DNA of 64,000 bases from Ascoidea asiatica JCM 7603. Lineage: Eukaryota > Fungi > Ascomycota. The stretch lies in NCBI GenBank assembly GCA_001600695.1, contig BCKQ01000014.1, positions 250,937-314,936 of the forward strand. Reading direction: 5' to 3'. Both the position numbers and the translations under genes were made by a program. The notes beneath the pieces are model-generated. The model was not told where the DNA came from and searched no databases. It saw only the letters and a list, made by a program, of their open reading frames with translations. This document shows positions 1 through 64,000 of the stretch, in pieces; positions within the stretch are counted from its first letter, which is position 1; each line of letters opens with the position of its first letter.

Positions 1-1
1 T

Positions 2-2047
2 CTTTCACAACATCAATTAATTCGTGAAAATAAAACTATTGTTAAAAGAGATTCAAGTAATGAAAATTATTTAATATCATATATTGTACTTAAATCTGAA
101 TTAAATGATTTATTACTTGAATATAAAAATCTTGAAGGATATAATATTTTATTAGAAGAAGAAACAAATAATTCTATCAAGGAAGATCCTGTTATTAAAG
201 GATTACTTATATATAATGATTTAATTAAAAATATTAAATCATTTTTAAAGAAAAAATTAGCAAATTATGCAATTCCAACATATATTATTCCAATGGAAAA
301 ATTACCTGTTAATCCAAATGGTAAAATTGATAAACCAAAATTACCATTACCAGATAATAAAAGATTATCAATTGTTACTAAATATTTGGAAAAAATAAAT
401 TCAAATGATAATGAAGAATTATCAGAAATGGAAAAAAAAGTTAAAGAAATATGGTTAGAAGTTTTACCAAATACATTAATTTCATCAAATGATTCTTTTT
501 TTGATATTGGTGGACATAGTATTCTTGCTACAAGAATGATTTTTAAATTAAGAAAATCTTTAAATGTTGATTTACCATTAGGAATTATTTTTAAAAACCC
601 AACACTTAAAGGATTTAGTGAAGAAATTGAAAAACTTCTTACATTATCTCAAACTTCTTCAAAAGTAAAAGAAAATGAAAAAAAATCTCAAAGTGAATAT
701 TCTTTAGATGCAATTAATTTATCCGAAAGTTTATTAGCAAAAAAATTTCCAACAAAATCTGAAAATCTTAAAATTGGAGAAGAAATTAATGTATTTGTTA
801 CAGGTGTAACTGGATTTGTTGGATCATATATTTTAGCAGAATTATTAAATTCATCAAGATTATCTAAGAATAAAATTAATGTATATGCTCATGTTAGAGC
901 CAAAACAGAAGAATTAGGTTTAGAAAGAATTAAAAAAGCATGTAAAACATATGGTACATGGTCGGATAATTTTGAAAATAATATTATAGTTATTTTAGCA
1001 GATTTATCAAAAGCTGATTTTGGTAATAAAAAAATTTTTAATTTACTTTCAGAAAAAATTGATTATATTATTCATAATGGAGCATTTGTTCATTGGGTTT
1101 ATCCATATTCTAAATTGAGAGATTCTAATGTAATTTCAACAGTAAATATATTAAACTTATGTTCAATTGGAAAAGCTAAGAAATTTAGTTTTGTATCATC
1201 AACATCATCATTAGATACCGAATATTATTTTTCATTATCAGATAAATTAAAAAAAGAAGGTAAAAATGGAATTTTAGAATCAGATGATTTGCAAGGATCA
1301 TCCAATGGATTAGGTACAGGATATGGACAAAGTAAATGGTCAGCAGAATATATAATTCGAATTGCAGGAAATAGAGGTCTTAAAGGATCAATAATAAGAC
1401 CAGGGTATGTTGGAGGTGATATGCTTACAGGATCTTCAAATACAGATGATTTTCTTTTAAGAATGTTAAAAGGATGTGTTCAAATTGGATATTTACCAGA
1501 AATTGAAAATACCACAAATTTAGTTCCTGTAAATCATGTTGCAAAAACTGTAGTTGCATCATGTTTCAATCAAAATCAAGAAGGTGTTAAAGTATGTCAA
1601 GTTACTGGACATCCAAGAATTAAATTTGATGATATGATTGATTCATTGAATATTTATGGATATAAAATTAAAAAAGTTAATTATGAAACATGGAAAAAGG
1701 AGTTAGAAAAATCAGTAATTGAGAATGGTAATTCAAATAATGCTTTATATCCTGTATTACATCTTTGTTTGGATAATTTACCTGCAGATACTAGAGCTCC
1801 AGAATTAGATGATAAAAATTCAACTCTTTGTTTGAAACTTGATGAACAATTCTCAGGTATTGATGCTTCTAATGGAGCTGGTATTACCTCCAAACAAATG
1901 GGAATATACGCAAGTTATTTAAAAACTATTGGATTTTTAGAGTCTCCAGTGAATAAAGATTGTGAACCATTACCAAAAATAAATTTATCAGAAGAAACTT
2001 TATCGCTTGTTAAATCAGGAGCTGGTGCTCGTGGAAGTGCAGCTTAA
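2..2047 (+). CDS. LYS2: Alpha-aminoadipate reductase, 3' part (gene starts upstream of the window)
   Basis: Frame is open from nt 2 (LSQHQLIRENKTIVKR). End of A-domain EKLPVNPNGKIDK; carrier motif FFDIGGHSILA; reductase motifs VFVTGVTGFVGSYIL and GYGQSKWSAE. The Met at 293 is internal. Confidence 0.96.
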   Translation, partial: LSQHQLIRENKTIVKRDSSNENYLISYIVLKSELNDLLLEYKNLEGYNILLEEETNNSIKEDPVIKGLLIYNDLIKNIKSFLKKKLANYAIPTYIIPMEKLPVNPNGKIDKPKLPLPDNKRLSIVTKYLEKINSNDNEELSEMEKKVKEIWLEVLPNTLISSNDSFFDIGGHSILATRMIFKLRKSLNVDLPLGIIFKNPTLKGFSEEIEKLLTLSQTSSKVKENEKKSQSEYSLDAINLSESLLAKKFPTKSENLKIGEEINVFVTGVTGFVGSYILAELLNSSRLSKNKINVYAHVRAKTEELGLERIKKACKTYGTWSDNFENNIIVILADLSKADFGNKKIFNLLSEKIDYIIHNGAFVHWVYPYSKLRDSNVISTVNILNLCSIGKAKKFSFVSSTSSLDTEYYFSLSDKLKKEGKNGILESDDLQGSSNGLGTGYGQSKWSAEYIIRIAGNRGLKGSIIRPGYVGGDMLTGSSNTDDFLLRMLKGCVQIGYLPEIENTTNLVPVNHVAKTVVASCFNQNQEGVKVCQVTGHPRIKFDDMIDSLNIYGYKIKKVNYETWKKELEKSVIENGNSNNALYPVLHLCLDNLPADTRAPELDDKNSTLCLKLDEQFSGIDASNGAGITSKQMGIYASYLKTIGFLESPVNKDCEPLPKINLSEETLSLVKSGAGARGSAA

Positions 2048-2521
2048 ACACATTTTTATTCATGATTGTTCATTAATTGTTCATTTAGCTAGTTATATAT
2101 TGACAGTATACTTTTCTCTTTGTTTTATAGACTTATAATCTGATCTGTATCAAATCTTAGTGATATTTTCACTTTCTTCTCAATCAGGCATTTTTTCTGA
2201 AGGTTTAAAATCAAACAGAGATAAAACTTGTATGAAACTCAAGGGAAATAGAACCTGTAAAAGTTGGATCTCAGTAATTCAACACGTGATAGTTATACTT
2301 TAGGATCACGTTTTATTCATTAGTGTTTAGTACAAACCGCACTTTTTGCTGCTCTTTCGGGCAAATCTCAATTTTTGTTATTTTTTGTTTGTTTTGCACA
2401 GGCGACAAAATTTAAAGAATTTGAGAAAAGTTTGAGAAAAAAGTGAAAAGAATTGAAATAAATCATAAAGAAGAAGATTGTTTCTATTTATTTCTAGTCA
2501 ATTCATCTTAAACTGTTAAAA

Positions 2522-3967
2522 ATGGATAGTAATTCATTGAATCATTCATATTTTGATTATCATCAATTGATCAAAACTGGTCAATACAAAATGAGTCCAA
2601 CTTCAAATACTTTTCAAGGATTATCCTCAATTTATAATACACCAAGTAATAACAACAACAATAATAACAACAATAATAACAACAATAATAACAACAATTA
2701 CAATAACAATAGAAATAATAATAACAAAAAGTCATATAGAGCCAATGATAATAACTCTAGTTCAAATTATCAAAATTATGACTCCAAGAATAATAACAAC
2801 AACAACAACAACAACAATAGATCTGAGAGAGATAAAAAATTGAATCAATATCCCAATTCTAATACAAGTTCCAATTCAAGTTTCAATACAAATGTAAATA
2901 CAATTTTGAATTCAAATACAAATACAAATACTAATTGTAATTCAATTTTAAATTCAAATTTAAATAATTATAAAAAATCAATTTTTTCAATAGATACATC
3001 ATTTGAAGATTCTATTTTAAAAAATCATCAATATAATGATTATTCAAATTATTTCATTCACACAAATATTCAACCAATTAATCATGTAAGAAATATAAAA
3101 AATCCAGTTGATGGTTATCCAAAATTACAAAAATTATTTAATTTAAAAAATAAACAAATTAATTTATATAAATCAAAACCATATGGTGTTAAAATTAATT
3201 CAATTTCAAATCTTTTAAATATTTTAAATAATTGGATAAAAAATTATAATTTATTATTTGATATAATTATGATTGGATCATTATCAGAAAATCAATTTGA
3301 TTTAAATATTTTAAAATTATTACCAATTGATAAATTATGTTCAAAACCTGGATTTTTATTTATTTGGGTTAATAATTCAAAAGTTAAAGAATTATCAGAT
3401 TTATTAAATAGTAATCATTGGTCAAAAAAATTTAGAAGAAGTGAAGAATTAGTTTTTGTACCAGTAAATAAATCTTCAAAATTTTATCCAAAAAATAATG
3501 ATGAATCATTATTTGAACAACAACAATGGCATTGTTGGATGTGTATTACAGGTACTGTAAGAAGATCAATTGATGGACATTTAATTCATTGTAATATTGA
3601 TACAGATTTAAAAATTGAAAATCAATATATTAATAATGAAGATAATCAAGATGATGATGATGATAATAATAATTCATATAAAGAAATTTTAATGGAAGAT
3701 AAAATTGATACATGTATACCAAATCATTTATATAGAGTTGCAGAAAATTTTAGTAGTGCTACAAGAAGATTACATATTATTCCAACAACAGTTGGATATG
3801 AAAGTTCAGTAAAAATTAGACCTGGATGGGTAATTATAAGTCCAGATATTTTATTAAATAATTTTAATCCAGAAGAATATAAAAGAGAAATTTCAAAAAT
3901 TGGTACAAATTTACCACAAGAAGAAGAAATTGAAAATCTTAGACCAAGAACACCTGTTCAAAAATAA
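2522..3967 (+). CDS. KAR4: Karyogamy protein Kar4 (MT-A70 family) with poly-Asn N-terminus
   Basis: Kar4 blocks LPIDKLCSKPGFLFIW, FRRSEELVFVP, WHCWMCITGTVRRS.DGHLIHCNIDTDL, YRVAENFS.ATRRLHIIP. Confidence 0.92.
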   Translation: MDSNSLNHSYFDYHQLIKTGQYKMSPTSNTFQGLSSIYNTPSNNNNNNNNNNNNNNNNNYNNNRNNNNKKSYRANDNNSSSNYQNYDSKNNNNNNNNNNRSERDKKLNQYPNSNTSSNSSFNTNVNTILNSNTNTNTNCNSILNSNLNNYKKSIFSIDTSFEDSILKNHQYNDYSNYFIHTNIQPINHVRNIKNPVDGYPKLQKLFNLKNKQINLYKSKPYGVKINSISNLLNILNNWIKNYNLLFDIIMIGSLSENQFDLNILKLLPIDKLCSKPGFLFIWVNNSKVKELSDLLNSNHWSKKFRRSEELVFVPVNKSSKFYPKNNDESLFEQQQWHCWMCITGTVRRSIDGHLIHCNIDTDLKIENQYINNEDNQDDDDDNNNSYKEILMEDKIDTCIPNHLYRVAENFSSATRRLHIIPTTVGYESSVKIRPGWVIISPDILLNNFNPEEYKREISKIGTNLPQEEEIENLRPRTPVQK

Positions 3968-4657
3968 TACTTTTAAATATTATTCTTTGATAATGTTTAT
4001 GCTTTGCTATTTTGGTTTTTATTTGCAATATAGTTTCGTTAAGTTTATTAGCTATAGATTATACTACCTTGATTTTGTCCTTAGTTATTCCATAATTAAA
4101 TATGTGATATTCTTCATTATTAGTGAACTAATTATAAAATGAAAGTATTATGAATTGATTGCTTTATGATAATAGGTTTATAGTAATTAGATAATTGGAA
4201 ATTAAATATTTCAAACTTTGCTTCGAATTATATCTTTGACTCTTTAGAAATTTTGCTCAATTAATTTCAATTATATATATTAGATAATATTTTTATATAA
4301 AATTAAAATGTTGTTATATATATTCACGATGAATTTCATAGAATTTTTCGAAATATATGAAATATTACAATTAAATAAAACTTCATTTTATTGATGATTA
4401 AATGGTTTTAAAATATTGAAGCTTTTTAATGCGGGATCATGTCAGGGTCCATTTAACCAAAGATTTTGGTTAAAGTTCATTACAAAAACATGTAATTGAG
4501 AAAAAAAGAAAAAAAACAGTTCACATCCATTAAGATTTCTTGATTATATTTATAATCAATAAGCTTTATTGAAATAAAGAATATAAATGCTTTGAAAGTA
4601 AAAATCAGAACTAAAGCTACAATAACCCATATACTGAACTGTCTGGTTTCTTCAATG

Positions 4658-4765
4658 GTCACAAAACTGCTCTTTTGGTTGCATGCACCCGCCACGTTCC
4701 CAATACAGAGCTTCACCAGCCATTATTCAATTACTGCGCCTCGTTTGCTGATTCTGGTCACAAAA
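4658..4765 (+). promoter_or_regulatory. Two MSE-like (Ndt80/Sum1) motifs GTCACAAAA
   Basis: GTCACAAAA at 4658-4666 and 4757-4765, both preceded by TG, match gNCRCAAAW and lie in a locally GC-richer island. Confidence 0.4.
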
Positions 4766-6180
4766 AGAGCTTTTGCTGGTTTTGGTTTTAGTTTTTTTTT
4801 TTTGTTTTGCTGCTGGCTCCAGGCGAGAGAATTCTGAAGTGAGAGACAATTGAGTGTTTAATGTTTATTATTGGAGTGGTGAGTGCTTTGAATGGTCTGA
4901 GTGGTATCTAAGAACATAATAAATACTGTGTTTAAGACAATCTTAACTCGGTTAATTTCACAATATCATAATTATTCTTCTTTTTTTTAATCCAATTAAT
5001 TGATAACTTTATCTAAGAAATTTTTGATTTACAATTTAAAAGCTTTATTACTTAAGAAACAAGGAATAATTTCTTCTTTTATTATTAAAGTTACCTAAAT
5101 AATCGAAAATTAAAATTAAAAAAGTAAAAGTATACTCGCATTAACACATGGTTTCTTTTTTTTTTTTTTTTTTAACTCTGTTATTTAATATGATCTACAA
5201 TTAATGTAATAAAAGCATTTACTGTTTGTATTCCATGTTTAATTTTTATGTAATTCAATTACGATCTCTTAAAGACAAACTATTACTATTAAGACTAACG
5301 TTACAGTTATCATTAATGTACAATAGTACACTTAATTAATTTTTCAAATTTGTAATATATTTTTTTTAAATTAATATACAGTATATTAGGGAATGTCAAA
5401 AGTAATATAATTATACAATAATTTAAATATAATTTTAATAATAGTTAAAATACAACATGAGAATATTAAAAAAAAAAAAAAAATTCTGGATTGCAGGATT
5501 AAATTGAAATTAATCCATGAAATTCAGAGTATAAATTCTCTTAAACTGATTTTTAATAAAAGGAAACCGAAGACAAAAACCCAAAATGAAATTATAATAA
5601 TTCTCTTGTACTCGGATAAATATCATTATTTATATATTTATTCATCTATTTACCTTAATATTATAAATTAATGGCATATGTATTGATTGATATTGATAAT
5701 AAACTTTTTTTCGTATTGAATAATATAACTAGTTGTTAATAAACTGTATTAAAAGATAATATTAATGAAAATATTATCACCTTTTAAAGCATTTTTTTAA
5801 GAATATTTAAGATAAATTAAAAACATAAATGGATAAAAGAAATTGATTCATTTAATAGTATCAGAATTACTACTAATAATAATTAATAGTAATTAAAATA
5901 ATTAAAAAAAGCGAATACTAAGTTGTATGTATAAATAAATTTTAATGGAGATGATATAATATAATTGGATAATTAATAAAATTATGAAATAAACCGAGTA
6001 AGAATTATTTTAATGGAAGTTTAAAAACAAGGGATAATATTGAATTTTATGTTATGTTATTAGTTATCAGAGTTAAAAAAGTAATTATAACCACAATGGC
6101 CATATTGTTGAGATATCATTGAGATATATTGAAATATTATTGAGATATATTGAAATTTTATTGAAACGAATTAGATGATT

Positions 6181-6230
6181 TGAATGATATGAATGATATG
6201 AATGATATGAATGATATGAATGATATAAAA
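6181..6230 (+). repeat. 9-bp tandem repeat (TGAATGATA)x5 ending in a TATAAAA box
   Basis: Read directly; TATAAAA at 6224-6230 lies about 110 bp upstream of the ATG at 6338. Confidence 0.8.
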
Positions 6231-6337
6231 AGTGGATAGTTTCCTAAGTTTTTAAATTGAATTATTTCTTTTAATAATTATATCATTATATATTATTCAT
6301 TATTAAATATCATTATATACTTATCATAATACTCAAA

Positions 6338-6517
6338 ATGCGTTTCAATTATTTAATTTTAGGATTATTTGCAGCTTCAACAGTATTTTCAGCACCAACA
6401 CCAATTTCAAAACCTGAAGCAGATGCAGTTGCAGATGCAGAAGCAGTTCCTCAACCAAAACCAACTGAAAATTGTAGTTTTTATGCTAGATTAACAAGAC
6501 GTTTTTGTGTTGCTTAA
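6338..6517 (+). CDS. 59-aa secreted prepro-peptide (signal peptide, X-Ala/X-Pro dipeptide pro-region, 17-aa two-Cys peptide); absent from the ORF track
   Basis: Hand translation: MRFNYLILGLFAASTVFS-AP-TP-IS-KP-EA-DA-VA-DA-EA-VP-QP-KP-TENCSFYARLTRRFCVA*. AAAATG context, host-like A/T-ending codons, GC above flanks, upstream TATA. Confidence 0.85.
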   Translation: MRFNYLILGLFAASTVFSAPTPISKPEADAVADAEAVPQPKPTENCSFYARLTRRFCVA

Positions 6518-7049
6518 TTGAATTTAAAAAATGGATTAAAAAAATGGAAATTAAAATGGAAATTAAAATGAAAATGAAAATGAAAATGAAAATTAAAATA
6601 AAAATAATAATTCAATAGGAATCTTAATTAATTTATTTTAATTTTGATTTAAATTTTTGAAATTTAAAAATGTTTAATTCAAATAACTAGTTTAAATCAT
6701 TTCAATTTATATTTTCAATTAATTCTTCACTTCAATTCTTTTACTTCTCTTACTCTTTCTTAACTTCTTTTTAACTTCTTTCAAATTGCTTTATATATAT
6801 GAAATAAATATAATGAATAACTATATTAAAAACTCAACCAAACAATCTGTAAAACAATGACAATGTAATAGAAATTGGGATATTTTCTTAGTTTATTATT
6901 TGATACTAATCTACTAAAAATTGTAAATTATAAATGCAATTGAGATAGTAATCATCAAATATCATCAATAAATATGAAGTAAAACAACTTTCAATACTCT
7001 TCTTGTAATCTTCTTTAATATATTATATTCATTTAATTTCAGAATGCTG

Positions 7050-7202
7050 ACGCGTTGATTACGTAATTGTTTTTTTTTAATAACGCGTCATTTGAAAATT
7101 ATTAAAATTTATTTATTTTTTCGTGTTGTTTTGTTTTTTTTTTCTTTTTTGGTTTGTTTCGCGTTTTCTGAAACTTGACGCGTCTGAGCCTGACACACGA
7201 AA
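7050..7202. promoter_or_regulatory. G1/S promoter cluster upstream of CDC6: three MCB and two SCB elements
   Basis: ACGCGT at 7050-7055, 7083-7088 and 7178-7183; CACGAAA at 7196-7202 and its reverse complement at 7119-7125. Confidence 0.8.
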
Positions 7203-7771
7203 TCAAAAAAAGGTTTATTTTCACTGTTGTTTACCATTGTTTAAAGCTTTTATTTCTTCAATCTCGTTTGATTCGACTTTTTATTTATATTATATTATTA
7301 TTATTACTATTATTGTTATCAATAATAATATTATTGTTTATATTTACTTATTTACTTATTTATTTATTTATCTTTTTCTATTTAGAACAAATATTAAATA
7401 TGCTTCAAATTAAATAAAGAATGTATATTATCCTTTATTATACTTAATTATATCAATCATTTTATTTGAAACTTTTATTTCATCATTTCTTATATCATAT
7501 CATATACCATTTCAATTATCTTTATATTCTAATTTCATTATTCTAAATTCAATCTATCATAATCAAACTATCTAAAATATCTAAATCATTAAAGCATTCT
7601 AAATATCATTCATTCTAAATATCATTTTCTGTATACTTATATTACTTTTCTATTTATATCCTATTTCATATCCTAATATTATATTTAATTTAATATTTAA
7701 CTATACAATATTTTCAAATTATTATCTTATATTCTATAATTATTTAATCATATAAATAATTCAATTTAAAA

Positions 7772-9152
7772 ATGGAAAATTCTTCAAATTTAGTTAAAAA
7801 AAGAACTTCTTCTCAAGCTTTATTATCTTCTCAAAATGAAAATCCAAAAAAATTTATTAGAGTTTTAAATAATTTAAATATAAATAAAAATAATATAAAT
7901 ATTTCTAATAATATTTCAATAAATAAAAGAATTACAAGAAATTCAAAAAAAAATTATTTATTAAATAATAAAAGATCTTTAAGATCAAATTCAAATTCAA
8001 ATTCAAGATCAAGATCAAGATCAAATTCAAATTCAAATTCAAATTCAAATATTGAAAATTTTTTAAATTCTTCTTTAATTTCTCCATTATCTTCTCCATT
8101 ATCTCCTTCAAATAAAAAAAATCAATCATTTAATATTAATAAAGATAATGAACCAATAACAAATTTACAATTTAAAGATAATTTAATTTTATTAACTCCT
8201 CCAAAATCTTCAAAATCAAAAAGAAATATTTTATCTCCTTCTAAAAAAGTTAATTTTTCAAATAATATTATCAATAGTAATAATAATAATAATAATAATC
8301 ATTCTAAACAATCTGAGATTATAGATATTGATGATGACGATGATGATAATCAAGAAAACATACCTTTAATAAATATTAAAAAACCAATAATATCCCCAAA
8401 GAAAAAAAGAATAACAAAAATAAATCAACTTTTAAATACTCCAGAGAAAATAATTGAAAAAAAACAAGAGAAAAAAATAATTCAAATAAATCATGAGCAG
8501 AAACTACAAATTCAAAATCAAATTCAAAATCAAAATTTAAATCAAAATTTAAATCTTAAAGATAAATTAATTAGAAATGAATCTGTTTATACAAAAGCTA
8601 AAAGAATTTTTCAAAAAAATAATAATATTACTGAAAATACTGATAATAATATTAAAGATTCAAATTCATATACTTTAACTGGTAGAGAAAATCAATTTAA
8701 TAAATTAAATAATTTTATTAATGATAATATCTCAAATTTAATTTCAAATTTTTTATATATTTATGGTCCTCCAGGTACTGGTAAAACTATTCAAACATTA
8801 AATTATTTAAAATATTTCATCAATACTCATTCAAATAATAATTCAACTACTAACAATAATAATATATTTAATATAAAAATAAATAATAAATCTTTTAAAA
8901 TTTCTATAACTAAAATAAATTGTATGGGTTTAATAAGTACAAATTCATCTTCAAATAATTTTAAAAATTTATATTTATCAATATTAAAAAATTTTAATAT
9001 TGAATTCTCAAATTCATCAACTTATCCAAAATTTATCAATTCAAATAATGATTTATCACCAAAAGAATTAGTTATAAAATTATTTTCAAATAGAAAATTC
9101 TCAAATCATAATATTTTATTATTAGATGAATTAGATTCAATAATTTTACCAA

Positions 9153-9188
<36 letters not shown>

Positions 9189-10273
9189 GTAATAGTAATA
9201 GTAATAATCTTATAAATCAAGAATTATTTGAATTATTTTCAATGACTTTAAATAATAATTCAAATTTAAATAAATTAATAATTATTGGAATTTCAAATAC
9301 TTTAGATTTAAATGATAAAATTTTACCAAGATTACGAATAAATGGTTTAAAATTAAATTTAATTTCATTTAAATCATATAATTCAATTGAAATTTCAAAT
9401 ATTATAAAATTTAAATTAAATCAAATTAATTCTTTAAATATTTTTAATCCTTCAAGTATAATGTTAATTTCAAAAAAATGTTGTAATTTTGGAGATTTAA
9501 GAAAAGTTTTTGAAATTTGTTATAAAAGTATAGAATTAGTTGAAAATCAAGTTAAAGAATTATATTTAAGAAATGAAAATAATTTAAAAAATTTTTTTGA
9601 ATTAAATTTTAATAATTGTCCAAAAATTAATTTAATTCATATTTCAAAAATTTTTTCAAATTTAAGTAATGATACATATAGTAAATTTCAAAAATTAAAT
9701 TTACAAACTCAAATTGTTTTATGTTGTCTTTTAAATTATGAAGATAAAGTTAATAAAATTATTGAAGAATTTAATAATAATAATAATAATAAAAAAATTA
9801 ATGGAAATAATGAAATTGAGAATGAAAAATATAAATTAAAAGAAGAAAATATTGAATTAATGAGACATAAATTTAAAAATGAATTAATACCTTCAGAAAT
9901 GACTAATAATAATAATAATAAAGAAAATAAAGATAAAGAAAATTCAATGATGAAATATTTAATTAATATTAATGAATTTTATCATTATTATAAAAAATTA
10001 TTAAAACCAGATAGAGTTATATCATCATTATCAAAATTTGAATTTATTGAAATTATTACAAATTTAGATTCTTTAAGTTTAATAAATTTATCAAATAATA
10101 ATAAAAATAATAATGGTAAACTTGGAAATAAAAATATAAGTAATTTTTGTTCAAGAAATATTGGATCTGCAATAAATAAAAAACAAATAATGAAAATTGC
10201 AGAAGATATTGTATTTCTACGAAAAATTTTAAATAATAAAGAAGATCTTAATAAATTATTAGGAAAAAAATAA
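7772..10273 (+). CDS. CDC6: Pre-RC AAA+ ATPase Cdc6/Cdc18
   Basis: Walker A GPPGTGKT, INCM, Walker B LLLDELD, IIIGISNTLDL, GDLRKVFEIC; N-terminal S/T-P CDK sites; MCB promoter. Confidence 0.9.
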
Positions 10274-10806
10274 ATAATTTTTTATAAAGTATATAGAATT
10301 TGTATAGTATTAAAATTTTGATAAATTAAGTAATATATTTCATGATCAAATAATTAGTTTTTTTTTCTATTGTAGTTTTACAAAGACTTTTTATTTAATT
10401 GAGAAATCTCTTTTAGTCTCTGAAATTGAAAAAAATAATCTATATTTATTTTATAAAAACTTTTCATCTTTTAGATTCAATTGAAAAGCATTTTATCCTT
10501 TAAAGTATTCTAACAAACTTGATAAAAATTGTTTCCTTTACATTTCTGTCCAAGTACTCCACTATTTCAGTATATTCTAGAATTCAAATAATACTCACTT
10601 TTTCATTTTAATTAGATAATCGAATAAATGCTGAATGAATCAAGTTAAATAACCACTGCCTCAATGGAACTGATTAACAGAAGAATATCATTTCACTTCA
10701 ATTATATCGTACAACAGTAGTTCAATTCAAATATCAATATCAGTGAGTTTGAATAAAAATGGCCCAATTCGGAAATATTCTGAGGTTATACACTTTTTGT
10801 GGGTTA

Positions 10807-10885
10807 AAACCACCAACATGGGTGGAATGCACAAACACATTCAAGTGCCGAGGAGTGCGTCACGTTTCAAACCACCTACATGGGT
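10807..10885. promoter_or_regulatory. Duplicated 17-mer AAACCACCWACATGGGT upstream of HSF1
   Basis: Copies at 10807-10823 and 10869-10885 are 16/17 identical. Confidence 0.45.
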
Positions 10886-11279
10886 CTAATAACACAAAGC
10901 CAGTTCTGTGGATGCTCTTCCTTCAAATCACATGACTCCTTTTTTTTTCGTCTTTGTTAGAAAAACGGGTGAATACGCCGCTAACATCAACGCTAACATT
11001 ATTGTTAATGTTACTAAATTTTATGCTTTTCTTTCATTATCTCAATAATAATAATAATAATAATAAAGTAAAGTAAAGTAAAGTAAAATAAAATAAAATA
11101 AATAGGTCAGTGAAGAAAAGAACCAGATTGGGATTTGAAATTAAATTTAATCAACTTCAATACTATTCCTTTCTTTTCTTTTCTTTTTTGATCATTTTTT
11201 TTTTTAGATATAAATAAATCATAAGTTCATCACATTCAAAATCCTTTTTTTTTTAATTCTTTTCAGATAAAGTTCAATA

Positions 11280-11415
11280 ATGGCGTCAAATACTCTGAAT
11301 AGTTTCAATAATAATAATAATAATAATAACAATCATATCAATTATAATATTGATAATATAAATACCACTAATGAAAATGAAAATATAAATGAAAATGAAA
11401 ATGAAAATGAAAATG

Positions 11416-11449
<34 letters not shown>

Positions 11450-13963
11450 ATTACAATTACAAAGTCCATCTGATTTAAATATTGATATTAATTCAATAAT
11501 TAATTCTATATATAATGATTCAAATCAAAATCATATTCAAAATAATGATAATCAAAATCAAATTGATAATATTATTGCAAATATATCTTCAAATTCTCTC
11601 ATTGATGCTAATATATCTTCTAATTTAAATAATAATATAAATAATAATATAAATCCAAATATAGATCCTCAGAATGATAATATTAATATTGATAATATAA
11701 TAAATAATAATGAAAATAATAATTCTAATAATAATAATAATAACATCAATAATAATTCATTAATTTTATCTCCATATAAACAACATAGATCTTTAGTTGA
11801 CTTTTCTCCAAAACCAATTCTTTCAAATGTATCTAATGATTATATAAATCAAAAAGATATTGATGAAATTATTAATGGTAATTTCTTATCAAATTCAAAT
11901 TCTAATCCAATTTCAAATACCATTTCAAATACCATTTCAAATACCATTTCAAATACAAATACAAATACAACTTCAAATTCAATTTCAAATAATAATACAA
12001 ATTCAAATATAAATACAAATTTAAGTAATAATAAAGATTTAACAACTGTAAATAATCAAAATTCATTTCCATATATAAATTTACCACAAAATATTTATGA
12101 TAATTTAAATAATAATTTAAAATTATCAAAAAATTCTTCTTCTTTATCAACAATTCCAAATTTAAATTTAAATCATATATCAAATTTAAATTTAAATAAT
12201 CTTAATAATTTAAATAACTTAAATAACTTAAATAACTTAAATAACTTAAATAATCTAAATAGAAAATTATCTCTTAAAAAACAAATAAATTCAAAAAAAA
12301 AAATTAATAATTCAAATTCAAAAAATAGACCTGCTTTTGTAATGAAACTTTGGTCAATGGTTAATGATAAATTTAATTCAAATTATATTCAATGGATGCC
12401 AAATGGTAAATCTTTTAAAGTTATTAATAGAGAATCTTTTATGAAAAATATTTTACCAAAATATTTTAAACATAATAATTTTGCAAGTTTTGTAAGACAA
12501 TTAAATATGTATGGTTGGCATAAAGTTCAAGATATTTCAAATAATTCAAATAATTTAATAACTTCAAATTCAAATACTTCCAGTAATTCAAATACTTCCA
12601 ATAATACAAATAATCCTGGTAATCCAAATGAAGTTTGGCAATTTGAATCTCCATATTTTCAAAGAGATAGAGAAGATTTATTAGATAATATTGTTAGAAA
12701 TAAATCAAGTAAAAATGATGAAATTGAAGAAGAAATTGATTTAAATATAATTTTAAATGAAATTGAAAGAATTAAAATGTCTCATAATTTAATTACAAAT
12801 GATTTAAAAAGATTATCAAATGATAATACTATGCTTTGGAAAGAAGTTTATAATAATAGAGAAAGAGTTAAAAAACAAACTGAAACTTTAAAATTAATGA
12901 TGGGTTATTTAGCAGGAATTTTTAGTAATACTCAATATAAAAATAAATTTGAATCATTATCATTTATGAATAATTTAAATAATTCAATTAATAATAAAAA
13001 TATTAATAAAAATAATAATATTAATAATAATAATAATATAAATAATATAAATAATATTAATAATTCAATTTCAAAAACTATTACTGATAATTCTAATTCT
13101 AATATTATAAGTGATGAATTAATTAATTATAATCCAAATAAAAATTATTCAAATTATAATGATTTGAATGATTTGAATGATTTAAATGATTTGAATGATT
13201 TAAATGGAATAAATAATAATAATAATAATAGCAACATAAATAATATTAATAATGAAACAAATATGGATAATAATAGTAATAATTTTGTAATTCAAACTTC
13301 TCTGTATAATACAAAACAAAGATTAATGTTAACAAATTTTGCAAATAATAGTAATAATAATACACCAGAATCTATAAATTCTTTTAATAATTTAAATAAT
13401 AATAAATTAGAAAATTTTAATCCAGAAAAAATTACATTTTATAATAATTTAGTATCAGAAAATAATTCTAAAATTTCTAATATTGATAATCCACAATCAA
13501 TTTCTCCATTTTTAGATTCAAATTCAAATTTAAACTCAAATTCTAATTCTAATTTAAATATAAATATAAATGCAAGTATAACTGATCCAAATGTAATACC
13601 TGTTTTAAATTCTTCTAAAAAAGATATTTCAAATCTTGTAAATAATGGAAATCAAAATTTAAATATTAATCCAATTATAAATGATATTCATTCATTTAGT
13701 AATAATATTGATTTAAATCCAAGTATAAATACAATACCAAGTGTTAATATAACTCCAAGTATTAATTTAAATTCAAATAATAATAGTATTTCTAATAGTA
13801 TTCCTATTAATGGATCTAATATACCAAATAAATTACAAAATGGAAATTCATTATTAACAAATAAAAAACAAAATTTAGGATCTGAATTTTTAAGTTCACC
13901 AGGTGATATATCAGAATATGAATCTCCAAATTTTATTAATGCATTAGGATCACCTTTAAATGA

Positions 13964-14037
<74 letters not shown>

Positions 14038-14429
14038 TAAATAATAATGGAGAAGAATTTGAACAAATTACAAATAATCTTAAAAAACAAGAAGAATCAA
14101 TAAAAAATTTAGAAGATATTATGGAAAAATATAATTATACAAATAATTTAAATAATTTAAATAATTTAAATAATCATAATGATATAGATAATTTTGATAT
14201 TGTAACAAATGGAACAGAATTTATTGATACAAATCATTTTATTAATGATGATTTTATTTTAAGTCCATCAAGTCCAAATAATTTAAATAATTTAAATAAT
14301 AATGAACAAATTTCAACAGAATTTAATAATATTAATTCAATAAAAAGACCAGCTATTGATTTTTCTATACCTAATGGATCTATAGAAGAATTACCTTCAA
14401 AAAAAAGAAAAAGTGATAAATTTTCATAA
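11280..14429 (+). CDS. HSF1: Heat shock transcription factor
   Basis: HSF DNA-binding domain RPAFVMKLWSMV...FKHNNFASFVRQLNMYGWHKV...WQFESPYF, followed by a heptad trimerisation region; no receiver domain (so not SKN7). Confidence 0.9.
13965..14036 (+). repeat. (AAT)24 coding microsatellite (poly-Asn) in HSF1
   Basis: Uninterrupted 72-bp AAT run. Confidence 0.95.
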
Positions 14430-14455
14430 GTGATTATTTGAATTTTATTTATTTA

Positions 14456-14494
14456 TATGATATGATATGATATGATATGATATGATATGATATG
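14456..14494 (+). repeat. (TATGA)7-8 microsatellite in the HSF1 3' region
   Basis: Read directly. Confidence 0.9.
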
Positions 14495-15223
14495 TATTTT
14501 GTAATTTTAATAGCTATTTTTAGTCTAAATTATGTAGTTTTAGAAATAGATTAAAAATTTGGTTTGGATTGGTTTAACTATATGGTAGTATTGTTTAAAA
14601 TAGAGTAATTAAACTTTTATTATCTTGGTTATTGATATAGACTTTATTTTGAATATTGGTTTATTAAGAAGAAATAATTACTGCATATGAAATTAGATAG
14701 AATTTCTCAATCATCAAATATTTAAAGATATTTTTGATATTGAGTATCAATATTCTCATTTCTAAAATTGAATTGGAATTTGATTTATAATTTGTAGAAT
14801 TCTGAAAGATTAAAACTATTCTTATTATCAAAAAAGAAAGAAAGTATCTTAAATAACAAGTGCAATTGGCATTGAATAAAACAATGAAATAAAATAAAAA
14901 ACAGTTAAACAATTTTAGATTAAAAAGATAACGAGATTATAGAACAAACCAAAAGAGGGAATCCGCCCGAGGGTATAAACTCAAAAAGTCAGGTGATTAA
15001 ACCCGAATAAAGCCGAAATTCAATCTGGATTGGCCACGGATCCGGATTATCCGCGGATTGTTTTCAATCTCGGCAGAAGAAACAAGAAAAGAAGAAACAA
15101 AAGAAGCAGAAGAAGCTGCAGAAGCAGAAGCAGAAGAAATATCGCCACCAGATTCAAAAGAAGGTAGAATATCTGAAGAAGAGAAGAAGAAGAAGATAGT
15201 TACATCTATTATAGCTCATTTCA

Positions 15224-18200
15224 ATGGAAGAAATAAAGAAAGTAGTAACATTTAAAAAAATCTCAAAACTTCTTTCAAAAGAATTAGAATTAAATGAAAA
15301 TGATGAAAATTTAAAAACTTTATCACAATTTATAATTGAATTAAATTTAAATTCAAAAAATTTAAAAGAATTTAAAATTTCTTTAATTAATAATGATGCT
15401 GAATTTAATGATGATTTAATTAATCAAATTTATAATATTATTCATAATTCTCATCCAAAATTTTCAAATTTAAATAAAATTAATGATGAAGTGAAAAAAA
15501 GTATTCCTATAAAACTTCAAAAACAAAGTAATGGAAATGATATTCATTATATAGATCATGATGATAATATTAATGATAATAATCATAATAAGATAAAAAG
15601 ACAGAAACAAAATGAAAATGAAAATCAAAATCAAAATAAAAACAAAAAAGAAAATTTATATGAAGATGAATATCCAATTTTAAATAAAATTTATTATGCA
15701 AAAGTTAAAAATATAACTAAATTTGGTTGTTTTTTAAAAATTAATCAAATTAAAAATTCTCCAGATGCTTTATTACATATATCTCAAATTTCAAATGAAA
15801 AAATTGAAAATTTAAATGATATTATTTCAATTAATGATAATCTTTTTGTTAAATTAATAAAATTTGATAAAATTAATAATAAATTAAATTTATCAATGAA
15901 AAATATTGATCAAAATTTAGGTATAGAAATTATTCAAGATAATAATAATATTAGTAATAATATTTCAAGAAAAAGAAATAATAACTCCTATAAAGGAACT
16001 GGTAGTAATGCAATTGATCTTTCAAGAGGTAGACCTGAAGAAAAAATTGCAATTCATGATAATTCTTCTAAAAAAAGATTAAGTTCTCAAGAAAGATTTG
16101 AATTACAACAATTAAAAGCTTCTGGTTTCTATTCCAATGATGATTCTAATAATAATAATTCCATTATTTCAAATAATAATAATAATATTAATAATAATAA
16201 ATTTAAAATAAATTTAGAAAATGATTTTCATGAAGATTTTGAAGATGAAATTGAAAATGAATTTGATAATGAAGAAGATATTCAAATTGAAATTAATAAT
16301 GATATACCTCCATTTTTAGGAAATGGTAATAATAATAAATTTTTAAAAAAATTTCAAATTGATGATAATTTTTCAAATAAAATTATTAAAAATCCAGAAG
16401 GTAGTTTAAATAAAAGTATTTCAATTGGTTCAAAACTTTTATTAGAATTTAAAGAAAAAAAATTACAACAATTAAAACAATTAAGATTCAATTCAATTGA
16501 AAAAAAAAAATTATCAAGAATAAATGATCCAATGTTTAATAATAATAATAATAATAATAATAATATTAGTACTAATAACAATGAAGATGATAACATAATT
16601 AATGAAATTGATGAAAATTTTAATTGGAAATCAAATAAAAGAAATAAAGATATTTCATTTGGTAAAAAATCAAAATTATCAATTAAAGAACAAAAAGAAT
16701 CTTTACCAATTTTTAAAATGAGAAATCAATTAATTTCTTTATTAAATAATAATCAATGTATTGTAATAATTGGTGAAACTGGTTCTGGTAAAACAACTCA
16801 AATTCCTCAATTTTTAGAAGAAGAAGGTTTTTCAAATCCTGGTAATGGTATGATTGGTATTACTCAACCAAGAAGAGTTGCTGCAGAATCTGTTGCAAAA
16901 AGAGTTGCTGAAGAAAAAAATGTTTATTTAGGTGATGAAGTTGGTTATACAATTCGTTTTGATGATAGAACTTCTCAATATACTTCAATAAAATATATGA
17001 CTGATGGTATGCTTCAAAGAGAAGCTTTAATTGATCCAGATATGACTAATTATAATGTTATAATGTTAGATGAAGCTCATGAAAGAACAATTGCAACTGA
17101 TATTCTTTTTGCTTTATTAAAACAAGCTGCAAAAAGAAGACCAGATTTAAAATTAATTATAACTTCTGCAACTTTAGATGCTGAAAAATTTTCAAAATAT
17201 TTTGATAATTGTCCAATTTTAAATGTACCCGGAAGAACATTTCCAGTTGAAATAATTTATTCAAAAGAGCCTGAATATGATTATTTTTCTGCAACTTTAG
17301 ATTCAATTGTTAAAATTCATATTTCTGAACCAAAAGGTGATATTTTAGTTTTTTTAACAGGTCAAGAAGAAATTGATACATGTTGTGAAATTTTGAATCA
17401 AAGAATGAAAACTTTAGGTAAATCAATTCCTGAATTAATAATTTTACCTGTTTATTCTGCTTTACCAGGTGAAATGCAAAGTAAAATTTTTGAACCATCT
17501 CCAAATGGTTCAAGAAAATGTGTTATTGCAACAAATATTGCTGAAACTTCAATTACTATTGATGGAATTTATTATGTTATTGATCCTGGTTTTGTAAAAA
17601 TGAATGCTTATGATCCAAAATTAGGAATGGATTCTTTAATAATATCTCCAATTTCTCAAGCTCAAGCAAAACAAAGAGCTGGTAGAGCTGGTAGAACAGG
17701 ACCTGGAAAATGTTATAGATTATATACTTCAAAGGCTTATGAAACTGAAATGCAACCAAATTCAATACCTGAAATTCAAAGACAAAATTTATCAAATACA
17801 ATTTTAATGTTAAAAGCTATGGGTATCAATGATTTATTAAATTTTGAATTTATGGATCCACCTCCTGAACCAATTTTAACTACAGCTTTAGAAGAATTAT
17901 ATAATTTATCTGCTTTAGATGAAGAAGGACTTCTTACAAGATTAGGTAGAAAAATGGCAGAATTTCCAATGGATCCTTCATTAGCAAAATCTTTAATTAC
18001 TTCTGTAGATATGAAATGTTCAATAGAAATGTTAACTATAGTTTCAATGCTATCAGTACAAAATATATTTTATAGACCAAAAGATAAAAAAGAAATTGCT
18101 GATAGAAAAAAAGCAAAATTTAATAATCGTTATGGGGATCATATTACTCTTTTAAATGTTTATAATTCTTGGCAATTAAATAATTGTCTGAAAGGATGGT

Positions 18201-18673
18201 GTGATGATAATTTTATCCAAGAAAGAAGTTTAAGAAGAGCAAGAGATATTAGAAATCAGTTATTAAAAATTATGCAAAGATATAAACATCCTTTGATAAG
18301 TTGTGGGAAAAAACTAGATTTGATAAGAAAAACTTTATGTTCTGGATTTTTTAAGAATTGCGCCAAAAGAGATCCTCAAGAAAGAGGTGTATATAAGACA
18401 TTGATTGGTAGAACAGAAGTTTTTATGCATCCATCTTCAGCATTATTTGGGAAAAGTGGTGTAGATTATGTTATTTATCATACATTATTATCGACAACAA
18501 AAGAATATATGACTTTTGTAACATCAATTGATCCAAAATGGTTAATTGAAGTTGCATCTACATTTTTCAAACTTTCAGATGGAACTAATAGAAAAAATAT
18601 GGATAAATTCTCTTTGAGATCTTTAACAGCAAGTAGAGGTCCAAGGAAAAAGTCAATTATGCCAAAGTTTTAA
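15224..18673 (+). CDS. PRP22: DEAH-box splicing helicase Prp22/DHX8
   Basis: S1 domain (YAKVKNITKFGCF...LLHISQI), GETGSGKTTQ, TQPRRVAA, DEAHER, SATLDA, QRAGRAGRTGPGKCYRLY. Confidence 0.95.
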   Translation: MEEIKKVVTFKKISKLLSKELELNENDENLKTLSQFIIELNLNSKNLKEFKISLINNDAEFNDDLINQIYNIIHNSHPKFSNLNKINDEVKKSIPIKLQKQSNGNDIHYIDHDDNINDNNHNKIKRQKQNENENQNQNKNKKENLYEDEYPILNKIYYAKVKNITKFGCFLKINQIKNSPDALLHISQISNEKIENLNDIISINDNLFVKLIKFDKINNKLNLSMKNIDQNLGIEIIQDNNNISNNISRKRNNNSYKGTGSNAIDLSRGRPEEKIAIHDNSSKKRLSSQERFELQQLKASGFYSNDDSNNNNSIISNNNNNINNNKFKINLENDFHEDFEDEIENEFDNEEDIQIEINNDIPPFLGNGNNNKFLKKFQIDDNFSNKIIKNPEGSLNKSISIGSKLLLEFKEKKLQQLKQLRFNSIEKKKLSRINDPMFNNNNNNNNNISTNNNEDDNIINEIDENFNWKSNKRNKDISFGKKSKLSIKEQKESLPIFKMRNQLISLLNNNQCIVIIGETGSGKTTQIPQFLEEEGFSNPGNGMIGITQPRRVAAESVAKRVAEEKNVYLGDEVGYTIRFDDRTSQYTSIKYMTDGMLQREALIDPDMTNYNVIMLDEAHERTIATDILFALLKQAAKRRPDLKLIITSATLDAEKFSKYFDNCPILNVPGRTFPVEIIYSKEPEYDYFSATLDSIVKIHISEPKGDILVFLTGQEEIDTCCEILNQRMKTLGKSIPELIILPVYSALPGEMQSKIFEPSPNGSRKCVIATNIAETSITIDGIYYVIDPGFVKMNAYDPKLGMDSLIISPISQAQAKQRAGRAGRTGPGKCYRLYTSKAYETEMQPNSIPEIQRQNLSNTILMLKAMGINDLLNFEFMDPPPEPILTTALEELYNLSALDEEGLLTRLGRKMAEFPMDPSLAKSLITSVDMKCSIEMLTIVSMLSVQNIFYRPKDKKEIADRKKAKFNNRYGDHITLLNVYNSWQLNNCLKGWCDDNFIQERSLRRARDIRNQLLKIMQRYKHPLISCGKKLDLIRKTLCSGFFKNCAKRDPQERGVYKTLIGRTEVFMHPSSALFGKSGVDYVIYHTLLSTTKEYMTFVTSIDPKWLIEVASTFFKLSDGTNRKNMDKFSLRSLTASRGPRKKSIMPKF

Positions 18674-19231
18674 ACTACATTTCCTAGAAATTGAATAAAA
18701 TTTCAAATGATCTAATTTTATTAAGAAAACTTGAAGCTGATCTGTTTATAAAAGATGTATAATCTCACAATCTATCTATTTCTATAAAAAGGAATGTTTA
18801 ATAATCAAAACGATTGCTTATTTGAACTACAATATAACAGCTTTTATTTGAATTTGTGGATCAAATATATATACCGGAGCAGCCAGAATAAATTTCTTTG
18901 CAAATTAGAGATTCTTGCTTTGTGATTGTAGATATTCAAATTGAGATGCCTAATGGACCTTTGTTTAAAGAATAGTTGCCAAAGAAATTATTTTTTATGA
19001 GTGAGTGAACACTTATTCAGCTAAATCATTAATTCTTATTAGCATTAGTAAATAATATACACTTCTGCAAATTCAGAAAAAACAATTATTATTATAATGC
19101 CTTTCTAATTTCTGTGCAAATGGGTTTCAATTTTTCAAATATTCCTAACAATTGAAATAAGCTACTCAATTAGAAGTAAAAACTCTATAGACTTTTTCAT
19201 TTTTTTTTTTTGTTTATTTAACAAGATTGAA

Positions 19232-20374
19232 TTATGATTTCAAATTTAACTTTTCTTTATATTGATCTAATAAATTAATTGTTGTTTTCCAATTTTGTTT
19301 TAAATTCCTTAGTTCATCATTAACTAAAGTCAATTGATTTTCTCTTTCACTTAATAGTTTTTTATATTGATTAATTTTTTCATTTGTAAATTTATCAATA
19401 TCAATATTTGAGAAACTTGACTGTGATAAAATCTTAATAAAATTTAATTTAAAATGTGTAAAATTTAAATCATTATATTCATGTATTAAATTTAAATTAT
19501 TATTATCAAAATACTTGATAATATCTTTTTCTTTATCTTTTTCTAAATTTAGTTGATCATTAGAAAGATAGTTATATAAATTAATTAAAAATGATGATAG
19601 TTGATTATTTTGATCTTTCATTGAATTCAATGAAGTTAATAAATTCTGTCTAGAAATATTTTCATTTTTTTCCTTTATTTTATCTGTTTCATTTTCAACA
19701 TTTATTGTTTCATTTGTATTAAAATTTAAATTTGTGGTTAGGTTTATTGGTTGTATAGAATTTGATTTCAGTTTAAGAATAACATTTTGATCATTTTCTT
19801 TAAAACTTTTATTTTTAATGTTTATCAAAGTTAATATCTTATTACTTAAATTTTCGATCACTTGGTTATTTTTATTTTTAGTTATTCTTGAATCTGTAAG
19901 TAAATCCTTATAATTATTATTTAGAGAAGTAAATTCATTAGAAAGATTTGATAATTTAAAACTAGTTTCTTTTACACTTTTTTGTAATTTAGAATTTTCA
20001 TTCAATAACTTGAAATTCTGAGTTCTTAAATCTTTATTCGTTAACCTTATCTTTAAATAATTTTTAGCTAGTCTTTGATATAATAAATTGTTATTATTAG
20101 TGTTGGATATTGAGGTTATTGAACTATCCGCTTTTAATTTTGATTTTGATTTAGCTCTATCCAATTTATTCAATAAAGAACTTATTATATTTATTATATT
20201 CTTATCATTGGAGATCATTACACTTTGATTATCTTTTAAAGCTCCAGAATCAACAGATTGAAATAATAGTTTACCAGTTTGAGATGAAAGATCAATGAAA
20301 CCTTTTGTTGATAGTCTGGAATTGATAACATTAGAGGCAGCTTTAATTGACTCTAGTTCCTTTTCGATATTCAT
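19232..20374 (-). CDS. Coiled-coil protein, possibly ADIP family (Msd1/SSX2IP/Atg25-like)
   Basis: First ATG at 20374 (the track start at 20410 is TTG). N-terminal AASNVINSRLSTKGF...NIINIISSLL recalls the ADIP-domain start; long heptad regions follow. Family call is tentative. Confidence 0.55.
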   Translation of the reverse strand: MNIEKELESIKAASNVINSRLSTKGFIDLSSQTGKLLFQSVDSGALKDNQSVMISNDKNIINIISSLLNKLDRAKSKSKLKADSSITSISNTNNNNLLYQRLAKNYLKIRLTNKDLRTQNFKLLNENSKLQKSVKETSFKLSNLSNEFTSLNNNYKDLLTDSRITKNKNNQVIENLSNKILTLINIKNKSFKENDQNVILKLKSNSIQPINLTTNLNFNTNETINVENETDKIKEKNENISRQNLLTSLNSMKDQNNQLSSFLINLYNYLSNDQLNLEKDKEKDIIKYFDNNNLNLIHEYNDLNFTHFKLNFIKILSQSSFSNIDIDKFTNEKINQYKKLLSERENQLTLVNDELRNLKQNWKTTINLLDQYKEKLNLKS

Positions 20375-21067
20375 TTCTTGATAATATAAGAACAGCACAA
20401 GGACATACAAGATATAAATAATTAAACCAACTGAATATAAGGCTTTTCTGATTGATCTACTTAAAAGAATGAGTAAAATAGAATCACTTCTTCAAAATAT
20501 CAATTCTTTGGCTGTTTTCGAAGTTTCTTGTTTGTTTACATTTGTCAAGAACTTTAAAACAAATCAAAACGGGCTGAAATTTACTCAGAATCTCTATCTG
20601 TGCCACGATATACACACATATTGTTTCCAAAAAGTGATTTTATTGATCAACTGTTAGCTTTAGTGTTTTGATATTTCTTTAGAAACAGAAATACCGAAAA
20701 GACCTTTGAGTAATGTTTATTTTAAGATAACAAGTATCCTATTTAAATTATATATATCAACGCTTATAAAAAGAAAGTCTTTAGTTCTAGAAGATTATCC
20801 ATAAAGAATTTACTAGAAGTGTATTACCACACAAAATAACATTTTCCAAATGTTCTCTAACATGAATTGACCAATTAAACACAAAAATTTTAGAAAAATG
20901 CTGAATTTTCATTTACAATAATCAGAAATGAGCATATCCTAATCTCTATGCACTGTGTTACTGGATCCATTTAAATTACCTCTGTTTGCCATATACCGTT
21001 GGATATGTTTCAGTAAGTTAAAAAAGTTATATTTTTTTTTTTCTAAATTAAAAAAAAAGAAACAGAA

Positions 21068-22667
21068 TTAGAAAACTGACCTTATTGTTTGTGTTTCCAT
21101 TATTGGCATGTTTGGTTCTGGCCCATCTGGAATTAAATCCAATGAAAGCTTTTTATCTAAAATATCACCTATAATTATTGTTGCAGCTGGTTTTGACATA
21201 ACCAAAAAATTTTCATTACATAAACCTGTTGCTATACATTCAGGACAACCATCTTTACATTTACATTCACTAATTACTTTAAAAGCATTTTCCAATAATA
21301 AATAAATATTTTCAAAACTTTTAAAGGATATTCCATTTCCAAATTCATTACCTTTATTATCAAAAAATATTAATCTTCCAGGTCTAATTCTTGTTGTTTG
21401 TTTTGTTGCAAATTCTTTCTCAGGGGCTTTACATTCAGATCCAAGTTCTCCACAAACTCCAATTGTGGGTAATAAACCCATTATTAAATGTTGAGCTGCA
21501 TGAATTCCACCACTTGCGGAAAGTTTTTTTGATTTAATTACGTCTAAAGTTTCTTTTTTTATATCAATCCAAAATCCTTTACTATCTCTAAAAACAGGAG
21601 GATTATCTACGTCAACTGATTCAAGAATTTGTCCCTTACTATTCATTTTAAAAAATGCAAAAACATAATGAGAAATTTTAATATTACCATAACAAATTTT
21701 TGAATCTTTTTCATTTCTTGAAAGAATTTTCAGAGGATCAACATCAGTAAAATCTCTAGCCTTTGTGATATAATTTGCATTTGTTCTTTGAATTCTTGCA
21801 ACTAAAGATTCTGTATCAAATTCTCTTATAATATAAGGAAGTCCTTGATGAATATAAATTCCACCTTCAAAAATTGTAAAATTAACTCTTGACATTTCAA
21901 TTTCTTCAGTAACAAATTCTTTTCCAGGATGAGTCATATCAACTACGGCAACGGATTTTTCAGTATTTCCTCTCAAAGAAACAAGAGCACTTGGATATGG
22001 TAAATATTTTTCATTTGGATTATAACCATATTTATCTTTTAATAAAGCTCTTTCACATAAATCTTTTAAAATTTTTTTACCACCAAAAAATTCACCATCA
22101 GTTTCAATATTTATTGGTAATTCAAAACTTGCACATTGTAAATGAGCTTCAAGAATAACTTTATTATTAAAATCAAGAATAATATTATCACCTTTAGTTT
22201 TTAATAATTTATTCATATCATCAATATAAAATTGACTTACAGGTTCACTACCACCAATTAAAATTGACATTGAATCTTTATTTCTTCTACCAGCTCTACC
22301 AGTTTGTTGCCAAAAACTTGTTAAAGACATTGGAAAACCACAATTTAAAACAACATCTAAAGAACCAATATCAATACCAAGTTCTAAAGCATTTGTAGCA
22401 ATGATCGCAGATAATTCATTACTAAACATATCTTTTTCAATTTTTCTTCTTTCATAAACTGAATAACCTCCACGATATGCCATAATTTTATCTAATAATT
22501 TTAACAGATTTTGTTCAGATAAAATACTTCTAACTTCTTTCATAAGTAATTCAACAGTTCTTCTAAAAGTACAAAATGTAATTAATCTAAAACCTTGAGA
22601 GACTAAATAAACTAAAATTCTTGCAGTTTCAAGTATAAATGAAATTCTTCTACCAGATTTTATTTCT

Positions 22668-22698
<31 letters not shown>

Positions 22699-24226
22699 CT
22701 TTATTTTTGATTGTTCTGACATCAATTCTAGTTGGTGGATTCCAACCAACTAACAATTTATTACCCTTTTCGGAACCATCTTTATCAATTAAAACAATTT
22801 CATCAGATGAGGAATTATTTAAATTGAATAAATTTTGCATAAAATTTATTGGATTATTTATAGTTGCAGAACAACAAATTATTTGAAAATTATTATTACC
22901 TAAATAATGACAAATTCTTTTTAATCTTCTTATAACCATCATAACATGAGAACCTAAACCACCATTATAATAATGAACTTCATCAACAACTAAATATTTT
23001 AAATTAATTAAGAAATTAGTCCACATATTATGATTTGGTAAAATTGAAGCATGAATTGTATCTGGATTTGTAAAAAGAATTGAAGAATTTTTTCTAATTG
23101 AATATCTTTCATTTTTTGGAGTATCACCATCATAAGTATTTATATTGATATTATTTAAAATTGGAATTAATTTTAAAAAAGATTCTAAAGATCTTTTTTG
23201 ATCTTGAGCTAAAGCTTTTGTTGGAAAAATTAATAAAGCAGTTGGAATCTTATCAAAATTAAATTTTTTTGACTTAATTATAGAATTTAAAATTGGTACT
23301 TGAAATACAATACTTTTACCACTTGAAGTTGAAGTTGTGATGATTACATGTTTATTATTTTGAATTGCAATTAAACCTTGAGCTTGATGAGAATAAAATT
23401 TATTAATATTTTTTTCTTTTAAAGCATTATACATTAATGGATCAATATTTAAATCAGATAAAGAATTTTGAATTAATTGAGCTTTTTGACCTTTAATTTC
23501 AACACTTGAATTTATTTGATCTAAATAAAAATCTGATTGTTTGATTTTAAGAAATTGAGAAATTGAAATATGATTTTTATTCTTATTTTCAGAATCTGAA
23601 TTCAAATCTGAATCTATATCTGAATCTGAATTGAATTCGGAATTTGTATTTGATTCAGAACCTGATTCATTATTAGAATCTTCATCTGATTCTTTATCTG
23701 GAATTATTTTCAAAACATTATTTTCAGGTAAATATTTTTTTGAGAATTTATTTAATTTTCTCATTGCAATTTTATTATTACTAATATCTTCATTTTCTTT
23801 TAAAAATTTTTTAATTGCAAATTCAAAAAAAATATTCCTATTTTTAATTAATTCAATTAAATTACCAGATTTATTTACAAAATCAAATATTAATAATGAA
23901 TTTTTATAATTATTATCTTTAATTTCAAAAATATCATTATCCATTTGAATTTTTTCATCATTTTTAAATCTTGCTTTTTCTGGTATTAAATAAATTATTT
24001 TACATAAATCAAATAAATTAATTTTTTTATTTTTTTTGATAAATGAATTCTTTATTGTTTCAAAAGTTGTTGAAATGTTCTTACTTGATAAAAATGAAAC
24101 AAGAATATTAACTTCATTGAAGATATTTTGAAGTTCTTTGAAACCTGAATTTCTTTCAATTGCATCACTTAATTTTGGTCTTTTACTATAGGTTTCCTTA
24201 CTTGATGGCAATGATCTTTTCGACAT
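21068..24226 (-). CDS. HRQ1: RecQ4-like helicase Hrq1
   Basis: TSTSSGKS, FPTKALAQDQ, DEVH, SAT, ATNALELGIDIG, QQTGRAGRR; C-terminal Zn motif CKCKDGCPEC. Confidence 0.94.
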
Positions 24227-24542
24227 TGCTTTGAATTGAATAGTGAGATTGAATTCTACTTAGCTAGACTGACTAGAAACAGAAACAGAAATGGATTGAT
24301 AAATGATTATTATCAATGATTACATTGTCTGGATGAACATTTCTTCTTCATTTCATCTTCATTTATAATCTATTTCTTGTTTATATCTCTTTTATTTTCT
24401 TTTCATTGCTTGTTTTTGATTTCGTTGTTTTCGAATTAAGCGCCGGAAGAAGACCCACGAAACTGGTCTCAGAACCCAGTACCTTTTTAATATTCTATTT
24501 ATTACTACTATTGGTATATTTATTCATTTATTTTAATACTAT

Positions 24543-26156
24543 TTATGGAGTATATAAATCTTTTGGTTTTACTTTACCATCTTTTAAAGCATAAAATAAT
24601 TGCAGAATAGTTTCTTTAGCTTCTTTAGATTCATTTAAATAATCTGATCTTATTCCACTTAAAGGATTTGGTCTACCAATTGGAGCAAATTCCATTAATT
24701 TATCAATATATTCAAATTTAACATTATTATTATCATGTAAAAAAATATTCAGATCTGAATTTTTCAAACACCAATTTTTTTGAAAATTTTTATTTGGTAA
24801 ATTTTTAAAACCAGACCAAATTCCAGAAATTGCAATACCATTTGATTCAATTCTACTAAATGTAAAAGGTCCAAATGAATTTCCAACTAAAGCTAATGAT
24901 GAATCATTAATTGAAAATGTATATAAATAAAAATCTAAAAAATTTTTTTTTTCATTAATTAAATTTTTATTAAAAAATGGATAATATGTATGATAACCAG
25001 TTGAAAAAATAATTTGATCAAAATTTTCTTCAATTGAATTATCAATAAATTTAATTTTATTTGAATTTAAAATAAATTCTTTAATTAATGGTTTAATAAT
25101 TATATATGATTTTAAATTTTCAAAAATTTCATTTGTCCAATTATTTTTTGATTTTTGAGAAATATAAATTGAATTTAAATTTCTTGGAAATGAATATTGA
25201 ATTAAATCTAAACAACTTACATTATTACCAATAAATAAAATTTTTTTTTTATCAATTAAAATTTCTGGATTATTCAAAGATTTTGAATGTTGAATAGAAA
25301 TTTTTGGATTAGTTTTAATAAAATTTAAAAAATTTTTAAATTTTGGTATATATGGAATTGATTTACCATTTGCAATTATTAAGCCATCAAATTTTTCTTC
25401 ATACCATTTTTCATATATAATATTATTATCAATAAATTTTTCTTCTACTTGTTTTATAATTAAAATCCATTTATTTAATTTATTATCTTTATAAACATAT
25501 TCAACATTTGAATTAAATCTAATAAATTTTAATAAATTATTTTTTTCAGAAGATTTTTTTAAATAATTTCCAACTTCTGAAGATAATTGTAAATTTTTTA
25601 ATAATTTAATTTTTGAATTATTTTGAGGTTTATCAAATGAAAAGGTCATAAAATTTCTTGTAACATTTGTAAATAAATTCATATAAATTCCAGATCCATT
25701 CCATTGATATTTATTAATAATTTTTGTATTTTCATTTATTTCTTTTTTTAAAATAAGTGGATTATCATATGAATAAGTTATATTTTTAAGTTTGAATTCT
25801 TTTGGAATTTCAGATTTTTCAAATATACTCTCAGGTTTATCATAATCATAATCATAATCATAATCATAATCATTTTTACAATCATTTTCATTATTTTTGT
25901 GATTGAAGTTTGGTAAATTTGGATCAATATCCTTTTCTGCAATAGAATCACTCCAAATACCACCAACAGTTGAATTTCTTTCAAAAGCAACTATTTCATT
26001 AAAAGCAAAATCATCTTCTGAATAATTATTTGAATTTATATCTTTACCAAATATTGAAATACCATTTTTTAAAGTATGTGATAAATCATATAAAGTTGAT
26101 AAACCTGAAGGTCCAGCACCAATTATTGCAATATCTTTAATATTTAATTCATTCAT
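24543..26156 (-). CDS. Flavin-containing monooxygenase (FMO family)
   Basis: IAIIGAGPSG (FAD), FERNSTVGGIW, Y.NLFTN, IRFNSNVEYV, HSK, IFSTGY. Confidence 0.85.
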   Translation of the reverse strand: MNELNIKDIAIIGAGPSGLSTLYDLSHTLKNGISIFGKDINSNNYSEDDFAFNEIVAFERNSTVGGIWSDSIAEKDIDPNLPNFNHKNNENDCKNDYDYDYDYDYDKPESIFEKSEIPKEFKLKNITYSYDNPLILKKEINENTKIINKYQWNGSGIYMNLFTNVTRNFMTFSFDKPQNNSKIKLLKNLQLSSEVGNYLKKSSEKNNLLKFIRFNSNVEYVYKDNKLNKWILIIKQVEEKFIDNNIIYEKWYEEKFDGLIIANGKSIPYIPKFKNFLNFIKTNPKISIQHSKSLNNPEILIDKKKILFIGNNVSCLDLIQYSFPRNLNSIYISQKSKNNWTNEIFENLKSYIIIKPLIKEFILNSNKIKFIDNSIEENFDQIIFSTGYHTYYPFFNKNLINEKKNFLDFYLYTFSINDSSLALVGNSFGPFTFSRIESNGIAISGIWSGFKNLPNKNFQKNWCLKNSDLNIFLHDNNNVKFEYIDKLMEFAPIGRPNPLSGIRSDYLNESKEAKETILQLFYALKDGKVKPKDLYTP

Positions 26157-26993
26157 TTTGAATTTATTTAGGAAAATAGGAAAAAAATAAAGTAGTTTGA
26201 AGTTAAATTAGAACTAATAATGCCCTTTTATACATATTTTTTACCTCTTTCAATATAAATTAATCTAAAAGATCTATATCTAATAGTTTCAGTATTATGT
26301 ATTAAGTTACACTAAACATCCCTCAAAATTATCAAAAAAATGTTTTAGATTCATCTTAAGTACTTACTTAAAGCCTTTTTTTCTAATTTTTTTAAAATAC
26401 AAAGTCATTAAAATTATTAATGAGCCGTAATTATTTATAAGAAGAGTCTTGATAACATTGTAATATTATCTTAATAAAAGTTCATTGACTAATAGAAAAT
26501 GATTCAAAGTAATCCATGCGATTATAATTTAACCGATTAGATGAAGTTTAATTGGGTCAGAATGATAAATATACCAAGAAAAAGAAAGACACTTTGAGTA
26601 AAGAGAGATCATTTAACCATTTTTGAAGATGAATAACCTTCTTTTTTTTTATTTATCTTTAGTTTATTATATTTATTTGAAGGTTATGCACTCGCCACCT
26701 AAAGTTAAGGTTGACAAAAACGCAGACAAGGTTGGCCAATGAGAACGTGCCCCGTTCTTTTTTCCGCCGGAGTCAACTGATCGTTTAGATAGGGACAAAG
26801 CAGTGCTGCATTTGGGACATTAAAGCCACCTCTGTTGATTATCCACAGAACTGGTCTCATTCTGTTTATTCACGTGGTCACTGCAAGTTATCGCCATTCC
26901 TTTGGGTCTCTTTTCTGCTTTATTTTCTCGTCTCATGCTCTTTTTGTGTTTCGATTCAGCCAAGTTGGAGCTGGTGAACATTCTGTTAAGGCT

Positions 26994-27038
26994 CTAAAAG
27001 ACTAAAAGACTAAAAGACTAAAAGACTAAAGACTAAGA
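26994..27038 (+). repeat. 8-bp tandem repeat CTAAAAGA (4 perfect plus 2 shortened units)
   Basis: Read directly, in the divergent FMO/ECM15 intergenic region. Confidence 0.85.
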
Positions 27039-27442
27039 AGAAGAGTGTGAAAGGCTGCAAAGAGTTGGTTGTTGGAATAACTGAAAGATAAAGCAGCAGA
27101 AGACTGTTTATTGTCATTTATATTCCTTTACAATAGTGAATTGAAATATTGATTCCTTGCATTTTTCATTGACGATAATCAACAATAAATAATAAATAAT
27201 AAATAAAATATTTCATAATGCTACGGATTGAGTGAAGTATTTTGATTGGTTAGATTTCCGATAAAACCGGTAAAATTAAAGAAATAAATAATAATCAATA
27301 TTTTAGATTTCAAGGGATGAGTAACTATTTAAACAGACTTGAATGAATAATTGACTTAATTTAATTTAACTTAACTTATTTAATCAAAAAATAAAATTTA
27401 TCATTATAATAATAAGTTCAATTATTAAATTTAATTTTTAAA

Positions 27443-27775
27443 ATGGTTGATATTAATTGTATTGCAGATATTTGTTTAATACCAATTGGCACAAATTCAC
27501 CTTCAGTTTCAACATATATTGCAAAAATTGAATTAAAAATTAAAAAAAGTGGTTTAAAACATATTTTACATAGTGCAGGTACAACAATTGAAGGTAATTG
27601 GGATGATGTATTTAAATTAATTGGTGAATTACATGAATATTGTCATAAAGATTTAAAAATTTTAAGAATTCAAAGTGATATTAGAGTTGGTACAAGAATT
27701 GATAAATTAAATCAATCCGCTGAAGATAAAGTTAATATTGTTAATAAAAAAATGAATGATTTATCAAATGATTAA
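27443..27775 (+). CDS. ECM15: UPF0045 thiamine-binding-fold protein Ecm15
   Basis: CIADICLIPIGT.SPSVS...LHSAGTTIEG.WDDV...RIQSDIRVGTR.DK. Confidence 0.9.
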   Translation: MVDINCIADICLIPIGTNSPSVSTYIAKIELKIKKSGLKHILHSAGTTIEGNWDDVFKLIGELHEYCHKDLKILRIQSDIRVGTRIDKLNQSAEDKVNIVNKKMNDLSND

Positions 27776-27990
27776 TTATATTAAATTAAACTTATTAAAA
27801 TAATACTATATAATGACTAACTATTGAAATAAATGATATGAAATAGAATGAAATAGAATGAAATAGAATGAAATGAATATAAATAAATTGAAATAAAACT
27901 CGTTAAAACTCATGAAAAAGACATAATGTAATGAATTGATATAAAAAATTATAATATAAAATAATGAAATAATAACAAAATAAATAGTTA

Positions 27991-28311
27991 TTAATGAGAT
28001 GAATATGAACGACAATTTGGACAATTGAATTTATTTCTTTTTTTATAATTATTAGTTAAATTTAAATCTAATAATGAATAAATTTCAAAATTTGATTTAC
28101 AATTTGAGCAATAATATTTTAATTTAACAATTTTATAATTATAATTATAATTATAATTATAATTATTATTAAAATTTGTAAATGATTTAATCTTAAATAT
28201 TAATGAATCTTGAGAATTATTTGAATTATTTGAATTATTTGAATTATTTGAATCTAGTGAATTTCTTCTATTGAATAGAAATTTATTTTTTAATAATGAT
28301 ATATTTGACAT
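27991..28311 (-). CDS. Hypothetical 106-aa protein with a C-terminal CxxC...CxxC zinc ribbon
   Basis: AAAATG start, CSNC and CPNC pair, RRNS motif, in-frame 9-bp and 6-bp repeats. Confidence 0.5.
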   Translation of the reverse strand: MSNISLLKNKFLFNRRNSLDSNNSNNSNNSNNSQDSLIFKIKSFTNFNNNYNYNYNYNYKIVKLKYYCSNCKSNFEIYSLLDLNLTNNYKKRNKFNCPNCRSYSSH

Positions 28312-29716
28312 TTTATTAATATTATTATTATTGTAATTATTATTAATTTACTTAATGGATGAATTAATTAATCAAATGAATGAATAGGATAGTATAGGAT
28401 ATGAATTTGAAATAAATTAAAGGATTTCAATTATATTATATACTTTATTTAAAATATAATGTATATTATAATTTTGGAAGTTAATAGAATTTAATATACA
28501 ATACAATATTAAACGAACTAACGAAGTAAACGATAATAAATAAGTAAATAACTTTTTACTTTTTAATTGATAAGAAATTTAATTGAATAGTAATTAAATT
28601 AATATACTTTTTAAATTTAACTCTCTTAAGGGTTCAAAGTTGAAAAAAAAAAAAAATTTAATATACTTTTTAAAAAGTAAACTAAAAATTTTGGTCATTA
28701 ATGGTATACAACATGATTAACTTTTTTTTCATTTACATAAGTAAATTAAATAATTAATTATAGTAATTGATAAAGAAAAGCCACGAATAATTTATAGTTT
28801 AAGAAAATCCTTGAATATATCGGAAATATAATTAATCATAAATATTAAAACAATATTAAAACAATTTCATTTTCATTGATTATTAAGTTTGTTTTAAAGA
28901 ATTTTGACTCTATTTTTTTTCTATAAAGTACTTTCCAGAGTGGCTAATGTATGGCTTTTATGACAGAAAGAGTAACATTTAAATAAAATTTATGAGAGAT
29001 TTTATTTCATATTCTGCTTGTTAAATCAGAGTAAAGTAATTTGAACCCTTAAAGAAAGATAAAATTAAATAAAATATGACCTTTATGAAATATTTCAACA
29101 ATTTCAATTCTGTCAAATAAATTTATTTCTTATCATAAAAATTCAAACTCAAACTCAAAGTACTTGACCCTCAAATGTGGTCTCCTTAAGTAACCCATAC
29201 CACTGGCACTACCACTTAAAAGGATTTAATGCATTTATACATCTAAGTACAGACAATTACTGATAAATGCATAATAAAATTTACCAAACCTGTGGATCTT
29301 ACCAGTGCCATGGGTAGCACCCCTTTCAGTGGTACATGCATCTTCAAACCTTCACCCCACATATCACTCTGGCAACCGAGCAACCAGAAACGGCTCCTAC
29401 CCGCCACATGCCCAAGCCACTTTCCTTTCCCTTTATTTACAAATTTCACCTGTCGCAGCTCTGCTTCTTTTTTTCCCTTCTTTCACCTGAAAGGCTTTAA
29501 ACACCCAATTTCATGTCACCAAAATATATTCAATTCCTTTATTTATTATTTATTCATCAATTCATTTTACATTGCTTAAATTATTTTTTATTTCATTTAT
29601 TTATTTCAATTCAATTAACTTATATCATTCATTAAGACTTTATTCATTATTCAATTCATTTCAATTCAATTAATCTATAATATATTCGGAATTGTTTCAT
29701 ATAAAGAAAATTGAAA

Positions 29717-32700
29717 ATGAGTACAGTTACTGAAATGGCTGGTAACAGTACTTTTGTACCTGAAAAAGATAATAAAGAATCAATTAAAGATTCAAAAGAT
29801 GATTTAAAAGAAGAATCAAAACCAGAAAAACCAGAAAGAAAAAGAGTTGCAAAAACTGCAAATGCAAGAGGTTGGAAAGAAGCTGGAGGTTGGACTGAAT
29901 CTGATATTTTAACTCCAGAAGATGAATTAGATGATTTATTAAATACTCCAACTTTTTTAGATAATATTTTACCTGATATTGCTTATGGTGATTGGTATCA
30001 TAATGTTATAATTATAATAATTTCAAGTTTAACATGTTTTATAATTGGTAAATTTAAATTTAATATTGGTGTAATTTTTCCATTTATTTTAATATTTTCT
30101 TTATATTATAGAACTCAAATTAGAAAATATAGAAGTAATTTAAGAGATTTAGCTCAAAGAGAATTTTCTATAAAAAAAATTGAAAATGATTTTGAATCAA
30201 TGGATTGGTTAAATACTTTTTTAGATAAATTTTGGATTTTTTTAGAACCAAGTATTTGTAAAATTACTTGTGATCAAGTTAATCCAATTTTTACAACTTT
30301 AGATTTTTTACCAAATTTTATAACTTCAATTTGGATTGATACTTTTACTTTAGGTACAAAACCTCCAAGAATTGAACATGTTAAAACTTTTCCAAGAACT
30401 TCTGATGATGTTGTTGTAATGGATTGGTGTTGCTCAATGATACCAAATGAAATTTCTGATATGAATATAAAACAATTAAAAAATCATATTAATCAAAAAG
30501 TTATAATAAAAATTAAATTATTTAAATTTTTAACTTTTCCAATTGTTATTGAAGATGTATCTTTCAAAGTTACTGTAAGAGTTAGAATTAGAATGATGCC
30601 AAATTTTCCAAATATTGATACAATTAATATTTCATTACCTGAATTTCCAGAATTTGATTTTGTTTCCAAAATTTTTGGTCAAGGTATTTGGAATTGGGAA
30701 ATTTTATCAATTCCAGGTTTATTATTATTAATTAATGATATGATTAAAAAATTTATTGGTCCAATTTTATTTAATCCTTTTAGTTTTCAATTAAATATTG
30801 AAGAATTATTAAAAGGTAATTTAAATGGTTCAATTGGTGTTTTAACTTTAAATATAAAAAATGCAAAAGATATAAAATTATTTGATACAACTACTGGTAA
30901 TACAATTGATCCATATTTAAATTTTACTTTTGATTCAAATAAAATTTTATCAAAAACAAAAATTATTGAAGATACAACAAATCCAATTTGGAATGAAAAA
31001 ATTTATTTATTAATAAATTCATTATCATTTCCTTTACAAATAATTTGTTATGATTATAATGATGATAGAAAAGATGTTAAAATGGGTACTATAAATTATG
31101 ATATTCAATCAATTAAATCAATTACTAATAAATTAAATATTAATTCTTCATTTTTAAGAAATAATAAACCTGTTGGAAATCTAAATTTTGATTATAATTT
31201 TAATCCAGTTTTAGAAGGTAAAAAAATAATTGATGGTTCAATGGAACCACCACCTGAATTAAATACTGGTATTATAAGAATTGAAATTAATGAATGTAAA
31301 ATTGAAGAACCTGAAAATCCAAATACCTTTATTGAAATGTATATAGATAAAAAAAAAATTTCAACAACTTCAATAATTAAATCAAATAATAATCCAAATT
31401 TCAATTTAATTGAAGAAAAATTAATTTTTAATAAAAATAAAACAAAAATTTTATTTGTTTTAAGAAATGATAAGAAAAAAATTTTAGATTTTTTGAATAC
31501 AAATTTAAATGATATTATTGATAGAACTGAAGTTGATAAAAAATGGATACCATTTAAAAATGGTAATGGAGAAATTAAAATTACTGCAAATTGGAAACCT
31601 GTTGAATTAGAAACAGATTCATCATCAAATGATTATGCAGATCCAATTGGTGTTGTTAGAGTTTTAATAACAAAAGCAACAGGTTTACGTAATTTAGAAA
31701 ATGTTGGTACAATTGATCCATATGCTAGAATTTTAATTAATGGATTTCAAAGAGGTAGAACAGTTCCAGATGATTCAACAGTTAATCCAGTTTGGAATGA
31801 AGTTTTATATACAACAGTTACTGGACCAAATCAAAAATTAACAATCGAATGTATGGATGTTGAAAAAATTGGTGGAGATCGTACATTAGGATCTTTTGAT
31901 ATAAAATTGAATGAAATTATTCAAAAAAATGATAATAATAATGATTTTAATATTTTTATTGATAAAGATAATAGAAATAATAAATTAATTTCAAAAAAAG
32001 GTCCAAAAGGTACTGTTGAATATCATTTAAGTTTTTATCCTTCTATTCAAATAATGAATTTAGATGAAATTAAAGAGCTTAAAGAAGAAGAATTATTAAA
32101 AGAAAAGAAATTAATTGAATCAAATAACAATAAGGAAATTAAAGATAAAGAAAAAGTTGAAAAAACAGAAGATGAAAAATTAGAAGAAGAAATTTCAAAA
32201 TTAGATATTAATCATAAAAAAAATTTATCATTAAACCAATTAATTGAATATAATTCAGGAATTTTTGTATTTCAAATTTTTGATGGAAATTTTCAATCTA
32301 ACGGAACTTATTTACAAATTTTTTTCGATGCCGATAATTATCCAAAATTTGAATCAATGAAAATTAAAAATAAAAAATCAAATATTAATTTAACTGGAGA
32401 TACAATTATTAAAGAAATTGGATGGTCAACAATTACATTTAGATTATCAAAAGAAAATGGATCAAGTAGAGTTGATGAATTCATTGAAGAAGCAAATATT
32501 CCAACAAGAGTTTTATTACAAAATTCTTTTTATAAACCATATAAAATTCAATTTAATGGTGGATCAATAATCAATTTACAAACAAGATATATACCATTAA
32601 TAATGGAACAAATTCCATTAATGGATACAATTTTAAATTCAGGTTTTATGACAGTAACAGTTATTAATGGTAGAAATTTAATTTCTGCAGATTCTAATGG

Positions 32701-33208
32701 TAAATCAGATCCATTTGTTGAATTAAAATTAAATGGTAAAAAACTTTTAAAAACAAATAAAGTTAAAAAAACTTTAAATCCAGATTTTGATATAAATAAA
32801 GAAAAAATTTCAATTGATGTTTCAAATAGATATATGAGTCAATTAGAAGTTTATTGTAATGATTGGGATTTTGGTGAAGGACAAGATGATCCATTAGGTT
32901 CTGGAATTTTATATCTTAAAGATATAAATGTTAATGAAATAAATGAAATTAAAGTACCATTAGAATTAGAAAATAAAGAAGCTGGATATATAACATTAAA
33001 AGTTGAATTTAAACCTGAATATGTTTCAAGTATTAAAAAACATGAAACATCAATTTTAGATGCTGGTACAAAAGTATTTGGAGCAGGTAAAACATTTATT
33101 GGAGCCGGTGGAAAAGTTGTTGGAGGAGCAGCAGGAGTTGTTGGTAAAGGAGGTTCATTTGTTAAAAATAATATTTTTGGACGTAAGAAGAAAGCAGCAG
33201 CCAATTGA
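29717..33208 (+). CDS. Tricalbin (Tcb1/Tcb2-like ER-PM tether: TM hairpin, SMP domain, C2 domains)
   Basis: First ATG at 29717. ESMDWLNTFLDKFW and FTLGTKPPRI (SMP); several C2 domains, e.g. NLISADSNGKSDPFV...KKTLNP.F...DWD. Confidence 0.9.
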   Translation: MSTVTEMAGNSTFVPEKDNKESIKDSKDDLKEESKPEKPERKRVAKTANARGWKEAGGWTESDILTPEDELDDLLNTPTFLDNILPDIAYGDWYHNVIIIIISSLTCFIIGKFKFNIGVIFPFILIFSLYYRTQIRKYRSNLRDLAQREFSIKKIENDFESMDWLNTFLDKFWIFLEPSICKITCDQVNPIFTTLDFLPNFITSIWIDTFTLGTKPPRIEHVKTFPRTSDDVVVMDWCCSMIPNEISDMNIKQLKNHINQKVIIKIKLFKFLTFPIVIEDVSFKVTVRVRIRMMPNFPNIDTINISLPEFPEFDFVSKIFGQGIWNWEILSIPGLLLLINDMIKKFIGPILFNPFSFQLNIEELLKGNLNGSIGVLTLNIKNAKDIKLFDTTTGNTIDPYLNFTFDSNKILSKTKIIEDTTNPIWNEKIYLLINSLSFPLQIICYDYNDDRKDVKMGTINYDIQSIKSITNKLNINSSFLRNNKPVGNLNFDYNFNPVLEGKKIIDGSMEPPPELNTGIIRIEINECKIEEPENPNTFIEMYIDKKKISTTSIIKSNNNPNFNLIEEKLIFNKNKTKILFVLRNDKKKILDFLNTNLNDIIDRTEVDKKWIPFKNGNGEIKITANWKPVELETDSSSNDYADPIGVVRVLITKATGLRNLENVGTIDPYARILINGFQRGRTVPDDSTVNPVWNEVLYTTVTGPNQKLTIECMDVEKIGGDRTLGSFDIKLNEIIQKNDNNNDFNIFIDKDNRNNKLISKKGPKGTVEYHLSFYPSIQIMNLDEIKELKEEELLKEKKLIESNNNKEIKDKEKVEKTEDEKLEEEISKLDINHKKNLSLNQLIEYNSGIFVFQIFDGNFQSNGTYLQIFFDADNYPKFESMKIKNKKSNINLTGDTIIKEIGWSTITFRLSKENGSSRVDEFIEEANIPTRVLLQNSFYKPYKIQFNGGSIINLQTRYIPLIMEQIPLMDTILNSGFMTVTVINGRNLISADSNGKSDPFVELKLNGKKLLKTNKVKKTLNPDFDINKEKISIDVSNRYMSQLEVYCNDWDFGEGQDDPLGSGILYLKDINVNEINEIKVPLELENKEAGYITLKVEFKPEYVSSIKKHETSILDAGTKVFGAGKTFIGAGGKVVGGAAGVVGKGGSFVKNNIFGRKKKAAAN

Positions 33209-33225
33209 ATTAGTTAATTAATCGA

Positions 33226-34521
33226 TTAATTATATAAATCAATAAATATATTTATGAATAAGATTAAAATTTGAAAAAAAAATAAAATTATTAAAACTAA
33301 AAATAAATTAATTTGATTTAAATTTTTTAAATTTTTTTTAAACATTATTAATAAATTATTAATTTTTTTTAATTTTTTATTTAATAAATTAACTCTATTA
33401 TTAATTTTTAAATATGATTTTACGGAAATATAAATTGGATTTAAAATTGGATTTGACCAAAATAAATCTGGAGAATCAAGAATATTAAAATATAAATTAA
33501 TTTTAATTCTTAAAATAAATAAATTTCCAATTTTTTTTAAAATTTTTTCTCTATTTAAATTAAAACCTTTATTTATAAGATAATTTGGTAAATTAATATT
33601 ATTTTTTATGATTACATTTAATAAATTTTCTAAATATGTGATTTTTATAGATTGTGAAATTGGTAAAGATATTGATAATAATATTAAATTTATATTTTTA
33701 ATATTATTTTTATTTAAATAAGTTGAAGATATTATTATGAAATCATTATATAATTTTATATTTTTACAATCATTATTACAATTATTTTTAGAATTATTAA
33801 TTGTATTTGATATGAAATAGTTAAAAGATTTAAATTGAATTAAGTCTTTTGATAATTTTTCAATTAAAAATTGTGTTATTATATTTTTAATTATAAAATG
33901 TTGTTGAAATTTATTAAAACCCCACATTACTATAACACCATAATTGAAAACAAAAAGAGTTTTAAAATTATATATATTTGAATTGTCATTGTCACTGTCA
34001 TTGTCATTGTCATTTTCATTGTCATTGTCATTATCCTTGTTATTGTCATTATCATTATCATTATTATCTTGATTGTCATCTTGATTAACATTATCAATCT
34101 CAATAAAATTATCTATATCATTAACATTTTGTTTATTATAATTTTCATTTGAAGAAATTGGTAAATTTAAATTTGTTAATAAATATTTACTAAATAATTT
34201 TGGATTTGAATTATAAATTTTTTTGAAATTTATTGAATTTAAGTAATTAAATAAACTAATCAAATTAATTGAATCTGATAAACAATAAGTTGATATTATT
34301 GGTAATAAATTTCTTTGATTTTTATTTAAAATTTCTATTTTCTTAAATTTATTGAATTTTATTTTTAATTTTGAATTATTTTCTAAGTTATTGTAATCAT
34401 TATTTGCATTATTAAAATAATAGTTATCATTAATCTTGAATGAGTTTAAATTTGACAATAGTGGAGAATTTTCATTTAAATCCTTAATATTATTGATATT
34501 ATTGTGATCATTATTGAACAT
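33226..34521 (-). CDS. RMD1: Rmd1-family (DUF155) protein, divergent
   Basis: LFVFNYGVIVMWGF, YNDFI, SISLPISQSIKI, IGNLFILRIKINL, LDSPDLFWS.P.L.PIY, RVNLLN, C-terminal TM helix. Confidence 0.8.
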   Translation of the reverse strand: MFNNDHNNINNIKDLNENSPLLSNLNSFKINDNYYFNNANNDYNNLENNSKLKIKFNKFKKIEILNKNQRNLLPIISTYCLSDSINLISLFNYLNSINFKKIYNSNPKLFSKYLLTNLNLPISSNENYNKQNVNDIDNFIEIDNVNQDDNQDNNDNDNDNNKDNDNDNENDNDNDSDNDNSNIYNFKTLFVFNYGVIVMWGFNKFQQHFIIKNIITQFLIEKLSKDLIQFKSFNYFISNTINNSKNNCNNDCKNIKLYNDFIIISSTYLNKNNIKNINLILLSISLPISQSIKITYLENLLNVIIKNNINLPNYLINKGFNLNREKILKKIGNLFILRIKINLYFNILDSPDLFWSNPILNPIYISVKSYLKINNRVNLLNKKLKKINNLLIMFKKNLKNLNQINLFLVLIILFFFQILILFINIFIDLYN

Positions 34522-36399
34522 TTTTTGTTTCTATTCTTCCAATATCTTATTATCTTATTATCTTACTATCGTATTATTTTATTATCTTATTGATATTTAT
34601 TGACGTTTATTTCATTCATCTTTCGAATTCTGTTAATCTTTCTGAGGTATTCAAAACCAACTTCAAAATTAAATTCAACGGAAAATGAGACAAAAAGACA
34701 AAGATTAAAACCAGGGGCTAAAATAAAACGTAATTCGTGGGTCTGACATAATGCCAGGTGACTACATTGAAAGAATCCTCTCCTCAATCGAGTTCCGTAT
34801 GTAAACCATTGATTGTACTTCCATCGAAATATCAGATTGTTACTAAAAAGATATCTAATTCAAATTACAAACATTTGTTAACTAAAATATAAAATATATA
34901 AAAATTGTAAAAAAAAACCGGGAGTTAACTGTCCTATTTATATTGGGTAACAATAAGTGCGGGTCATCCATCTCAAAAAAAAATTTGAAAAATTGGTAAG
35001 AAAAAGTTCACTTCCCATCATTAACAAATAAACTAAAATAACGACTTACTTCCAAAATGTTTCGACCATTCTGCGAAAAAACAAAAAAATTTTTAGACCT
35101 TTGCGATTCACACTAAACCTCGATGACAATGTTTGTAATCAACAAGATGGTCTTTTTATTTGTCATATGCGTTTGTAATTTTTAATCGAAAAATAGCCAG
35201 TAATAGTAGTACTAACAGAAATTCAAACCGGTTATAAATAATCAACTTAAAGCGTCACAGGGCACACAGACAATAAACCCATTATTAACTACTAAATAGA
35301 TTGCCTATAGAAACGCTCTTAGAAGCAACAGAAAAATTTTGTACAACTCTCACAGGCACCTGTGACGAGCACCCAAATCAAACGCAGCTCTTACGACTGC
35401 AATAACTAGCAGTAGTAGTCGGCAGCGTGATATAGCGTGCTTCGGCGCGTCGAAACCAAAAAACCAGAAACCTTCCAGAAACTCAGGAACTTAAGACCAA
35501 CAGCCAAACTTTAATTAACCCCTGCCACATATTTAGCGACGTGCACATCTAGTTAAGGTTTTAATCACCTCTCTTGATTACTAATTTTTTCATGAATTAT
35601 TTTGGTCTAATGGTTTGGTGTTGCCTCTTTTTTGACTTGAGTGATTCTTGAGTTTTTGCTGTGATAATGAAGAACAACATGGGAAAAAGTGTTTCAAGTT
35701 TTGGCTTTGCATTTAGACTAATCATTATTAATGCAAAATAAACGAAAATACAGTTCAATTTCAAAAACAAATTGAAGTACTGTACATGGCAGTTATATTA
35801 TACATTAAGGAAAGTGCTGGTTTCCTTAAATGACAATTTTATCAAAATGGCATGTTGACTATCTTGATTCAAAATGTAATTGTTTACTTTTTGGTTTAAT
35901 TATTTAATATAAAAATAGGGAAATGTTGGAATTTGGTTTCAGTGGTGGTTTGTTTAAATTGGTTGATTGATGGAACATCATGTGCTTAAATTTACCTTTT
36001 TGTTTATATAGTTTAAATGGCAATTTGATTTTGAATCGAATTGCAGTTTTGAGGTTTTGTTGATTCAAACGTAATGTTCGGTTAGTCGAGTTTTAGTGTT
36101 TTTGATATCAATTGCTTTGTTTTTTTGTTTACCAAATTAATATGATGTTTTTTGACAAATCGTTTTCTGTTAAAATTAGTATATATATGTGGAGATGTGT
36201 TTATTTATAATAGGTCGATTAATTATATGTTTATTTCGAATTAGCGTGACTAATTATATTTATTATTAATCATGCTATCTACATTCATTAATATTATTTT
36301 TATTATTAAAGATTATTCTATTTAATAGTAGGGAAAAATTGTTTTTTACACAGAATTTACATTTCAGGTTTTATGAAATACGTGGTATAGGTCTTCACT

Positions 36400-37560
36400 A
36401 GAGATCATAGCTTATTCTGTGTCCCCAATTCCCTTGATGGTAGCGCTGCTAATGATATAATTAATGAAGTTGAAGTTGCTGAATGGAATAATAGTTTTAG
36501 CAACATCACAGATGATGAAAAATAATATAACTATTCCACTTAATGAACTCAATCATTTTGCAAACAAGTAGCACTACATTCAAAATGAAATAATGGTGGT
36601 ACTTTAAGATGTAATTATTGTTGGCATTATGCTAAAGTTATTCATCTGTTAACATCTGAGCACAAATAAAATTTATGGGATGGTACGTTTGGCAGAGTTG
36701 TGGATATGTTTGGAATCAAAACTTTAATACAGAGAGGCATTACGTTCCCTGAATTAGTTAATTATATTTCAGATATGTTAAATCATATTCTTACTCTTTG
36801 TATTGTTGATAGTGCGGCAGGATTTTTAGACCCTTTATCTAACCGTGAAATAAATGTGAGAAAGTTGGTTGACAAGTTGGGAAACCGTAGGATCGCATTT
36901 GAAATTCTAGCACATTTAGATAAGGATTCCCTATTTGGAAATGATGTAAATGAGTTTACTATGAAAGTCAATTTAATTAGGATGAAAGTGAGAGGTGTTG
37001 ATTCTGCCTTTTCAGATGCAACTATTGCTAACTATATTCTAAAAGGTATAGGTGGTGGTATGGTTCTATAACGAAAAATCATTAGAGCTTAAGTTTCTAT
37101 GATATAGTTGGACGTGTCTAATACATTGATCAAAATGAATGAGGATATTGATGCAAACGGCGGAACTAAAGAGGCTTCAAGTTTGAGGATCAGCAATGTT
37201 AATAACCATAGTGAACAGGAAACAAAATAGAAAAATTCTAAGAAGAAAAAAATTCCCGGAAAAAGTTTCCATTCTAGAGTGGTTGGTGATACAAAGGCTT
37301 GAAGTTTTAAGTTAAAACATGAAAATGCCTATGGGAATATTGACTATAGGGCAAGGTTGGAAGCAAATTTCAGAGAGCTTCCAAGATATGATGGTAATTC
37401 TGATGCTTCAAAACATTGTACTAAATTAACTAATAATATCATTATAGAGTCAGCTGTTGGTTCATCTATTACATTTAAAAGACCATTATTACAAGATATT
37501 AATGATGCTGAGGATTCATAAATTTCGAAGGTCCTACTGGTAAAATCTTTACAACAAAAG
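36400..37560 (+). mobile_element. Decayed Ty1/copia gag and protease remnant
   Basis: ORF 36700-37071 ends in gag/UBN2-like DVNEFTMKVNLIRMKV...SDATIANYILKGI. Near 37435-37505, IIIESAVGSSIT.KRPLLQDI resembles a decayed IIDSG protease motif. Many stops; boundaries approximate. Confidence 0.6.
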
Positions 37561-37567
37561 AAGTTTG

Positions 37568-38412
37568 CGTTAGAAATAATCGAGATCTATAAATGCTAGG
37601 GCATATATTCGTACTAACACCTTAGGTAGTGAAGGTCTAAAAGACACGTACGTATAGTAGACCTAACAGAGTTTGGTATCATACAATAATGTGTGTAGAC
37701 TATGAACATAGATACATAATCAGGCATAAATATACATATTGTTGAATAAAGTTGCATTAAGTTGAATGAAGAATACATCAATTCAAATGACCTTGAATGA
37801 GTCTGTGTACAAGTACACACAAAGTCGGTTATCATGTGATATTCTACTCAGAGGGCATAACTCATGTGTGCTTACGTCAGGTATAGCTTACAAAGTAGAG
37901 AAGACCTTGAGATTCGTACGAGCGATAGTGGTAGAACCTTTAAGAGCATATTAAAACTAAGCCGCTCGGTACTAGGAGGCAAAAAGAGGAGCTAGAATTT
38001 AGCTACAATCCGGATAGATGTTAAATCCGAAAGGCCAATCGGAGCCAGGCAGGGACGCCATCTGGATGGCTGGATTGGCTAAGCTTAGTTTCATGTGAGA
38101 TAAGGTATAATTCTCACTGCGTATACCGAATTGTCTCGGAGTAAACAGGAGACTAGTGGAGATAGTCCCGTAAGGGATCTATTCCGAGTACGGCTTCGGG
38201 ATTAAAAATTATTCCGAGCAATTAGTGCGATTGTCTACCCCACTGGAAAGAGGGCTGATTGTTTTCCTATGGTAAAATTGAAATGTGAATTTCAATTAAT
38301 TTCTAATCAAGTTTTCAACCCTTTTTACAAGGTAAACTTGATTCCCACCCTCATTGTTCGACGGAATCCTCGGACTTTTGGGAATTCCAGAGAATTCTCG
38401 ATAGCTCTGTGA
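37568..38412. repeat. LTR-like repeat family A, copy 1 (inverted relative to copies 2 and 3; truncated at one end)
   Basis: Reverse complement of about 40720-41445. Begins CGTTAGAAATAATCGAGATCT versus TGTTGGACATAATAGAGATCT for the reversed end of copy 2. Confidence 0.9.
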
Positions 38413-39445
38413 GTTGAAGAATACATGTCTATCTAGAACAATAATGTATTCGATTTGATCGGTTCCAGTTCAGTCAAAGATAAACTAATGAGACGACGTT
38501 AAAAATTTACTGTTAAGAATGAACATTCTGGTGAACGTTTCAAAACAAGAATTCTTGCCACGGATTTAGTCAAACGGAAATACAAAACTTTGTTGATGCG
38601 GATTCTCCAGCAATGGGATATCAGACAGTTACTTTGGCTGTTTCCAGTGCTGCAATCAATCAACGGAAACTAGTTCAGTTAGACGGTAAGAATGCTTTTC
38701 CTAACGGTCCAGTTGACCAAGCTGTCTTTTTCAACCTCCTTCTGCTGCTGATACTCCTGTCAACAAGATATGGAAATTAAACAAAGGATTGTAGGGTTTA
38801 CAAAAATTTCTGCATATTTTGTTCAACAGTGTCAACAATGTGATTGTGAATCGAGGTTAAAAACAACCAGTTCTTGAATCTTGCTTGTTTCTAAAATCTG
38901 ACTCCATTCTTACAATCTATGTTCATGACATTCTTATTTCTGGTCAAACTGCTGCAGTTATTGATAAAGCTAGAAACTAACTGGAAACAAAATTTATGGT
39001 GAACTTCATGGGATATGCATATGTGTTCTTCGGTATTACAATTCCAAAAACCGGAAATGATATCAAAATGAGATCCACTGGTTTTATTTCCAGATTAGCT
39101 GAATATTATGAAATTTCCAGAGAAAAAGTTATTTCATCACCATTGGTTACTGCATTTGATGCTTATGATCATCCAAGTCAACAACTTAATGAAACTGAGC
39201 ATTCAAAGTATAGGTCCATTGTTAGTTGCTTCTCACTAATTGCAAATACAGTCAGATTGGATATTGCTTGTGCAACTTCATTGCTTTCCAGGTTTCTACC
39301 TACTCCTAGAACAATTCATTTGCACGCTGTTTTGAAAGTTCATCAGTACTTAGCTCAAACCAATGACTTTCCTATTCATTATTCAAAAGCACAATACTGG
39401 TACTTTACTACCAGTATTGTATTTTCCGGAGTCAACGTTCAATGA
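38413..39445 (+). mobile_element. Decayed Ty1/copia reverse transcriptase
   Basis: EEYMSI*NNNVFDLI, RFKTRILA, VQLDGKNAFPNG, IWKLNKGL*GLQK, IYVHDILISG (YVDD changed to YVHD at 38918-38929), YRSIVSCFSLIANTVRLDIACATSLLSRF; stops and frameshifts. Confidence 0.88.
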
Positions 39446-39613
39446 AGCGGCTGCAATGTTCGTATCATTGATTACAATTCGGTAATTTAAGAAAAAAAAA
39501 TAAAACTATTAACAGTTTTATTTTCTTCTACTGTCATTGAAATTTGATTCTCTATTTTTAGACTTCAATATCGAACGGCAACGTCTATGTCAGGGGCAGT
39601 ATGAGCTACATTA

Positions 39614-40430
39614 TGTTGGAAATTCTGAAATGTTTGAATAATTACTTTCCGTCCCATGTGAGTGATCGGTTCTGAGGTTTATCTCAAAAACCATCGAGGT
39701 GTTGCTGGCGAACTTTTCTTTTATTATTGGTTGTGCACCTTGTAGTTCGCTGTAATTTGAACAATTTTTTTGGATAATTGTACCTTCCTCAACGGAGAAG
39801 CTGCTTAGTTTTTGGCATACCGGTTATAGCTGTACTTTGCGTTGCCCAGACACAGCTTTACTGCTAATGAATATCTAATTTTGGATTAGGTATACGAGTG
39901 CTTCCACCCAGATAAAACTGTTTGAAAAATTTTGAAATTGAGGTCTTCACAACCCTGAGATTTCTGAGATACCGTTACAATTATCTCCTTGATCAAGGTG
40001 GAAATTCAAGCGGGAATACAGGCACGTGGAGCTTACGAAATGCCATTTCGTCCCGCGACTTATTGTTCCGGAAAAGATCTTGGTAATTTTTACAAGGCGA
40101 TAAAACAATTTCATTTTTCGACCGGAACTTTGTCGCAGTACCCTGTTAGCCGAGCCTTTATCCGCTGCTATCGGATTGTTAGTCAATTTATTGTTATGTT
40201 AGAGTAAAAGTACAATATTCTAAGCTATTCTTAGATTTCCTGGAAATGCCTAGTTTAGTCTACGTCTACATTATATTGCTTTCTCGGAACTTCGGTGAAG
40301 GTCTCGAATGTACCAGAAAGTTCTCGGTCTCCATTTTTCATTCTTCGCTTGTAGGTCCGTGTGAGTCTGGAATGCACTCGAATTTCGGTCTTTGTTAACA
40401 GAATGTCATTAACTCTTCCGGAATGCAACA
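39614..40430. mobile_element. Possible second LTR-like segment (family B)
   Basis: Starts TGTTGGAAAT about 15 nt after a PPT-like AGGGGCAG downstream of the copia RT; candidate end GCAACA at 40430. No second copy or TSD seen. Confidence 0.3.
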
Positions 40431-40536
40431 CTATTATTTTTGTTATCTCAAGTATGGTAAGTTAACTTGAACAACCACATTCTACACAGGTATTGCGAAG
40501 ATAGGTTTCCCCCTCCTACTTAGTCTGTCATAAAAC

Positions 40537-41445
40537 TGTTGTAAATTCTCATTCATTTCACAAATTTACAATTTCGAATTATATAATCAACTCTTTTACT
40601 TACTTTGTATTAACCAATTAACTCGTGCTAATCGATGATCTAAAAAAAAAACTAAATAAATCATATAAAAAATCAGAGGAAATTGATTCCATTTATCTTA
40701 ATTCAGGAGTCCTACGGGGTCCCGCAGAACTATCCAGAATTCTCGGGAAATCCCAAAAGTCCGAGGATTCCGTCGTACAATCGGGGTGGAAATCAAGTTT
40801 ACCTTGTAAAAAGGGTTGAAAACTTGATTAGAAATTAAATGAAATTCACATTTCAATTTCACCATAGTAAAACAATCAGCCCACTTTCCAGTGGGGTAGA
40901 CAATCGCACTAATTGCCGGGAATAATTTTTAATCCCGAAGCCGTACTCGGAATAGATCCCTTACGGGACTATCTCCACTAGTCTCCTGTTTACTCCGAGA
41001 CAATTCGGTATACGCAGTGAGAATTATACCTTATCTCACATGAAACTAAGCTTAGCCAATCCAGCCATCCAGATGGCGTCCCTGCCTGGATCCGATTGGC
41101 CTTTCGGTTTTAACATCTATCCGGATTGTCGCTAAATCCTAACTCCTGTTTAATTCTCCTCGTACCGAGTGGCTTAGCTTTAATATGCTCTTAAGGGTTG
41201 TACGACTATGGCTCGTACAAATCTCAAGGTCTTCTCTACTTTGTACGCTATACCTGACGTAAGCACCCATGAGTTATGCCCAATTATGGCTCTCTATGCA
41301 TAATTATACATAGTGTACACACATTATTGTATAATACATAACTCTTTTACGTTTACTATAGATTCGTGTCTTTTAGACCTTCACCACCTATGGTGTTAGT
41401 ACCAATATATGACCTAGCATATATAGATCTCTATTATGTCCAACA
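40537..41445. repeat. LTR-like repeat family A, copy 2 (909 bp, both termini present)
   Basis: Termini TGTTGTAAAT...ATGTCCAACA (TG..CA, TGTTG/CAACA inverted). Homologous to copies 1 and 3; has an internal deletion relative to them. No clear TSD. Confidence 0.88.
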
Positions 41446-42199
41446 ATAAGGAGGGGTCTTACATCCCATATTTTCTATATAATCTTTATATATTTTAACT
41501 TCACTTAATTATTTTTTATAAGTTGAATTAGATAAGTTCTTAGTAATAATTAAATATTCCTTTCGAACGACAATCAAATTTATTAATATATTTGGAATAT
41601 CAATTGCTTATTAAAGATAAGTATCCCTTTATTCTTTCATTGTTTTCTATCTGGCAAGGTAAGTCAGAGTACGACTTTAACTCTCTGATTATTATACTTA
41701 CAAGAGAGTGATCGCGAAAACTGATTAATCCTGTGGCATCTCATTTCCTTCCGCATTATTTAAGGTACTTGTCGCCATTATAGAACGTAGTTCCTCTCTG
41801 TCTGGTTATTAAGCTTACTTAGTTTATCGTAATGCTTTAACCAAAATTGAGTGACCTGATAATTTGAAGTGCTTTTCTTCTACTCATTGCAAATTCAAAA
41901 TTAATGCAAATTTAGTATTGTATGGAATGTTCAAAACAATAAAAGAATTTACTAATATAATTTGTTTAATATTACTCTGTATTTCAAATAAATTAGTTTA
42001 CTAATATTTCCGCTTACAGTTTTTATTCAATGTTTTCTGTTATATTTATGAATTCAAAATCCAATTTAAAATAAACTTAAATATCAAAGAACATAACCAA
42101 ACAGTAAAAAAAAAACTGAAAAAAAACAATACCAAAATCTTATAGTTTTACAAATTTTATAGCTTCAGTTGATCAATAACATATTATTACATATTTTAA

Positions 42200-44343
42200 C
42201 TCAATATTATATAATGATAACTGAAACTATTAACTCTTTCGCAACACAATTCAATCATAACATCGCTCTAAATGAATTCACGTTCAATAAAATTGATAAA
42301 GAAATTACATGAATTGCTCAACCAATCAACGACTTTAGATCTTTAGATAAAAGATTTAAAAATCAAGATTCCAATGTTGTTCAATACAGTGAGTACTTTG
42401 ATGAACTAAAATCTACCATTGCTACACAAAAAATCTTATATAGATATTGTTCAAGATATGCTGACATAATAACATCGTTTTTATCTAAAAAAAAAACTGT
42501 TAATGACTGTCCTGTTCAAAATAAAACAGAAGTACAAGTTTCTTCTGCCTCGAAAACAATGAACCCCGGTACGTCTGAAAATATTACTGGCCATTTGAAT
42601 TGTAATACTACTGAAGCTGATAAGGCTAGGTTTTTCGAACCTCAAGAGAATATCAAAGAACAAATTGTAACTGCCCTATTTACCATCTGCTGTTCCCAAA
42701 ATTGAAAAGCATTCACACGGTTTTTAGATCCCCAAAGTAAATAACCAAAACTTATTCAATGACCAGAATGAGGTTAAAAACTGGAGAGATGATCTTAATT
42801 AAATTCAATCTTTTGAAAGCAAGGTTGACTCTGACGCATCTGAAATCCAAAGGCTGAAAGTGCCTTACTTCTACCTGGTATGGCTATAAACTGAGATACT
42901 TCTGCTACTCGTATGGCAGGTACTTCAATCCCTCCAAAATTAAAAGCAAACATAATAATTAAAGATAGACATATTATAGAAAACTAATTCTAAAATTACA
43001 ATATATTGAGACGTACATTAAAATCGATAGGTTAATATATGATTTCCCGGGTATGGATCTTTATATCTATATTCTGGAAACTACAAATTTAGAATGGATT
43101 AACATCGTGAAAACCATTGCAAGAAATAGTTCAAGAAATTCTTCGTGCCCTGCTGCATATGCCTTCATTCTGGGAGGCATTGACATAGATTAAAATTATA
43201 GGGCTTTAGTTCAATAATTCAAACAAATCAAACATTCTGAAAATGAAAAACTTGTTAATCATCTTACGAGATTTATAACTTCCTATGAAAGTCTTCCTTT
43301 AAATAGTCTTTCTAGTCGTTTCCTCTGATGAACAACCATTTCTCAAATTAAAAATAAATTTCCTCATCAAATTCAATGAGAAACAAAATTTCCCCCAACT
43401 ATTGAATTATTTAATAGAGAACTCAATTGGTTCACTGCAGGAGATGTTTTTATAGCCGTTTTTATAGCTGTTTTAAATGAAGCTCTTATTCTCAGTGATA
43501 TTTATATGTTCAACAATCTTGAATATGTTATTGATTCGAATTCCAAAATAAACTTCAATAAAATTCGTTTGACCGGCCAAACGTCTTACTTCGGTAATCT
43601 GCCAATACATTTCCGAAATTCTTGTTTCTGGTATCGAAAACACAAAACAATTTGCAAACAGGGAACCTGCGAATAGAAAATCGAATGGTAATTCCAATTC
43701 TAGATACAAAAATCAACATGACAAGAAATCTAGCTACACGGTCCCTGAAGAAGCAGTGCAGGATGACCAACTTCAGAAAACAGAGCGTTAGCTGTCCTGG
43801 GAATCCTTGTCTGAAGATGAACACTTTAGATCAATTAACACCAATAACAAAACGTTTCGTAATAAATACTCGAATTCTACTGTTAATGATAAAAAGATGA
43901 AAATTCCTTTTGCCACTGGTGGCGAATCCAACTATTTTTTTGATTATTCTTTAAAACGATTTGAAATAAAAATGCTTAAAGCCTAAGTATTCAACAGTTC
44001 ATGGCTTTGTAGGCGCACTGATGGTCAAGAATGATGTCATTTTACGGCTATTCATTGAAAACGTTGGTTTTGTTGACCTTAAATGTGCGGTTTTACCATA
44101 AAGTTTAAGAACATCTCTCGATATCACTATTTGAAGTCGATTTTTTATGCCACCATATGTTTTCTGCAAATGATAATGATAAATTTTGAATTATGGTTTT
44201 TGATGATTTTGAAAAGTTTCCTTTCAAACCAGGGAGTATGCATGAACTACAAAAAGTTTACGTCTACACATGAAAACCGAATCAGAAACAGGAGTTTGAT
44301 GTTAAGAAATACCCTTAGTTAAATGATCCAACTCGAAGCTGGT
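42200..44343 (+). mobile_element. Probable decayed Ty3/gypsy gag-protease region
   Basis: Broken coding-like sequence; FATGGESNY near 43908 resembles a decayed (L/F)DTG protease motif; lies upstream of the gypsy RT across LTR copy 3. Confidence 0.45.
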
Positions 44344-45361
44344 TATTATCAGTTTTCATTCATTTTACAAAATCGAATATTTAAAGTTTAGTTACTTACA
44401 AACTAGGTATTCATCAATTAACTCGTGCTAATTGTTGATCTAAAAAGACAACCAAATAAATTAGATAAAAGAAAACAGGGAATCGATTCCTTTTACATTA
44501 TTTCTGGATTCCTACGGGGTCGCGGAGCACAATCGAGAATTGTTAGGTATTCACAAAAGCCCCGGGATTCTGGGGTAGAATCAGCGTAAGAATCAAAGTT
44601 ACCTTGTAAAAAGGGTTGAAATCTTGATTTGAAATCAATTAAGCTTCAAATTTCAATTTTATCATACTAACACCTATCAGCTCACTTTCCAGTGGGGTAG
44701 ACAACCAATGTAATTGCTGGTACCCTTTAAGCCCAATGCACCCACTAGTAATCGATTATTAAAGGACTACCTCGACTATTGTCCTGTTTATTTCGAGACT
44801 ATTCGGAATAGGCAGTGGGAATTATCCCTTATCTCACATGAAACTAGGTTTACCCATTCAAGAATCCAGGATTTTCTCCTCGGTCCGATTGGCCTTCAAC
44901 ATCCATCCGGATAGATGCTAAATGCTAAGTCCACTTCTACTCTCCTCGTACCGACCGGCTTATCTTCAATATGCTCTTAGAGATTTTGTATCCTTGGCTG
45001 GTACCAATGTCAAGATGTTCTTTACTTTGTCCGCTATACCCGATTTAAGCGCGCATGTCCGATTCCATGTGACTGGAATATTACATGCTATACGATCATC
45101 TGTTTACCTGTGAATAGACTTATGAAGTCTAATATAAATTGACGCATTCCTCGAGCAACTTAATGCTATTTTTTTATTGATATGAATATGTTTGCGTATT
45201 AATTCTTCTCTATGCATCACTGTATACAATGTATAGAGGTGATTTTGTACTACATGAGTTTGTTCCGGTTAATATAAATTCCTGTGTTTTACACCTTCAC
45301 CTCTTAAGGTTATAAAAACCATATATGCCCTACCATATATAGATCTCTACGATTTCCAACA
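44344..45361. repeat. LTR-like repeat family A, copy 3 (1018 bp, more diverged), inserted into gypsy pol
   Basis: Shares CAATTAACTCGTGCTAAT, TTACCTTGTAAAAAGGGTTGAAA, CACTTTCCAGTGGGGTAGACAA and TATATAGATCTCTA...CCAACA with copy 2, in the same orientation. Confidence 0.88.
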
Positions 45362-47600
45362 GTTACCCACCTCCCTCGAAACTCTGTTCAAACATACTAC
45401 CCAAACAACATCTGAATCACCAATGTATATCGGAAGCTACAACTATACTCCTCTTCTTAACAAATTCGCTGAAGCACTTCTTGAATCAAACTGAGACACT
45501 GGAGTATTTTTGAAACCAAAAGTGGTTGACCCTTTCGTTTAGTTCTTGTTCGAAAAGTTGATAAAGGTTTTTGAGTGTGTGTTGGTTATACGAAATTAAC
45601 TGCCATTAGTGTTTGGCATTATATTCCTTTACATTCTACTGATATTGGTCTAAAAAATCTTAATGGTGCTAAATAGTTCACTTGCCTAATTATGATAAAT
45701 AGCTTTTACTAAATTCCTTAAGATAATGATAGTAAAGCTAAAACAGCATTTTCATCCAATTCATGTCATTATGAATTTAATCTATTGGCTTTGGGCGTAG
45801 TCCATGGTACCTATACCTCCCAATCATCTATGAAAAAAATGATAGGTGATTAATTATGTTCTGCTTTTTGCTAATCATATAATTATTTATAGCCATAATA
45901 AGTTAGAGGAACATTGTTCAAGTTAATGAGGTCATTACTCAACCTGAAAAAGAAAAACATTTTAAATGTCAAGAAGTCTAAATTCTTTTGCATGGATGTT
46001 AAATTTTCAGGGCATATTCTTTCCTCTGAAGAACTAAAAACTGATCGGACAAAGATTAACAAGATCTTAGATTGGCCATTACCAAAGTCAATTATTACTT
46101 TAAGAGGTTTTACTAATATATGTTGATATTATCGAAACTTTAAGTGAAATTTTTCTCAACAGATAATCTATCCTACTGTTTCATTTTTTGGCGCCCCTAA
46201 ACAAGGAACAAAAATTGAACTAAATCTTTCTCTGATTCAAGCACTCACAACAATGTACAAAATCATTAACTACTGCTCCTGTCTAAAAAGTATTTTGTCC
46301 TCAGAAAGTTGCAATCCTACAAACTGATGCTTCAGATATTGCCTTGGGTTTGGTATTACTCCAACCATATATACAATAGAGCACTAAAAAAATTCGAAGG
46401 TATCTTCTTCATTTTGAATCAAGAATATTTTCAAAATCGGAACAAAAGTATTCTGGTCAACACCAAGAACTTTTGCCAGTTGTTCATTCATTGATTCATT
46501 GTCCATATAATGAACTATGCAAAATTAATTTAACACCTGATCATCAATCTGTTCAATATATTACAGCTAAATCCGCTCCCTGAAATAGAGTTATAACATT
46601 TATTAAACTCATTTAACATTATTTTTTTGATATTCAATATAAGAATAGAAAACAAATTGTTTTTTCTAAGTTACTCTCCTTAAAAACTGTTTTGGTTGTT
46701 AAATATGAATTGAAAACTTAATGGAAATTGATGAACTTAGTGAAAGTGCAACTAAAATAAAAACTCACAAAACCATTAAGGATTTCTGTGAAGTTGGTCT
46801 TAGTAAAATTAAAGAATATCTTTAAAATAAACAACTTTTCAAAAATCTGTAGTCCAGATTTATCTTTTCTTACTTTATGTTTTAGGAGAATGAACTTCAG
46901 ATTACACTTGAAGCTCATTCACGTACTGTTTTCAGTGACGAAATGTTACAGAAGTTTCTTGAAAGTTCCTCCTTCCGATTCTCAAGGTTCCATTGGAAAT
47001 TTAGCAAACGGAGTGAATGAGAAATTCTTTCACCCTGCTATTTTATTATCTCGTCAAATTATTACAGATTGTCTTCATTGCCAACCTGTCAAAAAGCCAT
47101 CTGTTTTCACTAACAAATTCACTGCAATTCCTGTTACAAACAGCTTTTACTATATGGGATGGATTAGTTTTTTGCTCTTCAAAATAAATCTTCTGTTAGT
47201 AAATATTGTGTTACTGCCATTGATTATGGTACACTTTATGCTTCTGTGGTTCCACTACCGGATTGTGGTTAATTAAAAGTTTTAAATTTAGTACAACCTA
47301 GAGTCCCAAAGCATTGTCAAATGTACCAAACTAGCATGGGTAGTACTTCTCGTTTTGTTTCAAACAATATTATTGAACTTGTTCCTCAAGCCCCCAAACA
47401 ACCCAACACCACAACATATATCCCAGAAATTAATTGTAAATGTGTAACGTTTGATCCAATCTTCAGCCAAATTCTATTGAAGTTGAATAATTTCCTACAA
47501 TGGGAACTTCTAAACATGGCTTTATTGATTTAGTACAGGTTCCAAAAACAGAAATTTGGATTTGTAGTGTGCTTGCCTGCTTTTGGTTTTAGCGCAGGTT
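45362..47600 (+). mobile_element. Decayed Ty3/gypsy RT-RNaseH-integrase
   Basis: LVLVRKVDKGF*VCVGYTKL, KAKTAFSSNSCHYEF, VKFSGHILS, ILDWPLPKSIITLRGF; RNase H TDASDIALGLVLLQ at 46323; CLHCQ and VTAIDY integrase motifs. Order RT-RH-IN is gypsy-type. Confidence 0.88.
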
Positions 47601-50600
47601 TAAACAGTAGTACGCTAAGATATTCAACATGACCTAAAATACGGCTCTCCAAAAGATCCCAAAGTAAAACCGAAAAATGGAATGCCAATATACGAAAAGG
47701 AAGCTGTCTCAGACATCAACTTTGACAACTCAAATACCGACCCGAAACTTTGCAAAGACCGATAGTGCATTAAAAGATTTTTTGTTGGCGATTCTGTTTT
47801 CAGCTATCAGTGGAATAGTATGGTGCTAATGTATGTGTATGCTTACTTACCGCTGAAGTGGTTTCATAAAAATGTTGATACGCGTGCAACATCTCGCTGT
47901 TAAATCACAATTAACGTAAATAGTAGTAAGTTCATCCTTAGTCTGTAGCCTCACTGTTCATTATCAAAGTCTTTTAAAATTGGGAACTAGTTATAAATAG
48001 TAATGCGCAATGGTTGAGTGGAGCACGCAGAGCCCTTGACCTGCAAAGGTGGCCCGATGGCGATGTGAAGCACTGCCCGTTTTCACAGTAGGTGTTGGAA
48101 AACATGTGCGGGTATTTTACTGTTTCAGCAGAAACCGTCGGAAACGTCCAACTATCGCGATTGTGCTCAAAATGTTTTGTTGGTCTTACCTTGCTTTAAC
48201 CACATCAGTGGCTGTCGCATGTTTTTATTTTTCCGTAAAGTTTGCTGTGCCGCTCATATATACATAGCATTCTTGGTGCTCTGAATATTACAGGATAATT
48301 CCCTGCACCAGTTTCGAGTTTTTTTCAAGTATAAAAATATATTTTTCACAAATGGATTTCGAACTTTTGCTGCATATGGTTACGCCCCTCTGGTTTCCAG
48401 TAATGAGAATCGGTTCTTTCAACCTCAATTGTGTTTATCCAAATGGTACATATTTTAAGTTTTAATTAATAATTGATTTCATTTGATTTCGATTTTTTTC
48501 CAGGAATACTAAATTGATTTGTTAGAACTCAAATTAATTTGGAAATTTAAACATGTTTCCCTTGTTGTAAAAATGCAGATATAACTCTCAGACGTTTTGA
48601 TAGCCCATTCAGGTTGTACAAACAAAACAGTCTGCTCCTGGCAGTGAGTACCAAAAAGCACAGTTTGACAAACAGTTCTGTAAGTACAAAATGGAGAATA
48701 GAAGTTTTTTAGTCCTTACTCAATCTACGTAACCTCAATTTAGATCGAAAGGGTCATTCGACAAGTGTAATGTTTTTTTTATCGGAGGTCCTAAAGATCT
48801 GTCAGTTAGGCCATCTAAATGAAATTGATATCTTAAAGAAAAACAACAACAATTGAAATTCTTTTCTACTAAAGCTGTAAATAAGAAACAAATCGTTCGA
48901 GATATGTGTATACCAAAATACAGTGGAACACATAACGCTTAATAATTAATTAAAATTTATAGGTCGACATGGGGCTCGAGCATTATGCCCCTAGCGCTCC
49001 GACTGACATCTAAGGTAAAGCTGTTTTGCACGTCATTATGATTGCTGTTACTGAACAGCACAATTAAAAAAAGCTGTTGAAATTTTGACATGTTTCTATT
49101 TTTCAATACAAATAAAGCAACCAAAAAACCCTCGATTATATTAGTGATTTCAGGGAACGTAATAGTAAGCATAATTTTTGTTTTTATTAGCTAATACAGT
49201 CTGCATATAAATGATAAAGATAATTGTCTTAATGTCAAGTATTTGCCATGGGCCTTTGGATTTTAAAAAAAATGATTGTCGTTTGGAATTCTTAATCCAG
49301 CTGTATCCAACAACTAATATTGTACCACTAATCTAAAGAGTGAAAATTGAGCTTCCCACTACCACACAACCCCAATGGGTGCTAGACAAACTGTATTTTC
49401 TGATTATCGGTTCATTACAAAAGTGGGCTTCGCTGATCACTCACTAAGTTTTAACCTTTTTAGAATGTTTTAGTATTTTTCAATAGCATTTACAAAAACA
49501 CAACATCTGGTTCCTAGGAAATCAGAAATTCATATTACTTTTAATGGTCCTCGAATAGTTATATTTTTGCTAGCACTCTCCACATTTTCAATACAATAAG
49601 GAGAATAATTTGCGGATTTTGTAAAACTGTTCTAACTACTACAACTGTCTCAGATCTTATCATTTGTTAAACATTATTTAGTCACAGTTTCCAATCATCT
49701 GTCCGATTACCGCTTGCTCTGACAGAAACTAATTAGTTGCTAACGGATTACAAATTCGAAGCAATGAATCGGCATTTTAATAGCTAATCTAGTTGCCGCT
49801 CACAAAGTATAAAATATAAGTGCATTTTGTCTTAATGATGCCACGGGTTTTAAAAACATGAAAAGGTTTTATGTTTGGAGATTTTTAATTTAATTAGTTG
49901 TCTAGAACATCAACCAAAAATGTGGGTGATTTTGTGACTCTTTAAAACAGATGTGACATGTTATCCAGCTGACATTGTTAGGTAAACTGGCTTAACGACA
50001 GAGTGGCTTTTTTAGACAAATTTAATTTACCGAGTATCAGGTTTTTGGTAATGGTTACGAATGCACTTCGGCTCACCACAGTTATGTTAATGCTAACATA
50101 ATTAAGATCGCTGATAAAAATAACAAGCAAGTTACCCTGTAAAAATAATGGATTTTGTCTTGCATAGAACATGCAAAATCAATTGTGATTACTACCCTTT
50201 AAATCATAAAATTGTGAAGCAACATTTTTTCAGCTATTATGTTTTTTTATAGATTATTACTTCTCGCTTTATTAGACATTTTCGAATTTGTATTTGACTA
50301 AAACGTGTGTGATCTAAAAGACCATTTAATTAAATCTAACTATTCACAACTATAATTAAATTTATCTCTTATAAATATCAATTAAATTATTCTTATATGT
50401 CATATAGATAATATCCTGGGTTTCTGTGTAATCTTTCGAATATATGTTTGTTAGTAAATTTTGGTTTTTTTTTCATTTTTTTTATAGAAAATTTATTACC
50501 ATGATAAAATCAAAATTTACAAAAGTAAAATGGACAATTCTACATTTTTGTCCATTACCCAAAAACCTTGGCTGTTTCATGTAAGTCTCCCACAACACAC

Positions 50601-50657
50601 GTTCCGCATGTGTGGTGACATATTTGGTCTTATCAGAAATCTAATAGTATTGTACAA

Positions 50658-50940
50658 AAATGCGGAATCTGTTTTATATGTGATTATTACAAAAGTGCTG
50701 AGTGTAAGTAAACATTATTGAAAACTTTGTAATTGTTTACTAGAAATGCGGGAGTTTGTTTATATTTAGCAAGCACATTAGAATTAATACAAAGTTGTTA
50801 AACAAAGTAACATGTTTCTGTGAACTTTTACAATTTTTCAATCATGCGGAGTACAGTGCGGGATTTCATAGGAACTTTGAAATTATTACAAAGTTTTTAA
50901 ACATTATCATTTTGCACTTAGAACTTTGCCATGGTAGCAA
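50658..50940 (+). repeat. Three very degenerate repeat units of about 90-100 bp
   Basis: Each unit has ATGCGG...ATTAWTACAAA(A)GT...AACTTT; starts near 50658, 50744 and 50843. Confidence 0.4.
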
Positions 50941-51642
50941 ATAGCCATTAGTATTACCCGTGATGCTATGTTAATCTCAATCCGCAAATTGGTATTGCGG
51001 ACCAATGAGCCAGACTTGTACTAGCTAATCTAAGTTCTACCCACGGAGCAGCAGGTTTTTGGTAATTATTACCAAAAAACTTAGGTTTATATTTTAGTAC
51101 CTAAATCATTGTCCCTTTATGAAAACCGTGAATAATCAACATTATTGTGTTAGTAAATAAAGTATGCGTAAGAAAGAGCTCCCTTTTGCATATTAGGATT
51201 CTCTTAGATTTCAAATTGCTTGTTCTATTGACGACAAAATCCATTTTTGTTTGCAGGGTAACTTCCTTGTTCTTTTCATCAGCGATGTTATCCACTTTAT
51301 GAGGTGGTTACATAATCAACAAAATTTCTCGACTATGGAGGAATTGGAAATCGGGAGAAAAAATAAAACATGATCGCATTGCCGAGAATTATCAGAATGA
51401 AATCATTAATATCGAGCGGTCAATAAAATTAGGTTGCGTGTGACTGGTAAGTGTGGCGCAGTACAGATATTTTCTTTTAGTGTCCAGATGAAATACTAAT
51501 ATAAATATTCTTTCCTCACTCATCTCATTTATCTGAACTTAACTATTAATTTTTTACATATTTGAGCACCATTTTATCTATCATAGTATATCAATAATTT
51601 AAATTAAAACTACTGACGAAAGATTATTATTTACATTAACAC

Positions 51643-52215
51643 ATGGCTTCACAAGATAATCCCCCCATTGTTCCTTCTGGTTGGAAGGCAGTCTGGGATA
51701 ATCAATATAAAACTTTTTTTTATGTCAATTTATCAACAAATCAATCTCAATGGGAAGCACCAAAATTAGATACAAAATCAGATATTAGACCACCAGTGGA
51801 AGCTCCACCTTCCTATAGTCAAGCTCAACAAGCACCTCAAGAAAAAAGTAAATCTTCGTTGAAAAGTAGATTGTTTGGTAGATCAAATCATCAACAACAA
51901 TATCCTCAGCAATATCAACAACAACCACAAAATCAACAATATGGTCAACAGTATCCTCAACAACAATACCAACAAACCGCACAACAACAACAATATCCTC
52001 AACAATATCAACAACAGCCACAGTATTATCAACAACCTCAAAGGCAAAAGAAAAGTGGATTTGGTATGGGTGGTGCTGCTTTAGGTCTTGGTACTGGTTT
52101 ATTGGGCGGTGCTTTATTAGCAAATGCATTTGATGATGATTTTGATGGTCCACCAGGAGGTGGTGATTATGGTGGTGATGATTTTGGTGGCGATGACTTT
52201 GGTGGCGACTGGTAA
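51643..52215 (+). CDS. WWM1: WW-domain protein Wwm1
   Basis: PP.VPSGWKAVWDNQYKTFFYVNLSTNQSQWEAP; Q/Y/P-rich middle; GLLGGALLANAF; G/D-rich tail. Confidence 0.9.
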   Translation: MASQDNPPIVPSGWKAVWDNQYKTFFYVNLSTNQSQWEAPKLDTKSDIRPPVEAPPSYSQAQQAPQEKSKSSLKSRLFGRSNHQQQYPQQYQQQPQNQQYGQQYPQQQYQQTAQQQQYPQQYQQQPQYYQQPQRQKKSGFGMGGAALGLGTGLLGGALLANAFDDDFDGPPGGGDYGGDDFGGDDFGGDW

Positions 52216-52598
52216 TCAATCCTTCTCTTCCTTACTTACATATTTTAGTTAACTTATATTTATGTCTTTTTTGTTTTTTCTATCTGTTTTCTTTATTTTG
52301 TCTTATTTTCTATTTTCTATTTTCTATTTTCTATGTCTCTTAATATTCTTTTTTCTCTAATAAATTATTATTTTTGGTAAAGCTGAATTCTGTTTATGAC
52401 GTCGTCTTATTGTCTCTCCCTTGATCTGTATTTTGAACAGAATTTAATCCGAAAACCCACCTTTGTGGATCTTCTTATTGGCCTACGAAATTTAGATTCA
52501 AATATAATAATAAATTTGATAAATTGAATAACAGGAAATTAAAATTATAGAATTTAATTATTTATTTCAACTACTTTAAGTAAATATTCATTTTTAAA

Positions 52599-54323
52599 AT
52601 GCCAAAAATTACTAATTATAATGTCAAAAAAATCCATAATCATAACAAGAATAACAAAGATGATTCACTAACTTTATTAAAGTGGCTTAATAATGAAGAA
52701 TATTTTGAGATCAGACAAATTTTATTAAATTCAGTTTATAAAATTAAAAATAAAAGATTTAATTTTTTAAATTTTTTAAATTTTGTAATTTCAATAATCT
52801 TCAAAAAATTTTTAAATTTAAATTCGTTTTTCAAAACATTTGAATTGAATTCAATTTTAAGTAATAATAATCATCCAATATTCAATTACAAATTAAATAT
52901 TTTACTTTTTTTAAATAATTATTTATTGATAAATGATGATAATAGTAGTGACTTAATAAAGAATTTAGATGCAATTATAAATTTATTGAATAAAATCATC
53001 AATTCAAACCTTAAAAATCAATTTATTTCTAAAAATTTCAATCAAATTTTAGATATATATTTAATTTTTAAAAATTATATTAATTTAAATGATATACTTT
53101 TCAATAATAATAATGATAAAAACAGTTCTAATAAAAAAGAAATCTTAGATTTAATCGATAATAAAGATAATTTACAATTAATGAATTTAAGAAATGAAAT
53201 AAACTTATTGAAAGATAGTGAAACAGATAATGACTTGCTAATTTACTATAATGATTTGGTAAATAATATTGATTTAAAACTATTAATATTTAAAATTAAT
53301 AGTTTATCAAATCAATTTATTCATATAAAATCATTAATTATTAATAGTGAGGATATTGATGATTATGAATATGATGATAGTCTACAGGAAGATTGTAAGG
53401 AGCATAAAGAATATATAAAACATAAGAATCAGATACAAGATAAAAAAGATGAAGATATTTCGGAAAATAGTAAAATAGAAGACAAAGAAGAGAAACAAAC
53501 TCATAGAAAAGATTTTAAGGAATATCCTAAAGAAGATCTTAAGGAAGATTTTAAAGAAGATTTCAAAGATCTTATCGAACAGAGACACACTAAAAAAGAG
53601 AAAGACAATATTCATGTTAATGATGATGATGATGAAAGAACCAAAAAATATAATCAATTGGAAAATCTTCTAATTATAAATAAAGAAGAAAGAAGAAATC
53701 TTTTGATTGATATATCACCAGTTTTAAAAAATAAATTAAAGCCAAGATTTTATACTTTAATCTATTTAGACTATGATTGGAATAAATATAATAAAATTCA
53801 TTATAATTTAATGAATAAAAATCCTCCACCAAAATATGTTAATGGTTATTCATTTAAAATCTATTATCCAAATTTACATCCAATGCAAATTCCAACTTTT
53901 TCAATTAAAGATGAATCACAAACGTCAAAAGAATCAAATTCTATGATTGATCCATATTTAAAGAAATATTCAAGAATTGGTGATAAATATTGTATCATAA
54001 CTTTTTATCTAATCAAAAATAAAAATAATTTATCTAACTTCATTGAAACAAGCAGTTCAAATAATAATAATAATTACAGATATAATAACAATCATTTTCA
54101 ATTCAAAAAAAAGCAAAAACAATATATAAATACTAATAATATTAATAATAATAACAATAACAGTAATTTCAGTAATAATAAATATATTGAGAATTATGAT
54201 GAAATTTCCTTTAAAATTATTAAAAGAGATTGGGATAGATCTTCAAATTTTTTTAAAAGTAAGTTTGAAAATAATATACTTGAAGTTAATTTTAAATTCA
54301 AGAAATTCTTTTATAGAAAATAG
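52599..54323 (+). CDS. Cactin homolog (cactin C-terminal domain), divergent
   Basis: KPRFY...YDWNKYNKIHY...NPPPKYVNGYSFKIYYPNL...YDEISFKII.RDWD.S...FKSKFENNILEVNFKFKKFFYRK matches the recalled cactin C-terminus. Confidence 0.8.
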   Translation: MPKITNYNVKKIHNHNKNNKDDSLTLLKWLNNEEYFEIRQILLNSVYKIKNKRFNFLNFLNFVISIIFKKFLNLNSFFKTFELNSILSNNNHPIFNYKLNILLFLNNYLLINDDNSSDLIKNLDAIINLLNKIINSNLKNQFISKNFNQILDIYLIFKNYINLNDILFNNNNDKNSSNKKEILDLIDNKDNLQLMNLRNEINLLKDSETDNDLLIYYNDLVNNIDLKLLIFKINSLSNQFIHIKSLIINSEDIDDYEYDDSLQEDCKEHKEYIKHKNQIQDKKDEDISENSKIEDKEEKQTHRKDFKEYPKEDLKEDFKEDFKDLIEQRHTKKEKDNIHVNDDDDERTKKYNQLENLLIINKEERRNLLIDISPVLKNKLKPRFYTLIYLDYDWNKYNKIHYNLMNKNPPPKYVNGYSFKIYYPNLHPMQIPTFSIKDESQTSKESNSMIDPYLKKYSRIGDKYCIITFYLIKNKNNLSNFIETSSSNNNNNYRYNNNHFQFKKKQKQYINTNNINNNNNNSNFSNNKYIENYDEISFKIIKRDWDRSSNFFKSKFENNILEVNFKFKKFFYRK

Positions 54324-54502
54324 AAGATAATTAAATGTTTTTTTCTAAAAAATCTATATAATCTATATAATATTTAAATGTATGATAAAATTGTATTAAA
54401 AAATAGTTTAAAAAACTGTAAATGAAACTTTATAAGAAACTGAATGAATTAAAAATTAAATGAGTTAAGAAAAAATGTTCAAAATAGGAAGTAGTAGCAA
54501 TT

Positions 54503-56686
54503 TTATTCAACGAATATCGCTGCTAATGTACCAAATATTGCTAATATAGAGCTTATAAAAATTGTAAAATAACATAAAATTTTTTCTTTTTTTGTTACTG
54601 TTTTCTCACAGATTTTCAAATAAAATAAGCATGGTAATATTAAGCAAATCAAAAAACATAATGTTGATCCCATAAATGCAACAATTCTATCAAATTCAGG
54701 ATATAAAATTGCAATAAAAACAAATAAAAAATTAGTAAAAACTCTATTAAATACTTTCAAAAATTTAATTTTAAATTGATTTGTTGAATTATTATGATTA
54801 TTACCAGAATTATCATTTAAATCATTATTAACAGAATTATTATCAGATGGGTTATTATCATCTGAAATATTATCAAAATTGTCTTGATAATTATTTTGAA
54901 AATTATCTTCATAATTATTAGTCTCAGAAACCGTACTTATTTCAGAGTTTTTATTATCTAAACCCATAAAATAATCTAAAATTGAGACTATTGGCCTTGC
55001 ATTTAATGGAGTTTTAGCCAATGGAACCATTGCAATTAAAATTAAAATTGAAATATGCATAAATTTTGGATATCCTTTAGTAATTAGAATACTTTTCGTG
55101 ATTTCTTCCTTAACTTCTTTACCAAACATTAAAATACCAATTAAAGCCATAGTAAAATCTGTTAAAAATGTAATTAAATAAGTTATTGAAAGGCAGTTTT
55201 TAAATTTATAAGGATGTCTCATATCAACTTTTAAATTTGGAAAAATTGCATGACCTGAGAATGGAGCCATTAAAATTCCAAGCGCTAAAAATAATTGACC
55301 AATTGATTCAGGATATAAACTTATTGGCATTATTGAAATTAATGAACCTGGAGAATTTTGTTTAATTAAACCAGAAATGAAGATTAATATAACAATTAAA
55401 ATAGTTGAAGTTATACCTAATAAAGAAATTATTGATAATATTGGTAATGGTAAAAAAGTTGGTGGAGTTAAAATGCAAAAAGCTAAAAATTTTAATTGAA
55501 TTGGACTAAATTTTGGGAATAAAGTATTTAAAGAATCTGCGAATAAAACAATCAAAGAAACTCCAGCAGCAATTAAATCAATTGAAAATAATAAAGATAT
55601 TAAGGCTCTACCTTTTTTACCAAAAGTTGCAAAACCTAAATCAGCATAAGTCATTAAAGTTTGGTCAGTATCCATACAAGAAGACAATAGATTTGCAGTT
55701 ATAAAAGTGGAAAAAGATGCAAAAAATAAAATTGGTAAACCAAATAAAAGACCAGCTTTTTTCAAACCTAAAGGTAAAGCTAATAGACCAATACCAATTA
55801 AAACATTAATTGAATTAAAAATAGTTTGAGGAGCAGTTGATTGACCTTGAATAATTGGAATTGATTTACCTTCGTTATTAATATCAGAATTTTTTATAAT
55901 TAAAGAATTTGTTTCAGTTATATTATCTAATAAATTATTATTAATTGTTGAAATTGTATTTGGTAATGAGAAATTAGAAAGTATTGAATTTCCTCTAAAT
56001 TTTCTATTTAATGGAAAATTATTTGTATTAGTATGATTATCTAAAACAGAATTATCATCAATTGCATCATCTGGATGTAATAAAGAATTATTGGAAGAAT
56101 CGTTAGATTCTGTTGGAAATAAACTTGACATTGGATTTCCAGCCCTTTGTTGTCTCATATTATTGATAAAATTCATATCATTATGCATATTAGCAACAGA
56201 GTTTGAAGGATGTAAAGCTAAACCTTGAGATAATTGTGAGTTTAACTGATTTTGATTTGTTTGATTATTTTGATTCAATACCGTAGATAATCTATTACCT
56301 TTAAAACTTGGGACTAATAATTGAGGATCATAAATTTCATCTTCACCATTAATGAAATAAGATCTTGAATTCTGAATATTAGCTTCGATGAACTTGAAAG
56401 ACTGAGCTCTAGTATAAGAAGAAGCAAATCTTCCAATGGAATTCACACCTTTAAAAGAGCCAATGTTTGAATTTAAAATTGAGTTTTTTCTAGTTCTTGT
56501 TTTCCCAGCAGAAACTGGAACTGACCCAGGAACTGGAGGTGATAGATATCCAGAAGAAACCCCAGGAGATTGAGAAGAATTTAGAAGAGAATCATTTTCA
56601 TTGAATATTTGAATTGGATTAGTGATATTATAACTATTATTGCTATTGTTGTTATTATTATTATTGAAATCGTGAGCAGAAGACAT
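54503..56686 (-). CDS. AVT1: Vacuolar amino acid transporter Avt1
   Basis: GSFKGVNSIGRFASSYTRAQSF, GQSTAPQTIFNSINVLIGIGLLALPLG, GHAIFPNLKVDMRHP; multiple TM helices. Confidence 0.92.
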   Translation of the reverse strand: MSSAHDFNNNNNNNSNNSYNITNPIQIFNENDSLLNSSQSPGVSSGYLSPPVPGSVPVSAGKTRTRKNSILNSNIGSFKGVNSIGRFASSYTRAQSFKFIEANIQNSRSYFINGEDEIYDPQLLVPSFKGNRLSTVLNQNNQTNQNQLNSQLSQGLALHPSNSVANMHNDMNFINNMRQQRAGNPMSSLFPTESNDSSNNSLLHPDDAIDDNSVLDNHTNTNNFPLNRKFRGNSILSNFSLPNTISTINNNLLDNITETNSLIIKNSDINNEGKSIPIIQGQSTAPQTIFNSINVLIGIGLLALPLGLKKAGLLFGLPILFFASFSTFITANLLSSCMDTDQTLMTYADLGFATFGKKGRALISLLFSIDLIAAGVSLIVLFADSLNTLFPKFSPIQLKFLAFCILTPPTFLPLPILSIISLLGITSTILIVILIFISGLIKQNSPGSLISIMPISLYPESIGQLFLALGILMAPFSGHAIFPNLKVDMRHPYKFKNCLSITYLITFLTDFTMALIGILMFGKEVKEEITKSILITKGYPKFMHISILILIAMVPLAKTPLNARPIVSILDYFMGLDNKNSEISTVSETNNYEDNFQNNYQDNFDNISDDNNPSDNNSVNNDLNDNSGNNHNNSTNQFKIKFLKVFNRVFTNFLFVFIAILYPEFDRIVAFMGSTLCFLICLILPCLFYLKICEKTVTKKEKILCYFTIFISSILAIFGTLAAIFVE

Positions 56687-57573
56687 TGCCGAGTATTGGG
56701 TTTTATATTAAGAGATGTTGAAGCCCGAGGATAACTGTGAAGAAGTACACCAAATCAGTTTTGCCTTTAAGTTGAGTCTGTTCACTCCTTATTTCTTCTT
56801 TCCTCAAGAATAAAAGAGGTTTATTGAAAAGAATGAATAAAAAAAAAAAGGCTGAAAAAGAAAATAAAAGCTTCTTTTCTCTTTCATTTATCTGTTTTTT
56901 CCAGCTGCCTCAACTTCTCCAATCCTTTGTTTTTGAGTGTTTTCGGTGGTTTTCAGCAGCGCTCGCCCGCCGCGCATTTTTCATTCCGCAAATCGAAACC
57001 ACCGAAATTTTTGAATTTTTTTTCCCTTTTTCATTTTTTTTCAATTTTTTTTTCTTTTACGTTCAAAGTTGGTGATTTTCGAATAAATCAATGACAAAGT
57101 GAAAAATTAAATCATTTCACTGACTTTTTCAAAAGGCTTTTATTAAAATTTATTTCAAACTCATTCATTATCATAATTAAATTACTTATTTAGTAACAAA
57201 GCTTGTAATTTTAAAGCTGGTCTAAAGTTTCATCTAAATTGAAAAAAGAAATATATTTACAAATAAACAAATAATTAGATAAATCAATAAATGAGTAAAT
57301 AAATAAGATCTTTTTAGAAGTAGTCAGATATTCACATGATTTCACTTGTGCTTTATTCACTTAACCGAGCTTGAAAACTTAAGCAATTAAAAATCGGGTT
57401 AATTCAAATTATACTCAAATTCTTTATATCCTTCATTACCAGCATTTTCAATTATTATTAAAAATAATTTAATATATTATTCTTCATAAGCCTTTGATTC
57501 AAAATCCGAGAACTCTAAATTACTTAATTACTTAATCAATTAATCAATGAAAATATTCAATTTTTAAATATTG

Positions 57574-60500
57574 TTAAATCTCAGGATTTGTAATGATTTC
57601 AACTTCATCATCTGTGTCTTGTTCATTTTCATAATCAACATAAACATTATTAGGATATTTTAATATAGTCATCTTATTATTATAAATATCAATATTAGTA
57701 CCATTATCAGTTAAATTATTATCATCATAATTATCCTCATAATCATAATCATAATTCTCATCATAATTGTCAATACAATTGTCATTAATATTATTGTATT
57801 TATAACCATTCAAATTTTCGATTCTACTTTCTTTGTTCTCTTTTCTTTGTTGTTTATGATATTCCCAAAGGGATCTCCTTTGAACTTCTTCTATTTGTAG
57901 TTCTAATAAAATATCTTTCAAATCTTTTCTTAAATTTTTTCTTTCTTTTTGTGGAAATACTTTATTAATTTGTAATTTACTTAATTTATTCCAAAACCTT
58001 AAGCATTTTTCATCATCTTGTAAAAATTTACTAATATTAAAGATTATATGAATTCCACAATCAAAAAAATTGGTTTGTCTAGGTACAATACTTTTAACAA
58101 ATTTTATTGGTAAAATTTCAAAATTTGGATTATAAAATTTTTTATTGTTTGCATATTGTAAAAGAAATTCTTGTAATGGAAAATAAATTTTTGTATGATT
58201 TACATTAAAACTATCAAATATATAAAATGAACATTTTTTGATAATTTTATTCTCCTTATAAATTGTTTCAATATTTAATATTGAACAAAACCAATGTGAT
58301 TGTTGATTTATTGGAAAAATAATATATTTATAATTGAATAAATCTTTCTTCTCAAACCATCTTCTCATAGTATTAAAGTAGTTTCCATCTACTGTTGATT
58401 TTAATTTTGTGAAAAAATATGTGTTAAGTAAACAAACTTCTTCCCTTTTAAATTTTTTATTTTCAAAAGATTTTTCAACATAAAATTTGAAAAAAAAATC
58501 AATAACTGCATCATTTACCCACTTCCCATCAGATAATGATAAATAATCTATATTTGTAATAGTCATGGTAATATTATCATCAAAAGTATGATTTAAAGAA
58601 GGATAAAACATTTTAGAAAATTCTCTTAAATTGGAGTCTTCATTACATGATTCTGAGTTTATACTATCATAAAGATTATTAAATTTTCGTCTAGTTGTAA
58701 AATTTGAATATAATTGTAATTCATTAAATTTATTAGATTTTTCAGGAATTATATTATTTTCAATTTCATTTCTTTCAATCCCTTTGATTTCATTGTCAAA
58801 TTTCTTTAATTCATCATATTCTTGATAATTATAAAATTCTTTTGTATTATCAAGTTTTAGTAATTTATTTTTCTTTTTCTTTTTATAAATTATTTCATTT
58901 TGATTCATTTTTCTTTTTTTACAATAATCTCTTTGAAGATATCGTACAATTCTTGAAGATTGTATTTTTATTATTAAAGATTTTTCATCATTAGTAATTG
59001 AAATAATTGGTTTTTTAAAATTTTTAAATTTTGATTTAGAAATTTTTTTAATTTTTCTAGATTTTTTAATTTCAGAATAATGATTAAAAAGTTTATCTAA
59101 TTCATATGTATCTGAAAATACTTTAACTGTAATTTTATGAGAAAGTGCAGAATCTTTTTTTTTCATAAGTTTTTCAAGATAAATAGAAAATGATCTTAGT
59201 TTAGTATCATCAAATGAAATTTTAATTTCTTTATAAGATTTTTCAGATTTATCTATATTATATAAACCAGAAACTAATTTAATATTTTCATTAATGATGA
59301 TTTCCTTTTTGAGAACTAGAATTAAATATATGCCATCAAGAGAAACTTTAACTTGAATTATATTTTCAGAAAGATCACAATTTAAAAAACTTAAAGAACG
59401 TGGAAAAGAGATTTTACTATTTTCAATTGAAATTTGATTTTTAAAATTTGAAATACTTCTTAATTTTTCTAATTTTTCTAATTTTTCTAATTTCTTTAAA
59501 TCTTTTACATTTTTTGATTTTTTTAAAAAATTTTTATCATCTAATGAAGTATTTTCAGTTTCTAAAAGTTTTGGATAAAATATATTACCAAATTCTAATT
59601 GTCTAAAATGACAAGTACAAACATTAGATTCAACAGAAGTATTAAAAAATGCAGAAAGTTTATTTTTTATTAATTTTGATCTATGCATTGATTTTAATTC
59701 AGCAAGTTTTTCTTCTTCAGATTTAAATTTATTTTCATTTTCAATATCATTTTCACTTTCACTATCAGTATAAGTTTGATTTTGATTATGTAAATTATTT
59801 TCAATTTCTTCGATATTATTTTCATTTTCATTTTCAATTTTCTTTGAATTTTCAATTTCTTTTTGATTTTCTAAATTTTTCATAGTTATTCTAATTTTAG
59901 AAATTTTAACTGGTTTATTATTATTATTATTATTATTAGTAGTAGTAGTAGTAGTAGTAATTGAAGTTGGATTAATTTTAGAATTTTTTTTTGTATATTT
60001 TCTTTTAAGTCTTGCTTTTTCATTTGAATTTAAAATTAAATTTATTTTAGGTTTTCTCTTTTTATAAGGTCCTCTTTTTTTATAAACTCTTTTTTTATTA
60101 TCTTTTGTATTTGTTATTTTTATATTAGAATTATCTTTAGAATCTTTAGTATCTTTAGATAAGTCATTAGATAAGTCATTAGATAAGTCAGTAGATATTT
60201 CATTAGATATGTCATTAGGAAGATTATTATCTTCTTTTGAAATGGATTCAGAGATATTATTGAAAATATCATTAGATATTGTATCAGACATATCTTTATT
60301 ATTTATTGAAATGTCATTTAATAAATCTTGTTTATCATTATCATTAGATATATAATTGGGTATATAATTGGGTATATCAATAGGTATATCATTAGGAATT
60401 TTATTTAAAATATTATTATTAATAGTAAGTTTAACATTAGAAATATCTTTAATTTCATTTTCACATTTAATTTCATTTTTAATTATTTCTTTATGGGAAT

Positions 60501-60719
60501 TATTTGAAATATTATTTGAAATATCATTATCATTTAATAAGTCATTACTATTTAAAATTATTTCATTGGAATTGAAATTTTCAGATTTGATATTATTTGA
60601 ATTATTATTTGGATTAATTTTCAGACTATTTTTATTTAAGATTATACCATTTTTAAGTCTTTTTTTCATTAATTCAAAGACTAATTTCTTATCTATTTCT
60701 AAATCATCATTCGATATTA

Positions 60720-60750
<31 letters not shown>

Positions 60751-60852
60751 TATATTATTTATATTATTTATATTTTGTTGATTATGTTGATTAGTTGAGA
60801 TTGGATTAAGTAGTAAATTTAATTCCATTTTATTAACATATTTACTTTTCAT
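57574..60852 (-). CDS. SUMO protease, peptidase C48, Ulp2-like
   Basis: WVNDAVIDFF, NTYFFTKL, FPINQQSHWF (His), IFDS (Asp), VPRQTNFFDCGIH (Gln/Cys). Start could be Met10. Confidence 0.8.
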
Positions 60853-61689
60853 TATCTTCTTAATCCTTTTAATCTTCTTGATTTTCTTGATTTTCTTGAT
60901 GATCTTTTTTATTATGATTTTATTTGAATTAGAATAATCATCAAAAAGAAGAGAAAGAAGAGAAAGAAAGAAGAAATAAGAAGTGAGAAAGAAAGAAAAG
61001 AAAAGAAAGCGAGTGAAATATTGTTGAAGAGGACATCCGATTGCCTAAAGCAGGCACGAGAGAGACCGGAGCCTTTGTTGTTTTGCTGTGCGCGGGCCGC
61101 AAAGAAGCTTTTTCCACGCAGAAAACGAGTTAAAATCAAGAACGACACTGCGAAGCATCGAGATAAATTCGAAACTCCCAACACAGATTTTTTTGTTTCT
61201 TCTTTTCTTCTTCATTTGTTTTGTTCTTCCTGTTTATTATTTATTTCTTCACTGTTTCTTTCTTTCTTTCTTTCCTTCCTTCCCTATTTCTTTCTTTCTT
61301 TCTTTCTTTCATAAAATTAAATTAGGCTAAACAAGCCGCTGTGTGGCTAATGAAGTTTGTCTAACCACGTGATCTTTATAACAAGTGACATCTGCCAGAA
61401 GAGTCACATGATCACCTAAAAAATGCTCGGTTTAAGTTTTCGGTAACAATTTAAGTTGTCAATCTGCAAAGACAAAACTTAGTCATCTTCTTACCACTTT
61501 TATAGTTAATAAGACAAAATATACTTACATTGCTTATTGGATATTGAGCCTATTTGCTTAAAAAAATATATAATTTAATATTTTTTGCTTTTAAACATTT
61601 TCTGATAATTGATAACAATTTTATTAAAATTCAACTACCTTTCTTTGAATAATAATAATAAACTACAAAGTAAATATAATTTAGATAAA

Positions 61690-63160
61690 TTCTGGTTTTT
61701 GTTTATTTTGTTTATTAATATAAACATTATAGAACTTCTATTTTTTCTTAAATTCTTTAAAGTTAAAATTAAAATGCATAAGTTTAAATTCAATTTATAT
61801 AAATTGAAGTTCTTGTTTATTCTGTTTATCAATTTAAATATTATAGAACTTTCATGTGTCTCAAAAAGTAATTTTTTTAATGAGCGCTAAAATGATTACA
61901 GCTGCATTAGCTACCCATATATACATCTTGATATATCATAATTGTTAGTTTATTATTCAGACAGGTCGGAGCAATATTTAATCTAAAATTCAATTTAGAG
62001 AAACTAAAGTTCTTGGTTATTTTGTTTACTAATTTAAATATTTTAAAATTTTTATATTTTTTCCAAAACTAAATTTGGCTGTCAGCGCTTAATTTATTCC
62101 AATCTTTCATAAATTAAAAACTGTTAATAGAAGCTTTAATAATTTAACTGTCTTCAAATAATTAAATCACTAAATTCTGGTCATACTAACTCTTAGCAAA
62201 ATTCAACTTCTTTTTTCCCTGTTTATCAATTTAAATTTTATAGATCTTTTATTTTCCTCAACAAAATTAAATTTTTAATCGGCCCTTAATTTATATTTTC
62301 AATAACGTCAATTACTCTTAAATTCTACTTTTAATATCAATATTTTAAAAGTTTTTAATTCTTGTTTTTCTGTTTATCGTTATAAATATTTTAGAATTTT
62401 TAATCTTTCCAAAAGATATCTTAAATATTTTCACATCCAAGAGTTAAATTCAATAGTGTAAAAACTGAATCTTTATTAAAATTTTAGTTTTACTTTTTCT
62501 TATTCTTATTTATTTTGATTATCAATATAAATATTATAGAATTTGTATTTAATCTTACAAATTGTTTTTCTTTTAAGCAAAATCATTGATTAAAGAATCA
62601 TTTGAATTCAAGGAACTTGTTATTTAAAAAAGCCTCGAAACTTCTTTGTTTCATCCTGATAAATAATACTTATCTTAATATCTGATTCCAATATCTAAAA
62701 ACTTATTTTAGTATTACTTTATATCATCCAAATTCAGGTTTCAAAGATTATTACATATCATAATTCTTCCTTACTTACATTTAAAATTATACTATTTTTC
62801 CCAAATTAATAATCTTATTTAATAACACAATTCCCTTTAAATATTTCTCTTGTCAATTTCTACTTTAATAAATTATATTAAATTGAAAATAATTTCTTGT
62901 TTATCTTGTTCATCAACGTAAATATCTTAGAAATTTTTTTGTTCTAATCTTTTATTACTTCGAATCCTGAACTTAAATTTTTCACTTTACTTCAAAAAAC
63001 TTATATTCAATACTTGATTAAGTAGTAAATGCCTATTCAACTATTAGAAACTTAATATTATCTTTCTCCTGTGATTCTCTCAATTATTCTGAACTAATTT
63101 CTTATAACTTTCATGTTTAAGTTGTTCATCATATTATATATCCTAGAATTTTTTAATTTA
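61690..63160. repeat. Degenerate array of a roughly 45-bp motif, about 8 copies with irregular spacing
   Basis: Approximate consensus TTCTTGTTTATTYTGTTTATCAATWTAAATATTATAGAAYTTT, near 61697, 61810, 62010, 62205, 62358, 62503, 62895 and 63110. Confidence 0.7.
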
Positions 63161-63194
63161 ATTCGGTCTCAGTCTCTATTTGAATGAGACTTAG

Positions 63195-64000
63195 TTCTCC
63201 TTTACTTATCTTAACAAAAGGACTGACGTTCCTATTGATGGTACCTTTGATAAAACCCTTGTTGGTAAACTTAATGATGATGATGTCGATGAATACATTC
63301 AATTTATTTCAAAAGTAGAAAAATTAAATCAATTCGTTCCTGCTTCTTCAAAAAATCCTCTCTTTAATTCCTTCATTCACTTTCGTATAAACCCTTTTTA
63401 GACTTATTACTGGGAAAAAATCAATCAAAATCAAATTAATCAAGGTGTCTTCTTACGAGCCAAAATTATCGAGAATTACCAACTCTCTATTCAACCAGAA
63501 GAGAAAACTTTCATTGACATTGCAAGAGAAAATAGAACTGAAAGAATTCAATTCTTAAGAAATAATAACCCTAATAATCTTATTTTCTTTAATTATCCTA
63601 ATGAATTTTTTACTAAACCTTTTATTAAATCTGCTATTACATTAATCACAAATGATATTACTTCAGACAATGAAAATTCCAATAATGAAGATAATCAAAT
63701 TGCAAAACTTCGTTTTGAAGTCATTAATTCTCCAGTCAAAAATTCTGATCATCTTGATACCTTGGTAGACAGAGTCTTTTCTCTCCTTGAATCTTTCCAA
63801 TTCATCACTAAAGATCCTTATGGTGGCTTTCTCTTACAAAACGATATTTCACCTCAAAATGAAGCTATCATTAAACAATTCTGGAATAATAATATTCAAG
63901 AAAATCTATATTTCTCTACCCAACAACAAGTGTTCGATGATATTGAGTTTTCAAAACTTAAAGTTCAAGTTTTAATCATGAAACTTCAAGAGAAAAAATT
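63195..64000 (+). pseudogene. Coding-like frame of about 268 codons with one in-frame TAG, running off the window; product unknown
   Basis: FSFTYLNKRTDVPIDGTFDKTLVGKLNDDDVDEYIQF...RINPF*(63399-63401)TYYWEKINQ...MKLQEK; bounded upstream by TAG at 63192; more C-ending codons than host genes. Confidence 0.55.

Follow-up and report, generated by a model that had tools for sequence, protein, structure and literature searches.

Centromere location is conserved across the Saccharomycetales, Saccharomycodales and Phaffomycetales, with exchanges of chromosome arms taking place at centromeres (Haase et al. 2025, bioRxiv 10.1101/2025.04.25.647736; Hession et al. 2025, PMC12711049), and Hession et al. 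further report that centromeres of the retrotransposon-cluster and inverted-repeat types can be exchanged for each other without a change of position. Ty5-cluster centromeres have been reported in Debaryomyces hansenii, Scheffersomyces stipitis, Ogataea polymorpha, Cyberlindnera sargentensis and Saccharomycopsis fibuligera (Lynch 2010 PMC2997560; Haase 2025; Hession 2025). Within the Ascoideales, published work ties centromere-linked gene groups to Ty5 clusters, and the clusters of S. fibuligera reach 131 kb. Saccharomycopsis schoenii, a member of this order with six chromosomes, has Hi-C-mapped, gene-poor centromere cores of 25–34 kb that contain decayed copia remnants and about 33% G+C (PMC13148404). 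A retroelement-relic regional centromere in a budding yeast is a type already described in related yeasts. Inverted-repeat centromeres occur in Komagataella phaffii, Candida tropicalis and some Barnettozyma.

The locus considered here lies in a window of 64,000 nucleotides (the whole stretch of DNA that was analysed) from a yeast whose nearest named relative is Ascoidea rubescens (order Ascoideales). Within it, a gene-free island separates an RMD1-like ORF from a WW-domain ORF, in the following setting:

27443–27775, plus strand: ECM15 ortholog (YkoF/Thiamine_BP family, 110 aa), the left-flank marker, three genes from the island
29711–33208, plus strand: tricalbin (TCB) gene with C2, C2_TCB1 and SMP domains
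33226–34521, minus strand: RMD1 ortholog (DUF155; Pfam PF02582), abutting the island on the left
34522–51642, no strand: gene-free retrotransposon island of 17,121 bp and 33.2% G+C, a candidate centromere or centromere-proximal transposon nest
51643–52215, plus strand: gene for a WW-domain, Gln-rich protein (WWM1-like; PF00397), abutting the island on the right
52599–54323, plus strand: cactin gene (PF09732)
54503–56686, minus strand: AVT1 ortholog (PF01490), the right-flank marker, third gene from the island

The sequence-only reading had described some 17 kb without an intact host gene, and this holds, the sole island ORF of at least 150 aa being a 162-aa frame inside the remnant of a gypsy pol gene. 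Other intergenic gaps of the window measure at most about 4 kb, against 17.1 kb for the island, and the flanks contain 21.5% and 23.1% G+C. Contigs of two independent studies span the junction between LTR-A1 and copia and both edges of the LTR-A2 insertion at single-copy depth. The sequencing runs found to contain this sequence are all of genomic DNA. No tRNA genes were found in the window, so the island is not a Pol III-targeted nest.

The decayed copia, gypsy and LTR copies noticed earlier were borne out. Repeat families account for at least 72% of the island's bases and comprise solo LTRs together with decayed elements of the Ty3/gypsy type and of two Ty1/copia families, mutually nested; the remaining bases are single-copy in the genome, and their G+C content is transposon-like as well. 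The constituents are:

34787–35159, minus strand: Ty3/gypsy LTR fragment, sharing 78–80% identity with LTRs of the intact L003 and L004 gypsy copies
36134–37560, plus strand: 5' (gag/protease) part of Ty1/copia family 2, cut off by LTR-A1, with 71–79% DNA identity to five other loci
37569–38409, minus strand: LTR-A1, an inverted family A copy without about 180 bp of its 5' end; left arm of an inverted pair
38400–39390, plus strand: reverse-transcriptase fragment of Ty1/copia family 1, matching aa 722–1052 of an intact copia polyprotein (tblastn, up to 70% identity)
40174–40536, plus strand: gypsy 3' internal end followed by about 185 bp of a gypsy LTR, its first half, matching L003:7359–7706
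40537–41445, plus strand: LTR-A2, a solo family A LTR inside the gypsy LTR, 85–93% identical to at least 40 other copies; right arm of the inverted pair
41446–47646, plus strand: Ty3/gypsy relic with LTR end, gag, protease, RT, RNase H and the start of integrase (tblastn/blastn against intact L003 and L004)
44341–45361, plus strand: LTR-A3, an old solo family A LTR nested in gypsy pol, with about 75% identity to A2 and to further copies
47647–49804, no strand: decayed sequence without ORF or family assignment, single-copy in the genome, 35% G+C and transposon-like
50246–51150, no strand: LTR-like repeat of family B (~0.9 kb), 70–73% identical to copies on contigs C16, C4, C17, C39 and C34

The largest constituent is the gypsy relic at 41446–47646, which retains ~6 kb at about 75% DNA identity to intact copies, carries many stops and frameshifts, is interrupted by LTR-A3 and is truncated at its 3' end. 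The gypsy LTR begun at 40174–40536 resumes with its second half at 41446–41576, past LTR-A2; since it lies between gypsy 3' sequence and gypsy gag, two tandem gypsy copies with one common LTR are indicated. The fragment at 34787–35159 appears to be solo because no gypsy internal sequence lies next to it. Among the copia remnants, the family 1 fragment shows 83% DNA identity to intact copies (L001, L002) and gives an RVT_2 match at C14:289483–290081, and each of the five loci matching family 2 lies 0.5–3 kb upstream of rve and RVT_2 matches on the same strand.

LTR family A (~1 kb, tips TGTTG...CAACA) is present in the island three times, once within gypsy pol, once within a gypsy LTR and once inverted and 5'-truncated. 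LTR-A1 and LTR-A2 share 94% identity over 557 bp and 91.7% across the whole alignment, and they represent younger insertions, A2 being 90–93% and A1 87–89% identical to other LTR-A copies. The 5' tips of A2 and A3 read TGTTG or TGGTT and their 3' tips CAACA; a degenerate 5-bp duplication of the target (ATAAA/ATAAG) accompanies A2, and gypsy coding sequence picks up beyond LTR-A3 with nothing lost. None of the LTR-A copies was found joined to an internal region. The relics are of mixed age (75–94% identity to relatives) and truly nested.

Compared with S. schoenii, the island belongs to the same order and likewise occupies a large gene-poor gap between housekeeping genes, contains decayed Ty1/copia remnants among which younger LTR elements occasionally occur, has about 33% G+C, shows no point-centromere motif and is almost free of satellite DNA. 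However, the S. schoenii cores are longer (25–34 kb against 17 kb) and are the most AT-rich spot of each chromosome, whereas the island is GC-richer than its extremely AT-rich surroundings; they also occur once per chromosome by Hi-C, whereas here several islands, known from sequence, lie on one contig.

The Ty5-cluster centromeres provide a second comparison. In both, a large intergenic region is filled with dead LTR retrotransposons and with solo LTRs whose tips read TGTTG...CAACA, and the flanks share ancestry with point-centromere flanks. In contrast to those clusters, a Ty3/gypsy relic dominates the island, its transposon families occur at many other sites, and clusters are not confined to one per chromosome. 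Ty5-type LTR tips (A2 and A3) and a 5-bp target duplication, albeit degenerate in A2, are present. A search for the Ty5-type iMet half-tRNA primer site (CAACA, 0–8 bases, GGTTATGAG) gave no match in the genome or in the loci examined, where several LTR/primer-site regions of intact copies consist of N. The only complete copia that could be read (C14:353414–359709), a young element with a clean GTTTC target duplication, has TGGTACCGCC, a primer site of the 3'-end (Ty1) type. A Ty5-cluster centromere in the strict sense is thus not supported by the genome-wide search or by the Ty1-like readable copia. The point centromeres of the Saccharomycetales (CDEI–CDEII–CDEIII) share the flanking orthologs ECM15, RMD1 and AVT1 with this locus, but the island exceeds them in size roughly 100-fold and consists of transposons; the window contains no match to CDEI, an ~80-bp AT-rich spacer and CDEIII.

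Pfam domains and best matches agree with the names proposed earlier for ECM15, tricalbin and RMD1 on the left and for WWM1-like, cactin and AVT1 on the right. The ECM15 product is 75% identical to that of an A. rubescens gene that carries PF01910 and adjoins RMD1; RMD1 best matches A. rubescens Rmd1p and a protein whose annotation notes similarity to YDL001W RMD1; and the AVT1 product shows 68% identity to A. rubescens Avt1p, 51% to an S. cerevisiae protein and about 50% to AVT1 (YJR001W)-annotated proteins of other yeasts. Following the systematic naming rule, ECM15 (YBL001C), RMD1 (YDL001W) and AVT1 (YJR001W) are each the first gene beside an S. cerevisiae centromere, CEN2/CEN4 for ECM15 and RMD1 and CEN10 for AVT1. 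Both flanks of the island hold members of ancestral centromere linkage groups, with AVT1 to the right and, to the left, RMD1 together with ECM15 (Anc_3.206), which adjoins ancestral CEN3 (Hession et al. 2025, PMC12711049). By our own estimate, two such independent centromere markers would turn up by chance among six flanking genes with a probability of about 5e-4 per island, or about 1–2% after correction for some 30 islands. PRP22 and WWM1, also put forward as centromere-linked, add no weight, because a 20-gene window would be expected to include, by chance alone, genes at that distance from a centromere.

Together, a gene-free gap of nested dead elements and centromere-adjacent flanking genes make a plausible but unproven regional centromere. 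The island most likely marks a regional, epigenetically defined centromere, or the leftmost island of a centromere-proximal transposon domain. Judged from sequence, it probably forms part of the centromeric transposon domain of this chromosome, while the chances that it is the kinetochore site itself appear evenly balanced. The idea of a retroelement centromere that kept its ancient linkage thus draws support from published precedent and from S. cerevisiae centromere-adjacent genes on both flanks, and is weakened by the presence of several islands on the same contig, by the missing Ty5-type primer site and by A. rubescens, where neither RMD1 nor AVT1 adjoins a gene desert.

That contig, C14 (390 kb), carries three further islands at 315–322, 336–362 and 365–389 kb, making four in 105 kb, of which the candidate is the leftmost and not the largest. 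Housekeeping genes (CSN5, EMC2, VMA6 and POP7) lie between them and no telomere repeats were found at the contig end, so the C14 transposon domain is not subtelomeric. This arrangement bears on the possibility, which we regard as rather unlikely, that the candidate is a pericentromeric transposon island and that the kinetochore sits elsewhere, at C14:365–389 kb, in another island of the 105-kb domain or beyond the contig end. The island at 365–389 kb (about 24 kb long, 62 kb from the candidate) also holds old LTR-A copies, 73–81% identical, and transposon domains on other contigs span 40–73 kb, in keeping with the long clusters of S. fibuligera. However, the genes that adjoin the other C14 islands (VMA6, POP7, an RRM-protein gene, CSN5 and EMC2) are presumably not centromere-adjacent in S. 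cerevisiae, and only the candidate has such genes at its flanks.

Genome-wide, there are a dozen or more such islands; C16:1–42 kb is another, and six of six 10-kb probes around LTR-A copies also fall in islands. By comparison, S. schoenii has only six chromosomes and S. fibuligera seven. Similar clusters at many sites per chromosome, which the sequence-only reading had set down as evidence against itself, were partly found, given the three additional C14 islands and the many elsewhere. LTR-A, with 54 copies, is strongly clumped: C1, a 2.7-Mb contig, has all of its four within 21 kb and C4 all of its three within 51 kb, and none occurs on C2 (2.5 Mb), C5, C6, C8 or C9. One LTR-A cluster per chromosome, a pattern that the sequence-only reading had named as a check, agrees with C1, C4 and C7, which have a single cluster each, and disagrees with C3, C10, C12 and C15, which have two each; these are counts per contig and not per chromosome, the assembly comprising 71 contigs and islands lying at the ends of many of them. 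Copia RT matches form one main 40–70-kb cluster on each of C1, C3, C4, C7 and C11. Intact gypsy elements, in contrast, occur singly and are dispersed over the arms.

Comparison with A. rubescens shows the ECM15-x-RMD1 and cactin–AVT1 groups preserved, the latter with the same tail-to-tail arrangement, although on different scaffolds; RMD1 is inverted here and the tricalbin gene is set beside it. The island accordingly lies at a synteny break. In A. rubescens no gene desert was found near RMD1 (10 kb covered to one side, 20 kb to the other) or near AVT1 (10 kb covered in each direction). A break of this kind would also be seen if the island were an ordinary transposon safe haven at a rearrangement breakpoint, with no centromere, where insertion into existing elements is harmless and ectopic recombination reshuffles the flanks. 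Such a reading is compatible with islands far outnumbering the expected chromosomes and with LTR-A often lying inside other transposons in the loci read; we consider it unlikely, as orthologs of first-from-centromere genes on both flanks would then be the low-probability coincidence estimated above, and LTR-A is extremely clumped on multi-megabase contigs.

Centromere-adjacent genes elsewhere in the genome count against the centromere reading. URM1, SSL1, HAT1 and CDC5, which adjoin centromeres either in S. cerevisiae or in yeasts of other orders, lie far from all mapped transposon matches. RER1 and NTH1 each adjoin a centromere in S. cerevisiae; here they lie next to each other on C16, with 0.9 kb and no island between them, so centromere-type gene junctions can occur in this genome without transposons. 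The persistence of this junction, the age of most elements in the island (gypsy and LTR-A3 both ~75% identical to relatives) and documented centromere moves of 12–250 kb (Hession et al. 2025, PMC12711049) could be accommodated by a former centromere, active at the time of arm exchange and later inactivated, for instance when chromosomes became fewer or the centromere moved by tens of kb, leaving the graveyard behind. We judge this very unlikely: the younger A1 and A2 insertions indicate that the site went on receiving elements.

Under the preferred reading of a regional centromere, the island is a long-lived nest of dead LTR retrotransposons in the RMD1–WWM1 intergenic gap of an Ascoidea-like yeast (Ascoideales), and Cse4/CENP-A nucleosomes would assemble on its non-coding DNA of transposon origin. 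Copia and gypsy elements that insert anew may be drawn to Cse4 chromatin or merely tolerated there; older copies would decay and younger solo LTRs split them, producing nested layers. The flanks combine the left side of one ancestral centromere (ECM15/RMD1; S. cerevisiae CEN2/CEN4, ancestral CEN3) with the right side of another (AVT1; CEN10), and mixed ancestral flanks are the expected trace of chromosome-arm exchange at centromeres. If Cse4 mapping agreed, the genus Ascoidea, or a close and very AT-rich relative, would join the yeasts with retrotransposon-relic centromeres, and two ancestral centromere flanks would be joined across a single transposon island. The same genome also holds the reciprocal-looking RER1|NTH1 junction without any island, and the pair would then offer a test of the published claim that centromere location stays while structure is replaced in place, bearing as well on whether transposons make centromeres or only gather at them. 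As it stands, the centromere label is a reasonable annotation of a candidate, not a discovery.

The LTR-A1/LTR-A2 pair also resembles an inverted-repeat centromere, with arms of 0.84–0.91 kb around a 2.1-kb middle. Unlike in those centromeres, the arms are a truncated LTR and a separately inserted solo LTR, only 91.7–94% alike. Similar head-to-head LTR-A pairs occur on C12, C1, C15 and C18, three of them sister copies; five of eleven adjacent pairs are head-to-head, with no significant bias in orientation, and the middle sections have nothing in common between loci. It seems distinctly improbable that such pairs of copia LTRs, with unique 1.7–4.6-kb middles and arms kept alike through gene conversion, are the working centromere cores. 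If they were, the core of this island would be A1, the middle section and A2 (37569–41445), and an inverted-repeat centromere built from solo LTRs would constitute an intermediate between the retrotransposon-cluster and inverted-repeat types. At the right end of the island, the family B repeat is itself bracketed by two inverted 75-bp repeats (50103–50176 and 51216–51290).

The Ascoidea asiatica assembly (G000; 20.3 Mb in 71 contigs, with the window at G000:C14:250937-314936) consists of host DNA of 15–28% G+C with long Asn-rich coding runs, and the genes of the window are tightly packed and without visible introns. A gene-free gap of 17,121 bp, situated at C14:285.5-302.6 kb and hereafter called the block, separates an RMD1-like ORF (33226-34521, minus strand) from a WW-domain ORF (51643-52215, plus strand). 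G+C reaches 33.2% in the block, and the two flanks have 21.5% and 23.1%. The sequence-only reading had described ~17 kb without an intact host gene, filled by decayed copia, gypsy and LTR copies, and had taken it for a regional centromere. ORFs and a blastn/tblastn map confirmed the description; taking the block for the centromere is plausible and agrees with recent papers but is not established. The map, obtained by tblastn and blastn against intact elements from elsewhere in the assembly, comprises the following features, LTR-A being an LTR family of ~1 kb.

34787-35159, minus strand: gypsy LTR fragment
36134-37560, plus strand: part of a family-2 copia (gag/protease)
37569-38409, minus strand: LTR-A1, with ~180 bp absent at the 5' end
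38400-39390, plus strand: fragment of a family-1 copia RT, 83% identical in DNA to intact copies
40174-40536, plus strand: gypsy 3' end and first half of a gypsy LTR
40537-41445, plus strand: LTR-A2, inside the gypsy LTR, with a degenerate 5-bp target duplication
41446-47646, plus strand: second half of the gypsy LTR, then gag-PR-RT-RNase H-(integrase), ~75% identity to intact copies, many frame changes
44341-45361, plus strand: LTR-A3, an old copy splitting gypsy pol, ~75% identity
47647-49804, no strand assigned: decayed single-copy stretch without a family match
50246-51150, no strand assigned: LTR-like repeat of ~0.9 kb (family B), with inverted 75-mers on both sides

At 40174-41576 a single gypsy LTR, later split by LTR-A2, is bordered by 3' internal gypsy sequence on the left and by gypsy gag on the right, indicating that two tandem gypsy copies once shared it. 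Sequencing runs holding the sequence are all of genomic DNA and come from two studies. Contigs of these two studies span, at single-copy depth, the junction of A1 with copia and the two borders of A2; the arrangement is therefore not peculiar to one assembly, with the reservation that the runs may be the assembly's own source. The stretches 47647-49804, 35160-36133 and 39391-40173 contain no ORF, have no Pfam match for the ORFs tried and have no second copy in the genome. No satellite array was found in the block and no CDEI-CDEIII point-centromere motif in the window. The window likewise contains no tRNA gene or other Rfam family, on which ground a nest produced by tRNA or Pol III targeting was rejected. 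The inverted 75-bp repeats bracketing the family-B LTR (50103-50176 and 51216-51290) are 85% identical and match neither tRNAs nor any Rfam family; single copies of the unit, ~75–120 bp long, occur at ~10 other genomic sites.

Across budding-yeast orders, centromere location is kept while structure changes, and exchanges of chromosome arms take place at the centromere (Haase et al., bioRxiv 10.1101/2025.04.25.647736; Hession et al., PMC12711049). Ty5-like clusters mark centromeres in Serinales, Pichiales, Phaffomycetales and Ascoideales, the Ascoideales example being Saccharomycopsis fibuligera with clusters of up to 131 kb (bioRxiv 10.1101/2025.04.25.647736; PMC12711049). In the 2026 assembly of Saccharomycopsis schoenii, six Hi-C-supported centromeres lie in gene-poor gaps of 25–34 kb containing decayed copia remnants at ~33% G+C (PMC13148404). 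The block closely matches this description in its gene poverty, decayed copia and G+C content of ~33%. Both the structure type and the conserved centromere location are already published, and a literature search combining Ascoidea and centromere returned no paper mapping centromeres in this genus.

LTR-A has the tips TGTTG...CAACA, and its first and last motifs recur in the LTR of a young, apparently complete, Ty1-like copia at C14:353414-359709 (from L008:8478 to L009:4773 in the fetched comparison loci). This element displays a clean 5-bp target duplication (GTTTC), LTRs that are 99–100% identical and a gag ATG at the LTR end; it lies 51 kb from the block, and its family probably remains active. 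Its primer site, TGGTACCGCC, pairs with a tRNA 3' end, as in Ty1. A half-tRNA primer site of the Ty5 type was absent from the readable stretches of the fetched loci and from positions next to CAACA genome-wide, the LTR and primer-site regions of intact copies being readable in part. On present evidence, the block is a copia/gypsy relic island rather than a Ty5 cluster in the strict sense.

Genome-wide transposon distribution was surveyed with RVT_2, RVT_1, rve, LTR-A DNA and an 18-base conserved LTR-A word (at most two mismatches), the latter giving 54 copies versus 1 in the control. Gypsy copies stand alone at scattered points of the arms, frequently keep open frames, and are not specific to centromeres. 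Copia and LTR-A are strongly clumped. A single cluster of LTR-A per chromosome, as the centromere interpretation would lead one to expect, was found on some contigs only: all four copies on C1 (2.7 Mb) fall within 21 kb, all three on C4 within 51 kb, and the one copy on C7 lies inside that contig's copia cluster. With zero copies on C2 (2.5 Mb), C5, C6, C8 and C9, this is a single-locus pattern; C3, C10, C12 and C15, however, carry two separate clusters each. Transposon-rich fragments account for many of the small contigs, and the ends of many contigs fall in islands, C16 beginning inside one of at least 42 kb. On C26, two LTR-A copies (L010:4211-9708) are 100% identical, lie 4,467 bp apart and occupy the same gypsy position; they represent a recent tandem duplication of a gypsy carrying LTR-A, not the two LTRs of one element, and C55 seems to contain the same structure.

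Multiple clusters per chromosome had been named as counting against a centromere, and C14 goes part of the way with four islands including the block. Its G+C profile places the others at 315–322, 336–362 and 365–389 kb, the last being ~24 kb long and 62 kb from the block, and the ordinary genes PWWP, EMC2, CSN5, SSU1-like, POP7 and VMA6 lie between islands. These housekeeping genes, together with a contig end without telomere repeats, led us to reject a subtelomere. S. fibuligera has seven chromosomes. Since relatives have chromosome numbers of this order, with six in S. schoenii (PMC13148404), the islands outnumber centromeres. Most economically, every chromosome would carry a centromere-proximal domain of 40–105 kb with several islands, the block being the leftmost on C14. 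Membership of the block in the centromeric transposon domain of its chromosome is well favoured, and the chances that this candidate would itself prove to be the kinetochore site appear evenly balanced. Among several islands, the block could also be a pericentromeric one with the kinetochore elsewhere, an arrangement that we consider rather unlikely.

Within the block, A1 and A2 face each other head to head as inverted copies on either side of a 2.1-kb section, and similar LTR-A pairs occur on C12, C1, C15 and C18. On C12, C1 and C15 the partners are mutual closest relatives, 95.6–98% identical versus 88–94% to any other copy. The sister copies on C1 (L012:3337-7780; G000:C1:1955337-1959780) lie within a palindrome with 2.15-kb arms and a 139-bp spacer, its inner 1,120 bp being 99.9% identical; the other head-to-head sister pairs lie at L011:3379-7116 and L013:2263-8931. 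Such sister pairs suggest inverted duplication, or else gene conversion, within transposon islands. Head-to-head pairs resemble inverted-repeat centromeres, but this argument has little force: different pairs have unrelated middle sections, the 11 adjacent LTR-A pairs (five head-to-head, three tail-to-tail, three direct) reveal no significant orientation bias, and A1 and A2 are no nearer to each other than to other copies. The probability that these pairs act as inverted-repeat centromere cores is low, and on account of the unrelated middle sections an explanation by a composite or DIRS-like element with inverted termini was also rejected.

Pfam domains bear out LYS2, an MT-A70 protein, CDC6, HSF1, PRP22, HRQ1, FMO, tricalbin and RMD1 on the left of the block, and the WW-domain protein, cactin and AVT1 on the right; ECM15 is a 110-aa ORF at 27443-27775. 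The closest named proteins belong to Ascoidea rubescens DSM 1968 (AVT1 68%, ECM15 75% and RMD1 41% identity, RMD1 homologues coming from an exhaustive HMMER search), which places the organism among the Ascoideales as a relative of A. rubescens of a different species, and the names first given to RMD1, ECM15, tricalbin, cactin and AVT1 were upheld by Pfam and homologue identities. RMD1 directly borders the block, and ECM15 (left) and AVT1 (right) are each three genes away. The Saccharomyces cerevisiae counterparts of RMD1, ECM15 and AVT1 are YDL001W, YBL001C and YJR001W, by the naming rule the first genes beside CEN4, CEN2 and CEN10. The estimated chance of two independent centromere-first markers among six flanking genes is ~5e-4, rising to ~1–2% by our own estimate after allowing for ~30 islands open to picking. 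PRP22 (YER013W) and WWM1 (YFL010C) had also been cited as linkage evidence and add no weight, because 7% of all genes lie no more than 13 positions from a centromere. A JAB-domain gene 28 kb to the right, considered as RPN11 (YFR004W, near CEN6), is actually CSN5/RRI1. ECM15 (Anc_3.206) adjoins ancestral CEN3 (Hession et al., PMC12711049).

In A. rubescens, ECM15-x-RMD1, with one gene between (L020), and the tail-to-tail pair cactin-AVT1 (L031) are both kept, but on separate scaffolds and without a gene desert within 10 kb and 20 kb on the two sides of RMD1 or within 10 kb on either side of AVT1. Relative to A. rubescens, RMD1 is inverted in A. asiatica and the tricalbin gene sits between RMD1 and ECM15; a 1165-aa protein encoded next to RMD1 in A. 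rubescens resembles neither tricalbin nor the 1092-aa neighbour of AVT1. The island therefore lies at a synteny break with the nearest sequenced relative. This break is equally compatible with an arm exchange at a centromere and with an ordinary breakpoint that harbours a transposon nest, and we regard an unrelated nest of the latter kind as improbable overall.

Other markers, drawn from genes adjoining centromeres in S. cerevisiae or other yeast orders, weaken the argument from the flanks. RER1 and NTH1, whose S. cerevisiae orthologues YCL001W and YDR001C are the first genes beside CEN3 and CEN4, are immediate convergent neighbours at G000:C16:87429-91262 (L029:7429-10000 and L030:1-1262). 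Their 0.9-kb spacer contains one tRNA gene and no transposon, the nearest island is 45 kb off, and nothing except A-rich runs is common to the spacer and the block. The junction looks like a reciprocal product of centromere arm exchanges, minus the island, suggesting that an island was lost from, or never arose at, one or more ancestral centromere sites. That the block is in turn the relic of a former centromere is the most doubtful of the readings considered here. MRPL32 (C3:1489.8 kb) lies 48 kb from the closest copia match, and URM1, SSL1, HAT1 and CDC5 are at least 100 kb from any transposon match on an incomplete map. With RER1/NTH1, URM1, SSL1, HAT1 and CDC5 off the islands, marker-island linkage is not general in this genome, and the flanks of the block weigh correspondingly less.

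The whole assembly gave no match to APS kinase (PF01583, MET14). Saccharomycopsis species are not known to assimilate sulfate, and the loss may extend to this Ascoidea-like lineage. Asn-, Asp- and Lys-rich runs greatly lengthen host proteins, at 7772-18673 in the window and elsewhere, with HSF1 reaching 1049 aa, CDC6 833 aa and CSN5 623 aa, consistent with a G+C content of 15–25%.
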